Shown: positions 1 to 64,000 of the stretch, in pieces | How the letters are laid out: the number at the start of each line of letters is the position of its first letter | Numbering within the stretch: position 1 is the stretch's first letter | Assembly (NCBI GenBank): GCA_016205975.1 | Contig: JACQSK010000021.1 | Coordinates: 36,324-100,323, forward strand | Source of the DNA: Candidatus Uhrbacteria bacterium | Lineage (GTDB): Bacteria > Patescibacteriota > Patescibacteriia > UBA9934 > GWF2-40-263 | DNA length: 64,000 nt | Direction of reading: 5' to 3' | Notes under the pieces: generated by a model | The model's input: only the letters and a program-made list of their open reading frames with translations | Told to the model about the DNA's origin: nothing | Databases searched by the model: none | Position numbers and translations under genes: made by a program

Positions 1-43
1 GAGACGCCGAGCGCTGTCCAGAATGTCCGTCCAAAAAATTGGT

Positions 44-748
44 TCATAGAGAATGTTTGCGCTCAATGATCCTCCTCGCTTCCTGATAGCGTTGGACCCT
101 GCGCGGCGTCCAGCCCAACCGCTTCCACGGGATGCGGTAGGCAATCTCCGGCAGCCACTGCGAGATCCCGCGGCGGCCGCGAGCGTGCGTGACGGTGAAC
201 AGGAAGGCGTCGACGAAGACGCCGGTGCGGCCCTGCTCGAGCATCGTCAGCCAGAGGTCCCAATCTTGAAAGCGCTTGAGCGAGAGGTCGAAGCCCGGGA
301 AGTGTGCGCGCCGAATGAGCGATGTCGTATGGATGAAGTTGTTGCTTCGCAAGGCGCGCGCGTCAAAGGTGTGCGAGCGGAAGCGTCGGCGCCCAAGAGA
401 GAAACTTGCGTAGGCATATGAAGCCTCGGGGTGGAGCGCGAGCGCGCGTTCAAGATCTTCGAGCAGTGTGGGCGCGGCCACGACGTCCGCGTCGCAGAAT
501 AAGATGAGATCGCCGGTCGAGCGGGAAAAACCCGCCATGCGAGCTGCTGGCGCGCCGCGATTTTCTTGAAAGACATACTGAATGCGATCCAGATACGGCG
601 CGAGCCGCGCGCGCGTGTCGTCCGTTCCGCCATCGTCCACCACGAGGATCTCCTCAGGCGGACGTGTCTGAGCGAACAAGGACTCCAGGCACGCGGCGAT
701 CGTCTTGCCGTGCTGGTAGGTTGGGATGATCACGGAGATGCCGCTCAT
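44..748 (-). CDS. glycosyltransferase family 2
   Basis: 234-aa ORF; N-terminus MSGISVIIPTYQHG...ILVVDDGGTDDT matches the GT-A/GT2 nucleotide-sugar binding region. Confidence 0.8.
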   Translation of the reverse strand: MSGISVIIPTYQHGKTIAACLESLFAQTRPPEEILVVDDGGTDDTRARLAPYLDRIQYVFQENRGAPAARMAGFSRSTGDLILFCDADVVAAPTLLEDLERALALHPEASYAYASFSLGRRRFRSHTFDARALRSNNFIHTTSLIRRAHFPGFDLSLKRFQDWDLWLTMLEQGRTGVFVDAFLFTVTHARGRRGISQWLPEIAYRIPWKRLGWTPRRVQRYQEARRIIERKHSL

Positions 749-1836
749 AGGTAGGGCTTCAGCTTGCCAAATTGTTGCTCGCAGGTAAACGATGCCGCGC
801 GTTTCCTGGCGCGCGCACCCAAGAGCAAACGCCGCTCGTTGTCACGCGAGAGATCGAGGAGCGTCTGAGCGAGTCGTTCGGGATCTTGATCGGGAAGCAC
901 GATTCCCGTCTCGCCATCTACGACCGCCTCGGTCACACCCGTGACGTTGGTGGTGATACTCGGGAGCGCGTATCGCGCGGCCTCCAAAAACACCAGCCCG
1001 AACCCTTCCTTGTCCACGGGGTCGTTGCCCACAGGCATCACGAACACATCGGCGCGCGCGTAAAACTCGCCCAGCGCCGCATCGTCCACGCGACCGTGGA
1101 ACGCCACGACCTCCTGGAGCCCCAGCTCTGCGACCATCTCCCTCAGCGTCGCCTCCTCTGGCCCTTCTCCCACGATGTCGTAGGCGATGTTCAAAAGAAG
1201 TCCCTGGCGGCGTGAGAGCGAGAGCGCGCTCAAGACGGCCGCATGGCCCTTGCGTTTCACAAGGCGCGCGACTGTCAACAAACGGAACCGGCCGTCCGGC
1301 GCGGGCTTCGGGATAACCAGAGCCGCAGAGAGACACGGATACACGACGAGGATTTCCGTCACGCCAAACGTCGCGGCGACCTCTTGCGCAAGCGCCTGGG
1401 AGTTTGCCACCACGAGCCGTGCGCGCTTGAGGATTTTTCTGGCAAGCGCGCGCTTGCGCGGCGAAGCGGCTGCAAGACGGACGTCCATGCCGTGGACGAA
1501 CACGATGTAAGGTGTTCCCGTTTTCTTCTGAGCGAACAGAGCCGCCGCGCCAAACGGCAATACATGGCTCACGAGGATCAGACGATAACGATCGCGGTAG
1601 CTCCTCAGCGTTCTGACCGTCTTCCACCAGCGCGGGAAGATCCACGTAAACAAGAGCGGGCTTCGATAAATGGGATAGCCGGCGGAAGGATCGAAGGACT
1701 GCCAGGCCGCGTTGGGCTCGCACAGGACCTCGACTTCGTCTTTTAAAAACGAGCAGAGCGAACTCAACGTACGCGCCACGCCGCCGGTGAGAGGCGGAAA
1801 GTCCGGAGTGATAAGGAGGAGTTTATTTTGGTTCAT
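745..1836 (-). CDS. glycosyltransferase family 4 (GT-B fold)
   Basis: tool ORF 745..2397 trimmed to the internal ATG at 1834-1836 (MNQNKLLLITPDFPPLTGGV...), which overlaps the upstream gene stop by 4 nt (ATGA); C-terminal ...GFGLVFLEAARYALPSITTNVTGVTEAVVDGETGIV is the GT4 EX7E-type region; the 187-aa N-terminal extension of the raw ORF is Arg/Gly-rich junk. Confidence 0.8.
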   Translation of the reverse strand: MNQNKLLLITPDFPPLTGGVARTLSSLCSFLKDEVEVLCEPNAAWQSFDPSAGYPIYRSPLLFTWIFPRWWKTVRTLRSYRDRYRLILVSHVLPFGAAALFAQKKTGTPYIVFVHGMDVRLAAASPRKRALARKILKRARLVVANSQALAQEVAATFGVTEILVVYPCLSAALVIPKPAPDGRFRLLTVARLVKRKGHAAVLSALSLSRRQGLLLNIAYDIVGEGPEEATLREMVAELGLQEVVAFHGRVDDAALGEFYARADVFVMPVGNDPVDKEGFGLVFLEAARYALPSITTNVTGVTEAVVDGETGIVLPDQDPERLAQTLLDLSRDNERRLLLGARARKRAASFTCEQQFGKLKPYL

Positions 1837-3272
1837 ACGCGCGAGCGCACCGTCTGCGCCACCGATCGGATATCCTGCAGACGCAGCGCACGGGTTGTCA
1901 GAAGCGAGAGAACGTACACGGCCGCACCCAACGGAATCACAAGGATCCAACCGATAAGCGGCTTCAGGACAAGAACCGCGCCGAGCATCAACGCGCCGGA
2001 GAAAAAAATCGGAAAGAGGAGACGCAGGGTGTCGCGATAGCGGAACCCCGGAAGGACGCGCGGCACGAAGAACATCCCCGCGACGAACATGAAAACAAAA
2101 CAGACGAGCGCGGCCTCTGCGGCGCCCAGAATCCCCATGCGCGGAATGAGAATCACGTTGAGCGCGATATTGATGACCATCGTCACGCCCATGATCACGG
2201 TTTTGGTGGACTGGCGGCCTGAGGCGTTCAAGAGGCTCCCTACGGGAAAATCCAGAAAGATCGGAATGAGCACAAACACGAGCAGCGAGAGGACGGGGGC
2301 AGCTGGCGCATAGTCCGGACCGGCCAAGCGTACTGCCTCGGGCGCAATCGCCCAGAGCCCCAGTACGATGGGCACAGCGAGGATCCCCATGTACCACAAG
2401 CCTTTGAGGAAGATGCGCTCAAGCGCGTGGACATCACGTTCCACCACGGCGCTCATGCCGGGATACAGCGCGGCCGTGAACGCAAGCGGAAGGAACTGGA
2501 ACGCGTAGGTGAACTTGTAGGCGAGCGCGTACATCCCCACCGCGGCCGTGTCGAGAAATTTTGAAATCAGGATGGAGTCAACGTACGAATAGAGTTTGAC
2601 GAACAGCGCAGCCAGGGCAAACGGCATGGCCGCGCGCAGGAGTGCTCCTGCGTCGGTTCGGCGCAGCGTCGGCACGAGCGCACGCGCTCCGAGTCGCCTC
2701 ACGACCATGGATCCGGCAACCGCGACGTTTATCGCTGATCCCGCCATGAGAGCCGCGATCAAGAGCGGGAGCGATGGAGAAAGCCAGAGCACCAGGCCGC
2801 CCAAGAGTGCGGTCGTCCCCTGTCCCAAAAAAACGCCAAGCGACTCATACCGCAGCACTTGGAATCCGCGCAGCACGCCGTAGAGCAAGAGATGCATCGC
2901 GTCCAGCGATAAGACGATGCAGGCGAGCGCGATGAGCATCACAAGGCGCGCGTTATAGCCAAGGGCCATACCGGTAGCGATCGCGAAGAGCGATGCCAGA
3001 ATGAGCATCGGGATTTTGAGAGCCAACGCCTGGGAGAGCAGAGCGGGTGCGCGTTCGGGTGCCTTGGCCACCTCGCGAATGACGATGGGCGTGACGCCCA
3101 GGTCGGCCACGACCGTGAAGACGACCGTGATCGAGACCGCGAGGAAGTACTCCCCTGTGGCCTCCGGCATCATCACGCGCGCCAGAAACAAAAAGTAGAC
3201 AAAAGCGATGATCTTTTGTCCGACAGAAGCGAGCGTCAGGAAGGCTGTATTTTGGGTGATGTGATGAGTCAC
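1833..3272 (-). CDS. polysaccharide biosynthesis protein / Wzx-like flippase (MOP superfamily)
   Basis: 479 aa, polytopic membrane protein (about 12-14 hydrophobic segments); N-terminus typical of PST-family flippases; co-oriented with two glycosyltransferases. Confidence 0.7.
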   Translation of the reverse strand: MTHHITQNTAFLTLASVGQKIIAFVYFLFLARVMMPEATGEYFLAVSITVVFTVVADLGVTPIVIREVAKAPERAPALLSQALALKIPMLILASLFAIATGMALGYNARLVMLIALACIVLSLDAMHLLLYGVLRGFQVLRYESLGVFLGQGTTALLGGLVLWLSPSLPLLIAALMAGSAINVAVAGSMVVRRLGARALVPTLRRTDAGALLRAAMPFALAALFVKLYSYVDSILISKFLDTAAVGMYALAYKFTYAFQFLPLAFTAALYPGMSAVVERDVHALERIFLKGLWYMGILAVPIVLGLWAIAPEAVRLAGPDYAPAAPVLSLLVFVLIPIFLDFPVGSLLNASGRQSTKTVIMGVTMVINIALNVILIPRMGILGAAEAALVCFVFMFVAGMFFVPRVLPGFRYRDTLRLLFPIFFSGALMLGAVLVLKPLIGWILVIPLGAAVYVLSLLTTRALRLQDIRSVAQTVRSRV

Positions 3273-3343
3273 AGCAGGCTCATTGTATCGGACTCGGTGG
3301 AATTAGAAAACCCGTCCTGATCGAGTCGGAGGACGGGTTGCGT

Positions 3344-4258
3344 TTAGCGCTGAGGGAACAGGTCCGGACCTCTCCAGCGCCGCATGGTTGATTTGCCCTG
3401 CACGGGATGCGCGGCTTTCACCGGCTCCACCAGGACGGCCTGCGAGCGCAGTTCGCCCATGAGGACCTCGCTCTGGATGAACCGCGCTTGCCAGAGCTGG
3501 AAGAGCACCATGTGCAGATCCATCACGAGAGCAGCCTCCACGGGCGAGTAGAGCTCGCTCCCGCGCGGCGAAGGGGCCCACACGGCGCGTCGGCGCCTCC
3601 AGGCCTCGGGAATCCATCCGCCTCTCGTCGTTGGCCCGTTCACTTGCAGATCCCAGATCACCTTGGACAGGTCGAACGCGTCGCTCTGGCCTGCCCTGTG
3701 CGAGCGGATGCGCTGGTAGCCCATGGCGAGGTAGGCGGCAAAGCTCGAACCTTTTTCCACGGCGCCGCGCGGGAACAGGTTCACGGCGCGCATGCACGCC
3801 ATGTAGAGCCTGTCCGTGATCGAACCGCGACGAAGAATCTCCAGAAGATCCTTGTCGCCGGGGAACAGATCCATCTCGACGCTGACTTCCTCTTCCCGGC
3901 TCGCGGGATCCACGTCGAAGTCTGTCACGACTCCGCGCAACGCGACGAGGTTGGGGATCGTCTGTTCGGTGGGCAGGAATCCTCCGCCCACATCCACCCA
4001 GCTGATCTCGCTTGGAAACCCATCGCGATTCAGGATCGGGCTTGTGGTCCGCTCATCGGCCTGCGGAAAGTCAATGAACACGCGCCTCCACTCCCGGTCG
4101 CCCAGTTCTCCTTCGTACTCTGCGTTGATCGTGTCGCCACCCATGTTGAGCACATGGACGGCGGCCCCATGGCCCTCGTCCTCTCGGACGCGGGTTTGCG
4201 CGGTCGCCACTTGAACACGAGACTTGCTTGCCATGCTCTCTCCAGTGGGATGCCTCAT
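3344..4258 (-). CDS. hypothetical protein
   Basis: 304-aa ORF with protein-like composition and no motif I can assign; alternative start MASKSR at 4234. Confidence 0.45.
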   Translation of the reverse strand: MRHPTGESMASKSRVQVATAQTRVREDEGHGAAVHVLNMGGDTINAEYEGELGDREWRRVFIDFPQADERTTSPILNRDGFPSEISWVDVGGGFLPTEQTIPNLVALRGVVTDFDVDPASREEEVSVEMDLFPGDKDLLEILRRGSITDRLYMACMRAVNLFPRGAVEKGSSFAAYLAMGYQRIRSHRAGQSDAFDLSKVIWDLQVNGPTTRGGWIPEAWRRRRAVWAPSPRGSELYSPVEAALVMDLHMVLFQLWQARFIQSEVLMGELRSQAVLVEPVKAAHPVQGKSTMRRWRGPDLFPQR

Positions 4259-4341
4259 TCAAGCAGAGATGCAGGAGCATGTCAATCTCTCCTCCAACCG
4301 CATTTAAAAACTGGCCCAGAATGGGTCAGTTCAAGCACACC

Positions 4342-5334
4342 CTAGTGGCGCGTGAGCCGTTGTACGTAATCGCTCCCCAGTTCCTCGAGGAGGTCTGGGC
4401 TTCCCAGCTGCGTGAGATTGCCAGGATGGCGGTTGGCTCGAACGAGATCGCGCAAGGCGCCCACGCCCACGCGCGTGGTTTCCAGGCGGTCGAGCAGGTA
4501 GCCCTCGCGCCTGAGCTGCGCGGCGATTTTTCCTTCGGTGCCGCGCTCCCCGTCCTGGGCGAAGGCGGCCTTCCATAGGCTCTCCATGATCGGCAGGAAC
4601 TCCAGCACAACCACGTCCACCAGTTTGTTCTCGTGCGCGCCGCCCGGTTCCCACGGATCGACCTCGGGGACCGCGGGCACGTCCCACAGGTCCAGAGGCG
4701 GAACGGCCCACCAGGGATAGAGTCGTGAACCAAAGACGTGCAGGGGTCCCTTGAGGGGCCAGTGCGCGGCCTCGTACTTCTCACGCTCGCGCGCATTGTG
4801 ATGCGCGATTTGAGCAACGAGCTTGCGCAGGAGCTCCGTGGAGCTGGCGCGGTAGGAATACACGCGGACGAGGTCGCGGGTGAACGCGAAGGTGATTTCC
4901 AAGGTCGTTCCCTTGGGTGGAGCCAGGACCGAGAGGGATTTGTGCGCGTTGCGTATGGCCTCCACGGCGTCGTAACGCGCTTCGAGCGCTTGGGGCATCG
5001 GCGCGTCGAACACGCCGATCACGACGTTGCCGATGGCATCGCGCGGATGGCGCTGGGCGTACAACCGGCGCAGCAGGGCCGTATCGTAAGGCGAGATTGT
5101 CACGTGCCAGTGGTCCGTGATCCTTGAGAGAGAAGGCGTTTGGTCCGTGACGGTCGTGCGCAGGCCCACGGCGGCCGGGATGTGCATGCCCGAAGGCATC
5201 TGCACGATCGCGATGTCCTTCTCTCGCGCAAGCGCCAAGTCGGGCTTGATCTCCCTGCGGGACTGAACCCCTTCCAGCTGATCTCGGATGGACACCTCCG
5301 CCGTATGGACAGCGGGCTTGGATGCGTGGGGCAT
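4342..5334 (-). CDS. hypothetical protein
   Basis: tool ORF 4342..5436 trimmed to the ATG at 5334 (MPHASKPAVH...) so it does not run into rpsI; no recognisable motif. Confidence 0.45.
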   Translation of the reverse strand: MPHASKPAVHTAEVSIRDQLEGVQSRREIKPDLALAREKDIAIVQMPSGMHIPAAVGLRTTVTDQTPSLSRITDHWHVTISPYDTALLRRLYAQRHPRDAIGNVVIGVFDAPMPQALEARYDAVEAIRNAHKSLSVLAPPKGTTLEITFAFTRDLVRVYSYRASSTELLRKLVAQIAHHNAREREKYEAAHWPLKGPLHVFGSRLYPWWAVPPLDLWDVPAVPEVDPWEPGGAHENKLVDVVVLEFLPIMESLWKAAFAQDGERGTEGKIAAQLRREGYLLDRLETTRVGVGALRDLVRANRHPGNLTQLGSPDLLEELGSDYVQRLTRH

Positions 5335-5420
5335 GGAATCTCCTCCCGGCTGGATTGAAACACGGACATGGGCGAAAGTCAAAACCGCCCTGAGGAATCT
5401 CGAAGGACGGTTTATTTTTT

Positions 5421-5825
5421 CTAACGCTTGGACCACTGCGGAGAGCGGCGCGCCGATTTTTTTCCTGGCTTCTTGCGCTCGCGCACGCGCGCGTCGCGAG
5501 TCAGCATACCCAATTTTTTCAAGACGCTGCGGAACTCAGGATTGAAATTGAGCAGACCGCGGGCGATGCCTAAGCGGATGCTGTCCGCCTGTCCGCGCGC
5601 GCCGCCGCCCTCAACCTTGACCGAGATATCAAACGCGCCTTCCATGCCCGTCTCTTTGAGTGGCGCCTGAACGGAGTCTCTCAGCGTGATGAGCGGAAGA
5701 TACTTCTCGAGCCCACGCCCGTTGATGACAATTTTTCCCGTTCCGCCGTGGGTCATGCGCACGCGAGCGATGGCCGCCTTGCGGCGCCCCAGAGCCTCGA
5801 TGTATTTGCTTGTCGACACTTCCAT
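5421..5825 (-). CDS. rpsI: 30S ribosomal protein S9
   Basis: 134 aa; ...GGGARGQADSIRLGIARGL... and C-terminal ...SARRSPQWSKR are the S9 signatures; follows rplM as in the canonical rplM-rpsI operon. Confidence 0.95.
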   Translation of the reverse strand: MEVSTSKYIEALGRRKAAIARVRMTHGGTGKIVINGRGLEKYLPLITLRDSVQAPLKETGMEGAFDISVKVEGGGARGQADSIRLGIARGLLNFNPEFRSVLKKLGMLTRDARVRERKKPGKKSARRSPQWSKR

Positions 5826-5826
5826 A

Positions 5827-6183
5827 CTAATTTTTTATCGTCAGACGTTTAAGGCGCGGGGAGCGTTGTTTGTTTTTCGGCAACATGCGAGAGACAGCCT
5901 CCCTCAAGATCTTGGACGGGTCCGTTGCCATGAGTCCCTTGAGCGTGCGCTGTTTCAAACCGCTCGCGTAGGTCGTGTGCCGATAGTAGACCTTGGACTC
6001 CTTGACCGGATGGATTTTCATGCTTGCAGCGTTCACCACTTGCACGAAATCGCCTCCGTCCACGTTGGGAGCGAACGATGCCTTATGCTTACCGATCAAA
6101 AGACGCACGACCGAAGTCGCCAGGCGTCCGGGGACTTTCCCTTCCGCGTCGATGGTATGGATGTCGCGAGTGGCGTCTTTCAT
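5827..6183 (-). CDS. rplM: 50S ribosomal protein L13
   Basis: 118 aa; MKDATRDIHTIDAEGKVPGRLAT...YRHTTYASGLK matches L13. Confidence 0.95.
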   Translation of the reverse strand: MKDATRDIHTIDAEGKVPGRLATSVVRLLIGKHKASFAPNVDGGDFVQVVNAASMKIHPVKESKVYYRHTTYASGLKQRTLKGLMATDPSKILREAVSRMLPKNKQRSPRLKRLTIKN

Positions 6184-6530
6184 ACGAGTTCAATGTTCAC
6201 CATTTCCGCGCCGTCATTTTTTCGCGGCGCCAGCTTCACGATGCGCGTGTAGCCGCCCGGGCGCGTCCCGTAGCGCGGGCCCAGTACTTCCAGGATTTTT
6301 TTGACGGGATGCTCCGTGTAGAAAAACGCCAGGAGCTGGCGGCGCGCCGCGAGCGTTGGCTTCTTGCCAACGGTGATCGCTTTTTCCACCAGCGGCCGAA
6401 CGGCCTTGGCCTTGGCCTGCGTCGTCTTTATCTTCTCATACAAAATCACGCTCGCCGCCAGATTGCGAAGCAACGCCTCGCGCGGCGCTTTCTCTCGGTC
6501 CAAGATTTTTCCTTTGTTTCGATGACGCAT
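6180..6530 (-). CDS. rplQ: 50S ribosomal protein L17
   Basis: 116 aa; MRHRNKGKILDREKAPREALLRNLAASVILYEKIKTT is the L17 N-terminus; directly downstream of rpoA. Confidence 0.95.
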   Translation of the reverse strand: MRHRNKGKILDREKAPREALLRNLAASVILYEKIKTTQAKAKAVRPLVEKAITVGKKPTLAARRQLLAFFYTEHPVKKILEVLGPRYGTRPGGYTRIVKLAPRKNDGAEMVNIELV

Positions 6531-6538
6531 AGACCTTT

Positions 6539-7249
6539 CTAACCCTCCTGTGACTCGCTGCGCGTGCCAGGCGTGAGCAGCGCAAAAGAATCGATCAATA
6601 GTTTGGCAGACTGTTCGACGGCTTCCTGCGGCGTGACCGTGCCGTCCGTTTCAATGGTCATGATGAGCTTGTCGTAGTTGGTGATCTCGCCCACGCGCGT
6701 ATTCTCCACGCGGTAGCCGACGTTCCGGATCGGCGAGAAGAGCGCATCGATCGCGATCGTGCCAAGCTCCTGGACCTCGTTCACGCGCTCCTCGGTGGGC
6801 GAGTATCCGCGTCCGCGGCGCACCGTGAGCTCCATCTCCAGGCTCGCGCCGTCTTCCGTTACGGTGGCGATGACCAAATCGCTATTCACAATCTCGACGT
6901 CCGCGTTGGGCTGGATGTCGGCGGCGGTCACGCTCTTGGCCCCTTTCACCGAGAGGGTCAGCTTCACGGGCTCGTCGGAAAAACATTTTAACCGCAGCGA
7001 CTTCAGATTCAAAATGATCTCCAGCGCGTCCTCTTTGACACCCTTCACTGCCTGGAACTCGTGGTTCACGCCTTTCATCTTTACGGCGGTCACGGCCGCG
7101 CCGGGAAGCGAAGACAAGAGCACACGGCGCAAGGCGTTGCCAAGCGTCGTGCCGTATCCATGAAAACAAGGCTCGACAACCAAGATTCCCTCGTGAGGGC
7201 GGCTGCCGGCTTCGTATTGGATGCGCGATGGAAGAAGGATGTTCTCCAT
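6539..7249 (-). CDS. rpoA: DNA-directed RNA polymerase subunit alpha, N-terminal domain only (no alpha-CTD)
   Basis: tool ORF 6539..7369 trimmed to MENILLPSRIQYEAG... at 7249; alpha-NTD dimerisation/assembly region recognisable; stop lies 8 nt before rplQ, so no CTD is encoded. Confidence 0.85.
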   Translation of the reverse strand: MENILLPSRIQYEAGSRPHEGILVVEPCFHGYGTTLGNALRRVLLSSLPGAAVTAVKMKGVNHEFQAVKGVKEDALEIILNLKSLRLKCFSDEPVKLTLSVKGAKSVTAADIQPNADVEIVNSDLVIATVTEDGASLEMELTVRRGRGYSPTEERVNEVQELGTIAIDALFSPIRNVGYRVENTRVGEITNYDKLIMTIETDGTVTPQEAVEQSAKLLIDSFALLTPGTRSESQEG

Positions 7250-7265
7250 ACAAAATAGATGATGA

Positions 7266-7880
7266 CTAGCGGGAGTAAAATTCGACGATAAAGGTAGGCG
7301 CAAACCCCTGGTCCAAATCTTCTCCCTCAGGAGTCGCGGTGACCTTACCGCTGAGCGCCTTGTCGTCACGCGCGATCCACTTGGGTGTCGTGCTGGATTT
7401 CATGGTCTCGGGGATCATTTTGACAAGCGGCTTTTCGCGTTTGGATTCCTTCACTCCGATGACGTCTCCCACGGCAAGCGTGAAAGACGGAATGTCGACA
7501 CTCTTGTCGTTCACGAGGATAAAACCGTGGCTCACCATCTGCCGCGCATGACGGCGCGACTTCGCCCACCCTAGACGGTACACGGCGTTGTCCAGACGCA
7601 TCTCCAACAGGCGTACGAGGATTTCTGCGGTGTTCCCCTTGGTCTTGGAGGCCTTGGCAAAGGTGTTTCGAAACTGCCGCTCCATCAGGCCGTAGAGCGC
7701 CTTGGCTTTTTGCTTTTCGCGGAGCTGTTCGCCGTACGCAGAAAGACGCGGTCGCATCTTCGACTGCTTGGGTCCGTGGACGCCAGGCGGATAGGCGCGG
7801 CGACGGGCGAACTTTTCCTTCCCCAGGACGAGCCCGAGTCGGCGAGAACGCTTAACGATTGGTGTCGTGTTTCTTCCCAT
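7266..7880 (-). CDS. rpsD: 30S ribosomal protein S4
   Basis: 204 aa; MGRNTTPIVKRSRRLG...GVHGPK...YGEQLREKQKAKALYG matches S4. Confidence 0.95.
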   Translation of the reverse strand: MGRNTTPIVKRSRRLGLVLGKEKFARRRAYPPGVHGPKQSKMRPRLSAYGEQLREKQKAKALYGLMERQFRNTFAKASKTKGNTAEILVRLLEMRLDNAVYRLGWAKSRRHARQMVSHGFILVNDKSVDIPSFTLAVGDVIGVKESKREKPLVKMIPETMKSSTTPKWIARDDKALSGKVTATPEGEDLDQGFAPTFIVEFYSR

Positions 7881-7883
7881 ACC

Positions 7884-8297
7884 TTACACGCGGCGTGGCT
7901 TAGGCGCGCGGCAGCCGTTATGCGGCAGCGGCGTCACATCTTTGATGGAGAGGACCTGAAGGCCGTTGGCGTTCAGGGCGCGGATCGCAGAGTCGCGGCC
8001 CGTGCCGACGCCTTTCACGAACACACTCACCTCACGCAGGCCGCTTTCTTTCACCCGGTCGGTGGCAGTCTTCACCACGATGCTCGCCGCATACGGCGTG
8101 GACTTTTTCGGTCCCTTGAACCCGCAGTTGCCGGCGCTGGACCACGCAAGCGTGTTGCCGTTCAAATCGGTAAGCGTCACCATGGTGTTGTTGTAGGTTG
8201 ACTGGATATAAGCACACCCCTGGGAAACTTGGGGCATGGCTTTTTTCTTTTTCGATTTCGGTCTCGCCGCAATGGCTGGCTTTTCTTCGGTGGTCAT
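7884..8297 (-). CDS. rpsK: 30S ribosomal protein S11
   Basis: 137 aa; ...YIQSTYNNTMVTLTDLNGNTLAWSSAGNCGFKG... is the S11 signature. Confidence 0.95.
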   Translation of the reverse strand: MTTEEKPAIAARPKSKKKKAMPQVSQGCAYIQSTYNNTMVTLTDLNGNTLAWSSAGNCGFKGPKKSTPYAASIVVKTATDRVKESGLREVSVFVKGVGTGRDSAIRALNANGLQVLSIKDVTPLPHNGCRAPKPRRV

Positions 8298-8303
8298 ACA
8301 GGA

Positions 8304-8690
8304 CTAGGTCTTAGTAAGCGCGCGGCGTCCGCTACCCATGGTCTTGCGCATGTTCCCGCGCACAGTGCGTGAGTTCGTTTTGGTGCGCTGTCCGCGCGCG
8401 GGCAAGTGCTTGGCATGGCGCGCCCCGCGGTAGGAACCGATTTCCTTCAGACGTTTGATACTGGCGAGACGGTCTCGGCGCAGGTCTCCTTCCAGGCGGC
8501 GGTTCTTTTCCACGAGGGTACGGATGCTGTTCACCTGGTCGTCGGTCAAATCCTTCACGCGGATGTCTTCGCTCACGCCCGCTTCCTTCAACACCGCCAC
8601 GGCCGTGGGTTTGCCGATACCGTAAACATACGTGAGGGCGATCACGACGCGCTTCTGAGTCGGAATGTTGATTCCTGCAATTCTTGCCAT
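8304..8690 (-). CDS. rpsM: 30S ribosomal protein S13
   Basis: 128 aa; [26 protein letters not shown] matches S13. Confidence 0.95.
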
Positions 8691-8692
8691 AC

Positions 8693-8806
8693 TTATCCTT
8701 GGCGCTGTTTATGTCGCGGGTTCTTACACATCACAACCACTCGGCCTTTACGGCGGGTGACCTTGCACTCTCGACAGATTTTTTTTGCGGAGGCTCTGAC
8801 TTTCAT
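8693..8806 (-). CDS. rpmJ: 50S ribosomal protein L36
   Basis: not in the ORF track (too short); manual minus-strand translation gives [37 protein letters not shown] (37 aa), the L36 zinc-ribbon protein, in its canonical slot between infA and rpsM. Confidence 0.85.
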
Positions 8807-8854
8807 AGTTCGACTTCGGCCGTCACCGACGGCCTGCGTTCACGACCCTGGAAC

Positions 8855-9076
8855 TTAAAAACGATACACCACCCTACCCTTTGTGAGATCATACGGACTG
8901 ATCTCGACTTTGACCTCATCGCCGGGAAGCAGGCGGATTCGGAACTTGCGCATCTTCCCTGAGAGGTGGCCGGTGATCGTTTGATCGTTCTCCAGTTTAA
9001 TTTTGAACGTGGCAGACGGAAGAAGCTCTTCAACCGTGCCCCGCATCTCGATAAAATCTTTTGTCCCCTTGTCCAT
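8855..9076 (-). CDS. infA: translation initiation factor IF-1
   Basis: tool ORF trimmed to [73 protein letters not shown] (73 aa), S1-like OB fold of IF-1. Confidence 0.9.
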
Positions 9077-9190
9077 AATGCAATAGCGCCAAAATACTAA
9101 CACTCTCTTGTGATCATGGCAAGGAAACTTGGGGATTTAAGGCGCCGCTATTGTACTGATCGACCTATCCCCTGTCAAGAAATGGATTCC

Positions 9191-11062
9191 TCAACCCAAA
9201 ACAGCCTTAATTCGTCTGATTCCGCTTGCCACGGCCTCTTCTTTTTGAATGGTGAACGTGCCCAGGACGCCCGTACTTTCCACATGCGGGCCACCGCACA
9301 CTTCGCGGCTGAAGGACGGTGCCGTGGCCTCGTCGCCGATAAAGTAAACCTTCAGCTTCCCGCTGAGCGCTGCATACTTGTCTTCAAATAGCCCGATCGC
9401 GCCGCGGCGCTTGGCTTCTTCCAGGTCGAGCATCTCGTAGTGCACCGGTAGGTCTTTTTGAATCTGTTCGTTCACGATCGCCTCCACGCGCGCTTTTTCT
9501 TCGTCCGTCATTTTTTGCGGATGGGAAAAATCAAACCGCAGGCGCTCGGGGGTGATGTTTGAGCCCTTCTGTTCGATGTGCGCACCAAGCACCGTGCGCA
9601 GCGCCTGGTGCAAGAGGTGCGTGGCCGTATGCCCTCGGACGACTTCCTCGGAATGATCCGCGAGCCCTCCGGCAAACTTCTGTTGCGAGCCGGCGCGCGA
9701 GAGGTCTTGATGTTTTTTGAACTCCTCTTGGAACACTGCGCGATCCACGGGCTGACCCTTTTCCCGCGCCAGCTCCTCCGTGAGCTCCCAGGGGAAACCA
9801 TAGGACTGGTAGAGGTTGAAGGCGTCCACGCCGGAAACGGCGCTTCGGCTCGAAAAGAGTTTTTCAAACTCGCGCAGACCTTTCTCCAAGGACGCTTTGA
9901 ACTTTGCTTCTTCCTTTGTCATCTCCTCTACGATCCTGTCGCGTCCCTCTGCGAGCTCTGGGTAGGCGTCGAGATACGTTTCAATATAAGCGTCGGCGAT
10001 GGTGCCACAGAAGGCCTCGCGAGCGCCGATTTTGTTCCCGAAGCGTACGGCGCGGCGGATCAGCCGGCGGACGTAGTAGCCTTGGTCCTTGTTGGACGGC
10101 GCCACGCCGTCTGCGATCAGAAACGTGGCGGCGCGCAGGTGATCGAGGATCACGCGAAACGCGTAGAAGGTTTCAGGTTGATAGGATACGCGCGTCACCT
10201 GTTCGATGCGCTCTCGTGCGCGATCGAAGACGTCAATCCGGAACATGTCCGGATCGTCAGCCACGGCCGCGGCCAGGCGCTCGAGTCCGCCGCCGAAGTC
10301 CACGTTCTGTTTTGGGAGAGGATCAAAACCATCCTCGGTCTTGAGGTACTGCATGAAGACGTTGTTGCCGATTTCGATGAACCGTCCGCAATCGCAATTC
10401 ACATGACAGGGCCCGGAGACAAACGCCGAGGCTTCGTGCAGCCTGCGCTCTGGACCGAAGTCCCAGAACATTTCCGTGTCCGGCCCGCCCGGCTCTCCCA
10501 CGGGCATGGCGCTTGGCACGCCTGAGCGCGACCACCAATTTTTCTTTTCGTCGTAGTAAAAGATACGTCCGCCCTGCAGGCCGTCGCGCTCGGAAAAATC
10601 CACGGCCGCGGCCTCAATGCCTGCAGACACGAAGGCATCCTTCCATAGCAGGACCGTCTCCTCGTCGCGAGGGACTTGATCGTTGCCGCGGAAGACCGTG
10701 ACGTACAGACGTGCAGGGTCGAGATTGAGCTCGCGCGTCAAGAAGGCGAACATCCAGCCGACCTGTTCCTTTTTAAAATAATCGCCGAGCGACCAGTTGC
10801 CCAGCATCTCAAAGAAGGTGGTATGCCGGTTGTCGCCGACCTCCTCGATATCGCCCGCGCGGAAGCATTTCTGGACATCGGCCAGACGCGTGCCTTTTGG
10901 ATGCGGCTCGCCCAAGAGGTAGGGCACCATGGGTTGCATTCCTGAGCCCGTGAACAGGGTCGTGGCGTCGTTTTCTGGAAGCAAAGAAGCGGACGGGAGA
11001 ATCTGGTGTCCGCGAGCAGAAAAAAAATCAAGGTAAGCCTGCCGGATTTCACGCATGGTCAT
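9191..11062 (-). CDS. alaS: alanine--tRNA ligase (short form, catalytic/tRNA-binding/editing core without the C-terminal C-Ala domain)
   Basis: 623 aa; N-terminal MTMREIRQAYLDFFSARGHQILPSASLLPENDATTLFTGSGMQPMVPYLLGEPHP and FRAGDIEEVGDNRHTTFFEMLGNWSLGDYFK match AlaS class II motifs; HxxxH editing motif (GHTATHLLHQAL) present. Confidence 0.9.
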   Translation of the reverse strand: MTMREIRQAYLDFFSARGHQILPSASLLPENDATTLFTGSGMQPMVPYLLGEPHPKGTRLADVQKCFRAGDIEEVGDNRHTTFFEMLGNWSLGDYFKKEQVGWMFAFLTRELNLDPARLYVTVFRGNDQVPRDEETVLLWKDAFVSAGIEAAAVDFSERDGLQGGRIFYYDEKKNWWSRSGVPSAMPVGEPGGPDTEMFWDFGPERRLHEASAFVSGPCHVNCDCGRFIEIGNNVFMQYLKTEDGFDPLPKQNVDFGGGLERLAAAVADDPDMFRIDVFDRARERIEQVTRVSYQPETFYAFRVILDHLRAATFLIADGVAPSNKDQGYYVRRLIRRAVRFGNKIGAREAFCGTIADAYIETYLDAYPELAEGRDRIVEEMTKEEAKFKASLEKGLREFEKLFSSRSAVSGVDAFNLYQSYGFPWELTEELAREKGQPVDRAVFQEEFKKHQDLSRAGSQQKFAGGLADHSEEVVRGHTATHLLHQALRTVLGAHIEQKGSNITPERLRFDFSHPQKMTDEEKARVEAIVNEQIQKDLPVHYEMLDLEEAKRRGAIGLFEDKYAALSGKLKVYFIGDEATAPSFSREVCGGPHVESTGVLGTFTIQKEEAVASGIRRIKAVLG

Positions 11063-11098
11063 AGTGTTCGCATTCTACAAAATCCAGGAGCCAACCGT

Positions 11099-12712
11099 CT
11101 AGGCAGGATTGGACGGAGCCGTCTCAGAGGGTTGCGACCGACGGAAGACGCTTCGGCGCAGGGAGGCGAAAAATTGCTGCTGTTCCTCGATTCGGAGCAT
11201 TCCTCCGATGAGGACATACGCCGCGAGTCCGAGGGATCCGGCTATGAGCCCCTGCAAGAGCACTCCCCAAAACGTCTCAAGCGAGATGAGCGCGACCACG
11301 GCGGGCTTCACCGTCTGCATCGTGAGCGCGCCGGCGAGCGAAGCGGCGCTCACCTTGTACAGGAACGTTAGGATCGTGGACTCGCGCAGCGTTCCCACGC
11401 GAGACCGCAGCAACATCCACAGGAGCCCTGCTTGGACCAGAGCGGAGACGGCGAAGCCGATGCCGAGCGAGGCCACGCCGAAAGGCTCACGCAAGAGCAG
11501 CGCTACCAAGACGCCGATGAGCGCGGCAACGGCGCCGGTCACAAGCGGGGTTGTGGTGTCACGCAGCGCAAAGAAGCTCCTGGCGAACAGATAGATGAGC
11601 GCCTGGGGGATGAAGGTGAGCGCAAAAAAGGCGAGCGTGTCAGCGGCGGCGATCGTCGCGTCCCAATCGAACTCCCCTGCCCCGACCACCACGCGCACGA
11701 CTTGCGCGCGCAGGATGAGGAAGAGGATCGTCATGGGGGCCATGAGATAGACGACTTGCCGGATCGTGGAGAGCAACACTTGCACGAACGCGTCGGGTTC
11801 GTGCTGTTCCATTTTTTCCGAGAGCGCAGGGAAGACGGCAATGGCGAAGGAGACGCCGATGATGCCCACGGGGAAAAACTGGATGTTGTAGGCGAACTGG
11901 AAAATCGTCAGACTCCCGCCTGGAAGCGTCGTTGCTATAATCCCGAGGACGACAAACAGGAGTTGATTCACCGCAAGCCCGAGCGAGCGAGGCACCATGA
12001 GGGCCAGCATCGTGCGCGTGTCGCGATCAAGCAGGCGCAGCCGCCAGGCATAGCGATAGCCGATGCCGCGCAGCCCCAGGAGCTGGACCAACAGGTGCAG
12101 GCAGGCGCCGAAGACCACACCCCAAGCCAGACCGATGGTTCCAAGCCCGTCCACAAACCAGAGCGCGCCCGCGATGATGCCGACGTTGTAAAAAATGGGC
12201 GCGAGCGCATAGAAAAAAAATCGCTTGAGGCTTTGCAGGACCGAGCCGTAGACGAGCGACACCGAGAGCAGGATCTGCGACAAGAACATGACGCGCATGA
12301 ACACGGCGACTTGGTTCTGTTTGTAGAGAGCGAACCCGGGTGCAATGAGCTCGGAGAGCGGCTGCGCGAACAGGGCGAGGGTGAGCGAGAGCAGGATCAT
12401 GGCTGCGGCGATCAGGTGCACGGCGTTGTTGGTGAGGTGCCAAGCTTTGGCTCGGGTCTCTGTCTGCGACCAGTGGGAGAGGAACAGCGGAATGAAACTC
12501 GCAGAGAGGGCGCCCATGACGACGAGGGTGAACAAGAGGTCTGGGATTTTGAACGCCGCGTAGTAGATGTCGAGCGTGTCGCCCGCGCCGAACGCGCCGG
12601 CGAGCAGACGGTCGCGCATGAGCCCCACCAGTCGGCTCACCAATGAAAGCACGCCGACAACCGTTGCGGCGCCTATGATCGTTTTCGATTCGCGATTAAG
12701 AAACTTCAACAT
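11099..12712 (-). CDS. murJ: lipid II flippase MurJ
   Basis: 537 aa polytopic membrane protein; N-terminus ...SRLVGLMRDRLLAGAFGAGDTLDIYYAAFKIPD is the MurJ/MviN signature. Confidence 0.9.
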   Translation of the reverse strand: MLKFLNRESKTIIGAATVVGVLSLVSRLVGLMRDRLLAGAFGAGDTLDIYYAAFKIPDLLFTLVVMGALSASFIPLFLSHWSQTETRAKAWHLTNNAVHLIAAAMILLSLTLALFAQPLSELIAPGFALYKQNQVAVFMRVMFLSQILLSVSLVYGSVLQSLKRFFFYALAPIFYNVGIIAGALWFVDGLGTIGLAWGVVFGACLHLLVQLLGLRGIGYRYAWRLRLLDRDTRTMLALMVPRSLGLAVNQLLFVVLGIIATTLPGGSLTIFQFAYNIQFFPVGIIGVSFAIAVFPALSEKMEQHEPDAFVQVLLSTIRQVVYLMAPMTILFLILRAQVVRVVVGAGEFDWDATIAAADTLAFFALTFIPQALIYLFARSFFALRDTTTPLVTGAVAALIGVLVALLLREPFGVASLGIGFAVSALVQAGLLWMLLRSRVGTLRESTILTFLYKVSAASLAGALTMQTVKPAVVALISLETFWGVLLQGLIAGSLGLAAYVLIGGMLRIEEQQQFFASLRRSVFRRSQPSETAPSNPA

Positions 12713-12720
12713 GGGCAGGC

Positions 12721-13908
12721 TTAGGGCTTAGGGGCATCGTCTTTGCGTCTGGGTTTGAAGTCTGTGCGCGCAAGCGTGGCGAGCGCGACTACGAGCAAGA
12801 GCGCCAAGAAAATCACGGCCACAAGGACGACGGGGTTTTGCAGGTGGAAGAACGGCACGGTCACGGTCGCATGCTCAGTGGAGCTCTCGCCGCTGTCCTG
12901 TTCAAGCGTGAGGGTCACCTCGTAGGCTCCTGCGCGGTTGTAGGTGTGCGTGACTTCCGTCTTGGACGAGGCAACGCCATCGCCGAAATCCCATCGCGCG
13001 CCGCTCCCATCACTGACGGGCGTGAGTCGCGTGAAGGTAAACGTGTTCCAGGAGTCGCGCGTATAGCGAAACGCAGCGTTGGAAGAAACGTTCTCGTCGC
13101 CAGGGGCACGCGTGCTCGCTTCGTCTGCGACAGGGCTCTGCGCGTCCGTCTCCTCAGGCGCCTGCGTGGCTTGAATGCTCTCGGCTACCTGTAAGATGAG
13201 CTCCTTGAATGCCACGCTCGTCGTTGCCTCTGGCGCAACCGTGCTCGTCTCCTGTCCTTCCTCCCGCGCCGCGGGAGGTTCCTCTCTCACGCGCTCCGGG
13301 TCCATGGGAAAGGCGTCGCTTGCGTCCTGAACGCCGTCCCCGTCTGAATCCGTCGCGAGCGTCTCGGTTCCGATCTCTTGTTCCACCTCGTCGCTCAAAC
13401 CGTCCCCGTCGTCATCGTTGTCGCAGGCATTCCCCTGTCCATCTCCATTCGTATCCGTCTGGTCCGCGTTGCTCGTGCTTGGACAGTTGTCTGTGTCATT
13501 CTCCACGCCGTCGCGGTCGTCGTCTACGATCGGCGTAAGGATGCCGGTGACCGCGGTGTTGTTGCTCTCGTTTACGTCAACGGGATCTGTCCCGCGCACT
13601 TGTGCCTGGATGTTAAAATCGCTTGTCGGAACAACGAAATCCACATAAACCTCCTCGGCCGAGCCGAAAGCCAAAACCGAAATGACGAGCGAATCGCCGA
13701 TGACCGTCGCTCCTTGATAAAACGTCACGTAGCCGGACACGTCTTCATCGCCCAGGTTATCAATCGAGGCGTAGATGCGCACCTGGTCCCCGGCCACCAG
13801 TTGGTCCTTTGAGAACCGGATGTCGCCGGCCTGAATATCCAAATCTGCGCGCGCGAACGCCACGGCGGGAAACAGAAAGGCGAAGAGGAGAAGAATGAGT
13901 CTTTTCAT
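12721..13908 (-). CDS. secreted, C-terminally membrane-anchored surface protein with thrombospondin type-3 Ca-binding repeats and a PKD domain
   Basis: N-terminal signal peptide MKRLILLLFAFLFPAVAFA; Asp-rich DxDxDGxxD repeats (DDDRDGVENDTDNCPSTSNADQTDTNGDGQGNACDNDDDGDGLSD); PKD-like ...WDFGDGVASSKTEVTHTYNRAGAYEVTLTL; C-terminal hydrophobic anchor followed by a basic tail. Confidence 0.6.
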   Translation of the reverse strand: MKRLILLLFAFLFPAVAFARADLDIQAGDIRFSKDQLVAGDQVRIYASIDNLGDEDVSGYVTFYQGATVIGDSLVISVLAFGSAEEVYVDFVVPTSDFNIQAQVRGTDPVDVNESNNTAVTGILTPIVDDDRDGVENDTDNCPSTSNADQTDTNGDGQGNACDNDDDGDGLSDEVEQEIGTETLATDSDGDGVQDASDAFPMDPERVREEPPAAREEGQETSTVAPEATTSVAFKELILQVAESIQATQAPEETDAQSPVADEASTRAPGDENVSSNAAFRYTRDSWNTFTFTRLTPVSDGSGARWDFGDGVASSKTEVTHTYNRAGAYEVTLTLEQDSGESSTEHATVTVPFFHLQNPVVLVAVIFLALLLVVALATLARTDFKPRRKDDAPKP

Positions 13909-14822
13909 AATCGTTTGCGATACACGATCGTCGCGACTAGGACGAGCATCCCCAGGAATCCCACGCCCAAGAGCAGGCTCACGATCGTGGCGTTCTCAAC
14001 ATACGGGAGCCACGTGGCGTTCATGCCGTAGAAGCCCGCGATGAGCGCGGGGACCATGAGGGCCGCGGAGAGCACGGTTAAGAGCGTGATGACCTGATTT
14101 GTTTTGTGCGAGATGAGCGCTTCGTTCACGTCGAACAGGCCGTCGAGCAACAGCTGCAGGTTGTCGGAAGAGAGCCACAGGGTGTCGAGCGTGTCATGCA
14201 GGTCGTCGAAGTAGACGTAGACTTCCTCAGGGATGAATGGGCGCGGCGTATGGCGCAGGCTGAGAAGCATGTTGCGCTGCGGGTCTACGAGGTGGCGCAG
14301 GAATAGGACGTTGCGACGCGCGTGTCCCAGCTCAACGGTGAGGCGCTTGTCGTGGCGCCGCTCGATGGTCTCCTCCAAGCGATGCACTTCCTGCGTGAGG
14401 AGGCTCACGATCCCAAGGGCGTCATTGAACAGGTGCGAGATAATACGGTAGACGGCAAACGACGTTCCTTTTCCCAAGACGGCCGCACGCGATTTGGCGT
14501 TGGTGGACAGACGCTTGAAAAAAAAATCCAGCTCGGCCACGCGTGCGTAGGTCACCGTCACGACGTCGTCCTTGGACAGGAAGACATACACAGGCTCGCC
14601 GTAGATACGGCCGGACGTTTCATTCATCATCGGAATGTGAAACAAGAAAAAGACGTAATGCTTATAGGCGTCCATTTTTGAAATGGGCGAAGCATTGCGG
14701 ATGTCGTCGTAATCCAGGTGGTGAAACTTAAACTGCGCCTGAAGCGCCTCCAGGTCTTTCTCGACGACACCGCTCACGTGATGCCAACGGATGCCTTTGG
14801 ATTCAAGAACGTGTACCCCCAT
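13905..14822 (-). CDS. corA: magnesium/cobalt transporter CorA
   Basis: tool ORF trimmed to MGVHVLESKG...; C-terminal two TM helices with the GMN motif (AGFYGMNATWLPYV); exact start +/-1 nt by my reading. Confidence 0.85.
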   Translation of the reverse strand: MGVHVLESKGIRWHHVSGVVEKDLEALQAQFKFHHLDYDDIRNASPISKMDAYKHYVFFLFHIPMMNETSGRIYGEPVYVFLSKDDVVTVTYARVAELDFFFKRLSTNAKSRAAVLGKGTSFAVYRIISHLFNDALGIVSLLTQEVHRLEETIERRHDKRLTVELGHARRNVLFLRHLVDPQRNMLLSLRHTPRPFIPEEVYVYFDDLHDTLDTLWLSSDNLQLLLDGLFDVNEALISHKTNQVITLLTVLSAALMVPALIAGFYGMNATWLPYVENATIVSLLLGVGFLGMLVLVATIVYRKRL

Positions 14823-14830
14823 AAAGATCG

Positions 14831-15538
14831 CTACTCGCGCGGCGCGTGCCCGAACGTGTAATGGAAAAGGTTGTGACGAATCGGACCAAGAAAAAGAAGA
14901 TGGAGCTCGGCCAAAACGTAGGTGAGCGCGAGGCGCAAGCGTCCGTCGCGATCGAGGCGCCGGATAGACACGGGAACCTGGACCGACCGCAGGAACCCGA
15001 ATGTGCCCACGCGGCGGAACCGACGCGCGTAATCGTGGTCCTCGCAAAAGACGACGCGCTCGTCAAACCCACCGAGCTGCTCGTGCAGGGCGCGGCGCAC
15101 CAGCAGACAAAACCCCGGTGCGTGCGGAACGCGAGACCCCCACGCGCGTGCATAGCGATTATACGCCTTGTGTAAAAAATGATCGATGCGCGAATCCGAG
15201 AGCGGCATTACATCGCACGTGGCAAGGCCCAAGTTTTTTTCGTGCATCTCGCACAGCGCCTTCTCAATAAACGCGCGATCGCTGAGCTCGACGTCGGCAT
15301 CCAAAAAAAGAATGAACTCACCCGTCGCGCACGCCGCGCCTCGGTTGCGTCCGATCGCCACCGGCCCCCCTTCGACGATTTTCGCTCCGCCTGAGGCCGC
15401 GAGCTCACGCGTGCGATCGCTCGAGGAAGCATCGGCAACGATAATCTCAGACGGCTGAACCGTCTGGCGCGAAATGGAGGCAAGCAACTGCGGCAGGTAT
15501 CGCTCTTCGTCTTTTGTCGGAATCACGATGGTTAACAT
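14831..15538 (-). CDS. glycosyltransferase family 2
   Basis: 235 aa; MLTIVIPTKDEERYLPQLLASISRQTV...IIVADASSSDRT and ...LFLDADVEL (DxD) typical of GT2. Confidence 0.8.
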   Translation of the reverse strand: MLTIVIPTKDEERYLPQLLASISRQTVQPSEIIVADASSSDRTRELAASGGAKIVEGGPVAIGRNRGAACATGEFILFLDADVELSDRAFIEKALCEMHEKNLGLATCDVMPLSDSRIDHFLHKAYNRYARAWGSRVPHAPGFCLLVRRALHEQLGGFDERVVFCEDHDYARRFRRVGTFGFLRSVQVPVSIRRLDRDGRLRLALTYVLAELHLLFLGPIRHNLFHYTFGHAPRE

Positions 15539-15628
15539 GGAGTCATCCTATCGGTTTTTTTGTGTGAGAGCAAACAGAGGGCGATCACCCTTGTCTCTTT
15601 GCATCATCTCACATACGCTGTGCGCGTT

Positions 15629-16756
15629 ATGACTCTCTGCCCCAAAAAAGAAATCTGCGGCTCCTGTTCCTGGTCGCATATTCCTTACGAGAAGCAGCTG
15701 AAGGCCAAGCTCTCGGACGTGAATGGATCCCTCGCGCTGAAGGGTCTGGACCTCGTGTGCTATTCTCTCATCCCCTCGCCCAAGACCGACCATTACCGCA
15801 ACCGCATGGACTTTGCGATTGACTTCCAGGGTCGCGTCGGGCTGAAGGAGAAAGGCAAGTGGTGGAAGGTCATTGACGGCCATGCGTGCTTCCTCAGCGA
15901 CGAGCGGATCGAAGCGTTGTTTCATCAGGTCAGGGCGTGGGCGCGCGCGTGCGGCTTGAGTTTTTGGGATCGCAAGGCGCACACGGGGATGCTGCGCTAC
16001 GCGGTGATTCGTTGTACGTCGCTCGGAGAGACGCTGGTCACGGTGGTGACGAGCGCGCCTGAAACGCCTGCGGACGCGGAGACGTGTCGTACGGCTCTGC
16101 GCCTGCTGAACGAGACGAGCCGACCTACGACGCTCGTGTGGGCGCAAAACTCGACCATCACGGACGTCAGCTACGGCGACAACCTGGAAGTGATCGCGGG
16201 GCCGGGAGTCCTCATGGAGGAAATCGGCGGCATACACTACCGCATCAGTCCGCAGGCGTTCTTCCAGACGAACTCCTTTGCCGCGCCCATCCTCCAGAAA
16301 ACCGTCCAAGAGTTTTGCGGCGACCTTTCCGAAAAAACGCTCCTGGATCTCTACTGCGGCACCGGCTTTTTTGCAACGGCTCTCTCCTCGTCCGCCCACC
16401 GGACCATCGGCGTCGAGCTCTCCAAAGACGCCATCCTCGACGCACGGATGAACGCAGAGCTAAACGGTACAGACATCGAATACCATGACGCAAAAACGGA
16501 AGATTTCGACTGGGCCTCGTTTGGCGCGGACGTCGTGATCCTTGACCCGCCGCGCTCCGGGATGCATGATAAGGCCCTGCAAGATCTCCTGCGCATCAAA
16601 CCTCCGTCCATCGTCTACGTCTCCTGCAACCCCAAAAACTTTGCGCGCGAGATGGTTCTCCTGCAAAAGACGTACCTCGTCCAAGCCATGCGCGCCATCG
16701 ATCTGTTCCCTCACACGCCGCACGTGGAACTCGTAACACATCTCGTCCGTCTTTAG
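15629..16756 (+). CDS. RNA (uracil-5-)-methyltransferase, TrmA/RlmD family, with N-terminal Cys cluster
   Basis: C-terminal class I SAM-MTase motifs (LLDLYCGTGFFATAL; VVILDPPRSG; IVYVSCNPKNFARE); N-terminal CPKKEICGSCSWSH Fe-S-type cysteine cluster as in RlmD; start taken at ATG 15629 (the tool start 15560 would leave only 21 nt to the divergent gene). Confidence 0.8.
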   Translation: MTLCPKKEICGSCSWSHIPYEKQLKAKLSDVNGSLALKGLDLVCYSLIPSPKTDHYRNRMDFAIDFQGRVGLKEKGKWWKVIDGHACFLSDERIEALFHQVRAWARACGLSFWDRKAHTGMLRYAVIRCTSLGETLVTVVTSAPETPADAETCRTALRLLNETSRPTTLVWAQNSTITDVSYGDNLEVIAGPGVLMEEIGGIHYRISPQAFFQTNSFAAPILQKTVQEFCGDLSEKTLLDLYCGTGFFATALSSSAHRTIGVELSKDAILDARMNAELNGTDIEYHDAKTEDFDWASFGADVVILDPPRSGMHDKALQDLLRIKPPSIVYVSCNPKNFAREMVLLQKTYLVQAMRAIDLFPHTPHVELVTHLVRL

Positions 16757-16758
16757 CT

Positions 16759-17610
16759 ATGCCCAAGTCAGGTTTCGTTGTCATGATCGGCCGTTCGAAC
16801 GTCGGGAAGTCGACGCTGCTTAATGCTCTGGTCGGTTCCAAGATTGCCATCACCACTCCCAAGCCACAAACGACGCGCCTCCCGATCCAAGGAATCGTCA
16901 CGCGCGACGACGGCCAGATCGTTTTCATCGACACGCCGGGAGTCCTGAAAGGCGCGCACGACGCTCTTTCTAAAAAGCTCGGACAGATGGTGCGCGCGTC
17001 GCTGGAGCACGTGGACGTCGTCGCCTACATCGTGGACCCCACGCGCGAGATCGGCGATGAGGAACGCGAGGTCATGCGCCTTCTGGAATCCATCGACCAG
17101 CCGAAGATCCTCGTCATCAACAAAATGGATATTGACCGCAAACCGTTTTTGGATTTCTACAAAGACCTCTCGGCAAACTTTACCCGCGCCGTGGAAGTGT
17201 CCGCCCTGCGCGGCACGCACGTCGGCTCATTGATCCAGACGATTTTCGAACTGCTGCCGGAAGGCGAGCCCTACTACCCGGACAACCAACTCACCAACGT
17301 CCCCAATGCGTTTTGGTTGAGCGAAATCATCCGAGAAAAACTGTTCCTGCGCCTGCGCCAGGAAGTTCCCTACACGACCCACGTTGAGGTTCAGGAGGTT
17401 GAGGAACGCGAGAACGGCATGATCTATATTGCGGCTACGATTTTTACCACCGAGGAGCGCTACAAACGGATGATCATCGGCGCCAAGGGGGTTGGCATCA
17501 AAGAGATCGGCCAGAGCGTGCGACATGAACTGGAGCTCGCCATGGACGCAAAAGTCTTCCTCGACCTCACGGTAGACGTGGATCCGCACTGGATGCAGCG
17601 GTTCGAGTAA
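16759..17610 (+). CDS. era: GTPase Era
   Basis: 283 aa; G1 GRSNVGKST, G3 DTPG, G4 NKMD, C-terminal KH domain (...IGAKGVGIKEIG...). Confidence 0.95.
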   Translation: MPKSGFVVMIGRSNVGKSTLLNALVGSKIAITTPKPQTTRLPIQGIVTRDDGQIVFIDTPGVLKGAHDALSKKLGQMVRASLEHVDVVAYIVDPTREIGDEEREVMRLLESIDQPKILVINKMDIDRKPFLDFYKDLSANFTRAVEVSALRGTHVGSLIQTIFELLPEGEPYYPDNQLTNVPNAFWLSEIIREKLFLRLRQEVPYTTHVEVQEVEERENGMIYIAATIFTTEERYKRMIIGAKGVGIKEIGQSVRHELELAMDAKVFLDLTVDVDPHWMQRFE

Positions 17611-17616
17611 ACAAAA

Positions 17617-17647
17617 ACGGGACAGCCTCTAACCTCCCGTTTTTTTG
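17617..17647. terminator. bidirectional intrinsic terminator between convergent era and the lipoprotein gene
   Basis: acggga-(13 nt loop)-tcccgt hairpin with A-run upstream and ttttttt downstream; the minus-strand gene's stop codon lies in the loop. Confidence 0.55.
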
Positions 17648-18585
17648 TTGATCTGCGAGACCTCGTATCCCCCGAAGCCCGCAAGGAAGCCGCTAGGACT
17701 CAGCACCTCGAGGTTCCCCTGCGAGAGCGGCGTAAGACGCAACTCCAGGAGCAGAGGGTTATCTGGATGGGCAAGGATGGTGAAGCTCCCGAACGCGTTG
17801 CGCGCCTCGATGGTTCTCACGCGTGTGCGCACGCCGTCCACCAGAAGGGTGGTGGCGCCCCAATCCGCGTCAGCTTCAACCGTGAGAAGGTCGCCGGCTT
17901 GTTCTTGAACGGACGCATCGGATGAGGAGGCCTCGTCCGACCAGAGGCTCTTAATTTTTTCCAGATACGAGGTGAGCTTTCCGGTCGCCTCTCCAACCTG
18001 CATGAGCGACTCGTCAAACAGGCCCAGGGAAAAATGCGTTGAGCGCGTGTTCACGAGCTCGTCGTAGGCGGCTCGTGAAATCCAGATGAGCGAGGTCTTG
18101 GAGACGCCCGTGTCGCCTTCCGCCCACGTCTCTGGCAGCCCGAGCGTCGTCGCGTCCGCGAGCGCGTCGCTCCTGAGCGTCCCGCTTTGCACAGTGACCT
18201 CATACGCAGGCTCGGGCCCCTTGGGGATTTCCTCGCCGATGGCGGTCTGTCCGTACTCGGCTTCGTACGCCGCGCGCGCGGCCACGGACGCCGCCGTTTC
18301 TGTTTGCGTGGTAATGCTCCAAGCGAGGCCGACCGACGAACCCGGAATCCACTCGGTGACAGAGATCTGTCTGTCCTGCGTCTGTGCGCCCAGGAACCCC
18401 ACGAGCGCCCCGCCCAGGCCAAGCACGGTCGGACGCAGGACGATCTCGCTGCCCGCGGTAAGCGTCAGCGACGCGGAGGCTTCCTCCGGCGTGAGACTCG
18501 ACGCGACCGTCGAAGAACACCCAACCCCTAAGAGGGCCAGGCTCAACGCTCCGATGATTGACGTGTGTCTCAGGGAGAGGGTCAT
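17629..18585 (-). CDS. secreted protein / putative lipoprotein, function unknown
   Basis: tool ORF trimmed to MTLSLRHTSIIGALSLALLGVGCSSTVAS (signal peptide with Cys at cleavage region); remainder Thr/Ala/Ser-rich with no assignable motif. Confidence 0.5.
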   Translation of the reverse strand: MTLSLRHTSIIGALSLALLGVGCSSTVASSLTPEEASASLTLTAGSEIVLRPTVLGLGGALVGFLGAQTQDRQISVTEWIPGSSVGLAWSITTQTETAASVAARAAYEAEYGQTAIGEEIPKGPEPAYEVTVQSGTLRSDALADATTLGLPETWAEGDTGVSKTSLIWISRAAYDELVNTRSTHFSLGLFDESLMQVGEATGKLTSYLEKIKSLWSDEASSSDASVQEQAGDLLTVEADADWGATTLLVDGVRTRVRTIEARNAFGSFTILAHPDNPLLLELRLTPLSQGNLEVLSPSGFLAGFGGYEVSQINKKTGG

Positions 18586-18599
18586 AGCTAGAGAGATTT

Positions 18600-18860
18600 C
18601 TAGAGCGGCTTTCCCGCGGCCCACTCGCGCAGGCGCGCTTCGTCCGTGGCTCCGCAGATAAATTGTTTGGACGCGTCGTTCCAAAAAAATGGCACGCCGC
18701 CGCACTTGCCGCCGTCGGCTTTCTCCAGGAGCGCGGCGTTCTCCTCATGGTGCCAGGTCTCGCGCTTCTCAATCACGATCCCCTCCCCGATCAGTTTATC
18801 CACAACTGGCATCATGTGATGGCAGTGCGGACACTCTTCTCCGTAGTAGAAATACAGCAT
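18600..18860 (-). CDS. glutaredoxin/thioredoxin-fold protein (CPHC active site)
   Basis: MLYFYYGEECPHCHHMMPVVDKL...GGVPFFW matches a Grx/NrdH-like thioredoxin fold with CxxC; start placed at M47 of the tool ORF because earlier ATGs overlap the divergent gene start. Confidence 0.6.
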   Translation of the reverse strand: MLYFYYGEECPHCHHMMPVVDKLIGEGIVIEKRETWHHEENAALLEKADGGKCGGVPFFWNDASKQFICGATDEARLREWAAGKPL

Positions 18861-18876
18861 ATGGTAGAATCTTATC

Positions 18877-19473
18877 ATGCCGCTGCGCCTTCTCACAATC
18901 GCGTTGTTTCTTCTGGTGATGAGCCTGCTCGTGCTCGAACGTTTTTCTGGTCCGCCGACGTTTCCCGTCACAGTCGTACGCGTCGACCAGGAAAGCAACT
19001 ACCACACGGGCGAGTCGCTGACGCGCGGCGAGATCGTAACGACCGCCGAGGGCTATCTGGAAATCACGATCGGAGAGGACACACGCATCTTCCTGTCCAA
19101 GAATACGCAGATCGAACTCCAGCGCCTCTTTGAAGACGAAGTCGTCATCAAACTGACGAAGGGCCGCATCGTCGTGGACACGCAAGCAGACACGCCTGTC
19201 AGGATTCGTACCAACAGGACACAGCATCTCGTCCACAAGAGCTCTGCGTCTTTTGTGAACTACGACTTCCTGCAAACCGTCCACGTCTTTCCTCTGACCG
19301 ATACCGTACAAACAACCATCGGCGACGAGAACCTGATCACGCCGCTCCCGCTTGCGATCTACGAGACCGAGCCCCTGCGCTACGAGGCGATCACGATGAA
19401 CCTGGCCGCGAGCGATGCCAAAGACTTCTACGTCTGGGCAGGCGTTTTGACGGATGAGGTAAGCCTGCGGTAA
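18877..19473 (+). CDS. membrane-anchored hypothetical protein
   Basis: 198 aa; N-terminal TM/signal anchor (LLTIALFLLVMSLLVL) followed by a beta-rich soluble domain; no firm motif. Confidence 0.45.
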   Translation: MPLRLLTIALFLLVMSLLVLERFSGPPTFPVTVVRVDQESNYHTGESLTRGEIVTTAEGYLEITIGEDTRIFLSKNTQIELQRLFEDEVVIKLTKGRIVVDTQADTPVRIRTNRTQHLVHKSSASFVNYDFLQTVHVFPLTDTVQTTIGDENLITPLPLAIYETEPLRYEAITMNLAASDAKDFYVWAGVLTDEVSLR

Positions 19474-19503
19474 GCTCAGCTCGCCTTTTGGCAGGGAGAC
19501 ATC

Positions 19504-20382
19504 TTGTCCTACATCGCAGATCACGCACCGTCATTCGCTCACGCTCTCCGGATGATTTCCGCAGGTACGGTCGACATCGTCAGCCGGCTGCCCCTGTTGG
19601 AGCTGGAGGCTCGAGCCGGTCTGGTCAAAGCGGGCCTGTTCGACTTCGACGGCACCTTGCACGCGGGCAACACGTGGGCCTCGGTCTGTAGTCGGCTGCC
19701 GGATCCGCAGCGGAATCAGGAAGCGGAGATCAGAAAATGGTACTGGTCGCAGGTCCACAACGGGCGCCCGCAAACCTCACTGGAGGATCCGGACTGGTTC
19801 CACAGCCACATGCCGTTTGAGAACCAGGCCGTTGTCGACGGCGCATGGGTGGCGAGCGATGTGCATGCGTTCGTCCAGGCAGGCTTCATGCGCGAGGATT
19901 TCACGCGGGTCGCGCTGGAGCTCGGCGAGCGGGAGGGAGCCGTGCCCCTCTTGCGCCTGATGGGTGAGCGAGCGATCATCACCTTCGGCCTTGAACCTGT
20001 CGCACTGGACTGGCTGAAGGCTCACAAGGTTCGGGCGGCCGTGGCAGGCACGCGCCTCCTGTTCGATGAGCGCGGCCGCCTCACGGGACACCATCCCAAC
20101 GTCGTGGCCAGTTCCACCAAGGCCTCAGCGGCCAAGCGGTTCCGCGAGCTTACGGGATTCGAGGAGCGGGAGCTCCTCGTCTTGGGCGATGCCGTGACGG
20201 ATGTCCACATGATGACGGAAGGGACCTTCAATGTCCTCCTCGTCCCGCGCCGCGAGCTCGACCGCAAGCTGCAGGACTACCGAGAGAACAATCTCGAGTC
20301 CATGTGGGATCGACTGAGTGCGATCGTCGTGAGCGACTCGCTCGTGCCGCTAGAACGTTTCTTGTTCCTGGCGCGCGCCTAA
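19504..20382 (+). CDS. HAD-superfamily hydrolase
   Basis: motif I FDFDGTL, motif IV-like GDAVTDVHMM; start is TTG at 19504 per tool (alternative ATG at 19552). Confidence 0.7.
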   Translation: MSYIADHAPSFAHALRMISAGTVDIVSRLPLLELEARAGLVKAGLFDFDGTLHAGNTWASVCSRLPDPQRNQEAEIRKWYWSQVHNGRPQTSLEDPDWFHSHMPFENQAVVDGAWVASDVHAFVQAGFMREDFTRVALELGEREGAVPLLRLMGERAIITFGLEPVALDWLKAHKVRAAVAGTRLLFDERGRLTGHHPNVVASSTKASAAKRFRELTGFEERELLVLGDAVTDVHMMTEGTFNVLLVPRRELDRKLQDYRENNLESMWDRLSAIVVSDSLVPLERFLFLARA

Positions 20383-20394
20383 GGAGAAACGCCA

Positions 20395-20430
20395 AACCGC
20401 CCCTCGGTAAACTTGGGACGGTTTTTTTGT
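20395..20430. terminator. bidirectional terminator between convergent HAD hydrolase gene and mnmA
   Basis: accgcccc...gggacggt imperfect hairpin followed by ttttttt (+) and preceded by aaa run. Confidence 0.5.
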
Positions 20431-20437
20431 ACTCGTA

Positions 20438-21562
20438 TTACTTGATAATGCCGCCGCCCAAAACAACCTCGCCATCGTAAAACACGACAGACTGGCCTGG
20501 CGTCACGGCACGCTGGGGCTCGTCAAACACAACCGCGACGGCGCGAGCGTTTACCTGAGTGATCGTGCAGGACTGAAGCGGCTGGCGATAACGGATCCTC
20601 GCCTGGCACGCGCGCGGCGCCGTGGGGGATTGAAACCAATTGAGCTGCGAGGCTCTGAGCTCACGCTTGAATAAGGCCGGATGAAAGTTACTCCCCACGA
20701 CGAGTTCTTTTGTCGCGGGCCGCTTGTCCACGACATAGTAAGGCTCTCCCCCGCCAATCCTGAGTCCATGGCGCTGGCCGATCGTGTAGAACGCCAGTCC
20801 CTCATGGACGCCAACGAGCTTCCCGTCCGTGGTCACGATGTTCCCCGGGTCCTTAGGGATGCGCTCCTGGAGGAACGCGCGCATCTCAACCTCGCCCACG
20901 AAACAGATCCCCGTGGAGTCTTTTTTCCCCGCGACCGAGAGCCCTGCCTGTCGCGCCCGCTCGCGCACCTCGGGCTTCCGCATCTCTCCCACGGGAAACA
21001 ACACGCGCGCGAGCACCTCGGGCTTGATCGCCCAGAGGAAATACGACTGGTCTTTATTCTTGTCCGATCCTGCCAAGAGCTGGCCGCCCTGCACGCGCGC
21101 GTAGTGCCCCGTTGCGACGAACGCGCACCCCAGCCGATCGGCCTCCTGGACAAACCGATCGAACTTGATGGACTTGTTGCACAGCACGTCCGGGTTAGGC
21201 GTCCGACCGGCTTGAAACTCCTCAAACATGTTCTCGACGACCCGGGCTCGATACTCCTTCTCAAAATCGAACGTCACAAACGGAATGTCGAGCTTAGCCG
21301 CCACGCGCGCAGCGTCGCGCCGTTCCGCCTTCCAGTCGCACTCCGTGAACGCTTCATCCGCATCAGTCGCTGCTTCCACCTGGGGGACTTTTTTTCGTAT
21401 ATACGAATTTTTGTCCCCCTGCCCGTCCCTGTCGTTCACGCCTCCCGACCAATTCTTCATGAACGCGCCAATCACCTCGTAGCCTGCCTCCAACAACAAA
21501 ACCGCGGACACCGATGAATCCACGCCTCCTGACATACCGAGAAGAACTTTTTTCTTTGTCAT
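20438..21562 (-). CDS. mnmA: tRNA-specific 2-thiouridylase MnmA
   Basis: 374 aa; PP-loop MSGGVDSSVSA; catalytic Cys region and C-terminal beta-barrel consistent with MnmA. Confidence 0.9.
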   Translation of the reverse strand: MTKKKVLLGMSGGVDSSVSAVLLLEAGYEVIGAFMKNWSGGVNDRDGQGDKNSYIRKKVPQVEAATDADEAFTECDWKAERRDAARVAAKLDIPFVTFDFEKEYRARVVENMFEEFQAGRTPNPDVLCNKSIKFDRFVQEADRLGCAFVATGHYARVQGGQLLAGSDKNKDQSYFLWAIKPEVLARVLFPVGEMRKPEVRERARQAGLSVAGKKDSTGICFVGEVEMRAFLQERIPKDPGNIVTTDGKLVGVHEGLAFYTIGQRHGLRIGGGEPYYVVDKRPATKELVVGSNFHPALFKRELRASQLNWFQSPTAPRACQARIRYRQPLQSCTITQVNARAVAVVFDEPQRAVTPGQSVVFYDGEVVLGGGIIK

Positions 21563-22869
21563 GTTCCCTTTTCACGCAGGGCAAGCTCTAACTTCTGTAC
21601 CTCTTCCCTGAGTACGAAGACGTCCACGAAGCCGAGTTTCTCGTTGTACTTCATCAGCAAGTCCGAGTACTCCATCATGGGCACCAAGCGCGCGCCGCCG
21701 AGAATCTTTTTTTCCACGAACAAGTCGTGCGACGCATCTGACCCAAGGCTGGTCAGCTCTTTTCCTGCGCGGTGCGTGAACCAGCCGATCTCGTGCGACT
21801 CGCAGAGCTGTCGGATGCGCTCCAGCGTCTGTTGATCCTCGGGAACGTTTTCTTGCAGACGCAAGATGCGCCGAGCCGGCAGGCGCGACATGAGATGGCG
21901 CGACCAATAATTTTTTTCGTCGCGCGCGGCGGTGAACAGTTGCTCGATGACCGCGCCGTCATGAAGCGCGGCATAGGCGTGAGGATCGGTGGGGACCACA
22001 AGCGGAATCTCACGCGTTGCGATCGCTTGTTCAAGAGCATAAATGAACCCCGCCTTCGTCTTGTGAAAATACACTTGATCGAACATGTGATAGCGCGCAA
22101 GCAGGAACGCCTCGAACGCGCGTACGCCGTTTTCCGCCAGCGTCAGGACGAACGCGCCCTCGCGCTCGTGCGCGCTCATGCTGGAGATGAGCCAGTCGAT
22201 GTCGTACGCGCCGTAGGCGACACCGCAAAAATAGCTGTCGCGAAGAAGATAGTCCATCCGATCCGCGTCCACCTCTCCCGTAATGAGCTGCCTCATGAGC
22301 GCATGCAGCGACGGCACGCGGTCCTCGATCTGACGCATCCACATGGACGGCATGACGCCCGCATGGATCAGGGAACCGATATCCTGCGCAAGCGACGCGT
22401 CGAGGACTCCCTCCTGCGCCATGGCCTGCAAAAGCAGCACGCTGTAATCCTCATGACGGGCTTGCCGATCGGAGGCATCGCTCCACCAGAACCAATCCAT
22501 CGGAAGCGCGCGGCGCGCAGGGAAAATGCTCTCACACTCATGCGAAAACGGGCCGTGGCCGATGTCGTGCAGGAGTCCCGCCAGCCGTAAGCGTCGGCGC
22601 AGGAGATCGATTTCTTCCGCCGTCAGCCTCTCGACGATCGCCCTCGTGCCTTCGATCACCTTGCCGAACAGCCGTCCGGCTACATGCATCGCGCCCAGGC
22701 CATGCATGAACCTCGTGTGCACCGCGCCCGGGTAAACGTAGGTCTGCAAAAAAGACAGCTGTGAAATGAAACGCAGCCGCTGGAAAAACGGATGATCGAT
22801 AATCTGCCGCTCGAATGCATCAAACGCGATCCGTTTGTGAATGGGATCGCGAAGCTCGTAGGGGTGCAT
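21559..22869 (-). CDS. HD-domain phosphohydrolase (dGTPase-like)
   Basis: 436 aa; H...HD metal-binding motif (FMHGLGAMHVAGRLF...LLHDIGHGPFSH); 4-nt overlap with mnmA. Confidence 0.75.
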   Translation of the reverse strand: MHPYELRDPIHKRIAFDAFERQIIDHPFFQRLRFISQLSFLQTYVYPGAVHTRFMHGLGAMHVAGRLFGKVIEGTRAIVERLTAEEIDLLRRRLRLAGLLHDIGHGPFSHECESIFPARRALPMDWFWWSDASDRQARHEDYSVLLLQAMAQEGVLDASLAQDIGSLIHAGVMPSMWMRQIEDRVPSLHALMRQLITGEVDADRMDYLLRDSYFCGVAYGAYDIDWLISSMSAHEREGAFVLTLAENGVRAFEAFLLARYHMFDQVYFHKTKAGFIYALEQAIATREIPLVVPTDPHAYAALHDGAVIEQLFTAARDEKNYWSRHLMSRLPARRILRLQENVPEDQQTLERIRQLCESHEIGWFTHRAGKELTSLGSDASHDLFVEKKILGGARLVPMMEYSDLLMKYNEKLGFVDVFVLREEVQKLELALREKGT

Positions 22870-22881
22870 AGTTGGACTGGC

Positions 22882-23676
22882 CTATCCTAGCAGCAGGATC
22901 AAAAATCCGACAAGGACGCGGAAGACGGCGACCTCTGAGAAGCTGTAACGCTTCAGGAACGCGAGCAGGAGCTTGATGGTCAAGAGCGCGGTGAAAAAAG
23001 CCGCGAGGAAACCGACCACGAGCGGCTGGATCGCGATCACGACAGACCCGTCCAAAATCGCCAGCAGTTTGTACAGTCCGGCGGCGGCCGTGGCCGGGAG
23101 CGCGAGGAGAAAAGAAAACCGCGCGGCCGTCTCGCGAGACAGGCCCAAAAAAAGTCCGCTGGTAATCGTGATGCCTGAGCGCGACGTCCCTGGGATGAGC
23201 GCGATCGCCTGCGAGAGTCCGACGAGAAACATCTGCTTGGGGCTCACGCTTGTAACCGCGTCCTTTGGGCGCTTGGCCCTACGGTCGGCCAGGTAGAGCA
23301 CGGTTCCCCAGATGATGAACGACCAGGCCACTACTTCGGTCGAACGCAGAGGTCCCTCGATGACGTCTTTCAGCGCATAGCCGATCACGAGCACGGGGAT
23401 CGTCGATAGCACGATCCACACGCCCAGTCGGCGCCAGCGCCCGCTGCCCTCCTGCCTGGGAGCGCGAAAGGCACCGACGATCGCCGCGACTTCGCTCCAG
23501 AGCGCGACGATCACGGCTGTGAGCGTGGCCAGATGCATGAACGCATCAAACGCCAGATCCTGCACGGGCCAACCGAGCGCCTCCGGCACTAAAATCAAAA
23601 ACCCCGAACTCGAAATCGGAAGGAACTCCGTGATGCCTTGAACGATGCCAAGGGTGAGGGCCTGAAACATGGTCAT
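22882..23676 (-). CDS. uppP: undecaprenyl-diphosphatase
   Basis: 264 aa polytopic membrane protein; N-terminus MTMFQALTLGIVQGITEFLPISSSGFL is the UppP/BacA signature. Confidence 0.9.
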   Translation of the reverse strand: MTMFQALTLGIVQGITEFLPISSSGFLILVPEALGWPVQDLAFDAFMHLATLTAVIVALWSEVAAIVGAFRAPRQEGSGRWRRLGVWIVLSTIPVLVIGYALKDVIEGPLRSTEVVAWSFIIWGTVLYLADRRAKRPKDAVTSVSPKQMFLVGLSQAIALIPGTSRSGITITSGLFLGLSRETAARFSFLLALPATAAAGLYKLLAILDGSVVIAIQPLVVGFLAAFFTALLTIKLLLAFLKRYSFSEVAVFRVLVGFLILLLG

Positions 23677-23685
23677 ACGCGTCTC

Positions 23686-25872
23686 CTAGTCGAACCGGAT
23701 CGTCTGCCCAGACCGTACCGCGCCTGTCGCGGGAGTCGAGGGTCTTGGCGCGGGCGATGGCGCATAGGCGGGCCTCGCCCGAAGGACGGGCACGGCCGAG
23801 GGAGCCCCTGCTCCCGCATTGGGTATCGATGGCGGTGCAAGGGGCGTCGAAGGTACATGGGTTCCATTTGGAACAGGAGCGCCGCCGCCTTTTTTCCCGC
23901 GCCGCCGCCGCTTCTTTTTCGCCGCGCCGTCCGATCCTTCTGCGCTTGGTGCAAACTCCCGCTTCGCCTCAGGACGAGGCACGGAGGACTCTTGCTTGCG
24001 CGCCTCACGAATCTTATTCAAACACTCCTCGCAGTACGCCGGGCGCGAGCGATCCAATTTGACGCTCGTATGAAATGCCTTTCCGCAATCTGCACAGTGA
24101 TAGGGTTGAGAGGGCGACGGCGTCCCAGAGGTGAGATTCTCAGGGCCTTTAGGCCCTTCCGGAGGAATGCCGAGGACGAGATTCTCAGGGCCTTTAGGCC
24201 CGTCCGGAGGAACGCCCCTAAAGGGGCTTTGAATTACGGAGGGCGCAAGCGCCGCGAGACTCACGGGCGGCTCAGGTGAAACCTTCTCCACCGGTGCGCC
24301 TTCCGTGGGCTTGGGTACGGGAGAACTCGACGGACTTGCCGTTGCTGACGCGGAGGCAGGCTTGGGCACGAACGGTCTGGATTTCTTTCCTCCCTTGCGT
24401 TCCTCGCGCACCAGCTCAATGCAGTCATCGCAATAAATCGGCCGCGAGCGGTCCAGCTCCACCGGCAGGATGATCTCCTTGTCGCAACGCGAACATTTGT
24501 ATTCGAACCGCGGCTTCTTGCTTTCCTTGGACGCTTTCTTTTTATCCTCAGCGGCCTTCAGCAGAGTGTCCATGTCCGCTCCCTCCATGCCGCTCCATTG
24601 CAAAATCTTTTCCTCAATCACGCTCCTGGGCTGCGCATAACGCTCGCGCGAGACCTTGATAACTTTCTCCTGCGAGTGCGTCACCTGGGCGATCGGCGGC
24701 AAGGTGATGGCCGAGAAGGGCTGGCTCGTCACACCGTCGATCAAAAGCTTAATGTAGACGTTGTACTTGGGCAGGTTGATGACGTCCTCAGGCGTGAAGC
24801 GCGGCATGAACTCGGTCTCCATGAACGTCGCGTCCGGCGAGCCGACGCGGAATGTGATGATCGTCCCGACGTTTCCGAACACGGCATCGCGCACTTCCTC
24901 GCTCAGCTGCGCGACGTACTGGTGCGCCATGGTCAAACACAGGCGGTACTTACGCGCCTCGGACAAAATACTCGCGAACGATTCCACGGCAAAATTTTGG
25001 AACTCATCCACATAGAGATAAAAATCCTTGCGCTCCTCCTCAGGAATCTCCACGCGCTCCATGGCCGCCAGCTGCATCTTAGTGATGAGGAGTCCCCCCA
25101 GCAGACGCGAGTTGTCCTCGCCGATTCTTCCCTTCGACAAATTGATGATGAAGATTTTTTCCGAATCCATGATCTCGCGCACGTTGATGGTGGACTTCAC
25201 CTGCGCCACGATGTTACGGATGACGACCGCCGAGAGGAACTGACCGATCTTGTTTTGGATCGGCGCCACGGCCTCCTGCGCGTACTTTTCGTTATAAGAA
25301 GCGAACTCCACCAGCCAGAACTGCTTGACGACCGGATCCTTCACATTGCCAACGATGCGCTTGCGGAACTCGGCATCGGAAAGCAGACGGTTGATGCCCA
25401 AGAGCGTCTGGCCGGGATTATCCAAGAGCGCCAAGAGTGTGTTGTTCAAAATATATTCCATGCGGCTGGACCACATGTTCTCCCAAATTTTCTGGAACAC
25501 GCCCATCATGCCGGAGACGACCAGGTGCTTGTGGCTGTCGCTCACGGCCTCCAAAATATTGAAGCCGACCGGAAACTCCATGTCCGCCGGATTGAAGTAC
25601 ACCACGTCGTTCATGCGCCAGCTGGGAATAAAATCAATAAGCCGCTCGGCCGTGTCGCCGTGGGGATCCACGTACGCGCAGCCGTGGCCCGCGTAGATGT
25701 CCGACAAGATGAGGTTCTCCAGGAGCACCGTCTTGCCCATGCCCGTCTTTCCAATCACATATACATGACGGCGGCGGTCGTCGGTCTTGATGCCGAACTT
25801 GGTCATCTTGTTGCGGAAGTTCGTCTTCGCAAAATAGTTGACCTCGTGGTCGTGGTCATGGTTGTACGACAT
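23686..25872 (-). CDS. FtsK/HerA/TrwB-superfamily P-loop ATPase (TraD/VirD4-coupling-protein-like NTPase domain, DUF87-like) with two C-terminal zinc-ribbon motifs
   Basis: 728 aa; Walker A RRRHVYVIGKTGMGKTVLL, Walker B FYLYVDEFQNF; no N-terminal TM segment; C-terminal Pro/Ala-rich region contains two paralogous CxxC-x17-CxxC units (KCSRCDKEIILPVELDRSRPIYCDDCIE and HCADCGKAFHTSVKLDRSRPAYCEECLN) and an internal 15-aa tandem duplication; start 4 nt after the upstream membrane-protein gene. Confidence 0.7.
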   Translation of the reverse strand: MSYNHDHDHEVNYFAKTNFRNKMTKFGIKTDDRRRHVYVIGKTGMGKTVLLENLILSDIYAGHGCAYVDPHGDTAERLIDFIPSWRMNDVVYFNPADMEFPVGFNILEAVSDSHKHLVVSGMMGVFQKIWENMWSSRMEYILNNTLLALLDNPGQTLLGINRLLSDAEFRKRIVGNVKDPVVKQFWLVEFASYNEKYAQEAVAPIQNKIGQFLSAVVIRNIVAQVKSTINVREIMDSEKIFIINLSKGRIGEDNSRLLGGLLITKMQLAAMERVEIPEEERKDFYLYVDEFQNFAVESFASILSEARKYRLCLTMAHQYVAQLSEEVRDAVFGNVGTIITFRVGSPDATFMETEFMPRFTPEDVINLPKYNVYIKLLIDGVTSQPFSAITLPPIAQVTHSQEKVIKVSRERYAQPRSVIEEKILQWSGMEGADMDTLLKAAEDKKKASKESKKPRFEYKCSRCDKEIILPVELDRSRPIYCDDCIELVREERKGGKKSRPFVPKPASASATASPSSSPVPKPTEGAPVEKVSPEPPVSLAALAPSVIQSPFRGVPPDGPKGPENLVLGIPPEGPKGPENLTSGTPSPSQPYHCADCGKAFHTSVKLDRSRPAYCEECLNKIREARKQESSVPRPEAKREFAPSAEGSDGAAKKKRRRRGKKGGGAPVPNGTHVPSTPLAPPSIPNAGAGAPSAVPVLRARPAYAPSPAPRPSTPATGAVRSGQTIRFD
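24133..24222. repeat. 45-bp tandem duplication inside the ATPase gene
   Basis: gagattctcagggcctttaggccc(t/g)tccggaggaa occurs twice 45 bp apart; encodes GIPPEGPKGPENL x2. Confidence 0.8.
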
Positions 25873-25875
25873 AGC

Positions 25876-27513
25876 TCACGTGGGAAGGTTAGGTGGAACA
25901 AAGCCATCGTCATTCGTGTCGGCGTTCTCTTCGGTAGGCGCAACAGGATGCGGGAGCGTCTCGGAGAGCGGCTCGTCCGACTCGGGCTCAGCAATCCCCG
26001 CGCCAAGAAACGACGGCGCGCCTTCTTCCTCAGGCGCAAAAATATCCGGCGCGCCAGGCAGCGACTGCTCGACAAACGTCATGGGGAGTCCCGCGGGCGG
26101 TTCGCCGCGCTTGGACTCGCTCTTCTTCACGAGCGGCGCCTTGATCGAGATGGCTGGGAAGTGCCAGAGCGTGGCCAGCTCCTCGGTGTTCAAAAAAACA
26201 GGATTCGCGCCGATGCCCCAGCCGCGTTTTTTGTAGCCGGTCATGAGGGTCTTCTGTTTTTTCGTGTAAACCCAGCGCATCCAAAAATAATCGTCCTTGG
26301 GGACCTGCGGGATGTACAGCGTAAACTTGTTCAGGTTCAGGTGCGTAAACTGGCTCCAGATGCCCTTCACAATGCCCGTGCGCTCGACTTTCACAAACGC
26401 GTTCTTCTTGGCAATGTAGATCACACGGATCTTCACGCCCAGCCCGACTTTGCCCGCCTTGAGCAAAATCGCTTCCGCCTCCTCTTTCTGCGCAGGCGAG
26501 ATCTTAAACGCCTTCCAAACGTCCGCTTCTTTCGCCTCGCCCCCAGGAAGCAACAGGCCGCTGAGATCCACATCCATCGCCTCTTTCAGAATCTCGTTGG
26601 GAATCGTCAGGAGCGACTCGGACGCTGAATCGAGAAAACTCTTTTTCTTTTTCTCCTCCACACCATACATGGTGTTCACATACTTCAATCCCTTTTTCAT
26701 CCAATCGTTGGTCGAAGGCTGCGCCAAAATCTGAATCCAAAAATGCTCGCCGGGGCGCATCGTCGCCAGCTGTTCGAGCGTGTATCCCAACGGATCCTTG
26801 ATCTCCTGCGAGATGCGATCCTCAAAGTTCACGTACGTGCGGATGGGGTACATGGAGTCGCGGTCGAGCGTCATCTCTCCGCCCCACATCTCGTACTCGT
26901 CGTTGGGATAGTCGGACGGAAACGCGAGCGTGTAGTCCTCGATCTCGCTGATCTGGGCATCGGGATAGTGGGCATAGATGCCTGCTTCGACCACGTCGCG
27001 GAACCGCGTTTGCGTGCGGATCACAAATTGGATATACCCCTCCGTCGAGACGATCTCAAACGAAAAAACCGGATGGAGCTTTCCGTCGATCCAGATTTCC
27101 TTCCAGGTGAGCGAGGACTTCGTGCCGTAGAGGTTCGCGTAAAAGTTTTCCATGGCCTTGGGCGTCTGCTCGGTCATGGAGGGAACATCCACAGCCAGGT
27201 AGGTGAACTTGAGCTTTGCCGAGTACAGCCCTTGGCGGTAGTCCTGCCAGACAATGGTGAATCCCCAGGCGAGCGTCACGGCGATCGGAATCCATCCAAA
27301 CCAAATCAGGAAGTCAAAAAGAATGGCATCAATGGGCTGGTCAAAGTAGGAAGCCGACTGGGCAGCCGCGGTTGTCGCTTGTCCGATGATCGGGATCGCA
27401 AAAAAAGAAAACATAAAGAGGGTCGAGACTAGTATAACAAAAAACCGGGGATGAACCCAGTTTTTTTGTTTGTGGATGAAGTCGGTTAGACGTTCTTCAA
27501 CCATTTCTCCCAC
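25876..27513 (-). CDS. membrane protein, two N-terminal TM helices plus large soluble domain, function unknown; operonic partner of the ATPase
   Basis: 545 aa; TM1 FFVILVSTLFMFSFFAIPIIG, TM2 ILFDFLIWFGWIPIAVTLAWGFTIVW; about 430-aa soluble domain with no motif I can assign; acidic/Pro-rich C-terminal tail. Confidence 0.55.
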   Translation of the reverse strand: MGEMVEERLTDFIHKQKNWVHPRFFVILVSTLFMFSFFAIPIIGQATTAAAQSASYFDQPIDAILFDFLIWFGWIPIAVTLAWGFTIVWQDYRQGLYSAKLKFTYLAVDVPSMTEQTPKAMENFYANLYGTKSSLTWKEIWIDGKLHPVFSFEIVSTEGYIQFVIRTQTRFRDVVEAGIYAHYPDAQISEIEDYTLAFPSDYPNDEYEMWGGEMTLDRDSMYPIRTYVNFEDRISQEIKDPLGYTLEQLATMRPGEHFWIQILAQPSTNDWMKKGLKYVNTMYGVEEKKKKSFLDSASESLLTIPNEILKEAMDVDLSGLLLPGGEAKEADVWKAFKISPAQKEEAEAILLKAGKVGLGVKIRVIYIAKKNAFVKVERTGIVKGIWSQFTHLNLNKFTLYIPQVPKDDYFWMRWVYTKKQKTLMTGYKKRGWGIGANPVFLNTEELATLWHFPAISIKAPLVKKSESKRGEPPAGLPMTFVEQSLPGAPDIFAPEEEGAPSFLGAGIAEPESDEPLSETLPHPVAPTEENADTNDDGFVPPNLPT

Positions 27514-28385
27514 GCAACTAAAGCGGGGCTGGCAAAAAAGATGGAGGAGTACGTGCCCACGGCGATGCCGATCATGAGAGCCAGGGCAAAGGGGCGCGTG
27601 GTTTCGCCGCCGAAGAAGAAGATGGCGGAGAGGGCTAAGAGGGTTGTAAGTGAGGTATTCAGCGAACGGACGAATGTCTGGCGGATGCTCTTTTCCACAA
27701 CCTCCGGGAACGGCTCGCCGGTGTGATGGGAAAGGTTTTCACGCGTGCGGTCGAACACCACAACGGTGTCCGAGATTGAGTATCCCAGGATCGTGAGAAT
27801 CGCGGCGACAAATCCAGAACCGATCTCCCAATGGAGGAAATAACCCAACAGCGCGAACACGCCAAGCGGAATGATCACGTCGTGCGCGGCCGTCAGCACC
27901 GTGATAAGCCCGTACTTCCAGGAAGCGATCGGCTCGGACACTTTTCGGAACGCCCAAGAGATGTACAGGCCGATGAGCACGAGGGTGAGCCCCACGCCCA
28001 TGAGCGAGGAACGGCGCAGCTCGGTCCCAACGGTCGGTCCGATCGAGTCGAACCTGAGCTCGGTGAACGCGCCAAAGCGTTCCTCCAGAGCCGCCAGGGT
28101 CGCCTGATGCTGTGCCTCGTCCTGCGTGACGGAACGGATGATGAGTTTATGGTTCTCGTCCGCCGACTGGACCGAGATACTCTCGAGGGACGCGAGGACG
28201 TCCTTCACCTCCTGGATGGCGGGCGCGCCTTGCTCGAATGCGAGCTCCATGAGTGAACCGCCCGTGAAGTCCACGCTGAACCTCAATCCAAAGACGAGAA
28301 GCGCGATCACGCTTAAAAGGGTCAGGACAAGCGAGAGGCCAAACCACGCCTTGCGCCATCCGACGAAAGAAAAAGAAGACATCAT
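27486..28385 (-). CDS. secF: protein translocase subunit SecF
   Basis: 299 aa; ...VDFTGGS..., six TM segments, SecF family; 4-nt overlap with secD. Confidence 0.9.
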   Translation of the reverse strand: MMSSFSFVGWRKAWFGLSLVLTLLSVIALLVFGLRFSVDFTGGSLMELAFEQGAPAIQEVKDVLASLESISVQSADENHKLIIRSVTQDEAQHQATLAALEERFGAFTELRFDSIGPTVGTELRRSSLMGVGLTLVLIGLYISWAFRKVSEPIASWKYGLITVLTAAHDVIIPLGVFALLGYFLHWEIGSGFVAAILTILGYSISDTVVVFDRTRENLSHHTGEPFPEVVEKSIRQTFVRSLNTSLTTLLALSAIFFFGGETTRPFALALMIGIAVGTYSSIFFASPALVAWEKWLKNV

Positions 28386-30445
28386 ACGTTTTTGTTTCGT
28401 GTAAGCCCGTACAGCGCCGGAGACTGGAGACCGCGCGCGGTGCGGATCGTTTTCATGTAGGCGCGCGTGACCGTGATAGCCGTAAACAGGGACAGGAGCA
28501 CGCCCACGGCCAGCGTGAGGGCGAAGCCGCGCACGAAGCTGGAGGTAAAGCTGTACAAGACCGCCGCGGAGATGAGGGTTGTGAAGTGTCCGTCGCGGAT
28601 CGGCGCCCAGGCGCGTTTGAACCCTTCATCGATGGATGAGGTGAGATCGCGGCCCGTGCGGTACTCGTCCTTGATGCGTTCAAAGATGAGCACGTTCGCG
28701 TCCACGGCAATGCCCAAGGAGAGGATCAAACCGGCCACGCCCGAAAGCGTGATGGTCACGCCAAAGAGGCGATACGCCGCCAGGTTCAAGACGACATACA
28801 GGATAAGCGCGAACGTCGCGAGCAACCCGGGCAGCCGGTAGACGGCTATCATGAACAGCACGACCAGGGCAAAACCGATGAAGGCGGCAGACAGGCTTTT
28901 CTGAAGTGAGGCCAATCCCAGCGTCGGCCCCACGGTCTCCTGCGACAAGAGCTCCACGGGAACCGGGAGCGCGCCGGCGTTCAGACGCTGTGCCAAGAGC
29001 TTGGCTTCCTCAAGCGTGAAGTCGCCGGTGATGACCGCCTGGCCGCCATAGATGGCCTGCTGTACCACGGGTGTGGAGATCGGTATTCCGTCCAAGAAGA
29101 TCGCAATAGGCTGGCCCACATACGCCTCGGTAAGCGCGCCGAAGAGCTCGCCTCCCTCGCCGTTGAACGTAAGCGCGACAAACGGCGTGCCGGCATTCTG
29201 GTCAAACTGCACGGCCGCGCGTTCCAGATGCTTTCCGGAGAGCTCTGAGTTTACCCAGTCGGACGCTTCTGGGACAACGTCCGTGAGATCTGAAAATGGC
29301 ATCAGCACGCGCTGAATCGTGTACGTTTTGAGCGCGCGTTCGTCCGTCTTATAAATGAGGTGATACCCGAACTCCGTCTCCACCACGTCGGAAATCCCGC
29401 CGACCGGAAGCGCGCTGGCCGCGAGCCCGAACGCGGGCACGTACTGATCGGGCAGGGCATATCCCAGGTCGCCGCTGTTGGAAGCGGCGGAAGGGTCTGT
29501 GGAGTTTTGGAGCGCGAGCGCGGCAAAGTTTTCAGGCGTCGCCTGGCTCTTGAGGTTGTTGATCTGGATCGAGGCATCGATTTGCTTGACGCCGCTCGTG
29601 CACCCCGTCTTGCCTTCAAAACAGATTAGGATGTGCGAGAGGCGCATCTCCTTTTTTTCTTCCTGGCTCACGTACTTAAACACGCTCACGCCGTCTTCGT
29701 TTTCAAGCAGGTTGCCGTACACCGAACCGGGAGCCATGCCCCGCTCGATCATGATCGCGTACTCGGCAAGATACGAGTCGTTGGTGACGTTGTTGATGAT
29801 GCCCTTGGTGACGGCTAGATTTTTGTCGATACTCTTTTCTGCTACGAGTGCGTCAAAGTCCTCTCCGGAGAGCGCGCGATTCAAAACGGCACGTGCGGAA
29901 GCGCGCTCGGCTTCGTTCAGAGCTGCGAGCTGGGAGAGCTCTTCTTCCGTTGGGTCACGATCGACCTCTTGTCCAGGCGTCTTGAACTCCAGAACCGGCG
30001 TCTCGCCGATCAGGGCAATCGCTTGCGACACGTCCAGCACGCCCGCCAACTCGATGATCACCCGATACGTGCCGCCGGTCGTGGTCGTCTGCACCACGGG
30101 CTCGGACACGCCAAACGCATTCACGCGCCGCTCGATCACGTCGCGTACGCCTTCCAGCGCCGCGCCGCGGTCCGCATCCGGAATCTCGCTCATGTCCGCC
30201 TCGTAGACCAAGTGCGTGCCGCCCTGCAGATCAAGACCCAGTTTGAAGGGTGACTCCGCCAGCGTGGGAGCCAGCCAACCGGTTTGGGCTTGGAGGAATG
30301 AAGCGCCTCGGTTCCAGAGAAACGGAAAGTCGTACACGCCGATACCAAGCGTCGCGACAAGCAGCAGCACGGCCGCGAGCCTCAGCCCCCAGTGCTTGTG
30401 TGCGGCTTTCGGCGCTGCCTTCTTTTTGAGTTTCCAGGTTTGCAT
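28382..30445 (-). CDS. secD: protein translocase subunit SecD with an inserted parvulin-type peptidyl-prolyl isomerase domain
   Basis: 687 aa; N-terminal TM plus periplasmic domain and C-terminal 5-TM SecD core (…LDLQGGTHLVYEA…; …TLSGVAGLILSLGIAVDANVLIFERI…); residues about 265-380 (LSHILICFEGK...SNSGDLGYALPDQYVPAFGLAASALPVGGISDVVETEFGYHLIYKTD) carry the PpiC/parvulin rotamase signature. Confidence 0.85.
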   Translation of the reverse strand: MQTWKLKKKAAPKAAHKHWGLRLAAVLLLVATLGIGVYDFPFLWNRGASFLQAQTGWLAPTLAESPFKLGLDLQGGTHLVYEADMSEIPDADRGAALEGVRDVIERRVNAFGVSEPVVQTTTTGGTYRVIIELAGVLDVSQAIALIGETPVLEFKTPGQEVDRDPTEEELSQLAALNEAERASARAVLNRALSGEDFDALVAEKSIDKNLAVTKGIINNVTNDSYLAEYAIMIERGMAPGSVYGNLLENEDGVSVFKYVSQEEKKEMRLSHILICFEGKTGCTSGVKQIDASIQINNLKSQATPENFAALALQNSTDPSAASNSGDLGYALPDQYVPAFGLAASALPVGGISDVVETEFGYHLIYKTDERALKTYTIQRVLMPFSDLTDVVPEASDWVNSELSGKHLERAAVQFDQNAGTPFVALTFNGEGGELFGALTEAYVGQPIAIFLDGIPISTPVVQQAIYGGQAVITGDFTLEEAKLLAQRLNAGALPVPVELLSQETVGPTLGLASLQKSLSAAFIGFALVVLFMIAVYRLPGLLATFALILYVVLNLAAYRLFGVTITLSGVAGLILSLGIAVDANVLIFERIKDEYRTGRDLTSSIDEGFKRAWAPIRDGHFTTLISAAVLYSFTSSFVRGFALTLAVGVLLSLFTAITVTRAYMKTIRTARGLQSPALYGLTRNKNV

Positions 30446-30512
30446 AATGGATCAATAAAATCGTCGCTAGTGTAGACGACGACTTCTCTGAAGGCAAGTG
30501 GACAATAAACGT

Positions 30513-31730
30513 CTAGACTCCTGGAAGCCGGACCGTTTGTTCTGACTCCTGAGGCGCAGGAGAAAACACCCGCTTATCCGGCCAGTGGTGAACCGTGCGC
30601 AACGAAGCAAGATAGGCCCCTGACCGCTCATCGAGCTCGTGCGGGTGCCCTGGGAGCAGGTCGAGTCGCTCTTTCATACCAAGCATCTTCGCCATGCCGT
30701 TTAAGGTACGCGCGTAGTTGGTAGCGTTCAACAGGTCATTGGAAGACCGCTGGTCAATTGGGTCTGAGGCAAGGAGTCGCTCGGCGGCCGTGCGGGCGCC
30801 GGTCCATTCATTTTCTCCGAACGGATCAACAATCAGGTACGTCCACTTCCCTTCCTCGTTCCTGTACACGCGAACATTCCCGCCGCCGGCCATGTCGAGC
30901 ATCTCGTGCGTATTCACGGTGAAGGCCATCAGGCGACGCGTGAGATCGCGCAGGACGTCCGCGAGCTCATGATCCTGTGCGGCCTCTTCAAGCAGATGTA
31001 TCGTGCCCACGTGGAGGAACTTATAAAACAGGCTTGCGTCAAACGGTTCCTCCTCGCTGAACGCCATCCGGTTGAGCCGCTGGTACTCAGATACCGGGAT
31101 GTCGTAGCGCTCCACGTAACGGAACCCGAACGAGTGCACGTCTGGGTTGTGGCCCTCTTCTTTCTTCTCCGTTCTCGCCGCCTCTGGGATCGTCTCTTGA
31201 TAATGGACGATCGTCGGGACGCGAATGGTCGAGGCGGGAGCGAGGTCTGCCAGAGTATTGTGTTCGAGGATGGCTTTGGCGACTTCAGGCGTGACCGGCA
31301 CATCGCGCAGCGTTGCACGCGTCGTGAGCAAGTGAGAAGCGGGAAACGAACGGCGCAAGGCCGTCATGAACGCCGCCTCCCGCTGGAGCGCCTCTTTCAT
31401 CGCCTCGCGTTCGTCTTGATGCTCGTGCATGGCCTGTGCGCGATCGCGCACGCCCGCGTCGTCTGCGGTGGGGAACGGCTGAGCCTCCCAGCGCGCAAAC
31501 GCCTCGCGCAGCACGCCGCGCTTGAGATGGTACATGTCGGCCTTCAGGACCGCACCGCGGTGCGTTCCCTCGCGACCTTCCTTCTGGCGTACGCGAAAAA
31601 CGACGCTCTCACCGCCGTGGCCGGCGTATTCCAGATTGTCTGAAAGCAACGGATCGCGCGTGCGTTCCTCGAGGTGTTTAGCCGCAAGTTCTGAGACGCG
31701 ATCGGATGATTCGTGAAACATAAATCCCAT
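30513..31730 (-). CDS. hypothetical protein with protein-kinase-like fold features
   Basis: 405 aa; Gly-rich loop-like YAGHGGESVVFRV, VLK Lys, catalytic-loop-like MLDMAGGGNV and DPFG (DFG-like) in kinase order; tentative. Confidence 0.45.
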   Translation of the reverse strand: MGFMFHESSDRVSELAAKHLEERTRDPLLSDNLEYAGHGGESVVFRVRQKEGREGTHRGAVLKADMYHLKRGVLREAFARWEAQPFPTADDAGVRDRAQAMHEHQDEREAMKEALQREAAFMTALRRSFPASHLLTTRATLRDVPVTPEVAKAILEHNTLADLAPASTIRVPTIVHYQETIPEAARTEKKEEGHNPDVHSFGFRYVERYDIPVSEYQRLNRMAFSEEEPFDASLFYKFLHVGTIHLLEEAAQDHELADVLRDLTRRLMAFTVNTHEMLDMAGGGNVRVYRNEEGKWTYLIVDPFGENEWTGARTAAERLLASDPIDQRSSNDLLNATNYARTLNGMAKMLGMKERLDLLPGHPHELDERSGAYLASLRTVHHWPDKRVFSPAPQESEQTVRLPGV

Positions 31731-32140
31731 TATCCGGCTTTTCTTGAAGCCTTGTGCGCAAGCGCCTCGTCGTACATTTTTTCCGCGGCTCGGCTGATCT
31801 CATCAAAGTGGCGCTTGGCCTGTGAGAGGTCGTTCACGGTCGCCTCCAGCGCGTTCAAAAAATCAATCGCCTGACGCACAGACTCGGGTACGCGCGAATG
31901 AATAAACTCGTCTTGTTCTTTTTCGTCCTCAATCGCGTCCATGCGATCGATCCATGGTTGAATCTCCGCATTCAAGGCGTTGGTCATCTCTTTGAGGCGA
32001 CCCAGTTCCATGAGGATGCGGGCGACTTCGAGCTGTGCGGACTTGAACGTCTCACGAAGTTCGTTCGGACGATTCTTTGGCAGCTCCGCGGCCGTGGCGT
32101 AGGCGAGCGCTTCTTGCTCGCTCAGATGTTCATGGGACAT
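31730..32140 (-). CDS. hypothetical alpha-helical protein
   Basis: 136 aa, charged/helical; stop/start abut neighbours; no motif. Confidence 0.4.
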   Translation of the reverse strand: MSHEHLSEQEALAYATAAELPKNRPNELRETFKSAQLEVARILMELGRLKEMTNALNAEIQPWIDRMDAIEDEKEQDEFIHSRVPESVRQAIDFLNALEATVNDLSQAKRHFDEISRAAEKMYDEALAHKASRKAG

Positions 32141-32702
32141 AGGTGAGTGCTTCTATCATCTTCTTTGTCTTCTCTTTTGGCAACCCCATGAGGCTTTCCC
32201 ACTCGCCCTCAAAATGCATGAACGGTTTGAACAGCGGATGCTCAGCGGCCAGCGCGCCGGCATAACGGAAGACTTCGCCGGATTCCACGAACGTCTGAAT
32301 GTTTTCCTCGGGGATCGGATCAAACGTCACGATCACCTCGTCCACGGCGCTTAAACGCTTCCCTGTCGCCGTGTTGCACACGACCGTGCATGAGGTGGCG
32401 ATTTGCGGACTGGTCGAGAGTGTCGCAAGGAACGCGTAGGCTTCTTCTTTTGTCCGCGGCTTCTCGCGCACAACGCCCGCCACCACAATGACCATGTCGC
32501 TGGTGATGACGATGGCCTCGCCCTCGACGCGCCGAAGCACCGCGTCCATCTTCGCCTGTGCAATCGCTTCGACAAGCTGGCGCGAGTCGTCTCGACGAAT
32601 CGCCCGCTCGTCGATGTCTGGAGAGATCACAGAAAACGAAATGCCCATGCTCGTCAGCACGGCCTTGCGGTAGTGAGAGCTCGAACCCAGGATGATGGTC
32701 AT
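32130..32702 (-). CDS. maf: Maf-family nucleoside triphosphate pyrophosphatase
   Basis: 190 aa; MTIILGSSSHYRKAVLTSMGISFSVISPDIDER... matches the Maf N-terminus. Confidence 0.85.
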   Translation of the reverse strand: MTIILGSSSHYRKAVLTSMGISFSVISPDIDERAIRRDDSRQLVEAIAQAKMDAVLRRVEGEAIVITSDMVIVVAGVVREKPRTKEEAYAFLATLSTSPQIATSCTVVCNTATGKRLSAVDEVIVTFDPIPEENIQTFVESGEVFRYAGALAAEHPLFKPFMHFEGEWESLMGLPKEKTKKMIEALTYVP

Positions 32703-32704
32703 AG

Positions 32705-33247
32705 CTAGAAGCCTCTGCTTTGCTTTCGCATTTTGTACAGGCGTTCTGTAAACCCGCCGTCTTTCACGAACTGTTGTTCAAGCGAGCGCAGCTGTTGGTC
32801 AAGCAAGTAGTTGGCCTGGTGGATTAAGCAAATGGCGGTGTTGGCCGCAGACTCCGGGCGTTCGCAATAGGTTCGATAGGTCGTATAGGACCTATTGCCT
32901 AGATAGGCTAATTTCCTGATTTGTAAAACGTTTGGGTGCGCCTTCTCCCACAGGACAAGCTGACGCTGGCGCAGGTAGTCTTCAAAGTCGAGCAACAATT
33001 CTTCTAGGCTCGCACGAGCCACGCCGATGAGTTTCAGCTCTGTCTTCTTGGACGTGCCCGACGCCTGGCAGCCCTCTGCTATGTTCTGTCGCCCCGAGCG
33101 CGCCGCTTGGACCATTTGGTCCTTCATTCGGTAGTCCTTCACAAAGCGGCTACAGAAATCAACCGTCAGGTCGTAAACAATGGTCGTTGTCTGAAACGAT
33201 TTGAGATCGCGGTACCCGCCGTGAGCTGGAATGAGTGTTTCCTCCAT
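32705..33247 (-). CDS. four-helix-bundle protein (23S rRNA IVS protein family) with C-terminal suffix domain
   Basis: core ...IVYDLTVDFCSRFVKDYRMKDQMVQAARSGRQNIAEGCQASGTSKKTELKLIGVARASLEELLLDFEDYL matches the family; tool ORF starts at GTG 33286 inside a repeat, so I prefer ATG 33247 (MEETLIPAHGGY...). Confidence 0.65.
   Translation of the reverse strand: MEETLIPAHGGYRDLKSFQTTTIVYDLTVDFCSRFVKDYRMKDQMVQAARSGRQNIAEGCQASGTSKKTELKLIGVARASLEELLLDFEDYLRQRQLVLWEKAHPNVLQIRKLAYLGNRSYTTYRTYCERPESAANTAICLIHQANYLLDQQLRSLEQQFVKDGGFTERLYKMRKQSRGF
32866..32912. repeat. short dispersed repeat with 9-bp periodicity, copy A
   Basis: gcaataggttcgataggtcgtataggacctattgcctagataggcta; shares ataggtcgtat...ggacctattgcc with copy B. 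Confidence 0.6.
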
Positions 33248-33281
33248 AGGTCGTATTGGTCCTATGGGACCTATTGCCCAT
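33243..33281. repeat. short dispersed repeat with 9-bp periodicity, copy B
   Basis: ccataggtcgtattggtcctatgggacctattgcccatg; direct repeat of copy A with one extra 9-nt unit; contains the secA stop codon and the 4HB gene's upstream start. Confidence 0.6.
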
Positions 33282-36024
33282 GACACTTCTTAAACTTTTT
33301 GCCAGAACCACAATAACACGGGTCGTTGCGGCCGACCTTCGCTTGCGGGGAACCAGGCTGAAGCCTGGGGCTACCATCCGTACCGCGAGCGACTATCGTA
33401 TTGGCAGCACCCTGAAGCGTCACGCCCGCTTTCTGAAACACGGATCGGCCGAGCTCCATCTGCACTTTCATGTCCACGGCGTGCTTGGCGTACTTAAAAA
33501 ACGTATACGTGATCTCATGGTTGATGGAACCCAACAGATTTTGGAACAGGCCAAACCCTTCCCGCTTGTACTCGACTAAAGGATCGCGCTGGCCGTAGCC
33601 CTGCAGACCGATACCTGTGCGCAGAGCGCTCATGGCGGCCAGGTGATCAATCCACAGGGTGTCGATGGATCGCAGGATCACGCCGCGTTCGATGTTGTAG
33701 GTGCTCTTGCGATCCTCAAAAACATCGTAGAGCTTGTCATACTGCGAGCGGACGGCCTCCATGATTTTCACGATGAACTCGGTCCGTCCTTGGGCAAGCG
33801 CTTCGCGATCTTGCGCGGCAGAAAGCCCGATGCCCTGCAGACCCTCCTTCTGTTCCTCTGAAAGCGCCACGATCGTCGAGACGGTCTCGACGATTTCCTT
33901 TCGATTCCAGCCGCCGTCATCCTCTACGCCTCCCTCACTGGTGTGGAACAACACGATCTGTTCCACCTCTCCCTCGATCACGTCCAGCACGCGGTCGCGC
34001 AGCTTCTCGGGCTCCTGCGCGAACAGCTCGAGGATCTCACGCCGTCGCGCATAGATCACCTCACGGTGCTTGTTCAACACATCGTCATACTCCAAGAGGT
34101 GCTTGCGCGAATCGAAGTGATACCCCTCCACGCGCGTCTGCGCCTTTTCAATGGAGCCGGTGATGAGTTTGTTCTCAATGGGCATGTCGTCGGGAATCCC
34201 CAGGCGGTCCATCATGCCGCGCGCGCGATCAGAGCCGAAGATGCGCATGAGCCCATCCTCCATCGACAGATAAAATTGCGTCGAGCCGGGATCGCCCTGG
34301 CGACCAGAACGCCCGCGCAGCTGGTTGTCGATGCGCCGCGCGTCATGGCGCTCGGTGCCGATGACGTGCAGGCCTCCCAGCTCCTTCACGCGCGCTTCCG
34401 CCTCCGGCGAGCCGGGATTTCCTCCGAGCTTGATGTCCACGCCGCGCCCGGCCATGTTGGTCGCGATCGTGACCGCGCTGACCTGCCCGGCTTGGGCGAT
34501 AATGTCGGCCTCGCGATCATGGTTCTTGGCATTGAGCACCTCATGGCGCACCCCCGCGTTGGTTAAGAGGAGTGACAACACTTCGTTTTTCTCCACGCTG
34601 ACCGTGCCCACCAACACTGGCTGACCCTTTTGCTGCTTCTCTTGAATGTCGCGCACGACTGCCTGAAACTTTCCCTGCTCGCTCTTAAAAATCTTGTCGC
34701 CCAGGTCCGCGCGCGAGACCGGTTTGTTCGTCGGAATCTCGACGACTTCCAGGTTGTAGATTTTAGAAAACTCCTCCGCCTCGGTGGCGGCCGTTCCGGT
34801 CATCCCCGCGAGCTTGTGGTACATGCGGAAAAGATTTTGAAAGGTAATCGTCGCCAGCGTCTGGCTCTCACGCTGAATCGCCACGCCCTCCTTGGCTTCG
34901 ATCGCCTGGTGGATCCCCTCGGAAAACCGACGGCCCGGCATGAGACGCCCCGTGAACTCGTCCACGATAATCACCTCGCCTTCCTTGATGACATAGTGGA
35001 CGTCCTTCTGATAGTTGGCTCGCGCGCGCAGAGCCGTGTCGGCGTAGCGCTGATACTGTCCTTGGTCCACGGCGTACAGGTTTTCGATCGAGAGCGCGCG
35101 CTCGATATGCTCGATGCCCGCCTCCGTCAGCGTCGCCGCGCGCATTTTTTCGTCTACGTTGTAATCCTCGTTCTCCTTGAGGCTTGCCACGATCTGTGCA
35201 AACCGGTAGTAGAGGTCATTCGATTTTTCCGCGGGCGCGGAGATGATGAGCGGCGTACGCGCCTCGTCAATCAGGATGGAATCCACCTCGTCCACGATCG
35301 CATAGTGCAGCTCGCGCATGACGCACGCGTCTATGGAGGGTGCCATGTTGTCGCGCAGGTAGTCGAATCCAAACTGGTTGTTGGTGCCGTAGGTGATGTC
35401 CGCCTGGTACGCCTCGCTCCGAGATACGGGCCGCAGGTAATCCTCGCGCACATGGAACGAGCCGGTCGCATCGCGCTCTCGATCGGCCATCTCCCCATCG
35501 AGTGTTTCCTCGGCGTGCTTGAACGCGGGGTCATAGATGAGCCCGCTCTCGTGCTGGATCACACCCACGCTCATGCCCAAGGCATGATAAATCTGTCCCA
35601 TCCACACCGCGTCGCGGCGCGCGAGATAATCGTTCACCGTCACCAGATGGCAGCCCTGTCCGCGCAAGGCGTTCGTGTACAAGGCGAGCGTGGAAGTGAG
35701 CGTCTTGCCTTCTCCGGTGCGCATCTCCGCGATCTGTCCGCGATGCAGCGCGAGTCCGCCGACGAGCTGTACGTCGAAATGCCTCTGCCCAAGCGTGCGC
35801 CTGGCCGCCTCACGCACCACGGCAAACGTCTCATACATAAGATCGTCGAGCGACGCCCCTTGCGCAAGCTGCTCTCTAAAACCAGAGGTCTTTGCCCGAA
35901 GCTCCTCATCCGTGAGCGCCATAATCGTGGGCTCCAGTGCGTTGATCTTCTGCACTTCCCTCTCAAACGCCGCGAGCATTTTCCTATTCGGATCTCCAAA
36001 CAAAAGTTTCAAAAATTTCTGCAT
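33271..36024 (-). CDS. secA: preprotein translocase ATPase SecA
   Basis: 917 aa; N-terminus MQKFLKLLFGDPNRK..., DEAD-like motor motifs, C-terminal zinc-binding tail CYCGSGKKFKKCHG. Confidence 0.95.
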   Translation of the reverse strand: MQKFLKLLFGDPNRKMLAAFEREVQKINALEPTIMALTDEELRAKTSGFREQLAQGASLDDLMYETFAVVREAARRTLGQRHFDVQLVGGLALHRGQIAEMRTGEGKTLTSTLALYTNALRGQGCHLVTVNDYLARRDAVWMGQIYHALGMSVGVIQHESGLIYDPAFKHAEETLDGEMADRERDATGSFHVREDYLRPVSRSEAYQADITYGTNNQFGFDYLRDNMAPSIDACVMRELHYAIVDEVDSILIDEARTPLIISAPAEKSNDLYYRFAQIVASLKENEDYNVDEKMRAATLTEAGIEHIERALSIENLYAVDQGQYQRYADTALRARANYQKDVHYVIKEGEVIIVDEFTGRLMPGRRFSEGIHQAIEAKEGVAIQRESQTLATITFQNLFRMYHKLAGMTGTAATEAEEFSKIYNLEVVEIPTNKPVSRADLGDKIFKSEQGKFQAVVRDIQEKQQKGQPVLVGTVSVEKNEVLSLLLTNAGVRHEVLNAKNHDREADIIAQAGQVSAVTIATNMAGRGVDIKLGGNPGSPEAEARVKELGGLHVIGTERHDARRIDNQLRGRSGRQGDPGSTQFYLSMEDGLMRIFGSDRARGMMDRLGIPDDMPIENKLITGSIEKAQTRVEGYHFDSRKHLLEYDDVLNKHREVIYARRREILELFAQEPEKLRDRVLDVIEGEVEQIVLFHTSEGGVEDDGGWNRKEIVETVSTIVALSEEQKEGLQGIGLSAAQDREALAQGRTEFIVKIMEAVRSQYDKLYDVFEDRKSTYNIERGVILRSIDTLWIDHLAAMSALRTGIGLQGYGQRDPLVEYKREGFGLFQNLLGSINHEITYTFFKYAKHAVDMKVQMELGRSVFQKAGVTLQGAANTIVARGTDGSPRLQPGSPQAKVGRNDPCYCGSGKKFKKCHGQ

Positions 36025-36034
36025 ACGGCGAGGA

Positions 36035-36066
36035 TTATGCTATTTCTCAATGAAAAAATCAACTCG
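36035..36066 (-). promoter_or_regulatory. secA promoter candidate (TTGATT-17-CATAAT on minus strand)
   Basis: minus-strand read: gagTTGATTttttcattgagaaatagCATAATcctcgccgtATG; very short leader. Confidence 0.4.
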
Positions 36067-36079
36067 AAAAAATCAACTC
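36052..36079. repeat. perfect tandem 14-bp repeat (gaaaaaatcaactc x2) overlapping the secA -35 region
   Basis: 36052-36065 and 36066-36079 identical. Confidence 0.8.
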
Positions 36080-36106
36080 TACAAAAAGCGAGCCGTTTGG
36101 CTCACT
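36080..36106 (-). terminator. intrinsic terminator after hpf
   Basis: minus-strand RNA: gugagcc-aaac-ggcucgc followed by uuuuuguag; 14 nt after the hpf stop. Confidence 0.55.
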
Positions 36107-36119
36107 TCATCAGGGTCTC

Positions 36120-36467
36120 TCACGACTTCCCTGGTCGCACGCTCTTCTGAGACCGTTCCTTCAGCTTATCTTTGTATTCTTTAATCTGCCGACGCATCTG
36201 GTCGCACGCTTGCGTGATCGCGTGATAGAGGTCTTCCTCTTGGCTGGTGGACCTCAGTTCGGCGCCCGCCACGTGCAGCTGGAACTCGGCCGTAAAATAC
36301 GGGCCCTTGGCATGGTGCTTGGTGGATTTGCCCACTTCCACGCGCATCTCGGCGACGGGTTCAAAATCTTTCGTCAGGCGCTCGAGCAGAGCAGATTTCG
36401 ATTGGACGCGCGCCTTGATGGCGTCGGTGAGCGGGAGGTTGGTGCCTTTGATGGATATGATGCGCAT
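36120..36467 (-). CDS. hpf: ribosome hibernation promoting factor (HPF/RaiA family)
   Basis: tool ORF trimmed to MRIISIKGTNLPLTDAIKARVQSK...; short-form HPF. Confidence 0.85.
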   Translation of the reverse strand: MRIISIKGTNLPLTDAIKARVQSKSALLERLTKDFEPVAEMRVEVGKSTKHHAKGPYFTAEFQLHVAGAELRSTSQEEDLYHAITQACDQMRRQIKEYKDKLKERSQKSVRPGKS

Positions 36468-36501
36468 ATGGACGTAAAGGGTAAATGAATAGACAAGGGG
36501 A

Positions 36502-37458
36502 TCAGAAGCCGAGATAAGCAACTTCCTCCTGTAGCATTATACCAAACTCGTTACGAGCGCGAGTTTTAATGAGGGCGATCAGCTGGACGACGTCATCGGC
36601 GGCAGCGCTGCCGAGATTGACGACAAAATTTCCGTGCTTGTCGCTGATCTTCGCTTGTCCGATCTGCATCCCCTTCAGATCAAGCTGATCGATAAGCCAG
36701 CCTGCCGAGAGGCGACGCTCTGACCGCATCCTTGGTGGGATATCGAGTTTTTGAGACAGACGTTGCAGCTCGGCCTCTTCACGCACGTCGTAATTTTTGA
36801 ACAGGCAGCCAGCCGATCCGGCGTCCAGCGGCTGCGCGGCTTTGCGGCGCATGAGATGATCGTCGAGCTCGGCCTTCAGCTCCGATGCGTCACCTTCTTC
36901 CAGTGCAAACGTCGCGGACAGGACGATGTCTTGGCTGTGCTTGAGCGCGGACTCGCGGTAGCCGAAGGCAAGTTCTTCCTTATCGACCTTGTAGACCTTG
37001 TCATCTCTCAATACCTCCACGCTTACCAGCCGATCCTTGATCTCCCCTCCGAAGCAACCCGCGTTCCCGCGCACGGCGCCGCCGATTGTCCCAGGCAGCG
37101 AGATCGCCCAGGTGAGTCCCCTGAGCCCGGCGTTGCCTGTTGCGCGCGCGAGCGCTCCGGAGAGCACGCCCGCTTGTACCTGTACCGTTGTCCCGTGGAT
37201 CTCGTAGCTCCGCATCGCGATCTTGATGACGATGCCGTCGAATCCTGCGTCGCTTGCAAGCGTGTTTGATCCCCCGCCGAGGATGGCAACAGCCACTCGT
37301 GCCTCGCGCGCAAGGTGAATCACGCCCAAAAGTTCCTCAACGGACCTCACCTCCACCAGCCACTTGGCCGGCCCGCCGATGCGAAAGTTCGTATGCTTCG
37401 AGAGAGGCTCGTTCTCACAGACGCGTGATCCGACGATGGTTGAAAGACGGTCTGTCAT
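36502..37458 (-). CDS. murB: UDP-N-acetylenolpyruvoylglucosamine reductase
   Basis: 318 aa; FAD-binding NFRIGGPAKWLVEV... and MurB C-terminal domain. Confidence 0.9.
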   Translation of the reverse strand: MTDRLSTIVGSRVCENEPLSKHTNFRIGGPAKWLVEVRSVEELLGVIHLAREARVAVAILGGGSNTLASDAGFDGIVIKIAMRSYEIHGTTVQVQAGVLSGALARATGNAGLRGLTWAISLPGTIGGAVRGNAGCFGGEIKDRLVSVEVLRDDKVYKVDKEELAFGYRESALKHSQDIVLSATFALEEGDASELKAELDDHLMRRKAAQPLDAGSAGCLFKNYDVREEAELQRLSQKLDIPPRMRSERRLSAGWLIDQLDLKGMQIGQAKISDKHGNFVVNLGSAAADDVVQLIALIKTRARNEFGIMLQEEVAYLGF

Positions 37459-38813
37459 ACAAGTTTCCTCGCCACCTCGTCGATGTCCCCTGCTCCCATG
37501 ATGAGCAACACGTCACCCGACTCGACCAGATCACGCAGTGCTGCCTCGGCCGCGCGCAAGTCTTTTGCGAAGCGGACGTCCTTGGACGGGTCATCCTTCT
37601 TCATAGCTTCAGACAAATCGTGCGAGCTGACCTCTGCGTCCTCATTTCTTCCCGCGACGTCATAGATCTCCGCAAGGACCAAAGCGTCGGCGTGCGACAG
37701 GGCCTGTACAAACTCATTGAACAACTTTTTTGTTCGGTCGTGCTGGTGCGGCTGGTAGCACAACACCACGCGCCGACCGGGAAAAAACTCTCGCGCGGCC
37801 TCGATCGTAGCCGTGATTGCCGTGGGGTGATGGCCATAATCGGAGATCACCTCCGCGCCGTGCCACGAGCCCACGCGCTCAAACCGACGCCAGATGCCGG
37901 TAAAGTCGAAGAGCGCGCGGCGACAGGTTTCAAACGGCACGCCCAGCTCCATGGCAGCGGCCATGGCGCCAAGCGCGTTCATCGCGTTGAACGCGCCGGG
38001 CACACGCAGGCGCAGCTCGCCGTGACTGGTGCTGACGGTTTGTTCACCGTATTCCACCCTCCTCTGCAGCAAAGCATAGGTCCCATTGGTCCCATACGAC
38101 CCATACTGCACCGACCCATTGACCTCCAAATTTTTTGACACCGCGTCGTCCGCATTTAGCACCACCACGCCCTTGCCCTTGAGCTTGTCTACAAACTGTT
38201 GGAACGTTGCCTGGATGTGCGCGAGGTCGCGGTAGTAATCCAGGTGGTCCTCCTCGACGTTGGTCAAGACGATCATCTCGGGTTCAAGGTGGAGCATGTT
38301 GGCGCGATACTCACAGCCTTCCACCACAAAGAACCGTCCTTTTCCAAGCCGAAGATTTCCGTCCTTAAAGCTCGGGACGAGCGAGCCTACCAAGACCGTT
38401 GGGTCATAGCCGGCCGCCTCTAAGATCAACCCGAGCATAGCCGTGGTCGTAGACTTGCCGTTGGTGCCCGAGACAACGATCGTAGAAAACGCGCGTGACA
38501 GCTCTCCGAGAAATTCAAAATTGGAACACATGCGAATACCCCGCTCGCGCGCGGCCTGGCGCTCCACATTGGACTCGGGCGCGGCGGGCGTGTAGATGAG
38601 CAGGTCCACATCCTGTGCCACCTGTCCGGGCGCGTGGCCCGAGTACACCTGGGCTCCGCGGCGCGCGAGGTCGCGCGTCAGATCGCTCTCATGCACATCC
38701 GACCCGCTCACCTTAATCCCAGAGAGCAAAAACCACTTAGCGAGCGCGGACATGCCGATCCCGCCGATGCCGACGAAGTGAACGTAATGGATGCCTTCGA
38801 ACATACACGTCAA
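37455..38813 (-). CDS. murC: UDP-N-acetylmuramate--L-alanine ligase
   Basis: 452 aa; HFVGIGGIGMSALA (Rossmann N-domain), GTNGKSTT P-loop; 4-nt overlap with murB. Confidence 0.9.
   Translation of the reverse strand: MTCMFEGIHYVHFVGIGGIGMSALAKWFLLSGIKVSGSDVHESDLTRDLARRGAQVYSGHAPGQVAQDVDLLIYTPAAPESNVERQAARERGIRMCSNFEFLGELSRAFSTIVVSGTNGKSTTTAMLGLILEAAGYDPTVLVGSLVPSFKDGNLRLGKGRFFVVEGCEYRANMLHLEPEMIVLTNVEEDHLDYYRDLAHIQATFQQFVDKLKGKGVVVLNADDAVSKNLEVNGSVQYGSYGTNGTYALLQRRVEYGEQTVSTSHGELRLRVPGAFNAMNALGAMAAAMELGVPFETCRRALFDFTGIWRRFERVGSWHGAEVISDYGHHPTAITATIEAAREFFPGRRVVLCYQPHQHDRTKKLFNEFVQALSHADALVLAEIYDVAGRNEDAEVSSHDLSEAMKKDDPSKDVRFAKDLRAAEAALRDLVESGDVLLIMGAGDIDEVARKLV
38084..38120. repeat. short dispersed repeat with 9-bp periodicity, copy C (inverted orientation, inside murC)
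   Basis: cattggtcccatacgacccatactgcaccgacccattgacc; matches the reverse complement of A/B over ggtccNatacgaccNat (15/17). Confidence 0.5.
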
Positions 38814-38846
38814 GAATAGCGCGTCAATAAAAAAAGCGCTAGACGT

Positions 38847-40127
38847 CTAGCGCTGCGTGGTGCTTCGGATGACGCGCGGCTTGAGATGCGTGCGATCAAT
38901 CCACTTGAGCACTAAATTGTCGTGAACCGTATTCCAGACGACCGCCCCGTTCTCCGTATGGAGATTCCACGCAAGCGGCACGGCCGTGAGCCTGCGTCCG
39001 TGAACAATGGGCTGATCCCACACGCCGTCATGCACGATCACGGCGTCGATCCCACCGCTCTCGCTCACGAGCGCCTCGGACACGCGCAGCCCTTCGGCAA
39101 ACGCACGCTCCGTCGTTGCACTCACGAGGCGCTCATGCGTCTGACCTCCTTCCGTCACTCGGATACGAGCCGCGCACGAGGAACCGTCGTGCGACCAGAA
39201 AATGTCCTGGCGCGCGAACGTGAAGTGGCCCTCATGGAGAACCTCGTGGTTCAGCAAGAGCCGCCGCTCATCGCCCTTTGCCTCGCGCGGCCGCACGAGT
39301 GTCAGGAGCACCGCCTGCGTGGGCGAGCTCCAAACATCCTCGATCTGGCCGTCGATCAACAAGCTGAAAGGATCTCGACCCTTGAACGCACCAACCTCCA
39401 TGAGGCTTGACCGGTACGGCGTGCGCGTCGCCAAGAGACAGCGTCCCTGCCACTGCACCAGCCTCACGGCCGAATCATTCGACGCTCGCTTCGGCTCGCA
39501 AACAGGCACAAGCGCGGCAAAGGGCTCGATCCCGTTCTCCGCCACGCGGTAGGCGTAAGGGCGGCCGTCAAGCTCCTCGATGACGCACAGCGTCCCGTCC
39601 GCATACGGCTCGACCTTGGATCCTGGCCTCACAGGGAACAACCCCCATGGCGTGATGATCGCGTTCTCCCCTGGGAAGCGTTCACTCTCCCCAACGGGCA
39701 AACGGACAAAGCCATTGCCATAGGAACCCTTGATGCGCTCCAGGCAATAGAGGAACGTCCGCGCCTGCGGAGCCACGAGCCAAACGCCCGGCGGATAGCC
39801 GCTCACGCAGCCCCAGACGAGCACGTGGCGCTCTCCGATCTGCAGAATGCGCGTTCCCCCATCCTCCTTGGAGGGAGAGCGCTGAAAACGAATGTCTGCG
39901 TCAAACGACGAATGGAACAACTCGTCCTCGTCGCAGCACGCGCGCACCATCGCCATCTGTGAACCCGTCGGCGTGACAGCAAGCTGATCCCCGGCAATCA
40001 AGCCTCGGAGCATCTGCGGATTTGGGGTGATGGGGAGGGTGCAGATCGTGTGCATCTCGCCGCTGAACGAGGGCTCGGTGAGATGCACGACATGATGACT
40101 GGGCCGGGGAGCGCCTATCGTTGCCAA
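38847..40127 (-). CDS. hypothetical protein
   Basis: 426-aa ORF, protein-like, no assignable motif. Confidence 0.45.
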   Translation of the reverse strand: MATIGAPRPSHHVVHLTEPSFSGEMHTICTLPITPNPQMLRGLIAGDQLAVTPTGSQMAMVRACCDEDELFHSSFDADIRFQRSPSKEDGGTRILQIGERHVLVWGCVSGYPPGVWLVAPQARTFLYCLERIKGSYGNGFVRLPVGESERFPGENAIITPWGLFPVRPGSKVEPYADGTLCVIEELDGRPYAYRVAENGIEPFAALVPVCEPKRASNDSAVRLVQWQGRCLLATRTPYRSSLMEVGAFKGRDPFSLLIDGQIEDVWSSPTQAVLLTLVRPREAKGDERRLLLNHEVLHEGHFTFARQDIFWSHDGSSCAARIRVTEGGQTHERLVSATTERAFAEGLRVSEALVSESGGIDAVIVHDGVWDQPIVHGRRLTAVPLAWNLHTENGAVVWNTVHDNLVLKWIDRTHLKPRVIRSTTQR

Positions 40128-40242
40128 GAGGAACTCCTTCTTGTGGACGCACGTTTCACGGTGCGGTCATCTCAACCTAGCGACATTCTGAAAGTTTGTC
40201 AATCACGAACGCCAGCGAGTAGAATAAGTCCATCATCCCCCT

Positions 40243-40974
40243 ATGCCCCCCTCCCTCGAAAACCCATTCACCCCAGAACCCAAGACTCCCCGCAGTCGTG
40301 ACGACGCCGAGATGGTCGGGAAGATTTCTGGTCCTGAAGCGGAAGCAACCATGAGATCGCTGGGAGACAAGCCTCCCAGGTCCACTCCAGAGACTCCTCG
40401 CCTCATCCTCACCCCTGAGGAGCGGGCTCTAGCTGAAGCGGCCGAGCGTGCCCTGCACGAGAAGAAAGACCAACGTCTCCGCCGTGAGTACATCGCCTGG
40501 GCGTCTGACCTGGGGTTTGACGAGGATTGGGTCCATGACACCTTCATCTTCCACTCTGACGGTTCTGTTGAAACTGAAGGAAACCTCGATCTCCGTAACA
40601 AACCCTCTGTCCGTCTCCCAGACTCTCTTGTGAAAGTGGGCGGCTACCTCGACCTCGACGGCCTCACCTCTGCTGAGGGTCTCATCCTGCCAGAGAAGAT
40701 CGGTGGTGGCCTCTCCCTCGACGGCCTCACCTCCGCCCAGGGTCTCACCCTGCCCCGTGAGATTCACGGCAGCCTCTCCCTCAACGGCCTCACCTCTGCC
40801 CAGGGTCTCATCCTGCCCCGTGAGATCGGTGGCTGGCTCTCCCTCGACGGCCTCACCTCTGCTGAGGGTCTCACCCTGCCTCGTGAGATCGGTGGTTACG
40901 TCTTCCTCGGCAACCTCACAAAAAAAGAAAAAGACAGGTTCAGGACTCAATGGCCGAGTTTGTCGATTTGGTGA
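40243..40974 (+). CDS. hypothetical protein built from 20-aa leucine-rich tandem repeats
   Basis: 243 aa; five consecutive repeats LxLDGLTSA(E/Q)GL(I/T)LP(R/E)(E/K)IGG encoded by near-perfect 60-bp DNA repeats. Confidence 0.5.
   Translation: MPPSLENPFTPEPKTPRSRDDAEMVGKISGPEAEATMRSLGDKPPRSTPETPRLILTPEERALAEAAERALHEKKDQRLRREYIAWASDLGFDEDWVHDTFIFHSDGSVETEGNLDLRNKPSVRLPDSLVKVGGYLDLDGLTSAEGLILPEKIGGGLSLDGLTSAQGLTLPREIHGSLSLNGLTSAQGLILPREIGGWLSLDGLTSAEGLTLPREIGGYVFLGNLTKKEKDRFRTQWPSLSIW
40640..40920. repeat. 60-bp tandem repeat array (about 4.7 copies) inside the repeat-protein gene
   Basis: units ...ctctccctcgacggcctcacctctgc(c/t)(c/g)agggtctca(t/c)cctgcc(c/t)cgtgagatc... repeated head-to-tail. 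Confidence 0.8.
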
Positions 40975-41102
40975 TAATCGCCGACGCTCTCTGTGTCATA
41001 ATCACAAGAATCCATCCGCGCAACGATCAGCCGATCCAATCCAGGAGTATGCAGGCAAGTTGCCCTTCAAAGAAATATCTTGTACGCTGGCGTCCAGGTT
41101 AT

Positions 41103-41178
41103 GGGCCGTTAGCGCAGCTGGTAGCGCGTTTCCATGGCATGGAAAAGGTCACCGGTTCGAATCCGGTACGGTCCACCA
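41103..41178 (+). tRNA. tRNA-Ala (anticodon GGC)
   Basis: 76 nt cloverleaf: acceptor gggccgt/acggtcc with the G3:U70 Ala identity pair, D-arm gcgc-agctggta-gcgc, anticodon stem tttcc/ggaaa with loop atGGCat, T-arm accgg-ttcgaat-ccggt, encoded CCA. Confidence 0.85.
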
Positions 41179-41212
41179 AAACACGACCAGGTTTCTGGCC
41201 GTGTTTTGATTC
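41179..41212 (+). terminator. intrinsic terminator after tRNA-Ala
   Basis: aaacacgaccaggtttctggccgtgtttt hairpin followed by ttttgatt. Confidence 0.5.
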
Positions 41213-41262
41213 CGAGCGAGGCGAAGCAAACAAGGGTTCATACCCATCGTTTGATTTTACCG

Positions 41263-41291
41263 TTGACAAACCGTCCGACAGCTGTTAGTCT
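41263..41291 (+). promoter_or_regulatory. sigma70-like promoter (TTGACA-17-TAGTCT)
   Basis: ttgaca at 41263-41268, 17-nt spacer, tagtct at 41286-41291; RBS caggag 6 nt upstream of the ATG at 41314. Confidence 0.4.
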
Positions 41292-41313
41292 CCCAGTCGC
41301 ACAGGAGTTTTGC

Positions 41314-41658
41314 ATGAGCGTAGATTTTTCGCACTGGACGAAGGTGAACGCGGGCACCCATGCTGATATTCTCTTTTGCAGCTGGACAGACCGCAACAGT
41401 GGCATCCTGCGCATCGTTCGTCGGGTCAAGACAGGTCGGCGAAGCATCAAGGTCTGCTGGACCGAATCCGACCTGACGCTGGAGAGCTTGCACAACAAGC
41501 TCTTGCGGCTCAACTGGCACGCCGTTTGCTCGCCGCTTCTGGGAAACGCGCGCCTCCCAGAGGTCGACCGGCTCAAGAAGAGTGTCTGCAACGCGATCGC
41601 GAGGGAGCTCGTCAAGAGGGATCCCACCCTGAACGCGTCAGCGCTCACCCTGCAGTAG
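41314..41658 (+). CDS. hypothetical protein
   Basis: tool ORF 41134..41658 overlaps the tRNA; trimmed to ATG 41314 (MSVDFSHWTKVNAGTHADILF...) which has a good RBS; 114 aa. Confidence 0.4.
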   Translation: MSVDFSHWTKVNAGTHADILFCSWTDRNSGILRIVRRVKTGRRSIKVCWTESDLTLESLHNKLLRLNWHAVCSPLLGNARLPEVDRLKKSVCNAIARELVKRDPTLNASALTLQ

Positions 41659-41676
41659 GGCACGCGTACGTCAACC

Positions 41677-41700
41677 AGATCCCCACAAGGGATCTTTTTC
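41677..41700 (+). terminator. intrinsic terminator
   Basis: agatccc-cacaa-gggatct stem-loop followed by ttttc, 19 nt after the stop at 41658. Confidence 0.55.
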
Positions 41701-41778
41701 AAAGGAGAGCATCCTCCCAGCGAGTACGCTCGCAACAGGCCAGTTCATACTGCCATCAACCCGTGGCTCTCGTGTCAC

Positions 41779-41808
41779 GGGCTTTACATTTCAGGGCTTT
41801 ACATTTCC
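41779..41808 (+). repeat. tandem 15-bp direct repeat (gggctttacatttca / gggctttacatttcc), candidate operator
   Basis: two adjacent near-identical 15-mers about 77 nt upstream of the ORF starting at 41885. Confidence 0.6.
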
Positions 41809-41884
41809 AGTGAAATAGTCCAGCCTGTCCCTCTCCGGTTTGTGGCACCGGACATGACTCTCCACTAGTCACGATGAGGTTTCC

Positions 41885-42680
41885 ATGGCCGAACATCTTT
41901 TGGGCCCACCGATGAGCCCCAGCAACCCCCTCCTGCGCGTCGATCTGAGCCTGTCCATCGGTGACCAAGGCCTGCAGGTGATCGACAACTCCAACATCCC
42001 GTTGGGGATCGACTGGCAGAACACCCTCGTCGATTTCGTCCGCCAGGACGAGTCCCGAACCATCCCCGCCGGGCGACTACGTCTTCACCATCCTGCACGG
42101 CGAGGGGTTCCGCGTCGCGAAGCTTCCCACCGAAGGGTTGAACGAAGAGACGCACCGCGCGCTCATCGACTGGATCCAGCCCTTCATGGAGGAGACCTTC
42201 CGTACGCTGTGTGTCGGGCTCGTTACCTTCCCGACGCCGCGCGAGATCCGGCTGGCCGCGCGTAGCGTCCTATTCGCCAGCGCCCACGCGGCGCTGAGGT
42301 CCCTCAAGGATCCCGACAAGCTCGAGCCCGACTTCCTGACGCTCGTCCCAACCGCGACCGATCGGTTCGGCGACAGCCGCCGGATCGAGCACGCAGGCAT
42401 GGTCGCGCTCCTCGTCCAGGAAGGCGGCTTTTCGCTACCGGGCGAGATGATGGTCATGCCGGGTCTCCCCAACGAGGCCGGTCGACTGGAGGTCAAGGTC
42501 GGCTACCTCGCACAGTGCCCGCTCAACGACTGGCTCAACGCCAACTTGGTCGGCCGTCTCACCGAGACGGTTCAGGAGGTCCGCGCGGACGTCTTGCGCG
42601 AAGTCTCCGCCACCTTCGAGGATCGCCGCACCTGGTACGAGAGGGCGAGCGCCCACCTCAAGAAGCTCGTCGGCCTCTAG
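41885..42680 (+). pseudogene. hypothetical gene interrupted by a +1 frameshift (or sequencing error) near 42060-42075
   Basis: ORF 41885..42265 is protein-like only for its first ~60 aa, then turns Arg/Pro-rich; the protein-like reading continues in the frame of ORF 42138..42680, which is open back to 41982 (…SPPGDYVFTILHGEGFRVAKLPTEGLNEETHRALIDW…); junction lies at the ccccgccgggcg run. Confidence 0.35.
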
Positions 42681-42849
42681 GCCGCGGCAACGCCATCCAC
42701 GAGTAGCCCCCAATAAGGCTACTTTTTCATTTTGTGACAATGAGCTCAGCGACAGTTGACGTTTCCCGCCGTTTCCTTTATGTTCTTCAGGTTCCGGTTT
42801 TGCGACAGCCGGTTCGACGCGTTCCTTGCCGCACCGCTCGAGGTAACCC

Positions 42850-43905
42850 ATGTCCGAGGCCGTTCGTCAGCCTTTCATCATGCCAACGTTCGCAGAAGAC
42901 GTCGTCTTGGAGGTCAGCTTTCTCATCGAGGATCGAACTCCCGACGCAGAACAGGCCCCCATCACCGTCACCTTCGTTCCCGAGGCTCGTCGGCAGTTCA
43001 GGCGAGACGAGATGGAAGAGATCTTCCTGGTGCATCATGCCGTTCTTCGTTCGGGTCGCTACCACTTCCGCGTCCAAGCGCAGGGAGTGGAGACGATCGA
43101 GATGCCCGAGGGCGTTACTCGTGAGGAGCGCGACAACCTGATCCAAGGCGACTTGAGCCGTGTCCTCTGGAGCATCCGCGGGCAGCTCATCGAGAGCTAC
43201 CGCGAGTTTCCCAGCGACGAGATGATCGAGAGCATCGCGCGCCGGGGGATCGAAGCCGCGGTGGTCGTGATGATGGACGATCCGCTCAAGGAGACCGTGC
43301 GGCTTCCCACGCACGACGCGCTCACCCAGATGCAGGTGGTGTCTGGATGCGTCACGTGTGACTTCGAGGGCTCCGCAAGGGGCTCCATGGCGCGGCCCAG
43401 GCCAGGAGTCTTTAAGGTGGAGAACGTTCGTGTGCGCGTGGAGGAAGAGGAAGGCGCGCTCATCCTCGCGCTGGGCTATCTCAACCACAAGAATCCGTTT
43501 ATCTCCTATTTCCACGCCCATCTCGCGCAGCTCGTCAGTGAGTGCATCCCGCAGATCGTGGACGACCAGCTCAGGGTCGGTCTCGCCGAGCTGGAGGTCA
43601 CCCGGCGTCTGACCGAGAGGGTGACCAGCGCCCTGCAGACGACCTACCAGATCGATCCCGCCGAGATCTCGCGGATCGCCGACGAGAGGGAGGAGGAGAT
43701 CCGTGAGAGCGAGCGCGTCAGGCGCGAACGGGAGGCTCATCCGCCCGATGATCTGGCGGCAGCGTTTTTCCAGCACCTCATGGGCGGGAGGGGGATCAGG
43801 GTCATGACCTTGGATTCCGATGGCCATCTGGTCGAGGACGCCCTGCCGCGACCGGACAGTGCTCCCAGAGAGGACGTGATCGACCAGGATTTCGACGAGC
43901 CCTGA
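42850..43905 (+). CDS. hypothetical protein
   Basis: 351-aa ORF with protein-like composition and an acidic C-terminus; no motif assigned. Confidence 0.5.
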   Translation: MSEAVRQPFIMPTFAEDVVLEVSFLIEDRTPDAEQAPITVTFVPEARRQFRRDEMEEIFLVHHAVLRSGRYHFRVQAQGVETIEMPEGVTREERDNLIQGDLSRVLWSIRGQLIESYREFPSDEMIESIARRGIEAAVVVMMDDPLKETVRLPTHDALTQMQVVSGCVTCDFEGSARGSMARPRPGVFKVENVRVRVEEEEGALILALGYLNHKNPFISYFHAHLAQLVSECIPQIVDDQLRVGLAELEVTRRLTERVTSALQTTYQIDPAEISRIADEREEEIRESERVRREREAHPPDDLAAAFFQHLMGGRGIRVMTLDSDGHLVEDALPRPDSAPREDVIDQDFDEP

Positions 43906-43988
43906 CAGGCCCGTGCTCCCGTGACCGACAAGGTCGCGGGTTTTTCTATCTCGACATATGCCTCACGCATCGCTATACTGCCGTCCGT

Positions 43989-45089
43989 ATGTTGCAAGTC
44001 GGTATCGTCGGGCTTCCCAACGTTGGCAAGTCTACCCTATTTAAGACCCTCACCAAGAAGGCCGTGGACTGCGCCAATTTTCCGTTTTGTACGATTGAGC
44101 CCAACGTGGGCGTGGTCGAGGTGCCGGACCCGCGCATCGACAGACTTGCGGAGATTTCTCAGTCACAGAAAGTGATCCCCACAGCGATCGAGTTCGTTGA
44201 CATCGCTGGACTCGTGAAGGGCGCTCACAAAGGAGAGGGGCTGGGCAACAAGTTTCTCGCCAACATCCGTGAGGTGGACATGATCGTGCACGTGGTGCGC
44301 GCGTTTCAAGACGAGAACGTCGTCCATGTGGAGGGCGGGACGGATCCCTTACGGGACGTGGAGACCATTGAGATCGAGCTTGCCATGGCGGACATCGGGA
44401 CGGTGGAGAAACGGCTGGACACTGTGCGAGGCAAAATGAAGGCCGGGCGGACGAAAGAGTTGGAGAGCGAGGAGTCGGCGCTCGCCAAAATGTTTGAGGC
44501 GCTCCAGCAAGGGAAGATGGCCAACACGGTTGAGCTCAGCGAGGAGGAAGAAAAGATGGTCGCGGACATGAGCCTGCTCACGCGCAAACCGGTTTTGTAT
44601 GTCGTGAACGTGGACGAAGAGTTTTTCAAAGCCCCTTCAGGGGCGTCCGTTGCCGGCGGGGATAAAGCTCCTGTGAATCTTGGGAATCGTCTCGCCCTGC
44701 CGGTGAGCATTAAAGTGGAGAGCGAGCTCATCGACATGCCGCCCGAAGATCAGCAGATGTTCCTCTCAGAGCTTGGGCTCGCGCAGTCGGGACTCGATCG
44801 GTTGATCGCTAAGTGCTATGAGCTCTTGAACTTGATTACTTTTTTTACCTCTGGAGAAAAAGAAACCCGCGCCTGGACGATTCATCGAGGAGATAAAGCG
44901 CCGAGGGCCGCGGGGGTGATTCATACAGATTTTGAACGAGGCTTCATCCGCGCCGAAGTGATTAGCTACGAAGATTTTGTTGCCGGCCTGGGCGAGGCTG
45001 GCGCACGCGACACGGGGAAACTCCGCGTGGAGGGAAAAGAGTACGTGATGCGGGATGGGGACGTGTGCCACTTTAGGTTTAATGTGTGA
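43989..45089 (+). CDS. ychF: ribosome-binding ATPase YchF
   Basis: 366 aa; MLQVGIVGLPNVGKSTLF..., NFPFCTIEPNVG, C-terminal TGS domain. Confidence 0.95.
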   Translation: MLQVGIVGLPNVGKSTLFKTLTKKAVDCANFPFCTIEPNVGVVEVPDPRIDRLAEISQSQKVIPTAIEFVDIAGLVKGAHKGEGLGNKFLANIREVDMIVHVVRAFQDENVVHVEGGTDPLRDVETIEIELAMADIGTVEKRLDTVRGKMKAGRTKELESEESALAKMFEALQQGKMANTVELSEEEEKMVADMSLLTRKPVLYVVNVDEEFFKAPSGASVAGGDKAPVNLGNRLALPVSIKVESELIDMPPEDQQMFLSELGLAQSGLDRLIAKCYELLNLITFFTSGEKETRAWTIHRGDKAPRAAGVIHTDFERGFIRAEVISYEDFVAGLGEAGARDTGKLRVEGKEYVMRDGDVCHFRFNV

Positions 45090-46251
45090 GCACGAGGATA
45101 TCCCTTCCGACAAGCTGGTCGGCGCGATGGTAAAGAAATTGGGACTCGACGCGGTAACCGAGTTTGGTGAGCATGGATGTGAGAGGCAGACGTTCCCAGG
45201 AAGTGTCTGCCTTTTTGAATGCGGGAAACGCCACGACGGCGCGGCCTGTTGGTTTCAAAAGAGGTTTGAGCGCGACGAATGAGGAGGCATAGAGCGCCAG
45301 AAGCTCCTGTTCGATTTTTTTGTTTTCGTTTTCGCCAAGCGGTCGCGAGCGCGGGGGGCCCAGATAGACTTCGGTAACGATTACGTCTGTCGGAGTGTTG
45401 ATGAGAAGCGCCCGATCGACGGCGCTGGCCGTATGCAGCGCGAGCGCAGGGAACTCAAGCGGGAAGGTTTTTGAGAGCCAGTCCAGATTTTGTTTCGTGT
45501 CTCGGACGGCCGCCTGTGAGACGTCGTTTCCGATCACGTGTGCGAACCCCATGAGCGCGGCTTCCATGAGAACCGTGCCGGATCCGCAGAAGGGATCGAG
45601 AAGCGTTGCGCCTTGGGGGTCTATGCCCGAGAGATTGATCATCATGCGCGCGAGCTTTGGAGGAAGCATGCCGGACTTGGCATCGCGCGCCGGGCGGCCG
45701 AAGTCTCGGCGCTCCCAGGCGCGGAAGTCTTGAATCGTTTCCGTTTGGCCGATCAAGATTTTTCCCTGAGCGGCAAGCAGAACATACTCACCGCCTGAGG
45801 CGAGCAGGCCGTTTGTTTCAATCACCGCCGAGGAGAGCCTGGGCTCGCGCGCTTTCACATAGCGCACAGGGCGGCCGGCCGTTTTCAATTGTTTTTTGAT
45901 TTCCTGTCCGAGGGCGTCTACCTCTTTTCCCAGCGCGCGCGCGAGGGCGGGATCACCCAGGTCATAGACGGAGAGGCCGAACGAGATTTTGTTTTTTCCC
46001 GCGGCGTCTTGGGCGTGCATGGCGATCAGTCCTGCGGCGGACTCGGGATCCCATTGCTTCAGCTCCCCGATGAGCGAACCGATTTTCACGACGCCCCCGA
46101 GCCGATCCTGAAGCTGGCTTGCATTGAGAGCGTCTGACTCGACGACAACAACGCCGTCCGATTCATAGACCAGAGCAACGGGACCGGTGAGCACGGCTTT
46201 GAGCTCGGCTTTGCAGAGTTCTTGTTGGGACCCCAAGATGAAAAAAGTCAT
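45079..46251 (-). CDS. THUMP-domain class I SAM-dependent RNA methyltransferase (UPF0020/RlmL-like)
   Basis: 390 aa; ...LLDPFCGSGTVLMEAALMG... MTase motif I and N-terminal THUMP-like region. Confidence 0.65.
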   Translation of the reverse strand: MTFFILGSQQELCKAELKAVLTGPVALVYESDGVVVVESDALNASQLQDRLGGVVKIGSLIGELKQWDPESAAGLIAMHAQDAAGKNKISFGLSVYDLGDPALARALGKEVDALGQEIKKQLKTAGRPVRYVKAREPRLSSAVIETNGLLASGGEYVLLAAQGKILIGQTETIQDFRAWERRDFGRPARDAKSGMLPPKLARMMINLSGIDPQGATLLDPFCGSGTVLMEAALMGFAHVIGNDVSQAAVRDTKQNLDWLSKTFPLEFPALALHTASAVDRALLINTPTDVIVTEVYLGPPRSRPLGENENKKIEQELLALYASSFVALKPLLKPTGRAVVAFPAFKKADTSWERLPLTSMLTKLGYRVESQFLYHRADQLVGRDILVLTH

Positions 46252-46357
46252 AGCTTGACCATTTTACCAAAGATCGTTAGAGTCTACGCGTTATTCACTT
46301 TAACTGTCCATAGTCCTCCATTGGGGGATTGCTCGGGATCCACCCGGGCCAGCTCAT

Positions 46358-46882
46358 ATGAAACCGTACGAACTTTTTTACATTGTCCCGACGCTCTACA
46401 CAGACGCGGAGATCACAGGCATCCAAGCCGAGGTCGTGAAGCTCTTGGAGAGCCTGGGCGGCAAGGTGCTCCGACAGGAGAACCTCGGCAAGATCCGTCT
46501 TGCCTATCCGATCAAGGCCCAGCATCATGGGTCCTACACCCTGGTCCACTTTGATGCGGAGCCCTCGGCGCTTACAGAGCTCGACCGTAAACTCGGCCTC
46601 ACAGATTCCGTGCTGCGCCACACGCTCATCGCGCGTGCGCCAGGCTCACTGGAGAAAAAGTTTGAGCTCTCCTCGTATGTCGCGCCTCTTACGGAGGAAG
46701 CGAAGAAAGAACGCGAGAGCGCTCCGCGCCGCGCCCCGGCGCGTCCAAGCTTCCATAAGGCGCCGGCCTCTCAGGCCCCTGTGGCCGCGCCGATCGTTCG
46801 GGAAGAAGCCGCCATGTCCATGGAGGAGCTCGATCAGAAGCTCGACAAGATTTTGGAGGGCGACATTGCTGAGAATATTTAA
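46358..46882 (+). CDS. rpsF: 30S ribosomal protein S6 with Ala/Glu-rich C-terminal extension
   Basis: MKPYELFYIVPTLYTDAEITGIQAEVVKLLESLGGKV...GKIRLAYPIK matches S6; rpsF-ssb-rpsR order conserved. Confidence 0.9.
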   Translation: MKPYELFYIVPTLYTDAEITGIQAEVVKLLESLGGKVLRQENLGKIRLAYPIKAQHHGSYTLVHFDAEPSALTELDRKLGLTDSVLRHTLIARAPGSLEKKFELSSYVAPLTEEAKKERESAPRRAPARPSFHKAPASQAPVAAPIVREEAAMSMEELDQKLDKILEGDIAENI

Positions 46883-46893
46883 CGCTCACGACT

Positions 46894-47361
46894 ATGTATT
46901 CGCTCAATCGCGCGACCATCATCGGTAACCTCACTCGCGACCCAGAGGTCAAACAGACGCCCTCGGGCCAGAAGGTCTGCACCTTCGGAGTGGCAACCAA
47001 CCGTTCTTGGACAGGGACCGACGGCAAGAAACAGGAAGCCACGGAGTTCCACAACATCGTCGCCTGGGGGAAGCTCGCGGAAATCTGCGGGTCGTATCTC
47101 ACCAAAGGCCGCAAGGTGTACGTCGAAGGCCGTTTGCAGACGCATGACTGGGACGGACAGGACGGCGTGAAGCGCTACCGCACCGAGATCATCACCGAGA
47201 ACATGATTATTCTGGACCGCGCGTCAGGCACCGGCGCGGCGCCCATGAGCGCGGCCTCGAACCTGTCCGGTTCCGTCTTCGCGGTGCCCAAGGCTCCCAT
47301 GAAGGACGACCCGGCTCCTAATCCAGACGATGAAATTCGCATTGAAGATATCCCCTTCTAA
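46894..47361 (+). CDS. ssb: single-stranded DNA-binding protein
   Basis: 155 aa; OB fold NRATIIGNLTRDPEVKQTPSGQKVCTFGVATN..., acidic tail ending DDEIRIEDIPF. Confidence 0.9.
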   Translation: MYSLNRATIIGNLTRDPEVKQTPSGQKVCTFGVATNRSWTGTDGKKQEATEFHNIVAWGKLAEICGSYLTKGRKVYVEGRLQTHDWDGQDGVKRYRTEIITENMIILDRASGTGAAPMSAASNLSGSVFAVPKAPMKDDPAPNPDDEIRIEDIPF

Positions 47362-47364
47362 TCT

Positions 47365-47595
47365 ATGATGGAAAAATCACAGCCAGGAAAGAAAGAGAAG
47401 AAGTGCTTCTTCTGCTACAACAACATCCAAGACGTGGACTACAAGGACGTGAATATTCTGCGCCGCTTTCTCTCGTCTTTTGCCAAGATCGTTCCGCGCA
47501 AGCGTTCGAAAGTCTGCATGAGCCATCAGCGCAGCCTTTCCAATGCGATCAAGCGCGCGCGCATCATGGCGCTCATCCCGTTCGTTCAGAGGTAA
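47365..47595 (+). CDS. rpsR: 30S ribosomal protein S18
   Basis: 76 aa; ...KKCFFCYNNIQDVDYKDVNILRRFLSSFAKIVPRK... matches S18. Confidence 0.9.
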   Translation: MMEKSQPGKKEKKCFFCYNNIQDVDYKDVNILRRFLSSFAKIVPRKRSKVCMSHQRSLSNAIKRARIMALIPFVQR

Positions 47596-47598
47596 GCC

Positions 47599-48429
47599 AT
47601 GCTGTCCTTTGATGACCTCCGTCGCCGCCTGTCCCTGTGGCAGACGACCGAACAACAGATCCACGCGTTTTTCCAGGCGCGTGGTTTTGTTCATGTGCGC
47701 ACGCCGATGCTCGTCCGTTCTCCCGGCATGGAACCCCATCTCGATCCGCTGACCACGCGGCTGCATCTGATGCACCCAGAGCGCACCCAAGACGCAGGCT
47801 TCATCACGAGCCCTGAGTATTCCATGAAGAAACTGCTGGGGGCGGGAATGAAAAAAATCTACACGATCACGCCCGTGTTCCGCGACGGCGAGGCGCTGGG
47901 CCCGCACAACTGGCCCGAGTTCACGCTGCTTGAGTGGTATGCGCCTGGCGGGTATGCAGAGCTGATGAATGAAACAGAAGATCTGTTGAAGTTCGTGCTC
48001 GATGATCAGACCCCTTGGCCCCATCTGACCTATGCGGCTGCGCAGGTCGACGCCTTCGGGCAACCGCACACCGAGCACAACCGTTTTTTTGTGACGCAGT
48101 ATCCGCCCGAACAGGCTGCGCTCGCGCGGCTTTCTGAGGACGGCCGCACCGCCGAGCGCTTTGAAGCTTTTGGCGACGGGCTGGAACTCTGTAACGGTTT
48201 TTGCGAACTCACGGACGCGCAAGAACAGCGTCGGCGGTTCGAGCTCGAGCAGGCAGAGCGGCGCGCCATGGGCAAACGCGTGTTTCCTCTGGATGAGGAG
48301 CTGCTCAGCGCCCTTGAAAAAATTGAAGGCCCCGTGTACGGAAACGCGCTGGGCCTTGACCGGCTAATCATGCTCAAGTACGCTATCGCCGACATCCGCG
48401 ACATCCAGATTCTTAACACGCTCACGTAA
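47599..48429 (+). CDS. epmA: EF-P--lysine ligase EpmA-like (truncated LysRS class II catalytic-core paralog)
   Basis: 276 aa; class II motif 2 FRDGEALGPHNWPEFTLLEWY and motif 3 GLDRLIML; no anticodon-binding domain; immediately upstream of efp. Confidence 0.6.
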   Translation: MLSFDDLRRRLSLWQTTEQQIHAFFQARGFVHVRTPMLVRSPGMEPHLDPLTTRLHLMHPERTQDAGFITSPEYSMKKLLGAGMKKIYTITPVFRDGEALGPHNWPEFTLLEWYAPGGYAELMNETEDLLKFVLDDQTPWPHLTYAAAQVDAFGQPHTEHNRFFVTQYPPEQAALARLSEDGRTAERFEAFGDGLELCNGFCELTDAQEQRRRFELEQAERRAMGKRVFPLDEELLSALEKIEGPVYGNALGLDRLIMLKYAIADIRDIQILNTLT

Positions 48430-48432
48430 CGT

Positions 48433-48999
48433 ATGGCCTCACCAAACGAAATTAAAAAAGGCACCGTCCTGAACCGTAACGGTGAATTATGGATCGTCGT
48501 GGAATTCCAGCGCGTGAGTCCTGGGAAGGGAAGTTCGTTCGTGCGCACGCGGCTCAAAAATCTCAAGACCGGAAAGGTGAAGGAAGAAAATCTGAAGGCC
48601 TCTGAGAGCGTGGACTTTGAAAACGTCCTGTACAAAAAAATGCAGTACCTGTTTAACGACGGCAACCTGTATACGTTCATGGACAATGCTTCCTACGAGC
48701 AAGTCTCCATGGCCAAGGGTGAAATTGAAGACGCGGTGCCGTACCTCAAAGAAGGGCTGGACGTGACCATCGTCATGCACGAGGGCGTGGCGCTCACGGT
48801 GGACCTGCCGCAAAAAATCCAGTACACGGTTAGCTATACCGAGCCCGCCGTGAAAGGGGACACGGCCTCCGGGAATGTCTCCAAGGATGCAAAAATGGAT
48901 AACGGCCTCATGGTCCGCGTGCCCGTGTTCATCAACGAAGGCGAAGAGATCGTCGTGAATACGGAGACAAGCGCGTACGTCGAGCGAGTGAGTAAGTAG
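48433..48999 (+). CDS. efp: elongation factor P
   Basis: 188 aa; MASPNEIKKGTVLNRNGELWIVVEFQRVSPGKGSSFVRTRLKNLKTGK with the modifiable Lys in the PGKG loop. Confidence 0.95.
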   Translation: MASPNEIKKGTVLNRNGELWIVVEFQRVSPGKGSSFVRTRLKNLKTGKVKEENLKASESVDFENVLYKKMQYLFNDGNLYTFMDNASYEQVSMAKGEIEDAVPYLKEGLDVTIVMHEGVALTVDLPQKIQYTVSYTEPAVKGDTASGNVSKDAKMDNGLMVRVPVFINEGEEIVVNTETSAYVERVSK

Positions 49000-49011
49000 A
49001 GGTTTAACAAA

Positions 49012-49048
49012 AAAAGAGAGCCGGCCGGTTCTCTTTTATGTTTTTTTT
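49012..49048. terminator. bidirectional intrinsic terminator between convergent efp and fic
   Basis: agagagccggccggttctct hairpin flanked by A-run upstream and ttttatgtttttttt downstream. Confidence 0.6.
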
Positions 49049-49646
49049 GTCAATCCTGCGTAGATAACGCGACTCATGGCTGCATGTTCTGCTGACAACC
49101 CTTTCGAGCAAGCTCGTAAGTAGGTTTTATGAGAACGTTTGCTCCAGTCGATCAGATTGTAGCCATTGTTTACAGCCAGGATGTCCAAGAAAAGACGGAT
49201 CGTTCTTCCGTTTCCTTCTCGGAATGGATGCAGCGCGTTAAATTCGTTGTGGATCGTTGCAAGTTTGAGCGCTGCATGACGTCTGTCGTCAGTTTTGAGG
49301 AGGGCGTTCTTACGGAGGACACCCTTAAATGATTTCAGGGAGTTGTTGATAAATTTGATTGGCGCAAACAACACGTCATCTTTTGAAAGATCAACCGTAC
49401 GAATTTTTCCAGCCCATGTGTAGAGAGTTTCGAGAAAAATTTATGGATTGAACATAAAAATGCAAGGTCGAATGTGACCAGGCGTTTTTCGGTGAGAGCA
49501 AGGAAGTGCGTATAGGCATCACTGAGAAGGATTGTCTCGATGTCCTCAAGCGTCTTTTGATTTTTTATGTGAAGCTTATTTTTCAAAACACCATCCTCGA
49601 TGTCAGCCTGTCTGTCCGAGAGACTATAACGAGAAAGCCTTGCCAT
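49036..49646 (-). pseudogene. fic: Fic/Doc-family protein gene disrupted by a -1 frameshift in an A5/T5 homopolymer
   Basis: ORFs 49335..49646 and 49036..49374 are consecutive frames of one Fic protein: ...FLCSIHKFF | LETLYTWAGKIRTVDLSKDDVLFAPIKFI ... HPFREGNGRTIRLFLDIL (Fic motif HPFxxGNGR); restoring one T in the ttttt run at about 49436-49440 fuses them; region is low-GC. Confidence 0.6.
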
Positions 49647-49805
49647 ACTTTTTTAATAACTTGATGACCTTGGTATTTTTTTTTGCTCTATACCAACTCA
49701 GCCCCTCCATCTTTGAAGATCGAGTAACAGCCGTCTCACGGTCTTTCGTCGTCGTGGTCGCCGTCGATTTGTGCATAGAGTGTTTCCGTGACCTTATCTT
49801 AGATG

Positions 49806-49843
49806 ATTTTTCTTAAAGAGAAAAGCACCTCAGAAGAGGTGCT
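49806..49843 (-). terminator. intrinsic terminator
   Basis: agcacctc-agaa-gaggtgct perfect hairpin; minus-strand transcript then reads tttctctttaagaaaaa; 16 nt after the stop at 49859. Confidence 0.6.
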
Positions 49844-49858
49844 GGCGCGTGGAACGGT

Positions 49859-50524
49859 TTAACAGAACCGTCGTGGGAGGAATGGACGGCGCGTGGGGAA
49901 GCGGTGGCGCCGGATGGGTGCGGGCGGGCGAGGAGGCGCACAGCGGCTGGCTCTATGTAGCTCTGCCGCCTTGTGGGCACAGACGCCCAGGTGGAACAGG
50001 ATCGGCACGGGTGTCTCGTTTGCTTGGGGCGTGGCCCTGGCGGCCTCGATCCGTTCGAGCAATCGCCGCGCGGCTTCCTTGAGGCGGACGCCCAGCTCTA
50101 GGACGAGGTCAAACTTCTGAATGGCACCGTTTTTTGCATTCACGGAAGCGCCCAACAGGTTGTAGGGGCCGAAGTTGCGCAGGCGCGTCACGATCGTTTG
50201 GATCGCCTGAGCCACGCGCCTGCCGACACGGGCGAGATCCTCGCGGCGGTGAGAGGCGACGACTTCCAGGTAGACCCTGATGCCGCGGGCACGTTTGCTC
50301 AGCGCCGCAAGCGCGAAGTCCATGCGCTTGCGTTCATGCTTGCGCATGAGGGTCAGCTGAATCTCGAAGGCTGGGCGGCCGTGCTGCGGCGGGATCACGA
50401 AGTCGACCGCTTCCTTCACATCCTCCTCTCCCCAGGGAGCGGTTCGACGATGGGCGATGCCCAGTTCGTTGAGGCCATGACTGACAGCTTCCTCCAGGAC
50501 CAAGCCAGCTTTGAAGTACGCCAC
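49859..50524 (-). CDS. hypothetical protein (start uncertain, non-ATG)
   Basis: tool ORF 49859..50803 reads through the recA 3' flank; protein-like part begins near ...RNRYGGFRRVSVAYFKAGLVLEEAVSHGLNELGIAHRR... with only GTG/TTG starts available (GTG 50524, TTG 50503); C-terminal 60 aa Arg/Pro-rich. Confidence 0.35.
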   Translation of the reverse strand: MAYFKAGLVLEEAVSHGLNELGIAHRRTAPWGEEDVKEAVDFVIPPQHGRPAFEIQLTLMRKHERKRMDFALAALSKRARGIRVYLEVVASHRREDLARVGRRVAQAIQTIVTRLRNFGPYNLLGASVNAKNGAIQKFDLVLELGVRLKEAARRLLERIEAARATPQANETPVPILFHLGVCAHKAAELHRASRCAPPRPPAPIRRHRFPTRRPFLPRRFC

Positions 50525-50588
50525 GGAGACCCTCCGGAAACCACCATAGCGGTTCCTGCTTTTTGATGCAAGAAGAAAAAAACGGGCC

Positions 50589-51659
<1,071 letters not shown>

Positions 51660-51714
51660 AGTAAGGAATGATTGAGTTTCAAGTGGGATCAGCTTAACAG
51701 AGTGGGAGAGAGAT

Positions 51715-52131
51715 TCAAGCCAGCTTTTTCCAGATGGTATACAGTTGTTTGTCAAATGTTACGAGTCCGACCTTCCAGTTCAGAGCATGATAAAGCAGAA
51801 CCCAATCTGTGAGCGAGATTTTCGGTCGGTAGGCGTGGCGACTTGCCAGAGCAAATACTTGTCGCAGCGTGCACGCATCGACATCGCGGACGACAATGGA
51901 CGGGTCTTGATAAGCGGAATCGATGAATGCTTTTGCGAGCTCGCCTCGCTGTTTGTAGAAAAGGAACGTGACCATCTCTTCAATCACGGGTGTGAGAAGG
52001 ATGAGACTTTTTTGTTTCTCCTTGAGAGAATCTAGCGTTTGCTTTGCTCTTTCACACAACGCGTCCTTTGGATCGGTTACAGCAAGGAAGACGTTTGTAT
52101 CAATCAGACAGAGCGTTTCTTTCAAGGCCAT
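51715..52131 (-). CDS. vapC: PIN-domain ribonuclease toxin VapC-like
   Basis: ...[12 protein letters not shown]... (Asp1), VIEEM, SLTDW acidic residues in PIN order; low-GC; start could be 52131, 52143 or 52152. Confidence 0.7.
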
Positions 52132-52387
52132 AGACGATGTCATCGATTTCATCGGTTATATTGCCCTTACCGATGGGTTGTTGATTTTTTTTTAGAACGT
52201 CCAGCCAGAGCCAAGGCTGTTGCCCGCTGCTTTTTTTTAGATCTTTTTTTTGTACTTCCCATGGTGTAAACACACCGATTGGTTTGCCGTGCTTCATAAT
52301 CACGTAGCGTTTAGAGACCTTGCCTTGCACAATGGCGGCAAAGTTTCGCAGGAAGTCTCTGACAGAGACGGGTTCAGTGGAAGTCAT
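52100..52387 (-). CDS. Phd/YefM-family antitoxin
   Basis: 95 aa; MTSTEPVSVRDFLRNFAAIVQGKVSKRYVIMKHGKPIGVFTPWE matches the Phd/YefM N-terminal fold; overlaps the downstream PIN gene. Confidence 0.55.
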   Translation of the reverse strand: MTSTEPVSVRDFLRNFAAIVQGKVSKRYVIMKHGKPIGVFTPWEVQKKDLKKSSGQQPWLWLDVLKKNQQPIGKGNITDEIDDIVYGLERNALSD

Positions 52388-52507
52388 AGAGAGAGGAGTG
52401 ATGACTTACGCCCTTACGCTATCACGCTGTCAGACATTTGTCAAACAATTGTCTGACACTGAGCCTGTCGAAATGTGGATAAAAAACTCCAGCGCGAGGC
52501 TGGAGGC

Positions 52508-53197
52508 TTAGTTTGAGAAACTGATTGAGTCGTCTTGCTTCAGTACCACGCGCCGATACTCGGTGGCTGTGCGCGAGTGGCGTTTGGCACTCTCGATTAC
52601 GATGACATTGAGCCCACGCTCCAGGGCAAGCTCGGTTTCAAACGATCCTGTTTGCGAGAGCAGCACGGTCTTGCCGTTGATGGTCACCTGCGCGCCGGCC
52701 TCTGCGTGGCCCGAGACGGTGACGTAGGCTTCCGAGGTGAGGAACCCGTCAGAGGGTTCGTAGACAAGGAGGTCCGGAGGGGAGACGATAGCGCGCACTT
52801 GGGAGCCGATGTAGGAGACGACGCTTATGGCGATCAAGGCGACCAGGAAGATTTTCACATAGCGGCTCGCGACCAGGAACTGCCACGCCCGGGCGCGCTG
52901 TCTGGGCAGGCGCGCGTGTTTCATGAAGTCGCACGTCCCGCATTCGCTTTCGAACTGTTCTAAGAAGTACCCCACGTCCCCGCCCAGCGCCCGCACGTAT
53001 GTTTTCAAGTAGTTGCGCGCGTATACCGGATCCGGCAGGCGTCCGAACTCGCCGCTCTCCAGAGCCGCGAGGAACGACTTGCGGATTTTCGTTTGTGCAG
53101 AAAGCTCCGACAACGTGAGGTTGGCGGAGCGTCGGATCGCCTTCAGCTTGGCGCCCAAGGTTTCTTGATAGTCGAACTTGCGAATCACGAAGGCCAT
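52508..53197 (-). CDS. RodZ-like HTH (XRE-family) membrane protein
   Basis: N-terminal HTH ...LTLSELSAQTKIRKSFLAALESGEFGRLPDPVYARNYLKTY as in RodZ; single TM (FLVALIAISVVSYIG); C-terminal beta domain. Confidence 0.65.
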   Translation of the reverse strand: MAFVIRKFDYQETLGAKLKAIRRSANLTLSELSAQTKIRKSFLAALESGEFGRLPDPVYARNYLKTYVRALGGDVGYFLEQFESECGTCDFMKHARLPRQRARAWQFLVASRYVKIFLVALIAISVVSYIGSQVRAIVSPPDLLVYEPSDGFLTSEAYVTVSGHAEAGAQVTINGKTVLLSQTGSFETELALERGLNVIVIESAKRHSRTATEYRRVVLKQDDSISFSN

Positions 53198-53209
53198 AGC
53201 GCTTCCATC

Positions 53210-55531
53210 TTAAGCCGCTTCCTCTTCTTCATCAACCTCTTCTTCTCCCTTGGCGGCCTGCACCCAGTTTTCGTCCACGGCTTCTTCCCAGTCCGTGGGC
53301 TTAATGGACGCTTCGTCGGACGAGGCCGATGCGTCCGAGGAGTCGTATGAACCACGGGAGGCCTCCTCCAGATCATCTTGCGCGGTGGGCATGGCCTCTT
53401 TTACATGGCCCCTTGGCGGCCACTCGTCCACCAAAATCTCTCGAGGCTTGGCGCCGGAGCCTGGTCCGATCACGCCGGCTTGTTCCATGAGGTCCATGAC
53501 CCGCGCGGCGCGGGCGTACCCCAGGCGCAGGCGGCGTTGCAGGAACGAGGTCGAGGCTTTGCCGGACTCCAACACCACCTGGATCGCCTCCTCAAGCACA
53601 GGATCGGAGTCGCCGTCGTCATCAAACACCGTGCCGGCTTTGGTGATCTCGGTTACGGCCATGTTGTAGTCAGGCTCGCCCTTGCGGCGCAGGAACGAGA
53701 CGACGCGTTCGATTTCGTCCGTGGAAACGAACGCACCTTGCAGGCGTTTGGGCTTGGCGATTTCCGCACAAGTGAACAGCATGTCACCGCGCCCAAGAAG
53801 CTTTTCGGCGCCCGACTGGTCCAGGATGGTGCGCGAGTCGGTCTGCGAGGCGACGGCAAAGGCGATGCGTCCGGGGATGTTGGCTTTGATGAGACCGGTG
53901 ATGACGTCCACGCTGGGGCGCTGGGTAGCGAGCACCAGGTGGATGCCCACGGCGCGCGCCATCTGCGCGATGCGCACGATCGTCGCTTCTACTTCGCGGC
54001 CGCTGGCGCTCATGAGGTCGGCCAGCTCATCGATCACCACGACGATTTTGGGCATGCGCTCCTGCGCCCGCGCGTTGTAGCCGGTAATGTCGCGCGCGCC
54101 GAACTTGGAGAGGATATCCAAACGTCGTTCCATCTCCCGCACGGTCCACTTGAGCGCGTTCACCGTGTCGTCCACGTTGGTGATCGGCGGCACAAGCAGG
54201 TGCGGTATGCCGTTGTAGATGGTGAGTTCCACGCGCTTGGGGTCCACCAAGATGAGTTTCAAGTCGTCGGGGCCGTTTTGGAAAAGCCATGAGAGGATCA
54301 TCGTGTTCAGGCATACGCTCTTTCCCGAACCGGTCGCGCCGGCCACAAGCAGGTGCGGCATTTTTTCAAGTGCAACGGTCAGCGTGTCGCCTGAGACGTC
54401 TTTTCCAAGAGGAACCGACAGCATCGAGCTGCGCGCCTTGAATCCCGGGCTCTCCATGACGTCCCGCAAGGTGACGGTCGCGACTTTCGTGTTGGGCACC
54501 TCGATCCCCACCAACGACTGGCCGGGGATGGGCGCCTCCATGCGCAGCGGGTGGGCGGCAAGGGCGAGCGCCAGATCGTTTTGCAAGCTCACGATGCGCG
54601 CGAGCTTGATCCCCTGGGAGGGGCGCAGCGTGTACTGGGTCACGGCAGGCCCCACGGAGGTCTTGCCCATCTCTACGTCAATACCAAACTCGCGAAAGGT
54701 TTTTTCGATGATCTCTTTGTGGCGCTCGATGTCGCCGGACTGCGCCTTGGATTGAGAGCGCTCGAGCAGGCTCAAGGGGATCGCGATCTCGCGGTGCTGT
54801 TTAGACGTGAGTGCGACCTCCGCGCGTTTTTTGTGGACGACCTCGGTGGCGTGAAACGGCTCGGCCGTCTCTTCTTCTTCCTCCTCCGGCTCCTCAAACA
54901 AATCCTCCCCTTCCTCCTCCTCTGCGCCATTTGCGCCCTCTGCGCCCTTTGTGTCCCCCACGCTCTCCCCGTGCATCCTCTCTCCGAGCCAGCCGGTCAG
55001 ATGCGCGTGCAATCCCAAGACGCCGCGCAAGGATGTGTTGAAGATGAGCAGAACCGACGTGAGCAAGAGGGCCGCCGTGCTCACCACCGCGCCCCAGTAG
55101 CCGACGAAGTTGGGAAGCAGGATCGCGAGGAACTGTCCGATGACGCCTCCGGCCAGTGTGAGGTCGTTTGTGAAAGGTTGCGCGCGTTCGACGAGGAAGA
55201 GGTTTAAGAGGGCATTGAAGGAGAGAAAGAAAAACAGGAGGCCCAGGTAATTCCAAGCAGAAAGCGTCCCACGTTCAGGATAGGCAAGGGAGGCGCCCAT
55301 GAGGATAAGGACGATCGGGACCAGGTAGCGGTCAATGCCAAAAAAGGCTGCCAGGAGCTCATGGATCCACAGCCCGAGGTTTCCGGCGATCTGGAAGAAA
55401 GACAAAAAGATGAGAGCCGCGGCGGCGAGCAGGAGAACGACCCATATCCCGCGCTTGGTTTCAGGGTTGATGCCAAGACCCAAGGGGTCGTCTCCCGTCT
55501 TGTGTGTCACCCGTTTTTTTCGTCGAGCCAT
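53210..55531 (-). CDS. ftsK: DNA translocase FtsK
   Basis: 773 aa; N-terminal 4-5 TM helices, acidic linker, alpha/beta motor (PHLLVAGATGSGKSV; Walker B VVIDELADLM), gamma winged helix, acidic C-terminal tail. Confidence 0.9.
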   Translation of the reverse strand: MARRKKRVTHKTGDDPLGLGINPETKRGIWVVLLLAAAALIFLSFFQIAGNLGLWIHELLAAFFGIDRYLVPIVLILMGASLAYPERGTLSAWNYLGLLFFFLSFNALLNLFLVERAQPFTNDLTLAGGVIGQFLAILLPNFVGYWGAVVSTAALLLTSVLLIFNTSLRGVLGLHAHLTGWLGERMHGESVGDTKGAEGANGAEEEEGEDLFEEPEEEEEETAEPFHATEVVHKKRAEVALTSKQHREIAIPLSLLERSQSKAQSGDIERHKEIIEKTFREFGIDVEMGKTSVGPAVTQYTLRPSQGIKLARIVSLQNDLALALAAHPLRMEAPIPGQSLVGIEVPNTKVATVTLRDVMESPGFKARSSMLSVPLGKDVSGDTLTVALEKMPHLLVAGATGSGKSVCLNTMILSWLFQNGPDDLKLILVDPKRVELTIYNGIPHLLVPPITNVDDTVNALKWTVREMERRLDILSKFGARDITGYNARAQERMPKIVVVIDELADLMSASGREVEATIVRIAQMARAVGIHLVLATQRPSVDVITGLIKANIPGRIAFAVASQTDSRTILDQSGAEKLLGRGDMLFTCAEIAKPKRLQGAFVSTDEIERVVSFLRRKGEPDYNMAVTEITKAGTVFDDDGDSDPVLEEAIQVVLESGKASTSFLQRRLRLGYARAARVMDLMEQAGVIGPGSGAKPREILVDEWPPRGHVKEAMPTAQDDLEEASRGSYDSSDASASSDEASIKPTDWEEAVDENWVQAAKGEEEVDEEEEAA

Positions 55532-55664
55532 AATGAAGACATTTTATCACATCCTGTGCAGAGGCTGTTTCATTGTTTGACATCTGTCTGCTCCTCGTCT
55601 ATATTCAGGCATCCGTTCCAGACTCTCTGGGCGGGCGCCCTTTCCATCAACAAAAGGGACTTCC

Positions 55665-56306
55665 ATGGACTTCTTGGCTTGGTACAACCTCATCTTTCTG
55701 ATCCCTCTGGCTACCGGCGTGCTCTTGATCTTCGGCAGCATGGCGGGGATCGGTTCCGATGCGGACACAGACGCGGACGCTGACCACGACGTCAACAACG
55801 GAGGCATCGGCCACGAAGTTGGCCACGATCATAACGACGAGAGCCGTCCCTTCCTCTCCGTGCTTTCCGCGCTGGGAGTGGGGAAGGTTCCGTTGTCGAT
55901 CGTGCTCATGATCCTGTTCCTGCTCTTCGGCGGGATCGGCATGATGGCGAACTTCCTCATGGCCGGGTTCATCGCCGTGTTCGAGCCCTTTGCCTTTGTC
56001 TCCGTCGCGGCTGGCTTCTTCGGGGCGATCTTCCTTTCAGGACCGCTTGCGCGCCTCCTGAACCGATACATGCCTTCTACCGAAACCTACGGCGACACCA
56101 AGGGACAGATGGTGGGCAAGACAGGCACCCTCGAGCTCGCCGCAGATGAAGAGCGCGGCTGGGCCCAGGTCAGAGATTCCAGCGGCTCGATCCGTCAGAT
56201 CAAGTGCCGGACGGGCGGTGGAACCCTTGCGAAGGGAACCGAAATCGTCGTGGTCCGCTATGACTCGCGCACCGATCTCTACACGGTCGCGAAAAATGAA
56301 CTGTGA
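55665..56306 (+). CDS. NfeD-like membrane protein (YqiJ/YuaF type), partner of flotillin
   Basis: 213 aa; hydrophobic N-terminal segments with an Asp/His-rich insert (DADTDADADHDVNNGGIGHEVGHDHNDE) and C-terminal OB-like domain (GQMVGKTGTLELAADEERGWAQVRDSSGSIRQIKCRT); immediately upstream of an SPFH gene. Confidence 0.6.
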   Translation: MDFLAWYNLIFLIPLATGVLLIFGSMAGIGSDADTDADADHDVNNGGIGHEVGHDHNDESRPFLSVLSALGVGKVPLSIVLMILFLLFGGIGMMANFLMAGFIAVFEPFAFVSVAAGFFGAIFLSGPLARLLNRYMPSTETYGDTKGQMVGKTGTLELAADEERGWAQVRDSSGSIRQIKCRTGGGTLAKGTEIVVVRYDSRTDLYTVAKNEL

Positions 56307-56369
56307 TGATCAGCCTCTCACGCTCATCCCGAGCGTGAGAACCTCAACCGTCAGCGTGGAGTATTCGTC

Positions 56370-58244
56370 ATGAGTATCTTCGGCCCTATCCTCATCTTGG
56401 GAATCTTGCTTCTGGCAGGTCCCATCGTCGCGGCAGGTGTCGGCATCGAACTGGGAGGCATGGCGAGCGCCGTGCTCCTGGGCTTCGGTGTCGTGCTCGT
56501 GCTCATCGCCGGCATCGCGCTGGTGATCAGCAATCTGTACAACCGTACCTCTCCGGACGAGGCGTTCGTCCGCTCCGGCATGGGCGGCGTGCGCGCCATC
56601 ATCGACGGTGGCGCCATCGTCGTGGGCGTCATCCACGAGAAGGTCACCGTCTCCCTGCGCACGATCCGCCTGGTGGTTGAACGTCGCGGGACGGACGCCC
56701 TGCTCACCCATGACAAGTTGCGCGCCGACATCAAGGCCGAGTTCTTCATCCGAGTCCAGGCCGAGCCCGATGCCGTCATCAACGCGGCGCGCTCCTTCGG
56801 GGATCGCATGCGTGATCCCGGTCAGGTCGCCGAGGTCGTCGAGGACAAGCTCATCTCCGCCCTGCGCACCGTGGCGGCGACGATGAGCCTGGAGGACCTC
56901 AACTCCCGGCGCGACGAGTTCCTGTCGAGGGTCAAGGATATCGTGGAGGCCGAGCTCAAGCCCAACGGGCTCACGCTCGAGTCCACGACCATCAGCTACC
57001 TGGACCAGACCGACACGCGCCAGCTTCGCACCGACAACGTCTTCGACGCCCAGGGTCTGCGCACGATCGCCGAGATCACGCAGGCGAACCTGACGCAGAA
57101 GAACGAGTTCGACCGCAAGGGCGAGGAGTCTCGTCGCGCTCGGGACGTTGAGAACAAGAAGAAGATGCTCGAGCTCGCCCAGCAGGAGGCCGTGGCCGAA
57201 GCCACGCAGGGTGCGGACATCGCCGCCAAGCGCGCCGAGGAAGCTCGTCGCGCCGAGCAGGCCGGAATCGACAAGGCCAAGGCCATCAAGGTCGCCTCCG
57301 AGCAGGCTCAGCAGGCCGAGGAGGTCGCTGCACAGGAACGCCTCAAGGCCGTCGAGGTCGCCACTCAGCAGGCCCAGCAGGCTCGCGAGGTCGCCGAGCA
57401 GGCGCGTCTGGAAGGCGTCGCCGCCGCCCAGGCCAAGGCCGCCAAGGCCGAGACCGCGCGCCAGGAGGCGGAAGCCGATGCGGAGGCCGCTCGCCAGAAG
57501 GTGGAGACGGTCAAGGTCGAACAGGCGGCGCAGCGCGAGAAGTCCAAGCGCGTCATCAACGCCGAGGCCCAGGGTCAGGAGGACTACGTCAAGGCTTCGA
57601 AGGAAGCCGACGCGAAGGCCTACGAGCTCACCGCCACGGCCGACGCCAAGAAGAAGGCCGCCGAGGCCGATGCCACCGCGATCACCAAGCGGGCCGAGGC
57701 CGAGAAGGCCGCCGCGGTCGCCGCGGCCGAAGGCAAGAAGGCCGGTGAGATGATCCCCGTCGAGGTCGAGAAGGCCAAGGTCGAGGTCGCGGCCAAGCAG
57801 GTCGAGGTCGACAAGAAGCGCGTCGCCGAGGTCGTCAAGCCCGAGTTGGAGGCCCGCGAGGAGCACGGCCGGGTCGCCCAGGAGTTCGAGCTCGGAAAGC
57901 TCCGCATCCAGGCGGACGTCGAGATCAGCAAGGCCACGGCCGAAGCGCTGGGAGAGGCGCTGGAGAGCGCCAACATGACGCTCTACGGCACGCCCGAGGA
58001 CGCCGCCGCGATGGTTCGGAACCTCGCGACCGGCATGGGCCTTGGGCAGTACGCCCGTGGCGCCATGCAGACGCTCCCCCCGGAGCTGATTGCCGCCGCT
58101 GTGGAAAGTGGCAAGACGGGCCTCGCGCTGTTGGACGCCATCGCCCAGCGGCTGGGCATGAAGATGCCCGAGATCCCCGCCACTCCGGCCCCGGCCCCGG
58201 CTCCCGAGCTCGCCGCCCAGGACAGCCAGGTCAACGAGATCTAG
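56370..58244 (+). CDS. flotillin-like SPFH/band-7 protein (FloT/YqiK family)
   Basis: 624 aa; N-terminal membrane hairpin, SPFH domain, very long Ala/Glu/Lys-rich coiled-coil (flotillin repeats), C-terminal Pro/Ala tail; GC3 very high. Confidence 0.85.
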   Translation: MSIFGPILILGILLLAGPIVAAGVGIELGGMASAVLLGFGVVLVLIAGIALVISNLYNRTSPDEAFVRSGMGGVRAIIDGGAIVVGVIHEKVTVSLRTIRLVVERRGTDALLTHDKLRADIKAEFFIRVQAEPDAVINAARSFGDRMRDPGQVAEVVEDKLISALRTVAATMSLEDLNSRRDEFLSRVKDIVEAELKPNGLTLESTTISYLDQTDTRQLRTDNVFDAQGLRTIAEITQANLTQKNEFDRKGEESRRARDVENKKKMLELAQQEAVAEATQGADIAAKRAEEARRAEQAGIDKAKAIKVASEQAQQAEEVAAQERLKAVEVATQQAQQAREVAEQARLEGVAAAQAKAAKAETARQEAEADAEAARQKVETVKVEQAAQREKSKRVINAEAQGQEDYVKASKEADAKAYELTATADAKKKAAEADATAITKRAEAEKAAAVAAAEGKKAGEMIPVEVEKAKVEVAAKQVEVDKKRVAEVVKPELEAREEHGRVAQEFELGKLRIQADVEISKATAEALGEALESANMTLYGTPEDAAAMVRNLATGMGLGQYARGAMQTLPPELIAAAVESGKTGLALLDAIAQRLGMKMPEIPATPAPAPAPELAAQDSQVNEI

Positions 58245-58269
58245 TCGACACAACGTCGATCAGGTCAAC

Positions 58270-58299
58270 CCCCGTGGAGCACTCACGGGGTTTTTGTTT
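58270..58299 (+). terminator. intrinsic terminator after the flotillin gene
   Basis: ccccgtg-gagcact-cacgggg hairpin followed by tttttgttt. Confidence 0.7.
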
Positions 58300-58407
58300 C
58301 TCTGGGGCCAGGTTGACAAGAATGCGGATTCCTGTTACTTTTCGCTGTTTCCAAAGCGGGATAGGAGAGGCCCGCTGGGAGACGTATAATGGAATTGGAG
58401 GTCACCC

Positions 58408-58590
58408 ATGTTCGATCAAGACACGACTCTCGGTGAGCTCGTTCAACACTTCTACGAGGAGTTCCTCGTGCTCTACGGCGATGAGGAGCTGGCGTCGGTT
58501 GCCACGGCGGCGGTCATCAATGACCTGCTCGCCGAGGGCGAGGAGAACCAAAGGAAAGAAGCGCTCGGTCAGTTCGCCAGGAACAACTGA
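58408..58590 (+). CDS. small acidic hypothetical protein (60 aa)
   Basis: ATG preceded by ggagg RBS at -8; helical acidic composition; short, so low confidence. Confidence 0.3.
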   Translation: MFDQDTTLGELVQHFYEEFLVLYGDEELASVATAAVINDLLAEGEENQRKEALGQFARNN

Positions 58591-58620
58591 GCCATACCCA
58601 GCACAAGAGGAGAGGAATCC

Positions 58621-59997
58621 ATGGGAGATACCATCATGCCAGCGCGTACCAAGTGCGTTCGCTGTCAAAGAGAGTTTCCCGTCAAGGCCGTCATGAGCCT
58701 GGAGGACGAAAGTGACATCCCGTTGCTCGTCGTTCTCACGGAGGTCTCGAGCATCGAGGAGGCGATCGCGCTCGCCACCTGCCAGGTGTGCCTGAAGCGT
58801 CAGGGCCCCACCGATCGCGGGCTTTACGATCTGCTCCTGTCTCTGGGAGCGGTCGATTCCGTCAGCGCTCACAGCGCGCGCGGAAGTTCCATTCCAAAAG
58901 TGGACCTTGCGGCGCTCGCGCGTTTGCAGACGCGTGCGGTGAAGCCCGTCGTGCCTCTGCTCGCCGGGGTTCGCATCCAGATGCCCTGGCGCGAGGAGCA
59001 CCTCCCGCCGCGCGGCACCTTCCGTCCGCCGCCCAGGCGTCCCGAGAGGATCGATGACGAGCCGCGCATTCCCAAGGCTCTGCAGCCGCAGGAAAAGCGT
59101 GAGAGCGAACCGAAGGTCGAACCCCTCAAGGGGGGACTCGATGCGCGGTCGCTCGCGGCGCTCCAGGCGGCTCGGCCCGCCGCGCGTGCGCGCGACCAGG
59201 CCAAGCAGCTCCGTTTGTTCAGCAAGCTGGGCGCGTGCATGAAGGTCCTGAAGAGCCAGCTTCGTGAGATTCGGACGCAGGCGGCTGAGCGTGATGTGAG
59301 CACCTGGCTTACCGCGTTTGATGCCAAGCTGGCTGAGGCGGTTATCTGTGATCCCAAGCATCGGGATCGTGGCGCCTTGCTCGCGCTCCTGGCCACCTCA
59401 CAGGGTGAGCTGGAAACGCTGGGCCAGCAGTTCTGGCTGACGCACAGCGCCGCCGTGCCCACGCAGGGAGGCGGAGGCTCAGGCCCCGGACGCGCCAAGG
59501 GCGATGCTCCCAAGAGCGCTCGCGTACGGGCGCCCATGGAGGAAGGGCAGGACAACCCGTTTGAGGGCGGCGTCCGTCCCAGGCGCTTCCACGGGAAGGG
59601 CGAGAGTCCTCCCGCGCCCATGCGGCTCGTGACCGTGGTACGCACCGCGGTTCCCAAGACCAACAAGCCGCTTCAGGACCTCAACCCCGCGTCCGTTCCC
59701 AAGGTCGTCTACCCGCAGGGGCAGTGCTATGGGCGCGACTACGAGGTTCGAGGAAGCCAACGGGTCGCTCCGGTGATCGGAGAAACCCACGACTGGGCAT
59801 GGACTCAGATCCGGCTTGCCACTTGGGCATGTAACCATGAGCGCGCCGCGCTCGTGTGCAACGGCAAGAGCCTGGACCTGACCCTGGTGATGGGTGCCTT
59901 CCTTGAGGAGGCGTTGGACGCACTGTCTCTCAAGGCGCAGGACACGCTTGTCGTGCCACGCGCAGAGCTCGCTCCCGAAGACCGTCCAGAGGTCTGA
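58621..59997 (+). CDS. hypothetical protein with N-terminal CxxC...CxxC zinc-ribbon-like motif
   Basis: 458 aa; KCVRCQREFP...ATCQVCLKRQ; remainder Arg/Pro-rich with no motif; high GC. Confidence 0.5.
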   Translation: MGDTIMPARTKCVRCQREFPVKAVMSLEDESDIPLLVVLTEVSSIEEAIALATCQVCLKRQGPTDRGLYDLLLSLGAVDSVSAHSARGSSIPKVDLAALARLQTRAVKPVVPLLAGVRIQMPWREEHLPPRGTFRPPPRRPERIDDEPRIPKALQPQEKRESEPKVEPLKGGLDARSLAALQAARPAARARDQAKQLRLFSKLGACMKVLKSQLREIRTQAAERDVSTWLTAFDAKLAEAVICDPKHRDRGALLALLATSQGELETLGQQFWLTHSAAVPTQGGGGSGPGRAKGDAPKSARVRAPMEEGQDNPFEGGVRPRRFHGKGESPPAPMRLVTVVRTAVPKTNKPLQDLNPASVPKVVYPQGQCYGRDYEVRGSQRVAPVIGETHDWAWTQIRLATWACNHERAALVCNGKSLDLTLVMGAFLEEALDALSLKAQDTLVVPRAELAPEDRPEV

Positions 59998-60003
59998 CAC
60001 GCG

Positions 60004-60030
60004 CGGATCCAGACTTGGGTCCGTTTTTTA
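60004..60030 (+). terminator. intrinsic terminator
   Basis: cggatcc-agactt-gggtccg hairpin (one G.U) followed by ttttttat, 7 nt after the stop at 59997. Confidence 0.65.
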
Positions 60031-60046
60031 TACGAAGACAGGAATC

Positions 60047-60075
60047 TTGATTATTTGCGACAAGCGGACTATCAT
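60047..60075 (+). promoter_or_regulatory. sigma70-like promoter TTGATT-17-TATCAT
   Basis: ttgatt 60047-60052, 17-nt spacer, tatcat 60070-60075; no protein-coding gene follows for about 600 nt. Confidence 0.4.
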
Positions 60076-60081
60076 CGTTCG

Positions 60082-60270
60082 TGTTACACGCCTCTTCTTT
60101 CTGAGGCTGCGAAGTGAGGTACGGTCATTGTCAGATCTAAACCGCGAGCATTGGTCGTTCGCTGAAAGGCTGAGCGGCCAAAAATCTCTCTCCTCATGCT
60201 CAAACGTTCTGATCAGGCACGCTTATATCGTGGCCTCGACCTCGCAGCCTCTGGTAGAAGAGGTTTTTTC
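60082..60270 (+). ncRNA. candidate small RNA (~190 nt) defined by promoter and intrinsic terminator
   Basis: predicted TSS about 60082 downstream of the promoter above; terminator-like hairpin (a)gcctct-ggtaga-agagg(t) plus tttttt at 60245-60270; only a 31-codon ORF inside. Confidence 0.25.
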
Positions 60271-60398
60271 ATTGGTGACGGCTGTGGATAAAAAGGAGAA
60301 AACAGGAGCGGCTTTGATCCACGGCCCAAGACTTTTGACTGAATCTAGCAGAGATTATTGAATCCTTGACAATCCACGCTTGTTCCACTTTTGGCGTC

Positions 60399-60427
60399 TT
60401 GACGCTCATAAACCCGCGTGCTACTAT
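60399..60427 (+). promoter_or_regulatory. rpoB promoter candidate TTGACG-17-TACTAT
   Basis: ttgacg 60399-60404, 17-nt spacer, tactat 60422-60427; would give an ~240-nt rpoB leader; additional TTGACA hexamers at 60365 and 60468. Confidence 0.4.
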
Positions 60428-60674
60428 CTGCCTGCATTCATTTCAGGCTTCGCTCAACCTAGCGAAGCTTGACACGTCGATCACGATCGTCGTGTCTTGG
60501 CAGGAACTTAGACCTCGTATACGGCTGTACGGTCAACCGGGTTTAAGACACTTAAAGAGAATCTTCTGACGCTTTCGGCACGCCGCAGCGATCGGAACTA
60601 ACGATCTATTCTCTGATGGTGCTTAACCTATCAACCACCCATAACTAAGAGGCACTCATGTCGAGTGTGCTTTT

Positions 60675-63950
<3,276 letters not shown>

Positions 63951-63953
63951 GAT

Positions 63954-64000
63954 ATGTTCAAAAAACAAGACACGCTCAAGTCCACCGACTTCGACTCCAT
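63954..64000 (+). CDS. rpoC: DNA-directed RNA polymerase subunit beta-prime, first 15 codons (partial, runs off window)
   Basis: MFKKQDTLKSTDFDS... directly after rpoB in canonical order. Confidence 0.7.
   Translation, partial: MFKKQDTLKSTDFDS

Follow-up and report, generated by a model that had tools for sequence, protein, structure and literature searches.

A SecD from Candidatus Uhrbacteria with a predicted two-module parvulin unit at the junction of its P1 base and P1 head

A secD gene coupled to secF

The window analysed here, a 64-kb stretch of DNA from Candidatus Uhrbacteria bacterium, carries on its minus strand a secD gene (28382–30445) that reads from an ATG start as a single uninterrupted open reading frame of 687 aa plus stop; this start is favoured by the N terminus, MQTW, which is kept in 43 homologues. 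Together with its partner SecF, SecD assists the Sec translocon as an accessory motor powered by protons. The secF gene (27486–28385, minus strand; 299 aa; TIGR00966 280.6 bits against a cut-off of 160) has an ATG that overlaps the secD stop codon (ATGA) and is translationally coupled to secD. We surveyed one genome per GTDB species and took the best-matching 80 SecD loci, in 75 of which a secF gene adjoins or is fused to secD. Other neighbours of secDF are a conserved 545-aa membrane protein (52 of the 80 loci) and a VirD4-like ATPase (39 of 80).

The open reading frame encodes a genuine SecD, for which homology predicts a role in export driven by the proton-motive force. It scores 366 bits against the NCBIfam model TIGR01129 (cut-off 244.4), contains PF07549, PF21760, PF22599 and PF02355 in canonical order and all above the Pfam gathering threshold, matches Thermus SecDF (3aqp) with a phmmer E value of 1.9e-77, and is 100% identical to an NCBI protein named ‘SecD [Candidatus Uhrbacteria bacterium]’. 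Its first transmembrane (TM) segment, the TM1 or signal-anchor helix (residues 19–39; 30329–30391, minus strand), is helical in the AlphaFold2 (AF2) model and precedes Sec_GG as in canonical SecD. The N-terminal part of the P1 base follows (residues 65–156; 29978–30253, minus strand), in which Pfam places Sec_GG at 65–86 and SecD_1st at 99–156 and which aligns to Thermus SecDF residues 25–120; conservation along the protein is highest here (mean column identity 0.86), and this part ends with a strand, VLEFK, that heads towards the head. The P1 head subdomain (residues 401–495; 28961–29245, minus strand) matches SecDF_P1_head PF22599 with an E value of 7e-29 over profile positions 20–114 and aligns to Thermus SecDF from residue 160, and the core of TM2–TM6 (residues 496–670; 28436–28960, minus strand; PF02355, SecD_SecF_C at 497–666) brings the total to six TM helices (Pfam, AF2 model). 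In this core, D582 stands opposite the TM4 proton-relay Asp of Thermus, D340, in the alignment GIAVDANVLIFERIK / GAAVDGNVLSFERIK and is invariant in sets of 43 and 23 homologues. An earlier, sequence-only reading of this DNA had described an otherwise normal SecD with secF downstream, which is borne out by the TIGR01129 score, the Pfam domains, D582 and the ATGA overlap.

A long insert between the P1 base and the P1 head

Between SecD_1st and P1_head, the protein contains an insert of roughly 225 aa (residues 160–383) that comprises two parvulin-fold modules and is flanked on both sides, in frame, by conserved SecD domains. Aligned to Thermus SecDF, query residues 160–401 (roughly 242 aa) stand in place of residues 121–159 (roughly 39 aa), which places the insertion where the P1 base meets the mobile P1 head. 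The sequence-only reading had thus rightly seen an insertion in the periplasmic domain, but it lies at the base-to-head junction and not inside the head. Of its estimate of some 115 residues with a parvulin signature, the canonical parvulin (module B below) holds, whereas the true insert is about twice as long and includes a second, degenerate module. The insert is followed by a linker to the P1 head (residues 384–400; 29246–29296, minus strand), in which W397 is invariant and which aligns with the ‘SPWVNT’ of L053, a related SecD locus that is free of any insert.

The AF2 model of the insert has a pLDDT of 90.6 and a pTM of 0.76, and shows two equal strands of 23 residues (252–274 and 360–382) that run through both modules. 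Strand pairings were deduced from DSSP strings and sequence logic. Foldseek returned SurA as the best structural match for the whole insert, with 225–232 aligned columns covering both SurA parvulin domains. The full-length AF2 model has a pTM of only 0.44 and so does not fix the placement of the parvulin unit relative to the head, the base or SecY; homology with SecD suggests that the unit faces the outside.

Module B is a complete parvulin

The inner module B (residues 263–372; 29330–29659, minus strand) is a complete PpiC domain in canonical order, with the elements β1-α1-α2-α3-β2-α4-β3-β4 and the residues H271, C275, C282, S315, D317, F339 and H362. Rotamase PF00639 matches residues 271–367 with an E value of 1.3e-22 (81 bits against a cut-off of 21.7) and Rotamase_3 PF13616 matches residues 255–369 with an E value of 1.4e-21, values at which a chance parvulin match is excluded. 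The motif RLSHILI lies at residues 268–274 and SNSGDLGY...FGYHLIYK at 322–366. In the predicted structure, module B superposes with 4g2p, 2jzv and 6gmp at an r.m.s.d. of 2.0–2.8 Å and TM-scores of 0.79–0.83 (Foldseek), and across the PPIase domains of SurA-P2, PrsA, Pin1 and TbPar42 the TM-scores are 0.75–0.83 at the same r.m.s.d. (2.0–2.8 Å). The parvulin signature noted from the sequence was thereby upheld by domain scan (PF00639/PF13616, E of about 1e-22) and by structure prediction, which returned a fold matching the SurA-P2, PrsA and Pin1 PPIase domains. We also looked for the possibility that the segment is a P1-head subdomain that merely resembles a parvulin; Pfam matches of about 1e-22, an AF2 pLDDT above 90 and superpositions at 2.0–2.8 Å show that it is not.

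We evaluated the conservation of module B over 59 species-level loci with 33–64% overall identity. H271, H362 and G360 are present in all 59, F339 in 58, L327 in 56 and S315 in 55, and position 317 is Asp or Glu in 54. From a comparison with the Pin1 sequence by eye, we take position 317 to be the equivalent of Pin1 Cys113 and position 315 that of Pin1 residue 111. Module B thus carries the parvulin active-site set (both histidines, Cys or Asp at Pin1 position 113, Ser at position 111 and hydrophobic residues for the proline pocket), which module A, with neither histidine, does not. Two conserved histidines are no proof of catalysis, and those of Pin1 also have a structural, hydrogen-bonding role. 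The Pin1 Met130 pocket position, which is Tyr in the query and Met in 41 of the 59 relatives, counts against a catalytic reading. Cys275 and Cys282 occur together in 38 of the 59 loci, are both missing from 21 and are never found singly; a C275–C282 disulfide may stabilise module B in most lineages.

Module A is degenerate and appears circularly permuted

Module A (residues 160–262; 29660–29968, minus strand) consists of α1-α2-α3-β2-α4-β3-β4 only. The secondary structure of module B recurs in it, with pLDDT values of 94–98 in the AF2 model, and the α1 of module A is an unusually long helix of 26 residues. The module is degenerate and its catalytic histidines are lost, with N, E, S or D at the position equivalent to H362; as it folds without the active-site residues, these are not required merely for folding. 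Scanned alone, it matches PF00639 at 24.2 bits (gathering cut-off 21.7; profile positions 16–94). BLASTP between the two modules finds a weak match of 37 aa (E = 0.002), so the parvulin assignment of module A draws on Pfam and the predicted structure. The idea that residues 157–254 form a PrsA-like helical NC domain was rejected, as the region shows a parvulin fold (AF2, PF00639).

Module A lacks an N-terminal β1, and its counterpart would be the strand that trails module B, KTYTIQRVLMPF (residues 373–383; 29297–29329, minus strand; pLDDT 96–98), presumably a displaced β1. We assign it so because it aligns with a His-bearing ‘SHILI’ strand that follows β4 in the short-form SecDs described below, and because in two natural variants, P0120 and P0125, precisely module B is missing and a 6-residue turn leads from β4 of module A to this same strand. 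De-permuting module A of the query leaves the PF00639 score at 23.8 bits against 24.2, with no better coverage, a comparison that is uninformative because the trailing strand has lost its β1 signature. Module A appears to be a circularly permuted parvulin, with module B apparently nested in its β4–β1 hairpin and with strands of the two modules probably paired. Such a permuted, nested topology would explain why automated annotation yields a partial or single ‘rotamase’ match, or plain ‘SecD’.

A lineage-wide trait with natural variants

A parvulin module occupies the same SecD site in 79 of the 80 best-matching loci of the GTDB species scan, and PF00639 occurs together with SecD domains in 119 of the 120 closest database proteins (clusters). 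The insert-bearing lineages comprise Uhr-, Magasanik-, Falkow-, Kerfeld- and Buchananbacteria, Peregrinibacteria and Gracilibacteria. In this survey of related lineages, a check that the sequence-only reading had proposed, the SecD–parvulin design is not a one-off but a lineage-wide trait of many Patescibacteria. That reading had missed this spread, together with the second module, the nested and permuted topology and the junction site. The literature searched contained no description of a SecD–parvulin fusion or of a permuted parvulin.

As the source is an uncultured, metagenome-assembled genome, the fusion might be an artefact of mis-assembly, a frameshifted gene pair or a decaying pseudogene. 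We reject an assembly artefact, and consider this whole class of explanations extremely improbable: the identical protein recurs on 6 contigs, the largest of 197 kb, the reading frame is unbroken and in frame with the SecD domains on both flanks of the insert, and the same architecture is found across the closest clusters and related loci from many independent studies.

Natural variants depart from the two-module form in several ways. A short form, found in 19 loci, has only one module, which is circularly permuted but retains the residues of the active site; in 18 of these the His-bearing β1 strand follows β4, an order that differs from that of a canonical parvulin, and when this strand was moved to the front the PF00639 match reached profile position 1 and its score rose in four of four cases. 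With P0120 and P0125 lacking the active module and L053 the insert altogether, the insert is dispensable in some relatives. There is also a separate family of small proteins that join a stand-alone SecD P1-head domain to a parvulin. A further 45 long representatives (of 150) have at most one to two hydrophobic segments and are not SecDs (phmmer and hydrophobicity scan).

A putative foldase built into the translocon motor

We consider it probable, on domain content, predicted folds and conservation, that the two-module parvulin unit, carried by a functional SecD, is a prolyl isomerase and chaperone that acts on chains as they leave SecYEG. In this proposal, the SecD would work with SecF and carry a rigid parvulin unit grafted where the swinging P1 head joins the fixed P1 base. 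The outer, permuted and non-catalytic module A would probably be a scaffold and possibly a peptide-binding surface, and the inner module B is predicted to be a complete PpiC-type prolyl isomerase. Because the P1 head captures the emerging polypeptide and moves in a proton-driven cycle, the unit would be held beside the SecYEG exit, where it may bind unfolded chains on emergence and catalyse Xaa-Pro cis/trans isomerisation. Both catalysis and action on translocating substrates are what we infer from these features. In small-genome hosts, the unit may replace the free or membrane-anchored parvulins that dock on the translocon (PrsA, PpiD, SurA, Mycoplasma Mdp444); within the 64-kb window we found no separate PrsA- or PpiD-like protein.

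A functional link between the P1 head and parvulins is independently backed by the stand-alone P1-head–parvulin family and by two published systems. AlphaFold models of SurA with SecDF all put both SurA parvulin domains on the P1 head (PMC9987972), and in Mycoplasma pneumoniae, SecDF is topped by a dome of PrsA-like PPIC lipoproteins in which substrate density touches the active PPIC domain (bioRxiv 10.1101/2025.04.25.650208). The suggestion of the sequence-only reading that a built-in foldase would mimic the PrsA/PpiD–Sec association in one polypeptide is consistent with the active-site conservation and, by analogy, with these non-covalent parvulin–SecDF associations. Most likely, the unit corresponds to a covalent version of the associations that PrsA, PpiD, SurA and the Mycoplasma Mdp proteins have with SecDF.

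A parvulin unit could also serve as a non-catalytic extension of the P1 head for substrate capture, a holdase in which the conserved residues line a peptide groove. In PpiD and SurA-P1, the parvulin domain is a chaperone module without catalytic activity, and the insert might likewise enlarge the polypeptide-binding surface. We regard this as less likely, although it is favoured by the findings that module A is kept with pLDDT above 94 though its catalytic residues are gone, that the SurA P1 domain–peptide complex 2pv1 matches structurally (TM-score 0.81, Foldseek), that A-only SecDs exist (P0120 and P0125), and that the P1 head itself is described as binding polypeptide in a passage of PMC9987972 that cites SecDF structural work. 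Yet both histidines in every locus and an acidic residue 317 in nearly all, at such divergence, form the pattern of an active parvulin, unlike module A, and the single-module short forms retain the full catalytic set despite their permutation.

Quite unlikely, in our view, is a purely architectural role, in which a rigid spacer or docking module would lengthen the P1 arm or anchor SecD to another component of the envelope, be it the wall, an S-layer, the 545-aa membrane protein encoded nearby or some partner, and would have no direct part in folding. The predicted rigidity (pTM of 0.76 for the insert, two 23-residue strands through both modules), the unusually long α1 of module A and the synteny with the 545-aa membrane protein and the VirD4-like ATPase would suit such a role, but a spacer needs no intact parvulin active site, yet its histidines are kept in 59 of 59 loci, and the stand-alone P1-head–parvulin proteins and the published parvulin–SecDF contacts (PMC9987972; 10.1101/2025.04.25.650208) favour substrate handling.

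The isomerase and chaperone proposal can be taken further, to a version that we hold doubtful: a parvulin pair on the proton-driven P1 arm would couple substrate binding and release to the SecDF stroke, so that the power stroke mechanically drives the foldase (‘pull-and-fold’, with no extracytoplasmic ATP), and the short form would be the first parvulin found to be circularly permuted in nature, the long form a parvulin in a permuted parvulin in a SecD.

Work continues on how the Sec channel exit recruits chaperones outside the cytoplasm; for PpiD/YfgM, SurA and the Mycoplasma dome, the evidence is of recent date and draws in part on AlphaFold models and maps of low resolution. A lineage-wide covalent fusion of SecD P1 and parvulin that occurs in nature would be ‘Rosetta-stone’ evidence for cooperation between the P1 head and foldases of the parvulin type, and offers a compact, single-polypeptide system in which to test this. 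The fusion also points to a way in which candidate phyla radiation bacteria, whose genomes measure roughly 1 Mb, economise on envelope proteostasis. A permuted, nested parvulin is an unusual protein architecture and, if true, the permuted and nested forms record how, throughout the candidate phyla radiation, the domains of one essential machine evolved through duplication, permutation and nesting.

Comparison with known systems

Canonical SecDF (Thermus thermophilus 3AQP/5YHF, Deinococcus 5XAN) shares with the query the TM core, the GG motif, the P1 base and head, the proton-relay Asp and an adjacent secF, with Foldseek E values of 1e-19 to 1e-23. It differs in that its base-to-head connector has only the 39 or so residues noted above, and no SecDF structure solved so far is known to carry a catalytic domain in P1.

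SurA (Escherichia coli 1M5Y) likewise has a tandem of parvulin domains, of which only the second is active. It is, however, a soluble periplasmic protein with an N-/C-terminal chaperone core and sequential parvulins, whereas those of the query are nested, and the geometry between the domains differs, with an r.m.s.d. of 15–16 Å over both. The query scores 46.3 bits against NF008038 (cut-off 394), with only the parvulin parts aligned, and Pfam finds no SurA_N-type domain in it.

PrsA of Bacillus and Staphylococcus is, like the unit described here, an extracytoplasmic, membrane-tethered parvulin that acts on Sec substrates in hosts without an outer membrane, and its PPIase domains superpose at 2.4–2.8 Å (2jzv, 6vj4, 4wo7, 1zk6). 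Whereas PrsA is a separate, dimeric lipoprotein with its parvulin within a SurA-like NC chaperone domain, the host domain in the query is SecD P1. NCBIfam PrsA models give 31–50 bits against cut-offs of 343–361, and the N terminus of the query is SecD TM1, with no lipobox and no NC domain.

PpiD of E. coli binds SecY/SecG and its parvulin domain is catalytically inactive. The PpiD–YfgM pair resembles the query in that a membrane-anchored protein of parvulin fold sits where chains leave the translocon and promotes translocation (PMC9643414). PpiD, however, is a protein of its own that crosses the membrane once, whereas the query has six TM helices and SecD domains and, by Pfam, no PpiD/SurA_N domain.

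Mdp436, Mdp444 and Mdp489 of M. pneumoniae are PrsA-like PPIC proteins stably associated with SecDF in a genome-reduced host without an outer membrane; in their dome, one PPIC domain is catalytically intact and touched by substrate density and the others are degenerate (10.1101/2025.04.25.650208; 10.1101/2024.09.05.611430). Each of these is a large lipoprotein in its own right, and they associate non-covalently into a trimeric chamber, whereas the query carries a nested, apparently permuted parvulin pair covalently within a single polypeptide.

A SecD protein with an enlarged P1 connector

The open reading frame at 28382..30445 on the minus strand encodes a bona fide SecD of 687 residues, which scores 366 bits against TIGR01129 (cut-off 244) and aligns to Thermus SecDF (3AQP) with an E value of 1.9e-77. 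Its Pfam matches are Sec_GG (residues 65-86; numbering is that of this SecD throughout), SecD_1st (99-156), SecDF_P1_head (401-495) and SecD_SecF_C (497-666), and D582, opposite the proton-relay aspartate D340 of Thermus, is invariant among homologues. secF (27486..28385) follows secD with a stop/start overlap, ATGA. A protein of identical sequence has been deposited under the name 'SecD [Candidatus Uhrbacteria bacterium]', with the NCBI lineage Patescibacteria group / Parcubacteria group / Ca. Uhriibacteriota.

In the stretch that separates SecD_1st from the P1 head, Pfam matches at E values of about 1e-22 bear out, far beyond chance, the parvulin domain noticed in the sequence-only reading: PF00639 covers residues 271-367 (E = 1.3e-22) and PF13616 residues 255-369 (E = 1.4e-21). 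The size of about 115 residues given there did not hold, as the insert is both larger and more structured. Residues 60-159 and 402-669 align to residues 25-120 and 160-427 of Thermus SecDF, so that roughly 242 residues stand in for a Thermus connector of roughly 39.

As to the surroundings, secA (33271-36024, minus), maf and the frames at 30513-31730 and 31730-32140 lie on the same strand as secD and secF; these two frames have no family match and no counterpart among 80 related loci. A PF05635 protein (a four-helix bundle of the 23S-rRNA-intervening-sequence type; 32705-33286, minus) lies between secA and maf, its start running 16 nt into the 3' end of secA. Downstream of secF come a 545-residue membrane protein without a Pfam match (25876-27513, minus) and then a 728-residue TrwB/VirD4-like type-IV coupling ATPase (23686-25872, minus), whose C-terminal region has treble-clef/zinc-ribbon motifs and whose tail is Pro-rich. 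The linkage of these two genes to secD-secF is kept in 52 and 39 of the 80 related loci, respectively.

Two predicted parvulin modules, one probably nested in the other

AlphaFold2 modelled the whole SecD, from an alignment of 43 sequences, with a mean pLDDT of 81.5 and a full-length pTM of 0.44, and the insert alone with a pLDDT of 90.6 and a pTM of 0.76. In their predicted secondary structure, residues 167-262 (three helices, a strand, a helix and two strands) repeat residues 288-370, and residues 160-263, when scanned alone, match PF00639 at profile positions 16-94 with 24.2 bits, above the gathering threshold of 21.7. The best Foldseek match to the insert is SurA, over 225-232 columns that span both SurA parvulin domains, and isolated PPIase domains (SurA-P2 4g2p, Staphylococcus aureus PrsA 2jzv, TbPar42 6gmp and Pin1) superpose at 2.0-2.8 Å. 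Together, these observations argue that the insert is, as modelled, a pair of parvulin-fold modules: module A (residues 160-262), which has neither the N-terminal β1 strand nor the two catalytic histidines and is a parvulin at the level of the fold only, and module B (residues 263-372), which is complete, has its elements in canonical order and carries both fold and signature.

Three lines of evidence indicate that module B is nested within a circularly permuted module A. In the model, strands 252-274 and 360-382 are continuous and of equal length (23 residues each). If β1 of module B (268-274) pairs with its β4 (360-366), a pairing common to every parvulin, the same antiparallel register would set β4 of module A (252-258) against residues 376-382, and the trailing strand (373-383, 'TYTIQRVLM') would supply the β1 that module A is missing. 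This segment has a pLDDT of 96-98 in the insert-only model, compared to about 50 for the SecD strand 148-157.

Two independent Uhrbacteria-like SecDs of 580-582 residues (P0120 and P0125) read '...VSVFKYLNSSQ-TEDGTP-AYTIQRILMPF...', so that exactly module B is missing and a short turn links β4 of module A to the trailing strand. A further 19 SecDs from Kerfeld-, Buchananbacteria and others (short forms, roughly 550-610 residues) hold a single module, in which, for 18 of them, 'FGYHIIK' (β4) is followed by a loop of 10-30 residues and then by '[AS]xHIL[ILF]', which is β1 with the first catalytic histidine. Moving this strand to the front of the short-form module extends PF00639 coverage from 9-15..96 to 1..96 and raises the score by 1.7-4.0 bits for PF00639 and 1.5-7.7 bits for PF13616 in four of four cases. 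The same exercise is uninformative for the degenerate module A of our protein, and we thus infer the assignment of its β1.

The insertion site was compared across an insert-free SecD (L053), a SecD with module A only (P0120), a short form (L058, from Buchananbacteria), the long form with both modules and a single-chain SecDF (L049). In all of them, the SecD_1st match ends in '...LEFK' and the P1_head match begins at profile position 17-20, so that the insertion site is the variable connector at the junction of P1 base and head, and not within the head. The insert-free protein, a 481-residue Uhrbacteria SecD (5833-7278 of its locus), has a connector of 48 residues there; like it, P0120 and P0125, which retain only the degenerate module A, are natural loss or absence variants among Uhrbacteria-like SecDs. 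The SecDF head swings against the base in the proton-driven cycle, as established by structural work that includes F, I and super-F forms (PDB 3AQP, 5XAN and 5YHF). A unit at this junction would be expected to move with or beside the P1 head, a tentative placement given a full-length pTM of only 0.44.

Distribution of the fusion

The co-occurrence of SecD and parvulin domains is already visible in precomputed Pfam annotations: of the 120 clusters at 90% identity that lie nearest, 119 combine PF00639/PF13616 with SecD domains, and all are labelled merely SecD. A scan that covered a single genome for each GTDB species gave at least 591 relatives, and the best 80 of them comprise 59 long forms, the 19 short forms, one truncated fragment and the insert-free locus. 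Long forms occur in Uhr-, Magasanik- and Falkowbacteria, the 'Parcubacteria group', Peri-/Peregrinibacteria and Gracilibacteria, and this breadth of independent assemblies excludes an artefact, to which we assign a negligible probability.

In Peri-/Peregrinibacteria and Gracilibacteria the long forms are single-chain SecDFs of 1010-1140 residues (L049, L051, L052, L054, L057, L061, L065, L069 and L071). These apparently carry about 45 extra hydrophobic residues within the SecD transmembrane core, the match to which spans about 650 nt compared to the usual 510 or so (the L049 sequence is an example). About 30 of the genomes behind the 80 loci, all of them TPA metagenome assemblies, bear titles such as 'uncultured Gammaproteobacteria', 'Binatia', 'Hyphomicrobiales', 'Bdellovibrionales' or 'Lysobacteraceae' (among them loci L002, L006, L008, L009, L013, L016 and L023). 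As their SecDs are 45-63% identical to the Uhrbacteria protein and share the same CPR-type insert and synteny, these labels look wrong and we regard them as unreliable.

When the insert alone was searched against 1.8 billion 50%-identity representatives, SecD fusions made up 23 of the top 150 matches; apart from these and the four described next, the long proteins show no more than one or two hydrophobic segments and are not SecDs. Four more matches (P0207, P0221, P0222 and P0239) form a separate family of 280-297 residues, with an N-terminal transmembrane anchor, a SecDF P1-head domain (PF22599, E value of about 1e-16) and a canonical parvulin that bears the same CxxxxxxC pair as module B, in a domain order reversed relative to SecD. 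Such stand-alone proteins suggest that P1 head and parvulin work jointly as a unit.

Active-site conservation and proposed role

Across 43 homologues, mean column identity is 0.57 in module A and 0.66 in module B, with 0.81 in the P1 head, 0.86 in the P1 base and 0.78 in the transmembrane core. Among 59 canonical modules from the one-genome-per-species loci, H271, H362 and G360 are conserved in all, F339 in 58, L327 in 56 and S315 in 55, while position 317 is Glu in 29 and Asp in 25. By eye, we take H271, H362, F339, L327, S315 and position 317 to be the equivalents of Pin1 H59, H157, F134, L122, S111 and C113. An Asp at the Pin1 C113 position has been described as functional (10.1101/2024.09.05.611430). 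Since module A of the same proteins keeps its fold with the histidines gone, the conservation of module B reflects function rather than foldability.

In SecDF, the P1 head is moved by the proton-motive force; it binds the chain as this emerges and aids its pulling and release (PMC9987972). We propose that the rigid pair of parvulins, at the foot of the P1 arm, would face unfolded substrate at the exit of SecYEG, where module B would catalyse Xaa-Pro isomerisation and module A may serve as a scaffold or an extra binding surface. A purely non-catalytic holdase is compatible with module A and the variants that retain only this module, but fits the strict conservation of the module B active site less well, and we consider it unlikely, at about one chance in four. 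A spacer or docking role would leave that conservation unexplained and is improbable. The 64-kb window encodes no further parvulin.

C275 and C282 ('ICFEGKTGC', directly after β1) occur together as Cys in 38 loci, are both replaced in 21 and never stand alone, a pattern expected of a disulfide. Shared ancestry of the loci inflates the Fisher p-value. The replacements are diverse (QS, QT, SS, AA, PS, GN and others), an indication that the two were lost together several times independently. The conserved pair would imply disulfide formation outside the membrane, in organisms whose machinery for oxidative folding is little known.

Relation to known Sec-associated foldases

The protein is not a member of the PrsA, SurA or PpiD families: it has neither an NC/SurA_N domain nor a lipobox and scores roughly a tenth of their cut-offs; the resemblance is a functional analogy only. 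Full-text literature searches turned up no account of either a SecD-parvulin fusion or a permuted parvulin. Both the machine and the enzyme fold are familiar; unreported in the literature searched is their covalent, apparently nested and permuted combination, which is conserved over a wide bacterial radiation. No new principle is involved. The protein is a clean natural experiment on an active question, the coupling of folding factors to the exit of the Sec channel, and its topology is unusual.

Published parallels make the proposed foldase mechanism plausible. In all AlphaFold models of SurA with SecDF, the P1 head is where both SurA parvulin domains dock (PMC9987972), and PpiD-YfgM is located at SecYEG (PMC9643414). 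In the genome-reduced Mycoplasma pneumoniae, SecDF is capped by a dome of PrsA-like PPIC lipoproteins, and substrate density contacts the sole catalytically intact PPIC domain (10.1101/2025.04.25.650208; 10.1101/2024.09.05.611430). By analogy, the Uhrbacteria SecD would be a covalent version of these associations.

Follow-up and report, generated by a model that had tools for sequence, protein, structure and literature searches.

Arrays of 9-base palindromic units in and around four-helix-bundle suffix genes of Candidatus Uhrbacteria and other bacteria

Background

REP/REPIN elements are single hairpins of 20-40 nucleotides, and the RAYT protein is a Y1 HUH transposase. The parS sequence is a single 16-bp site near oriC, and one such site sits inside the spo0J gene of B. 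subtilis. Rickettsia palindromic elements (RPE) measure 100-150 bp, are confined to Rickettsia and have no known associated gene. The met-boxes of MetJ and the heptads of the omega repressor are tandem units of 7-8 bp, bound cooperatively by one dimer per unit, and in the TR/VR pairs of DGRs the two repeats, each about 100 bp long, differ from one another at adenines.

The four-helix-bundle (4HB) proteins of family PF05635, among them the 23S IVS proteins and Avd, are very common and recur inside rRNA, CRISPR-cas and restriction-modification operons. Avd of DGRs binds nucleic acid. To our knowledge, PF05635 proteins outside DGRs have no known function, and we know of no non-DGR member of the 4HB protein family for which binding has been shown.

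Here we describe three arrays of a short palindromic unit in and near a gene of this family. They are members of a large dispersed family of 9-base palindromic arrays, and the family is apparently undescribed. A literature search returned no account of the arrays, the papers that matched array sequences being concerned with other things, and found TIGR04258 or 'four helix bundle suffix' mentioned nowhere. Rfam, searched at a permissive E-value over 32000-39000 and at the gathering threshold over the whole window, gave one tRNA and no array match.

Results

Three arrays in the window

The window, the whole stretch of 64 kb of Candidatus Uhrbacteria DNA that was analysed, contains the following features.

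32130-32702, minus strand: maf, beginning 2 nucleotides past the stop codon of the 4HB-suffix gene
32705-33247, minus strand: 4HB-suffix gene, 180 amino acids (TIGR02436 and TIGR04258; PF05635)
32866-32899, minus strand: array A, in-frame linker array within the 4HB-suffix gene
32895-32887, 32886-32878 and 32877-32869, minus strand: units of array A, ATAGGTCCT, ATACGACCT and ATCGAACCT
33245-33278, minus strand: array B, 5' flanking array of the 4HB-suffix gene
33274-33266, 33265-33257 and 33256-33248, minus strand: units of array B, ATAGGTCCC, ATAGGACCA and ATACGACCT
33271-36024, minus strand: secA, with its stop codon within array B
37455-38804, minus strand: murC, host of array C
38076-38105, minus strand: array C, solo, in frame in murC

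Each array consists of three tandem 9-bp units with the consensus ATAGGWCCT, and a unit together with the AT that follows it forms an 11-bp palindrome, ATAGGWCCTAT. The preference by position is A1 T2 a3 g4 G5 W6 C7 c8 t9 (near-invariant positions in capitals, preferred ones in lower case): A1, T2 and G5 are invariant, G4 is G in only about 50-60% of units, and more than 91% of units have A or T at W6, about which the position-frequency matrix is symmetric. The window arrays span 27-34 nucleotides; arrays overall span about 27-100 bp, with three to at least 11 units. Array A is enclosed by an inverted repeat, GCAATAGG...CCTATTGC. GGCA stands ahead of array B, whose register is continued by the start codon ATG (33247-33245). 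The secA stop codon TAG (33273-33271), which the first-pass annotation had already placed within B, forms positions 2-4 of the first unit. Array C reads TATGGGTCG TATGGGACC AATGGGACC TAT on the minus strand, in the same reading frame as array A (xAT-AGG-WCC).

That annotation had proposed a genuine dispersed family with 9-bp periodicity, and pattern tests and shuffles place the three copies far beyond chance. Exact matches to GGTCCNATACGACCNAT were found by pattern search of the window at 32876-32892 (minus strand) and 38088-38104 (plus strand), and when at most two mismatches were allowed, A, B and C gave six overlapping hits where 0.05 would be expected. The three arrays are the sole matches to three tandem ATAGGWCC units in the 64-kb window; the three-unit scan gave 133 matches in real loci and none in 837 kb of shuffled sequence. 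TRF reports array C as a period-9 array, and a repeat search puts the three window copies together (D1, I2, I3). A stretch at 48005-48042, considered as a weak fourth copy, was rejected because it is not an array. The extra unit formerly ascribed to copy B proved to be an alignment effect, A and B having three good units each. Copy C had been described as inverted; its reverse-complement match is real, but the term means little since each unit is palindromic, and all three copies run GTC, then GAC, then GAC or AAC on the coding (minus) strand.

The 4HB-suffix gene

The gene runs from ATG at 33247 to the stop codon TAG (32707-32705), and its product begins MEETLIP. It scores 81.8 bits against TIGR04258 (cut-off 40), 42.2 against TIGR02436 (cut-off 24) and 42.2 against PF05635 (cut-off 33.8). 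The AF2 model (pLDDT 86.8) is an up-and-down four-helix bundle, for which the best Foldseek matches were 2gsc and 2rld (probability 1.0; TM to target at most 0.82), placing the predicted fold in the Xcc0516/BT_0352 family. In the model the suffix (TIGR04258) forms the fourth bundle helix, after an inserted segment, residues 95-130. Array A lies about 160 nucleotides ahead of the stop codon and encodes the linker NRSYTTYRTY (LGNRSYTTYRTY) between the bundle and the suffix helix; what sets the TIGR04258 subfamily apart is this insertion of array-encoded sequence between helices 3 and 4. The protein has a pI of 9.2 and 16 conserved Lys/Arg columns, and its homologues are 65-88% identical across phyla.

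Copies A and B had been thought to lie at the two ends of this gene. Because array A is an internal coding array that is obligatory in TIGR04258 as a whole, the gene is not simply bracketed by repeats. The GTG start formerly predicted at 33286 is very unlikely, as homologues begin at ATG 33247; array B is thus 5' non-coding for the 4HB gene, and the supposed N-terminus IGPIGPIRP is untranslated. One related locus (L081) has an 88%-identical 4HB gene with the same array upstream.

The window neighbours comprise SecA, HPF, MurB, MurC, Maf, SecDF and proteins of unknown function. The gene sits between secA and maf with no 3' array (toward maf) in this genome, and the 64-kb window contains no rRNA gene. 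PADLOC matched no defence-system model, and no reverse transcriptase gene lies beside the window gene or among the recurrent neighbours in 73 loci.

Arrays at 4HB loci of many phyla

Further copies were found outside the window, both in metagenomes and in 4HB loci of many phyla. We compared 80 4HB-suffix loci, each read over at most about 21 kb (array positions scored in 78, neighbours in 73), from Patescibacteria, Acidobacteriota, Planctomycetota, Verrucomicrobiota, Nitrospirota, Desulfobacterota and Spirochaetota, among others. Arrays occupy fixed places: the linker in 71 of 78 loci, the start in 22 and the stop in 23, with 16 of these 23 beginning exactly at the gene's own stop codon. About 30% of TIGR04258 loci carry flanking arrays. 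The 5' arrays have 3-11 units and are found in each of the three frames with respect to the ORF, linkers reach 159 amino acids, and the first two linker units give AUAGGUC-N6-GACCUAU in nearly all loci.

Many unrelated kinds of operon contain the gene (cas7/cas4, secA, hsdS/hsdR, two fumarase subunit genes), with secA immediately upstream in 4 of 73 related loci, and likeness between loci is confined to the 4HB ORF, for example at 87% between L056 and L068. No recombinase or transposase family recurs among the neighbours in the 73 loci. No 4HB-suffix homologue appeared in 2.9 million viral contigs, and plasmids yielded only one, a distant Prevotella homologue (38% identical) that is without the canonical array and has other 9-bp-phased palindromes at its 3' end. 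The secA-maf junction, which the first-pass annotation had singled out for comparison among relatives, is variable; two of them (L202 and L204) carry other genes there.

Constraint at the nucleotide level

Tyrosine codons in the linker are TAT in 220 cases and TAC in 3, against 254 and 239 elsewhere (p = 7e-45), and linker arginine is AGG in 96 of 105 cases, against 145 of 1140 elsewhere (p = 3e-65). All other conserved columns use the full range of synonymous codons. The frozen and free linker sites coincide with the invariant and variable positions of non-coding arrays, which share their position-frequency matrix with the linker arrays. Since the synonymous sites of the linker are frozen, the array is a nucleotide-level element and not a protein motif, which upholds the earlier view of the repeats as a feature of the DNA. 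A collagen-like (G-X-Y) coding repeat does not describe the arrays either, the frame used encoding N-R-S/Y-x-T and not a Gly at every third residue.

Solo arrays in metagenomes

Three units of ATANGWCC were not specific in viral contigs, where the 120 loci found were mostly unrelated, collagen-like GPI repeats and none had a 4HB-suffix homologue. In the metagenome scan we therefore required the middle unit to be non-G at position 4, and sampled 120 loci. Of these arrays, 114 (about 94%) lie away from any 4HB gene. Array neighbours are spread over 166 Pfam families; no transposase family recurs among them, and the 4HB-suffix gene alone is linked recurrently.

Solo arrays are found at gene 3' ends, where they often supply the stop codon, in co-directional spacers and, in frame, in protein loops. 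Most of the sampled arrays (82 of 120) are intergenic, and those with two flanking ORFs divide into 36 co-directional, 9 convergent and 3 divergent. Of 120 long-ORF ends, 23 coincide exactly with T2A3G4 of the first unit. In-frame arrays (MurC sites 1 and 2, adenylation domains, the 4HB linker and 4HB loop 1) are always read as xAT-AGG-WCC, encoding N/Y/D/H, then R/K/T/M, then S/T. The arrays also have a polarity, (GGTCC)n being followed by (GGACC)m 26 times and the reverse order occurring twice; 52 of the 120 are homogeneous (all GGACC or all GGTCC). Relative to transcription, 10 solo arrays have the same orientation and 23 the opposite, a weak preference that is contrary to that of the 5' arrays and so lends no support to a role for the sense-strand RNA.

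Array C and MurC

The murC start is probably ATG 38804, as a 100%-identical database protein has 449 amino acids. Array C encodes Y-G-S-Y-G-T-N-G-T-Y at about residues 237-246 of MurC, in a loop. Relatives in Uhrbacteria retain the array with 3-5 units: three in L202 and L203, four in L204, where it is 29/30 identical to array B, and a number that fits about five in MurC orthologue proteins. In some lineages, such as L202, it is decaying. According to the first-pass annotation, a conserved coding feature shared by MurC orthologues would point to coincidence at the codon level. The orthologues do carry the sequence, but comparison of their sequences indicates that it is kept as a decaying DNA array of varying unit number, not as a conserved protein feature, which supports the repeat-element reading.

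Discussion

The leading explanation, held tentatively and at somewhat less than an even chance, is that the arrays are cis-acting recognition sites of a conserved sequence-specific reader, probably the 4HB-suffix protein. The reader would recognize the array probably as double-stranded DNA, given the two-fold symmetry about W6 and the acceptance there of A or T and not of G or C. On the sole grounds of association and co-conservation, the candidate to prefer is the basic 4HB-suffix protein, which is related to Avd, the accessory protein of DGRs, and whose conservation across phyla parallels that of the array consensus. Sites in and around its own gene would permit self-recognition or autoregulation, in the manner of parS inside parB/spo0J or of the REP sequences that flank the RAYT gene. 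Unit number may shift by slippage, and new places may be reached by insertion or recombination. Against such a reader, divergent (promoter) spacers are depleted of arrays, unlike a classical operator, and the strong T-to-A polarity is unpredicted by simple two-fold symmetric binding; the co-variation argument in its favour is the one Prevotella case (n = 1), and the local hairpins predicted for all three window copies would also allow a role as RNA or single strand.

We consider it unlikely that the gene is a mobile cassette, with the flanking arrays as recombination ends through which it excises and integrates into solo arrays, these being empty targets or scars. Such movement would suit arrays that adjoin the start and stop, a gene that is co-directional among unrelated operon genes, similarity between loci that ends at the ORF borders, a secA-maf junction that varies among relatives, and solo arrays directly after stop codons, where cassettes are found. 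However, it is the internal array that is universal, each flanking array being missing from about 70% of loci, and no array is present at secA-maf in L202 and L204, where the junction is empty. The neighbours include no recurrent recombinase or transposase, the gene is absent from the viral contigs and nearly absent from plasmids, and imperfect homology of 27-45 bp is a poor substrate for general recombination. In L081, homology of a secA remnant to the window ends about 30 nucleotides upstream of the array, which is better explained by integration of an island at the 3' end of secA than by cassette movement. The repeat-bracketed mobile element proposed earlier is supported in part, by the variable gene at secA-maf and the unrelated contexts; simple bracketing by A and B is not supported.

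A function in RNA also seems doubtful to us. Hairpins in the transcript would stabilise or process polycistronic mRNA, or occlude the 4HB start codon, possibly when bound by protein; REP elements and the RNase III sites of 23S IVS stems are precedents. Nearly all arrays are in transcribed positions, namely gene 3' ends, co-directional spacers and coding regions, with 3 of 48 in divergent spacers. The intervals between secA, the 4HB gene and maf have no predicted promoter or terminator, and each window copy is predicted to fold as a local hairpin (z = -1.75, -3.0 and -2.4). Hairpins would also be consistent with the paired motif from the first two linker units and with an ATG that keeps the register of the final unit in 5' arrays. 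On the other hand, the 52 homogeneous arrays cannot make perfect hairpins, W6 accepts A or T whatever its partner, solo arrays have no consistent sense-strand orientation, and Rfam has no match. The positions of the stem do not vary and so offer no covariation. An IVS-like stem formed by long-range pairing between B and A was rejected: the minimum-free-energy structure lacks it, and the 441-nucleotide region, at z = -1.7, is not unusually stable.

Still less probable is a functionless, selfish micro-repeat that propagates through slippage, template switching and gene conversion, with the linker as an old insertion maintained at the consensus through conversion from other copies. Unit number does vary (3-5 in MurC, 3-11 in 5' arrays, linkers to 159 amino acids), MurC copies decay in L202 and other lineages, and arrays land in all frames and are kept only where tolerated. 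But the same consensus in distant phyla requires a conserved constraint, conversion cannot freeze sites where the linker is the only array seen nearby, and the strict tie to one gene family and the T-to-A polarity go unexplained.

As a more distant prospect, which we rate improbable, the arrays and the 4HB-suffix protein may constitute a site-reader system in which the array is written by a templated process related to Avd-assisted DGR homing. Arrays that stand in for protein loops of like length (MurC site 2, adenylation domains), and those that fall on stop codons, would then be products of writing, and the copy inside the 4HB gene would be the master template.

Selection for peptides rich in Tyr, Ser, Thr and Arg, or a coincidence of codons, may be dismissed: [ND]RSYxTYxxY is conserved in the family and is modelled as partly helical with good confidence, but the matrix is identical in non-coding arrays, 5' arrays occur in all three frames, and synonymous sites are frozen solely where non-coding arrays are invariant.

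The presence of an array built into a large PF05635 subfamily leads to the testable hypothesis that the protein reads the array; if the site-reader reading is true, this would be the first sequence-specific nucleic-acid target for the IVS-protein/Avd family. The frozen synonymous sites persist from Patescibacteria to Acidobacteriota, in a cross-phylum repeat class that homology-based annotation has not recognized. The arrays provide stop codons and add or replace peptide loops in essential enzymes, for instance MurC and adenylation domains, and when translated can yield low-complexity peptides of the IGPIGP, SDKSDK and NRSYRTY kinds. Recognition of arrays would sharpen gene-start and gene-stop calls, and a change in unit number is a marker of recent sequence change.

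Comparison with known systems

The 4HB gene belongs to the same fold family as the 23S IVS proteins and Avd (PF05635/TIGR02436) and, like other PF05635 members, is inserted in CRISPR-cas and type I restriction-modification operons. Association of the family with cas loci has been reported (PMC3936711, PMC10910872). Unlike a 23S IVS, the 4HB gene is not in an rRNA gene, and unlike a DGR it lacks a nearby reverse transcriptase and TR/VR pair; the window repeats are arrays of 27-34 nucleotides whose differences are not adenine-specific.

The STRR heptamer arrays of cyanobacteria are likewise dispersed short tandem units, and USS/DUS are likewise present in coding regions, where they favour certain frames, and also as inverted pairs at gene 3' ends. 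Both differ from the arrays in unit length, sequence and taxa, and neither is known to have a dedicated linked gene with the motif inside it. RPE share with the arrays a palindromic sequence and in-frame insertion in genes, including essential ones, tolerated in surface regions, whereas the arrays are about 27-100 bp of 9-bp units without an Rfam match. The met-boxes of MetJ are also tandem short palindromic units, and the T-to-A polarity would have a precedent in the omega repressor, for which the order and orientation of units matter; the arrays, in contrast to these operators, avoid divergent promoter regions.

REP/REPIN-RAYT systems resemble the arrays in having short imperfect palindromes that cluster at gene 3' ends and in co-directional or convergent spacers, with one conserved, repeat-flanked associated gene. 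The arrays differ in being 9-bp tandem palindromes, linked to a non-enzymatic four-helix bundle instead of an HUH transposase, and in lying inside the gene's own coding sequence and in frame in proteins, with a consensus that crosses phyla. Compared with parS/ParB, the arrays are tandem, their reader is hypothesised and no link to origin or segregation is known. Both are palindromic sites whose conservation across phyla would follow from that of the reader, putative in the case of the arrays, and both have sites in coding regions, including the reader's own gene, that constrain synonymous positions.

Three arrays in the murC-maf region

Every gene from murC to maf lies on the minus strand:

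37455-38804/38813, minus strand, murC
36502-37458, minus strand, murB
36120-36521, minus strand, S30AE/HPF gene
33271-36024, minus strand, secA
32705-33247, minus strand, four-helix-bundle (4HB) gene, 180 amino acids
32130-32702, minus strand, maf

Conserved-position ORFs without a Pfam match flank the region (30513-31730, 31730-32140 and 38847-40127; 405, 136 and 426 amino acids).

The three repeats reported by the first-pass annotation are real and lie where it placed them: array A (32866-32899), array B (33245-33278) and array C (38076-38105). Exact matches to GGTCCNATACGACCNAT occur in A and C, and allowing up to two mismatches gives six matches, in A, B and C, versus 0.05 expected. A scan of the 64 kb for three tandem ATAGGWCC units found only these arrays, with no match in 837 kb of shuffled DNA, and TRF identified C as a period-9 array. 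The unit consensus is A1 T2 a3 g4 G5 W6 C7 c8 t9, where W6 is A or T in >91% of units. Conservation is symmetric about W6 (pairs G5/C7, g4/c8, a3/t9 and T2/A1'), and the unit plus the next AT therefore forms the palindrome ATAGGWCCTAT.

Several details of the earlier description required revision. Array A had been placed at the end of the 4HB gene, but lies inside it, approximately 160 nt before the stop codon. The gene starts at ATG 33247 (MEETLIPAHGGYR), the same start as in homologs, rather than at the proposed GTG, so array B is untranslated for this gene. B has no extra unit, A and B having three each, and the label 'inverted' has no meaning for C because each unit is a palindrome. The coding-strand order common to all three arrays is GTC, then GAC, then GAC/AAC. 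As first described, B does contain the secA stop codon: TAG (33271-33273) occupies positions 2-4 of its first unit, and the 4HB ATG follows in register directly after its last.

The 4HB protein matches TIGR04258 (four-helix-bundle suffix domain, 81.8 bits), TIGR02436 and PF05635; no PADLOC model matched. In the AF2 model (pLDDT 86.8), helices 16-35, 39-62 and 67-94 are followed by an inserted segment with short helices 105-113 and 121-128, the latter being the array-encoded YxTYxxY, and the bundle is completed by the 'suffix', a long helix at 131-163. The best Foldseek hits are Xcc0516 (2gsc) and BT_0352 (2rld). The protein is basic (pI 9.2), with 16 conserved Lys/Arg columns in the family. 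Top matches among 5.8 billion proteins are 4HB homologs at 68-99% identity, those with a named source coming from Candidatus Uhrbacteria or other Patescibacteria; among 1.84 billion cluster representatives, 3661 clusters match at E <= 1e-3 and 288 at E <= 1e-30.

Array positions across the 4HB-suffix family

Scanning one genome per species gave at least 579 confirmed relatives, and the best 80 loci (64-76% protein identity) were analyzed. Their record titles name Patescibacteria, Nitrospirota, Desulfobacterota, Acidobacteriota, Planctomycetota, Verrucomicrobiota, Bacteroidota, Chloroflexota, Spirochaetota and others. The three-unit scan of these loci produced 133 hits, and almost every one fell at one of three fixed places: the linker between the bundle helices and the suffix helix, encoded by array A in the window (71 of 78 4HB-suffix genes), just upstream of the start codon (22/78), and at or after the stop codon (23/78). 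In 16 of the 23 3' arrays, T2A3G4 (or T2A3A4) of the first unit serves as the gene's stop codon, and in at least seven loci with differing upstream genes the upstream stop is the TAG/TAA of the 5' array's first unit, like that of the window secA. In more distant subfamilies, linkers of SDKSDRSD... reach 159 amino acids; they are the array unit (GATAAGTCC) read in the same frame as other linkers.

A few Patescibacteria carry a fourth, in-frame array in the loop between helices 1 and 2 (..YMTYKTNKSYRMT..; L027:758-802, L046:1803-1838, L074:6101-6136). Some copies of the gene are damaged, with an in-frame stop right after the linker array (L032, ~6370), an in-frame stop in the suffix (L077, ~6480) or a frameshift (L063, ~6230), and L069 has a 180-nt fragment of a second copy about 0.8 kb upstream of the gene.

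Constraint on the nucleotide sequence

Within the linker motif, Tyr is encoded by TAT 220 times versus TAC 3 times, compared with 254 : 239 in the rest of the same genes (p = 7e-45); Arg is AGG in 96/105 cases versus 145/1140 elsewhere (p = 3e-65), and Asn/Asp codons are xAT in 76/78. Counted column by column, other conserved residues take all synonymous codons (top codon 0.24-0.81), the sole exceptions being the linker Arg (AGG 0.96) and three Tyr (TAT 1.00, 0.97, 1.00), while third positions of linker Ser and Thr codons are free. In the arrays that are non-coding, whether 5' or 3', the frozen sites correspond to invariant A1, T2, G5 and C7 and the free sites to variable position 8, and non-coding and linker arrays have the same position-frequency matrix. 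Furthermore, relative to the ORF, 5' arrays are found in each of the three frames. Given the frozen synonymous sites, the shared non-coding matrix and the 5' arrays in every frame, we therefore reject a protein motif or codon coincidence, which is now extremely improbable. Dispersed, and conserved at the nucleotide level, the arrays form an element tied to the 4HB-suffix family.

Gene context and possible mobility

Neighboring genes are co-directional with the 4HB-suffix gene downstream in 58/73 loci and upstream in 62/73. It lies between cas7 (PF05107) and cas4 of type I-C CRISPR-cas systems in 15-18 of the 73 loci, and 3' arrays, where present, often contain the cas4 start codon (MTY.., MTNKTY..). 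Loci recorded with this arrangement are L007, L021, L024, L025, L031, L034, L037, L038, L042-L044, L049, L053-L057, L060-L062 and L069, the gene lying at ~6000-7200 in each. A link between PF05635 genes and cas loci has already been published (PMC3936711, PMC10910872). SecA is upstream in 4/73 loci, and other contexts include hsdS/hsdR and two fumarase subunit genes, among more.

The first-pass annotation suggested a small mobile or recombinogenic element at the secA-maf junction. The 4HB gene is indeed variable there: L202 and L204, with the same murC-murB-hpf-secA ... maf-secD synteny, have other genes in the secA-maf spacer, in which no array was found. Where the window has the 4HB gene (33271-32130), L202:15485-16545 has two unknown ORFs and L204:14513-16232 an ASCH gene and two further ORFs. 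In L081, whose 4HB gene is 88% identical to that of the window, array-4HB-maf is kept, an integrase island occupies the expected position of secA, and all that is left of secA is its final ~30 nt (..FDKFKRCHGT*), joined to the 5' array. The arrangement resembles integration of an island at the 3' end of secA. Immediately upstream of the 4HB gene there are a tyrosine integrase gene and small ORFs (L081:900-3035; GCA_016235605.1, JACRJW010000023.1).

A mobile cassette bounded by arrays would accord with arrays abutting start and stop codons and with the diversity of gene contexts. However, it is the internal array that is universal, each flanking array occurs in a minority of loci, and no recombinase was seen, making this explanation unlikely. 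Between loci of different context, nucleotide similarity extends no further than the ORF (for example, L056/L068 at 87%). The 4HB-suffix gene was absent from the 2.9 million viral contigs searched, and a plasmid collection contained one homolog only, from Prevotella (38% identical), whose linker carries no array and whose stop codon is followed by different palindromes in 9-bp phase. In that cultured organism (Prevotella nigrescens NZ_CP082843.1, L325:4658-4745), two near-perfect hairpins of CTAGGAAC-type units in 9-bp phase follow right after the stop codon; these palindromes may be a co-varying repeat type.

Solo arrays in murC and elsewhere

The window MurC is identical (100%) to a database protein from Candidatus Uhrbacteria. 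The repeat in murC, earlier considered a possible insertion, is carried by Uhrbacteria orthologs at the same place and as DNA. L203 has TATGGGTCC AATGGGACC AATATGACC TAT, L202 a decayed version, and L204 four units (GATAGGTCCTATAGGACCAATACGACCTATG) with 29/30 identity to window array B. Orthologs P0140 and P0160 have peptide expansions fitting approximately five units, and more distant ones a shorter YGxDxxxDY. A second site near residue 405, where INRSYxTNxTYA replaces IKKxDPxKDVRYA, is patchy among Uhrbacteria orthologs (P0122, P0124-P0126, P0132, P0133, P0141, P0142 and others; L202:11280, L203:11214); the window murC has no array at this second site. Array C is thus a genuine solo array; it occupies a variable loop of MurC, an essential enzyme, where unit number shifts and the array decays in some lineages.

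Metagenome contigs scanned with ATANGWCCNATAHGWCCNATANGWCC, in which H excludes collagen-like GGN repeats, gave at least 120 loci. Among the 120 listed, 6 hold a 4HB-suffix homolog, the match being that gene's own array; solo arrays are the majority (114 of 120). ORFs around these remaining arrays span 166 Pfam families, only AMP-binding (4) and PF05635 (3) being recurrent. Among the 120 listed, 82 arrays are intergenic; where both flanking ORFs were seen, 36 are co-directional, 9 convergent and 3 divergent. Of 120 ends of long ORFs near arrays, 23 coincide exactly with first-unit positions 2-4, against a background of 1-5 per position. Pfam-supported in-frame arrays are always read xAT-AGG-WCC: MurC sites 1 and 2, the 4HB linker and loop 1, and five adenylation domains reading EKF-[NRSYKSYRTY]-YKTGDLA. 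In these NRPS/acyl-CoA-synthetase domains, the in-frame array replaces the EKF-to-YKTGDLA loop with NRSYKSYRTY (long ORFs at L212:2757, L263:1953, L276:8516, L300:3219 and L309).

Solo intergenic arrays also occur near a 4HB-suffix gene in L014, L017 and L065. In L014 (Pyrinomonadaceae; 4490-4650 and 10870-11010), two such arrays each occupy the apex of a long inverted repeat composed of CAGTGGT-type heptamer repeats, a larger composite intergenic structure. Viral-contig matches (L082-L201) were set aside as unrelated look-alikes, being mostly collagen-like (GPI)n tail-fiber-type genes of phage and giant virus picked up by the simple three-unit pattern; L091, L094, L099 and L112 look like true arrays.

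The arrays are polar, with GGTCC before GGACC. Among 59 three-unit metagenome arrays, 28 are homogeneous, 26 have GGTCC units then GGACC units, 2 the reverse order and 3 alternate; longer arrays have W6 orders such as TTTAAAA and TTTTTTAAA. This polarity is not what hairpin stability or simple two-fold binding would predict. An RNA element would fit the transcribed locations of the arrays, the predicted local hairpins (z = -1.75 to -3.0) and the ATG in register with the array, but is improbable, as 52/120 listed arrays are homogeneous and unable to form perfect hairpins, sense-strand bias is absent and a B-A stem is not predicted.

A candidate reader and comparison with known systems

We tentatively propose that the arrays serve as sites recognized by a conserved reader, for which the 4HB-suffix protein is itself the likeliest candidate. 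Recognition would probably be on duplex DNA, given a symmetric profile of conservation and a central position restricted to A/T. The 4HB-suffix protein is the candidate because its gene is the only one linked to arrays, because it is basic and belongs to the family of Avd, a nucleic-acid-binding protein, and because its cross-phylum conservation is as unusual as that of the array consensus. Sites in and around the reader's own gene would parallel the parS site inside spo0J or the REPs around RAYT genes. That the arrays are instead a selfish micro-repeat without function we regard as quite unlikely.

The gene family is known and named (TIGR04258); we found no description of the arrays in the literature or Rfam. 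Searches for TIGR04258, TIGR02436 or 'four helix bundle suffix' returned no paper, although the TIGR04258 curators' comment may mention a repeat-encoded spacer. PF05635 is mentioned in one DGR review, no paper matching the array sequences dealt with these repeats, and no Rfam family matched them. The arrays are of clear interest, as they offer a way to test what non-DGR PF05635 proteins do. We rate them among dispersed short palindromic repeats having an associated gene. The nearest known kinds are REP/RAYT, parS/ParB, RPE, STRR and USS, each of which shares some features with the arrays, while none fits.
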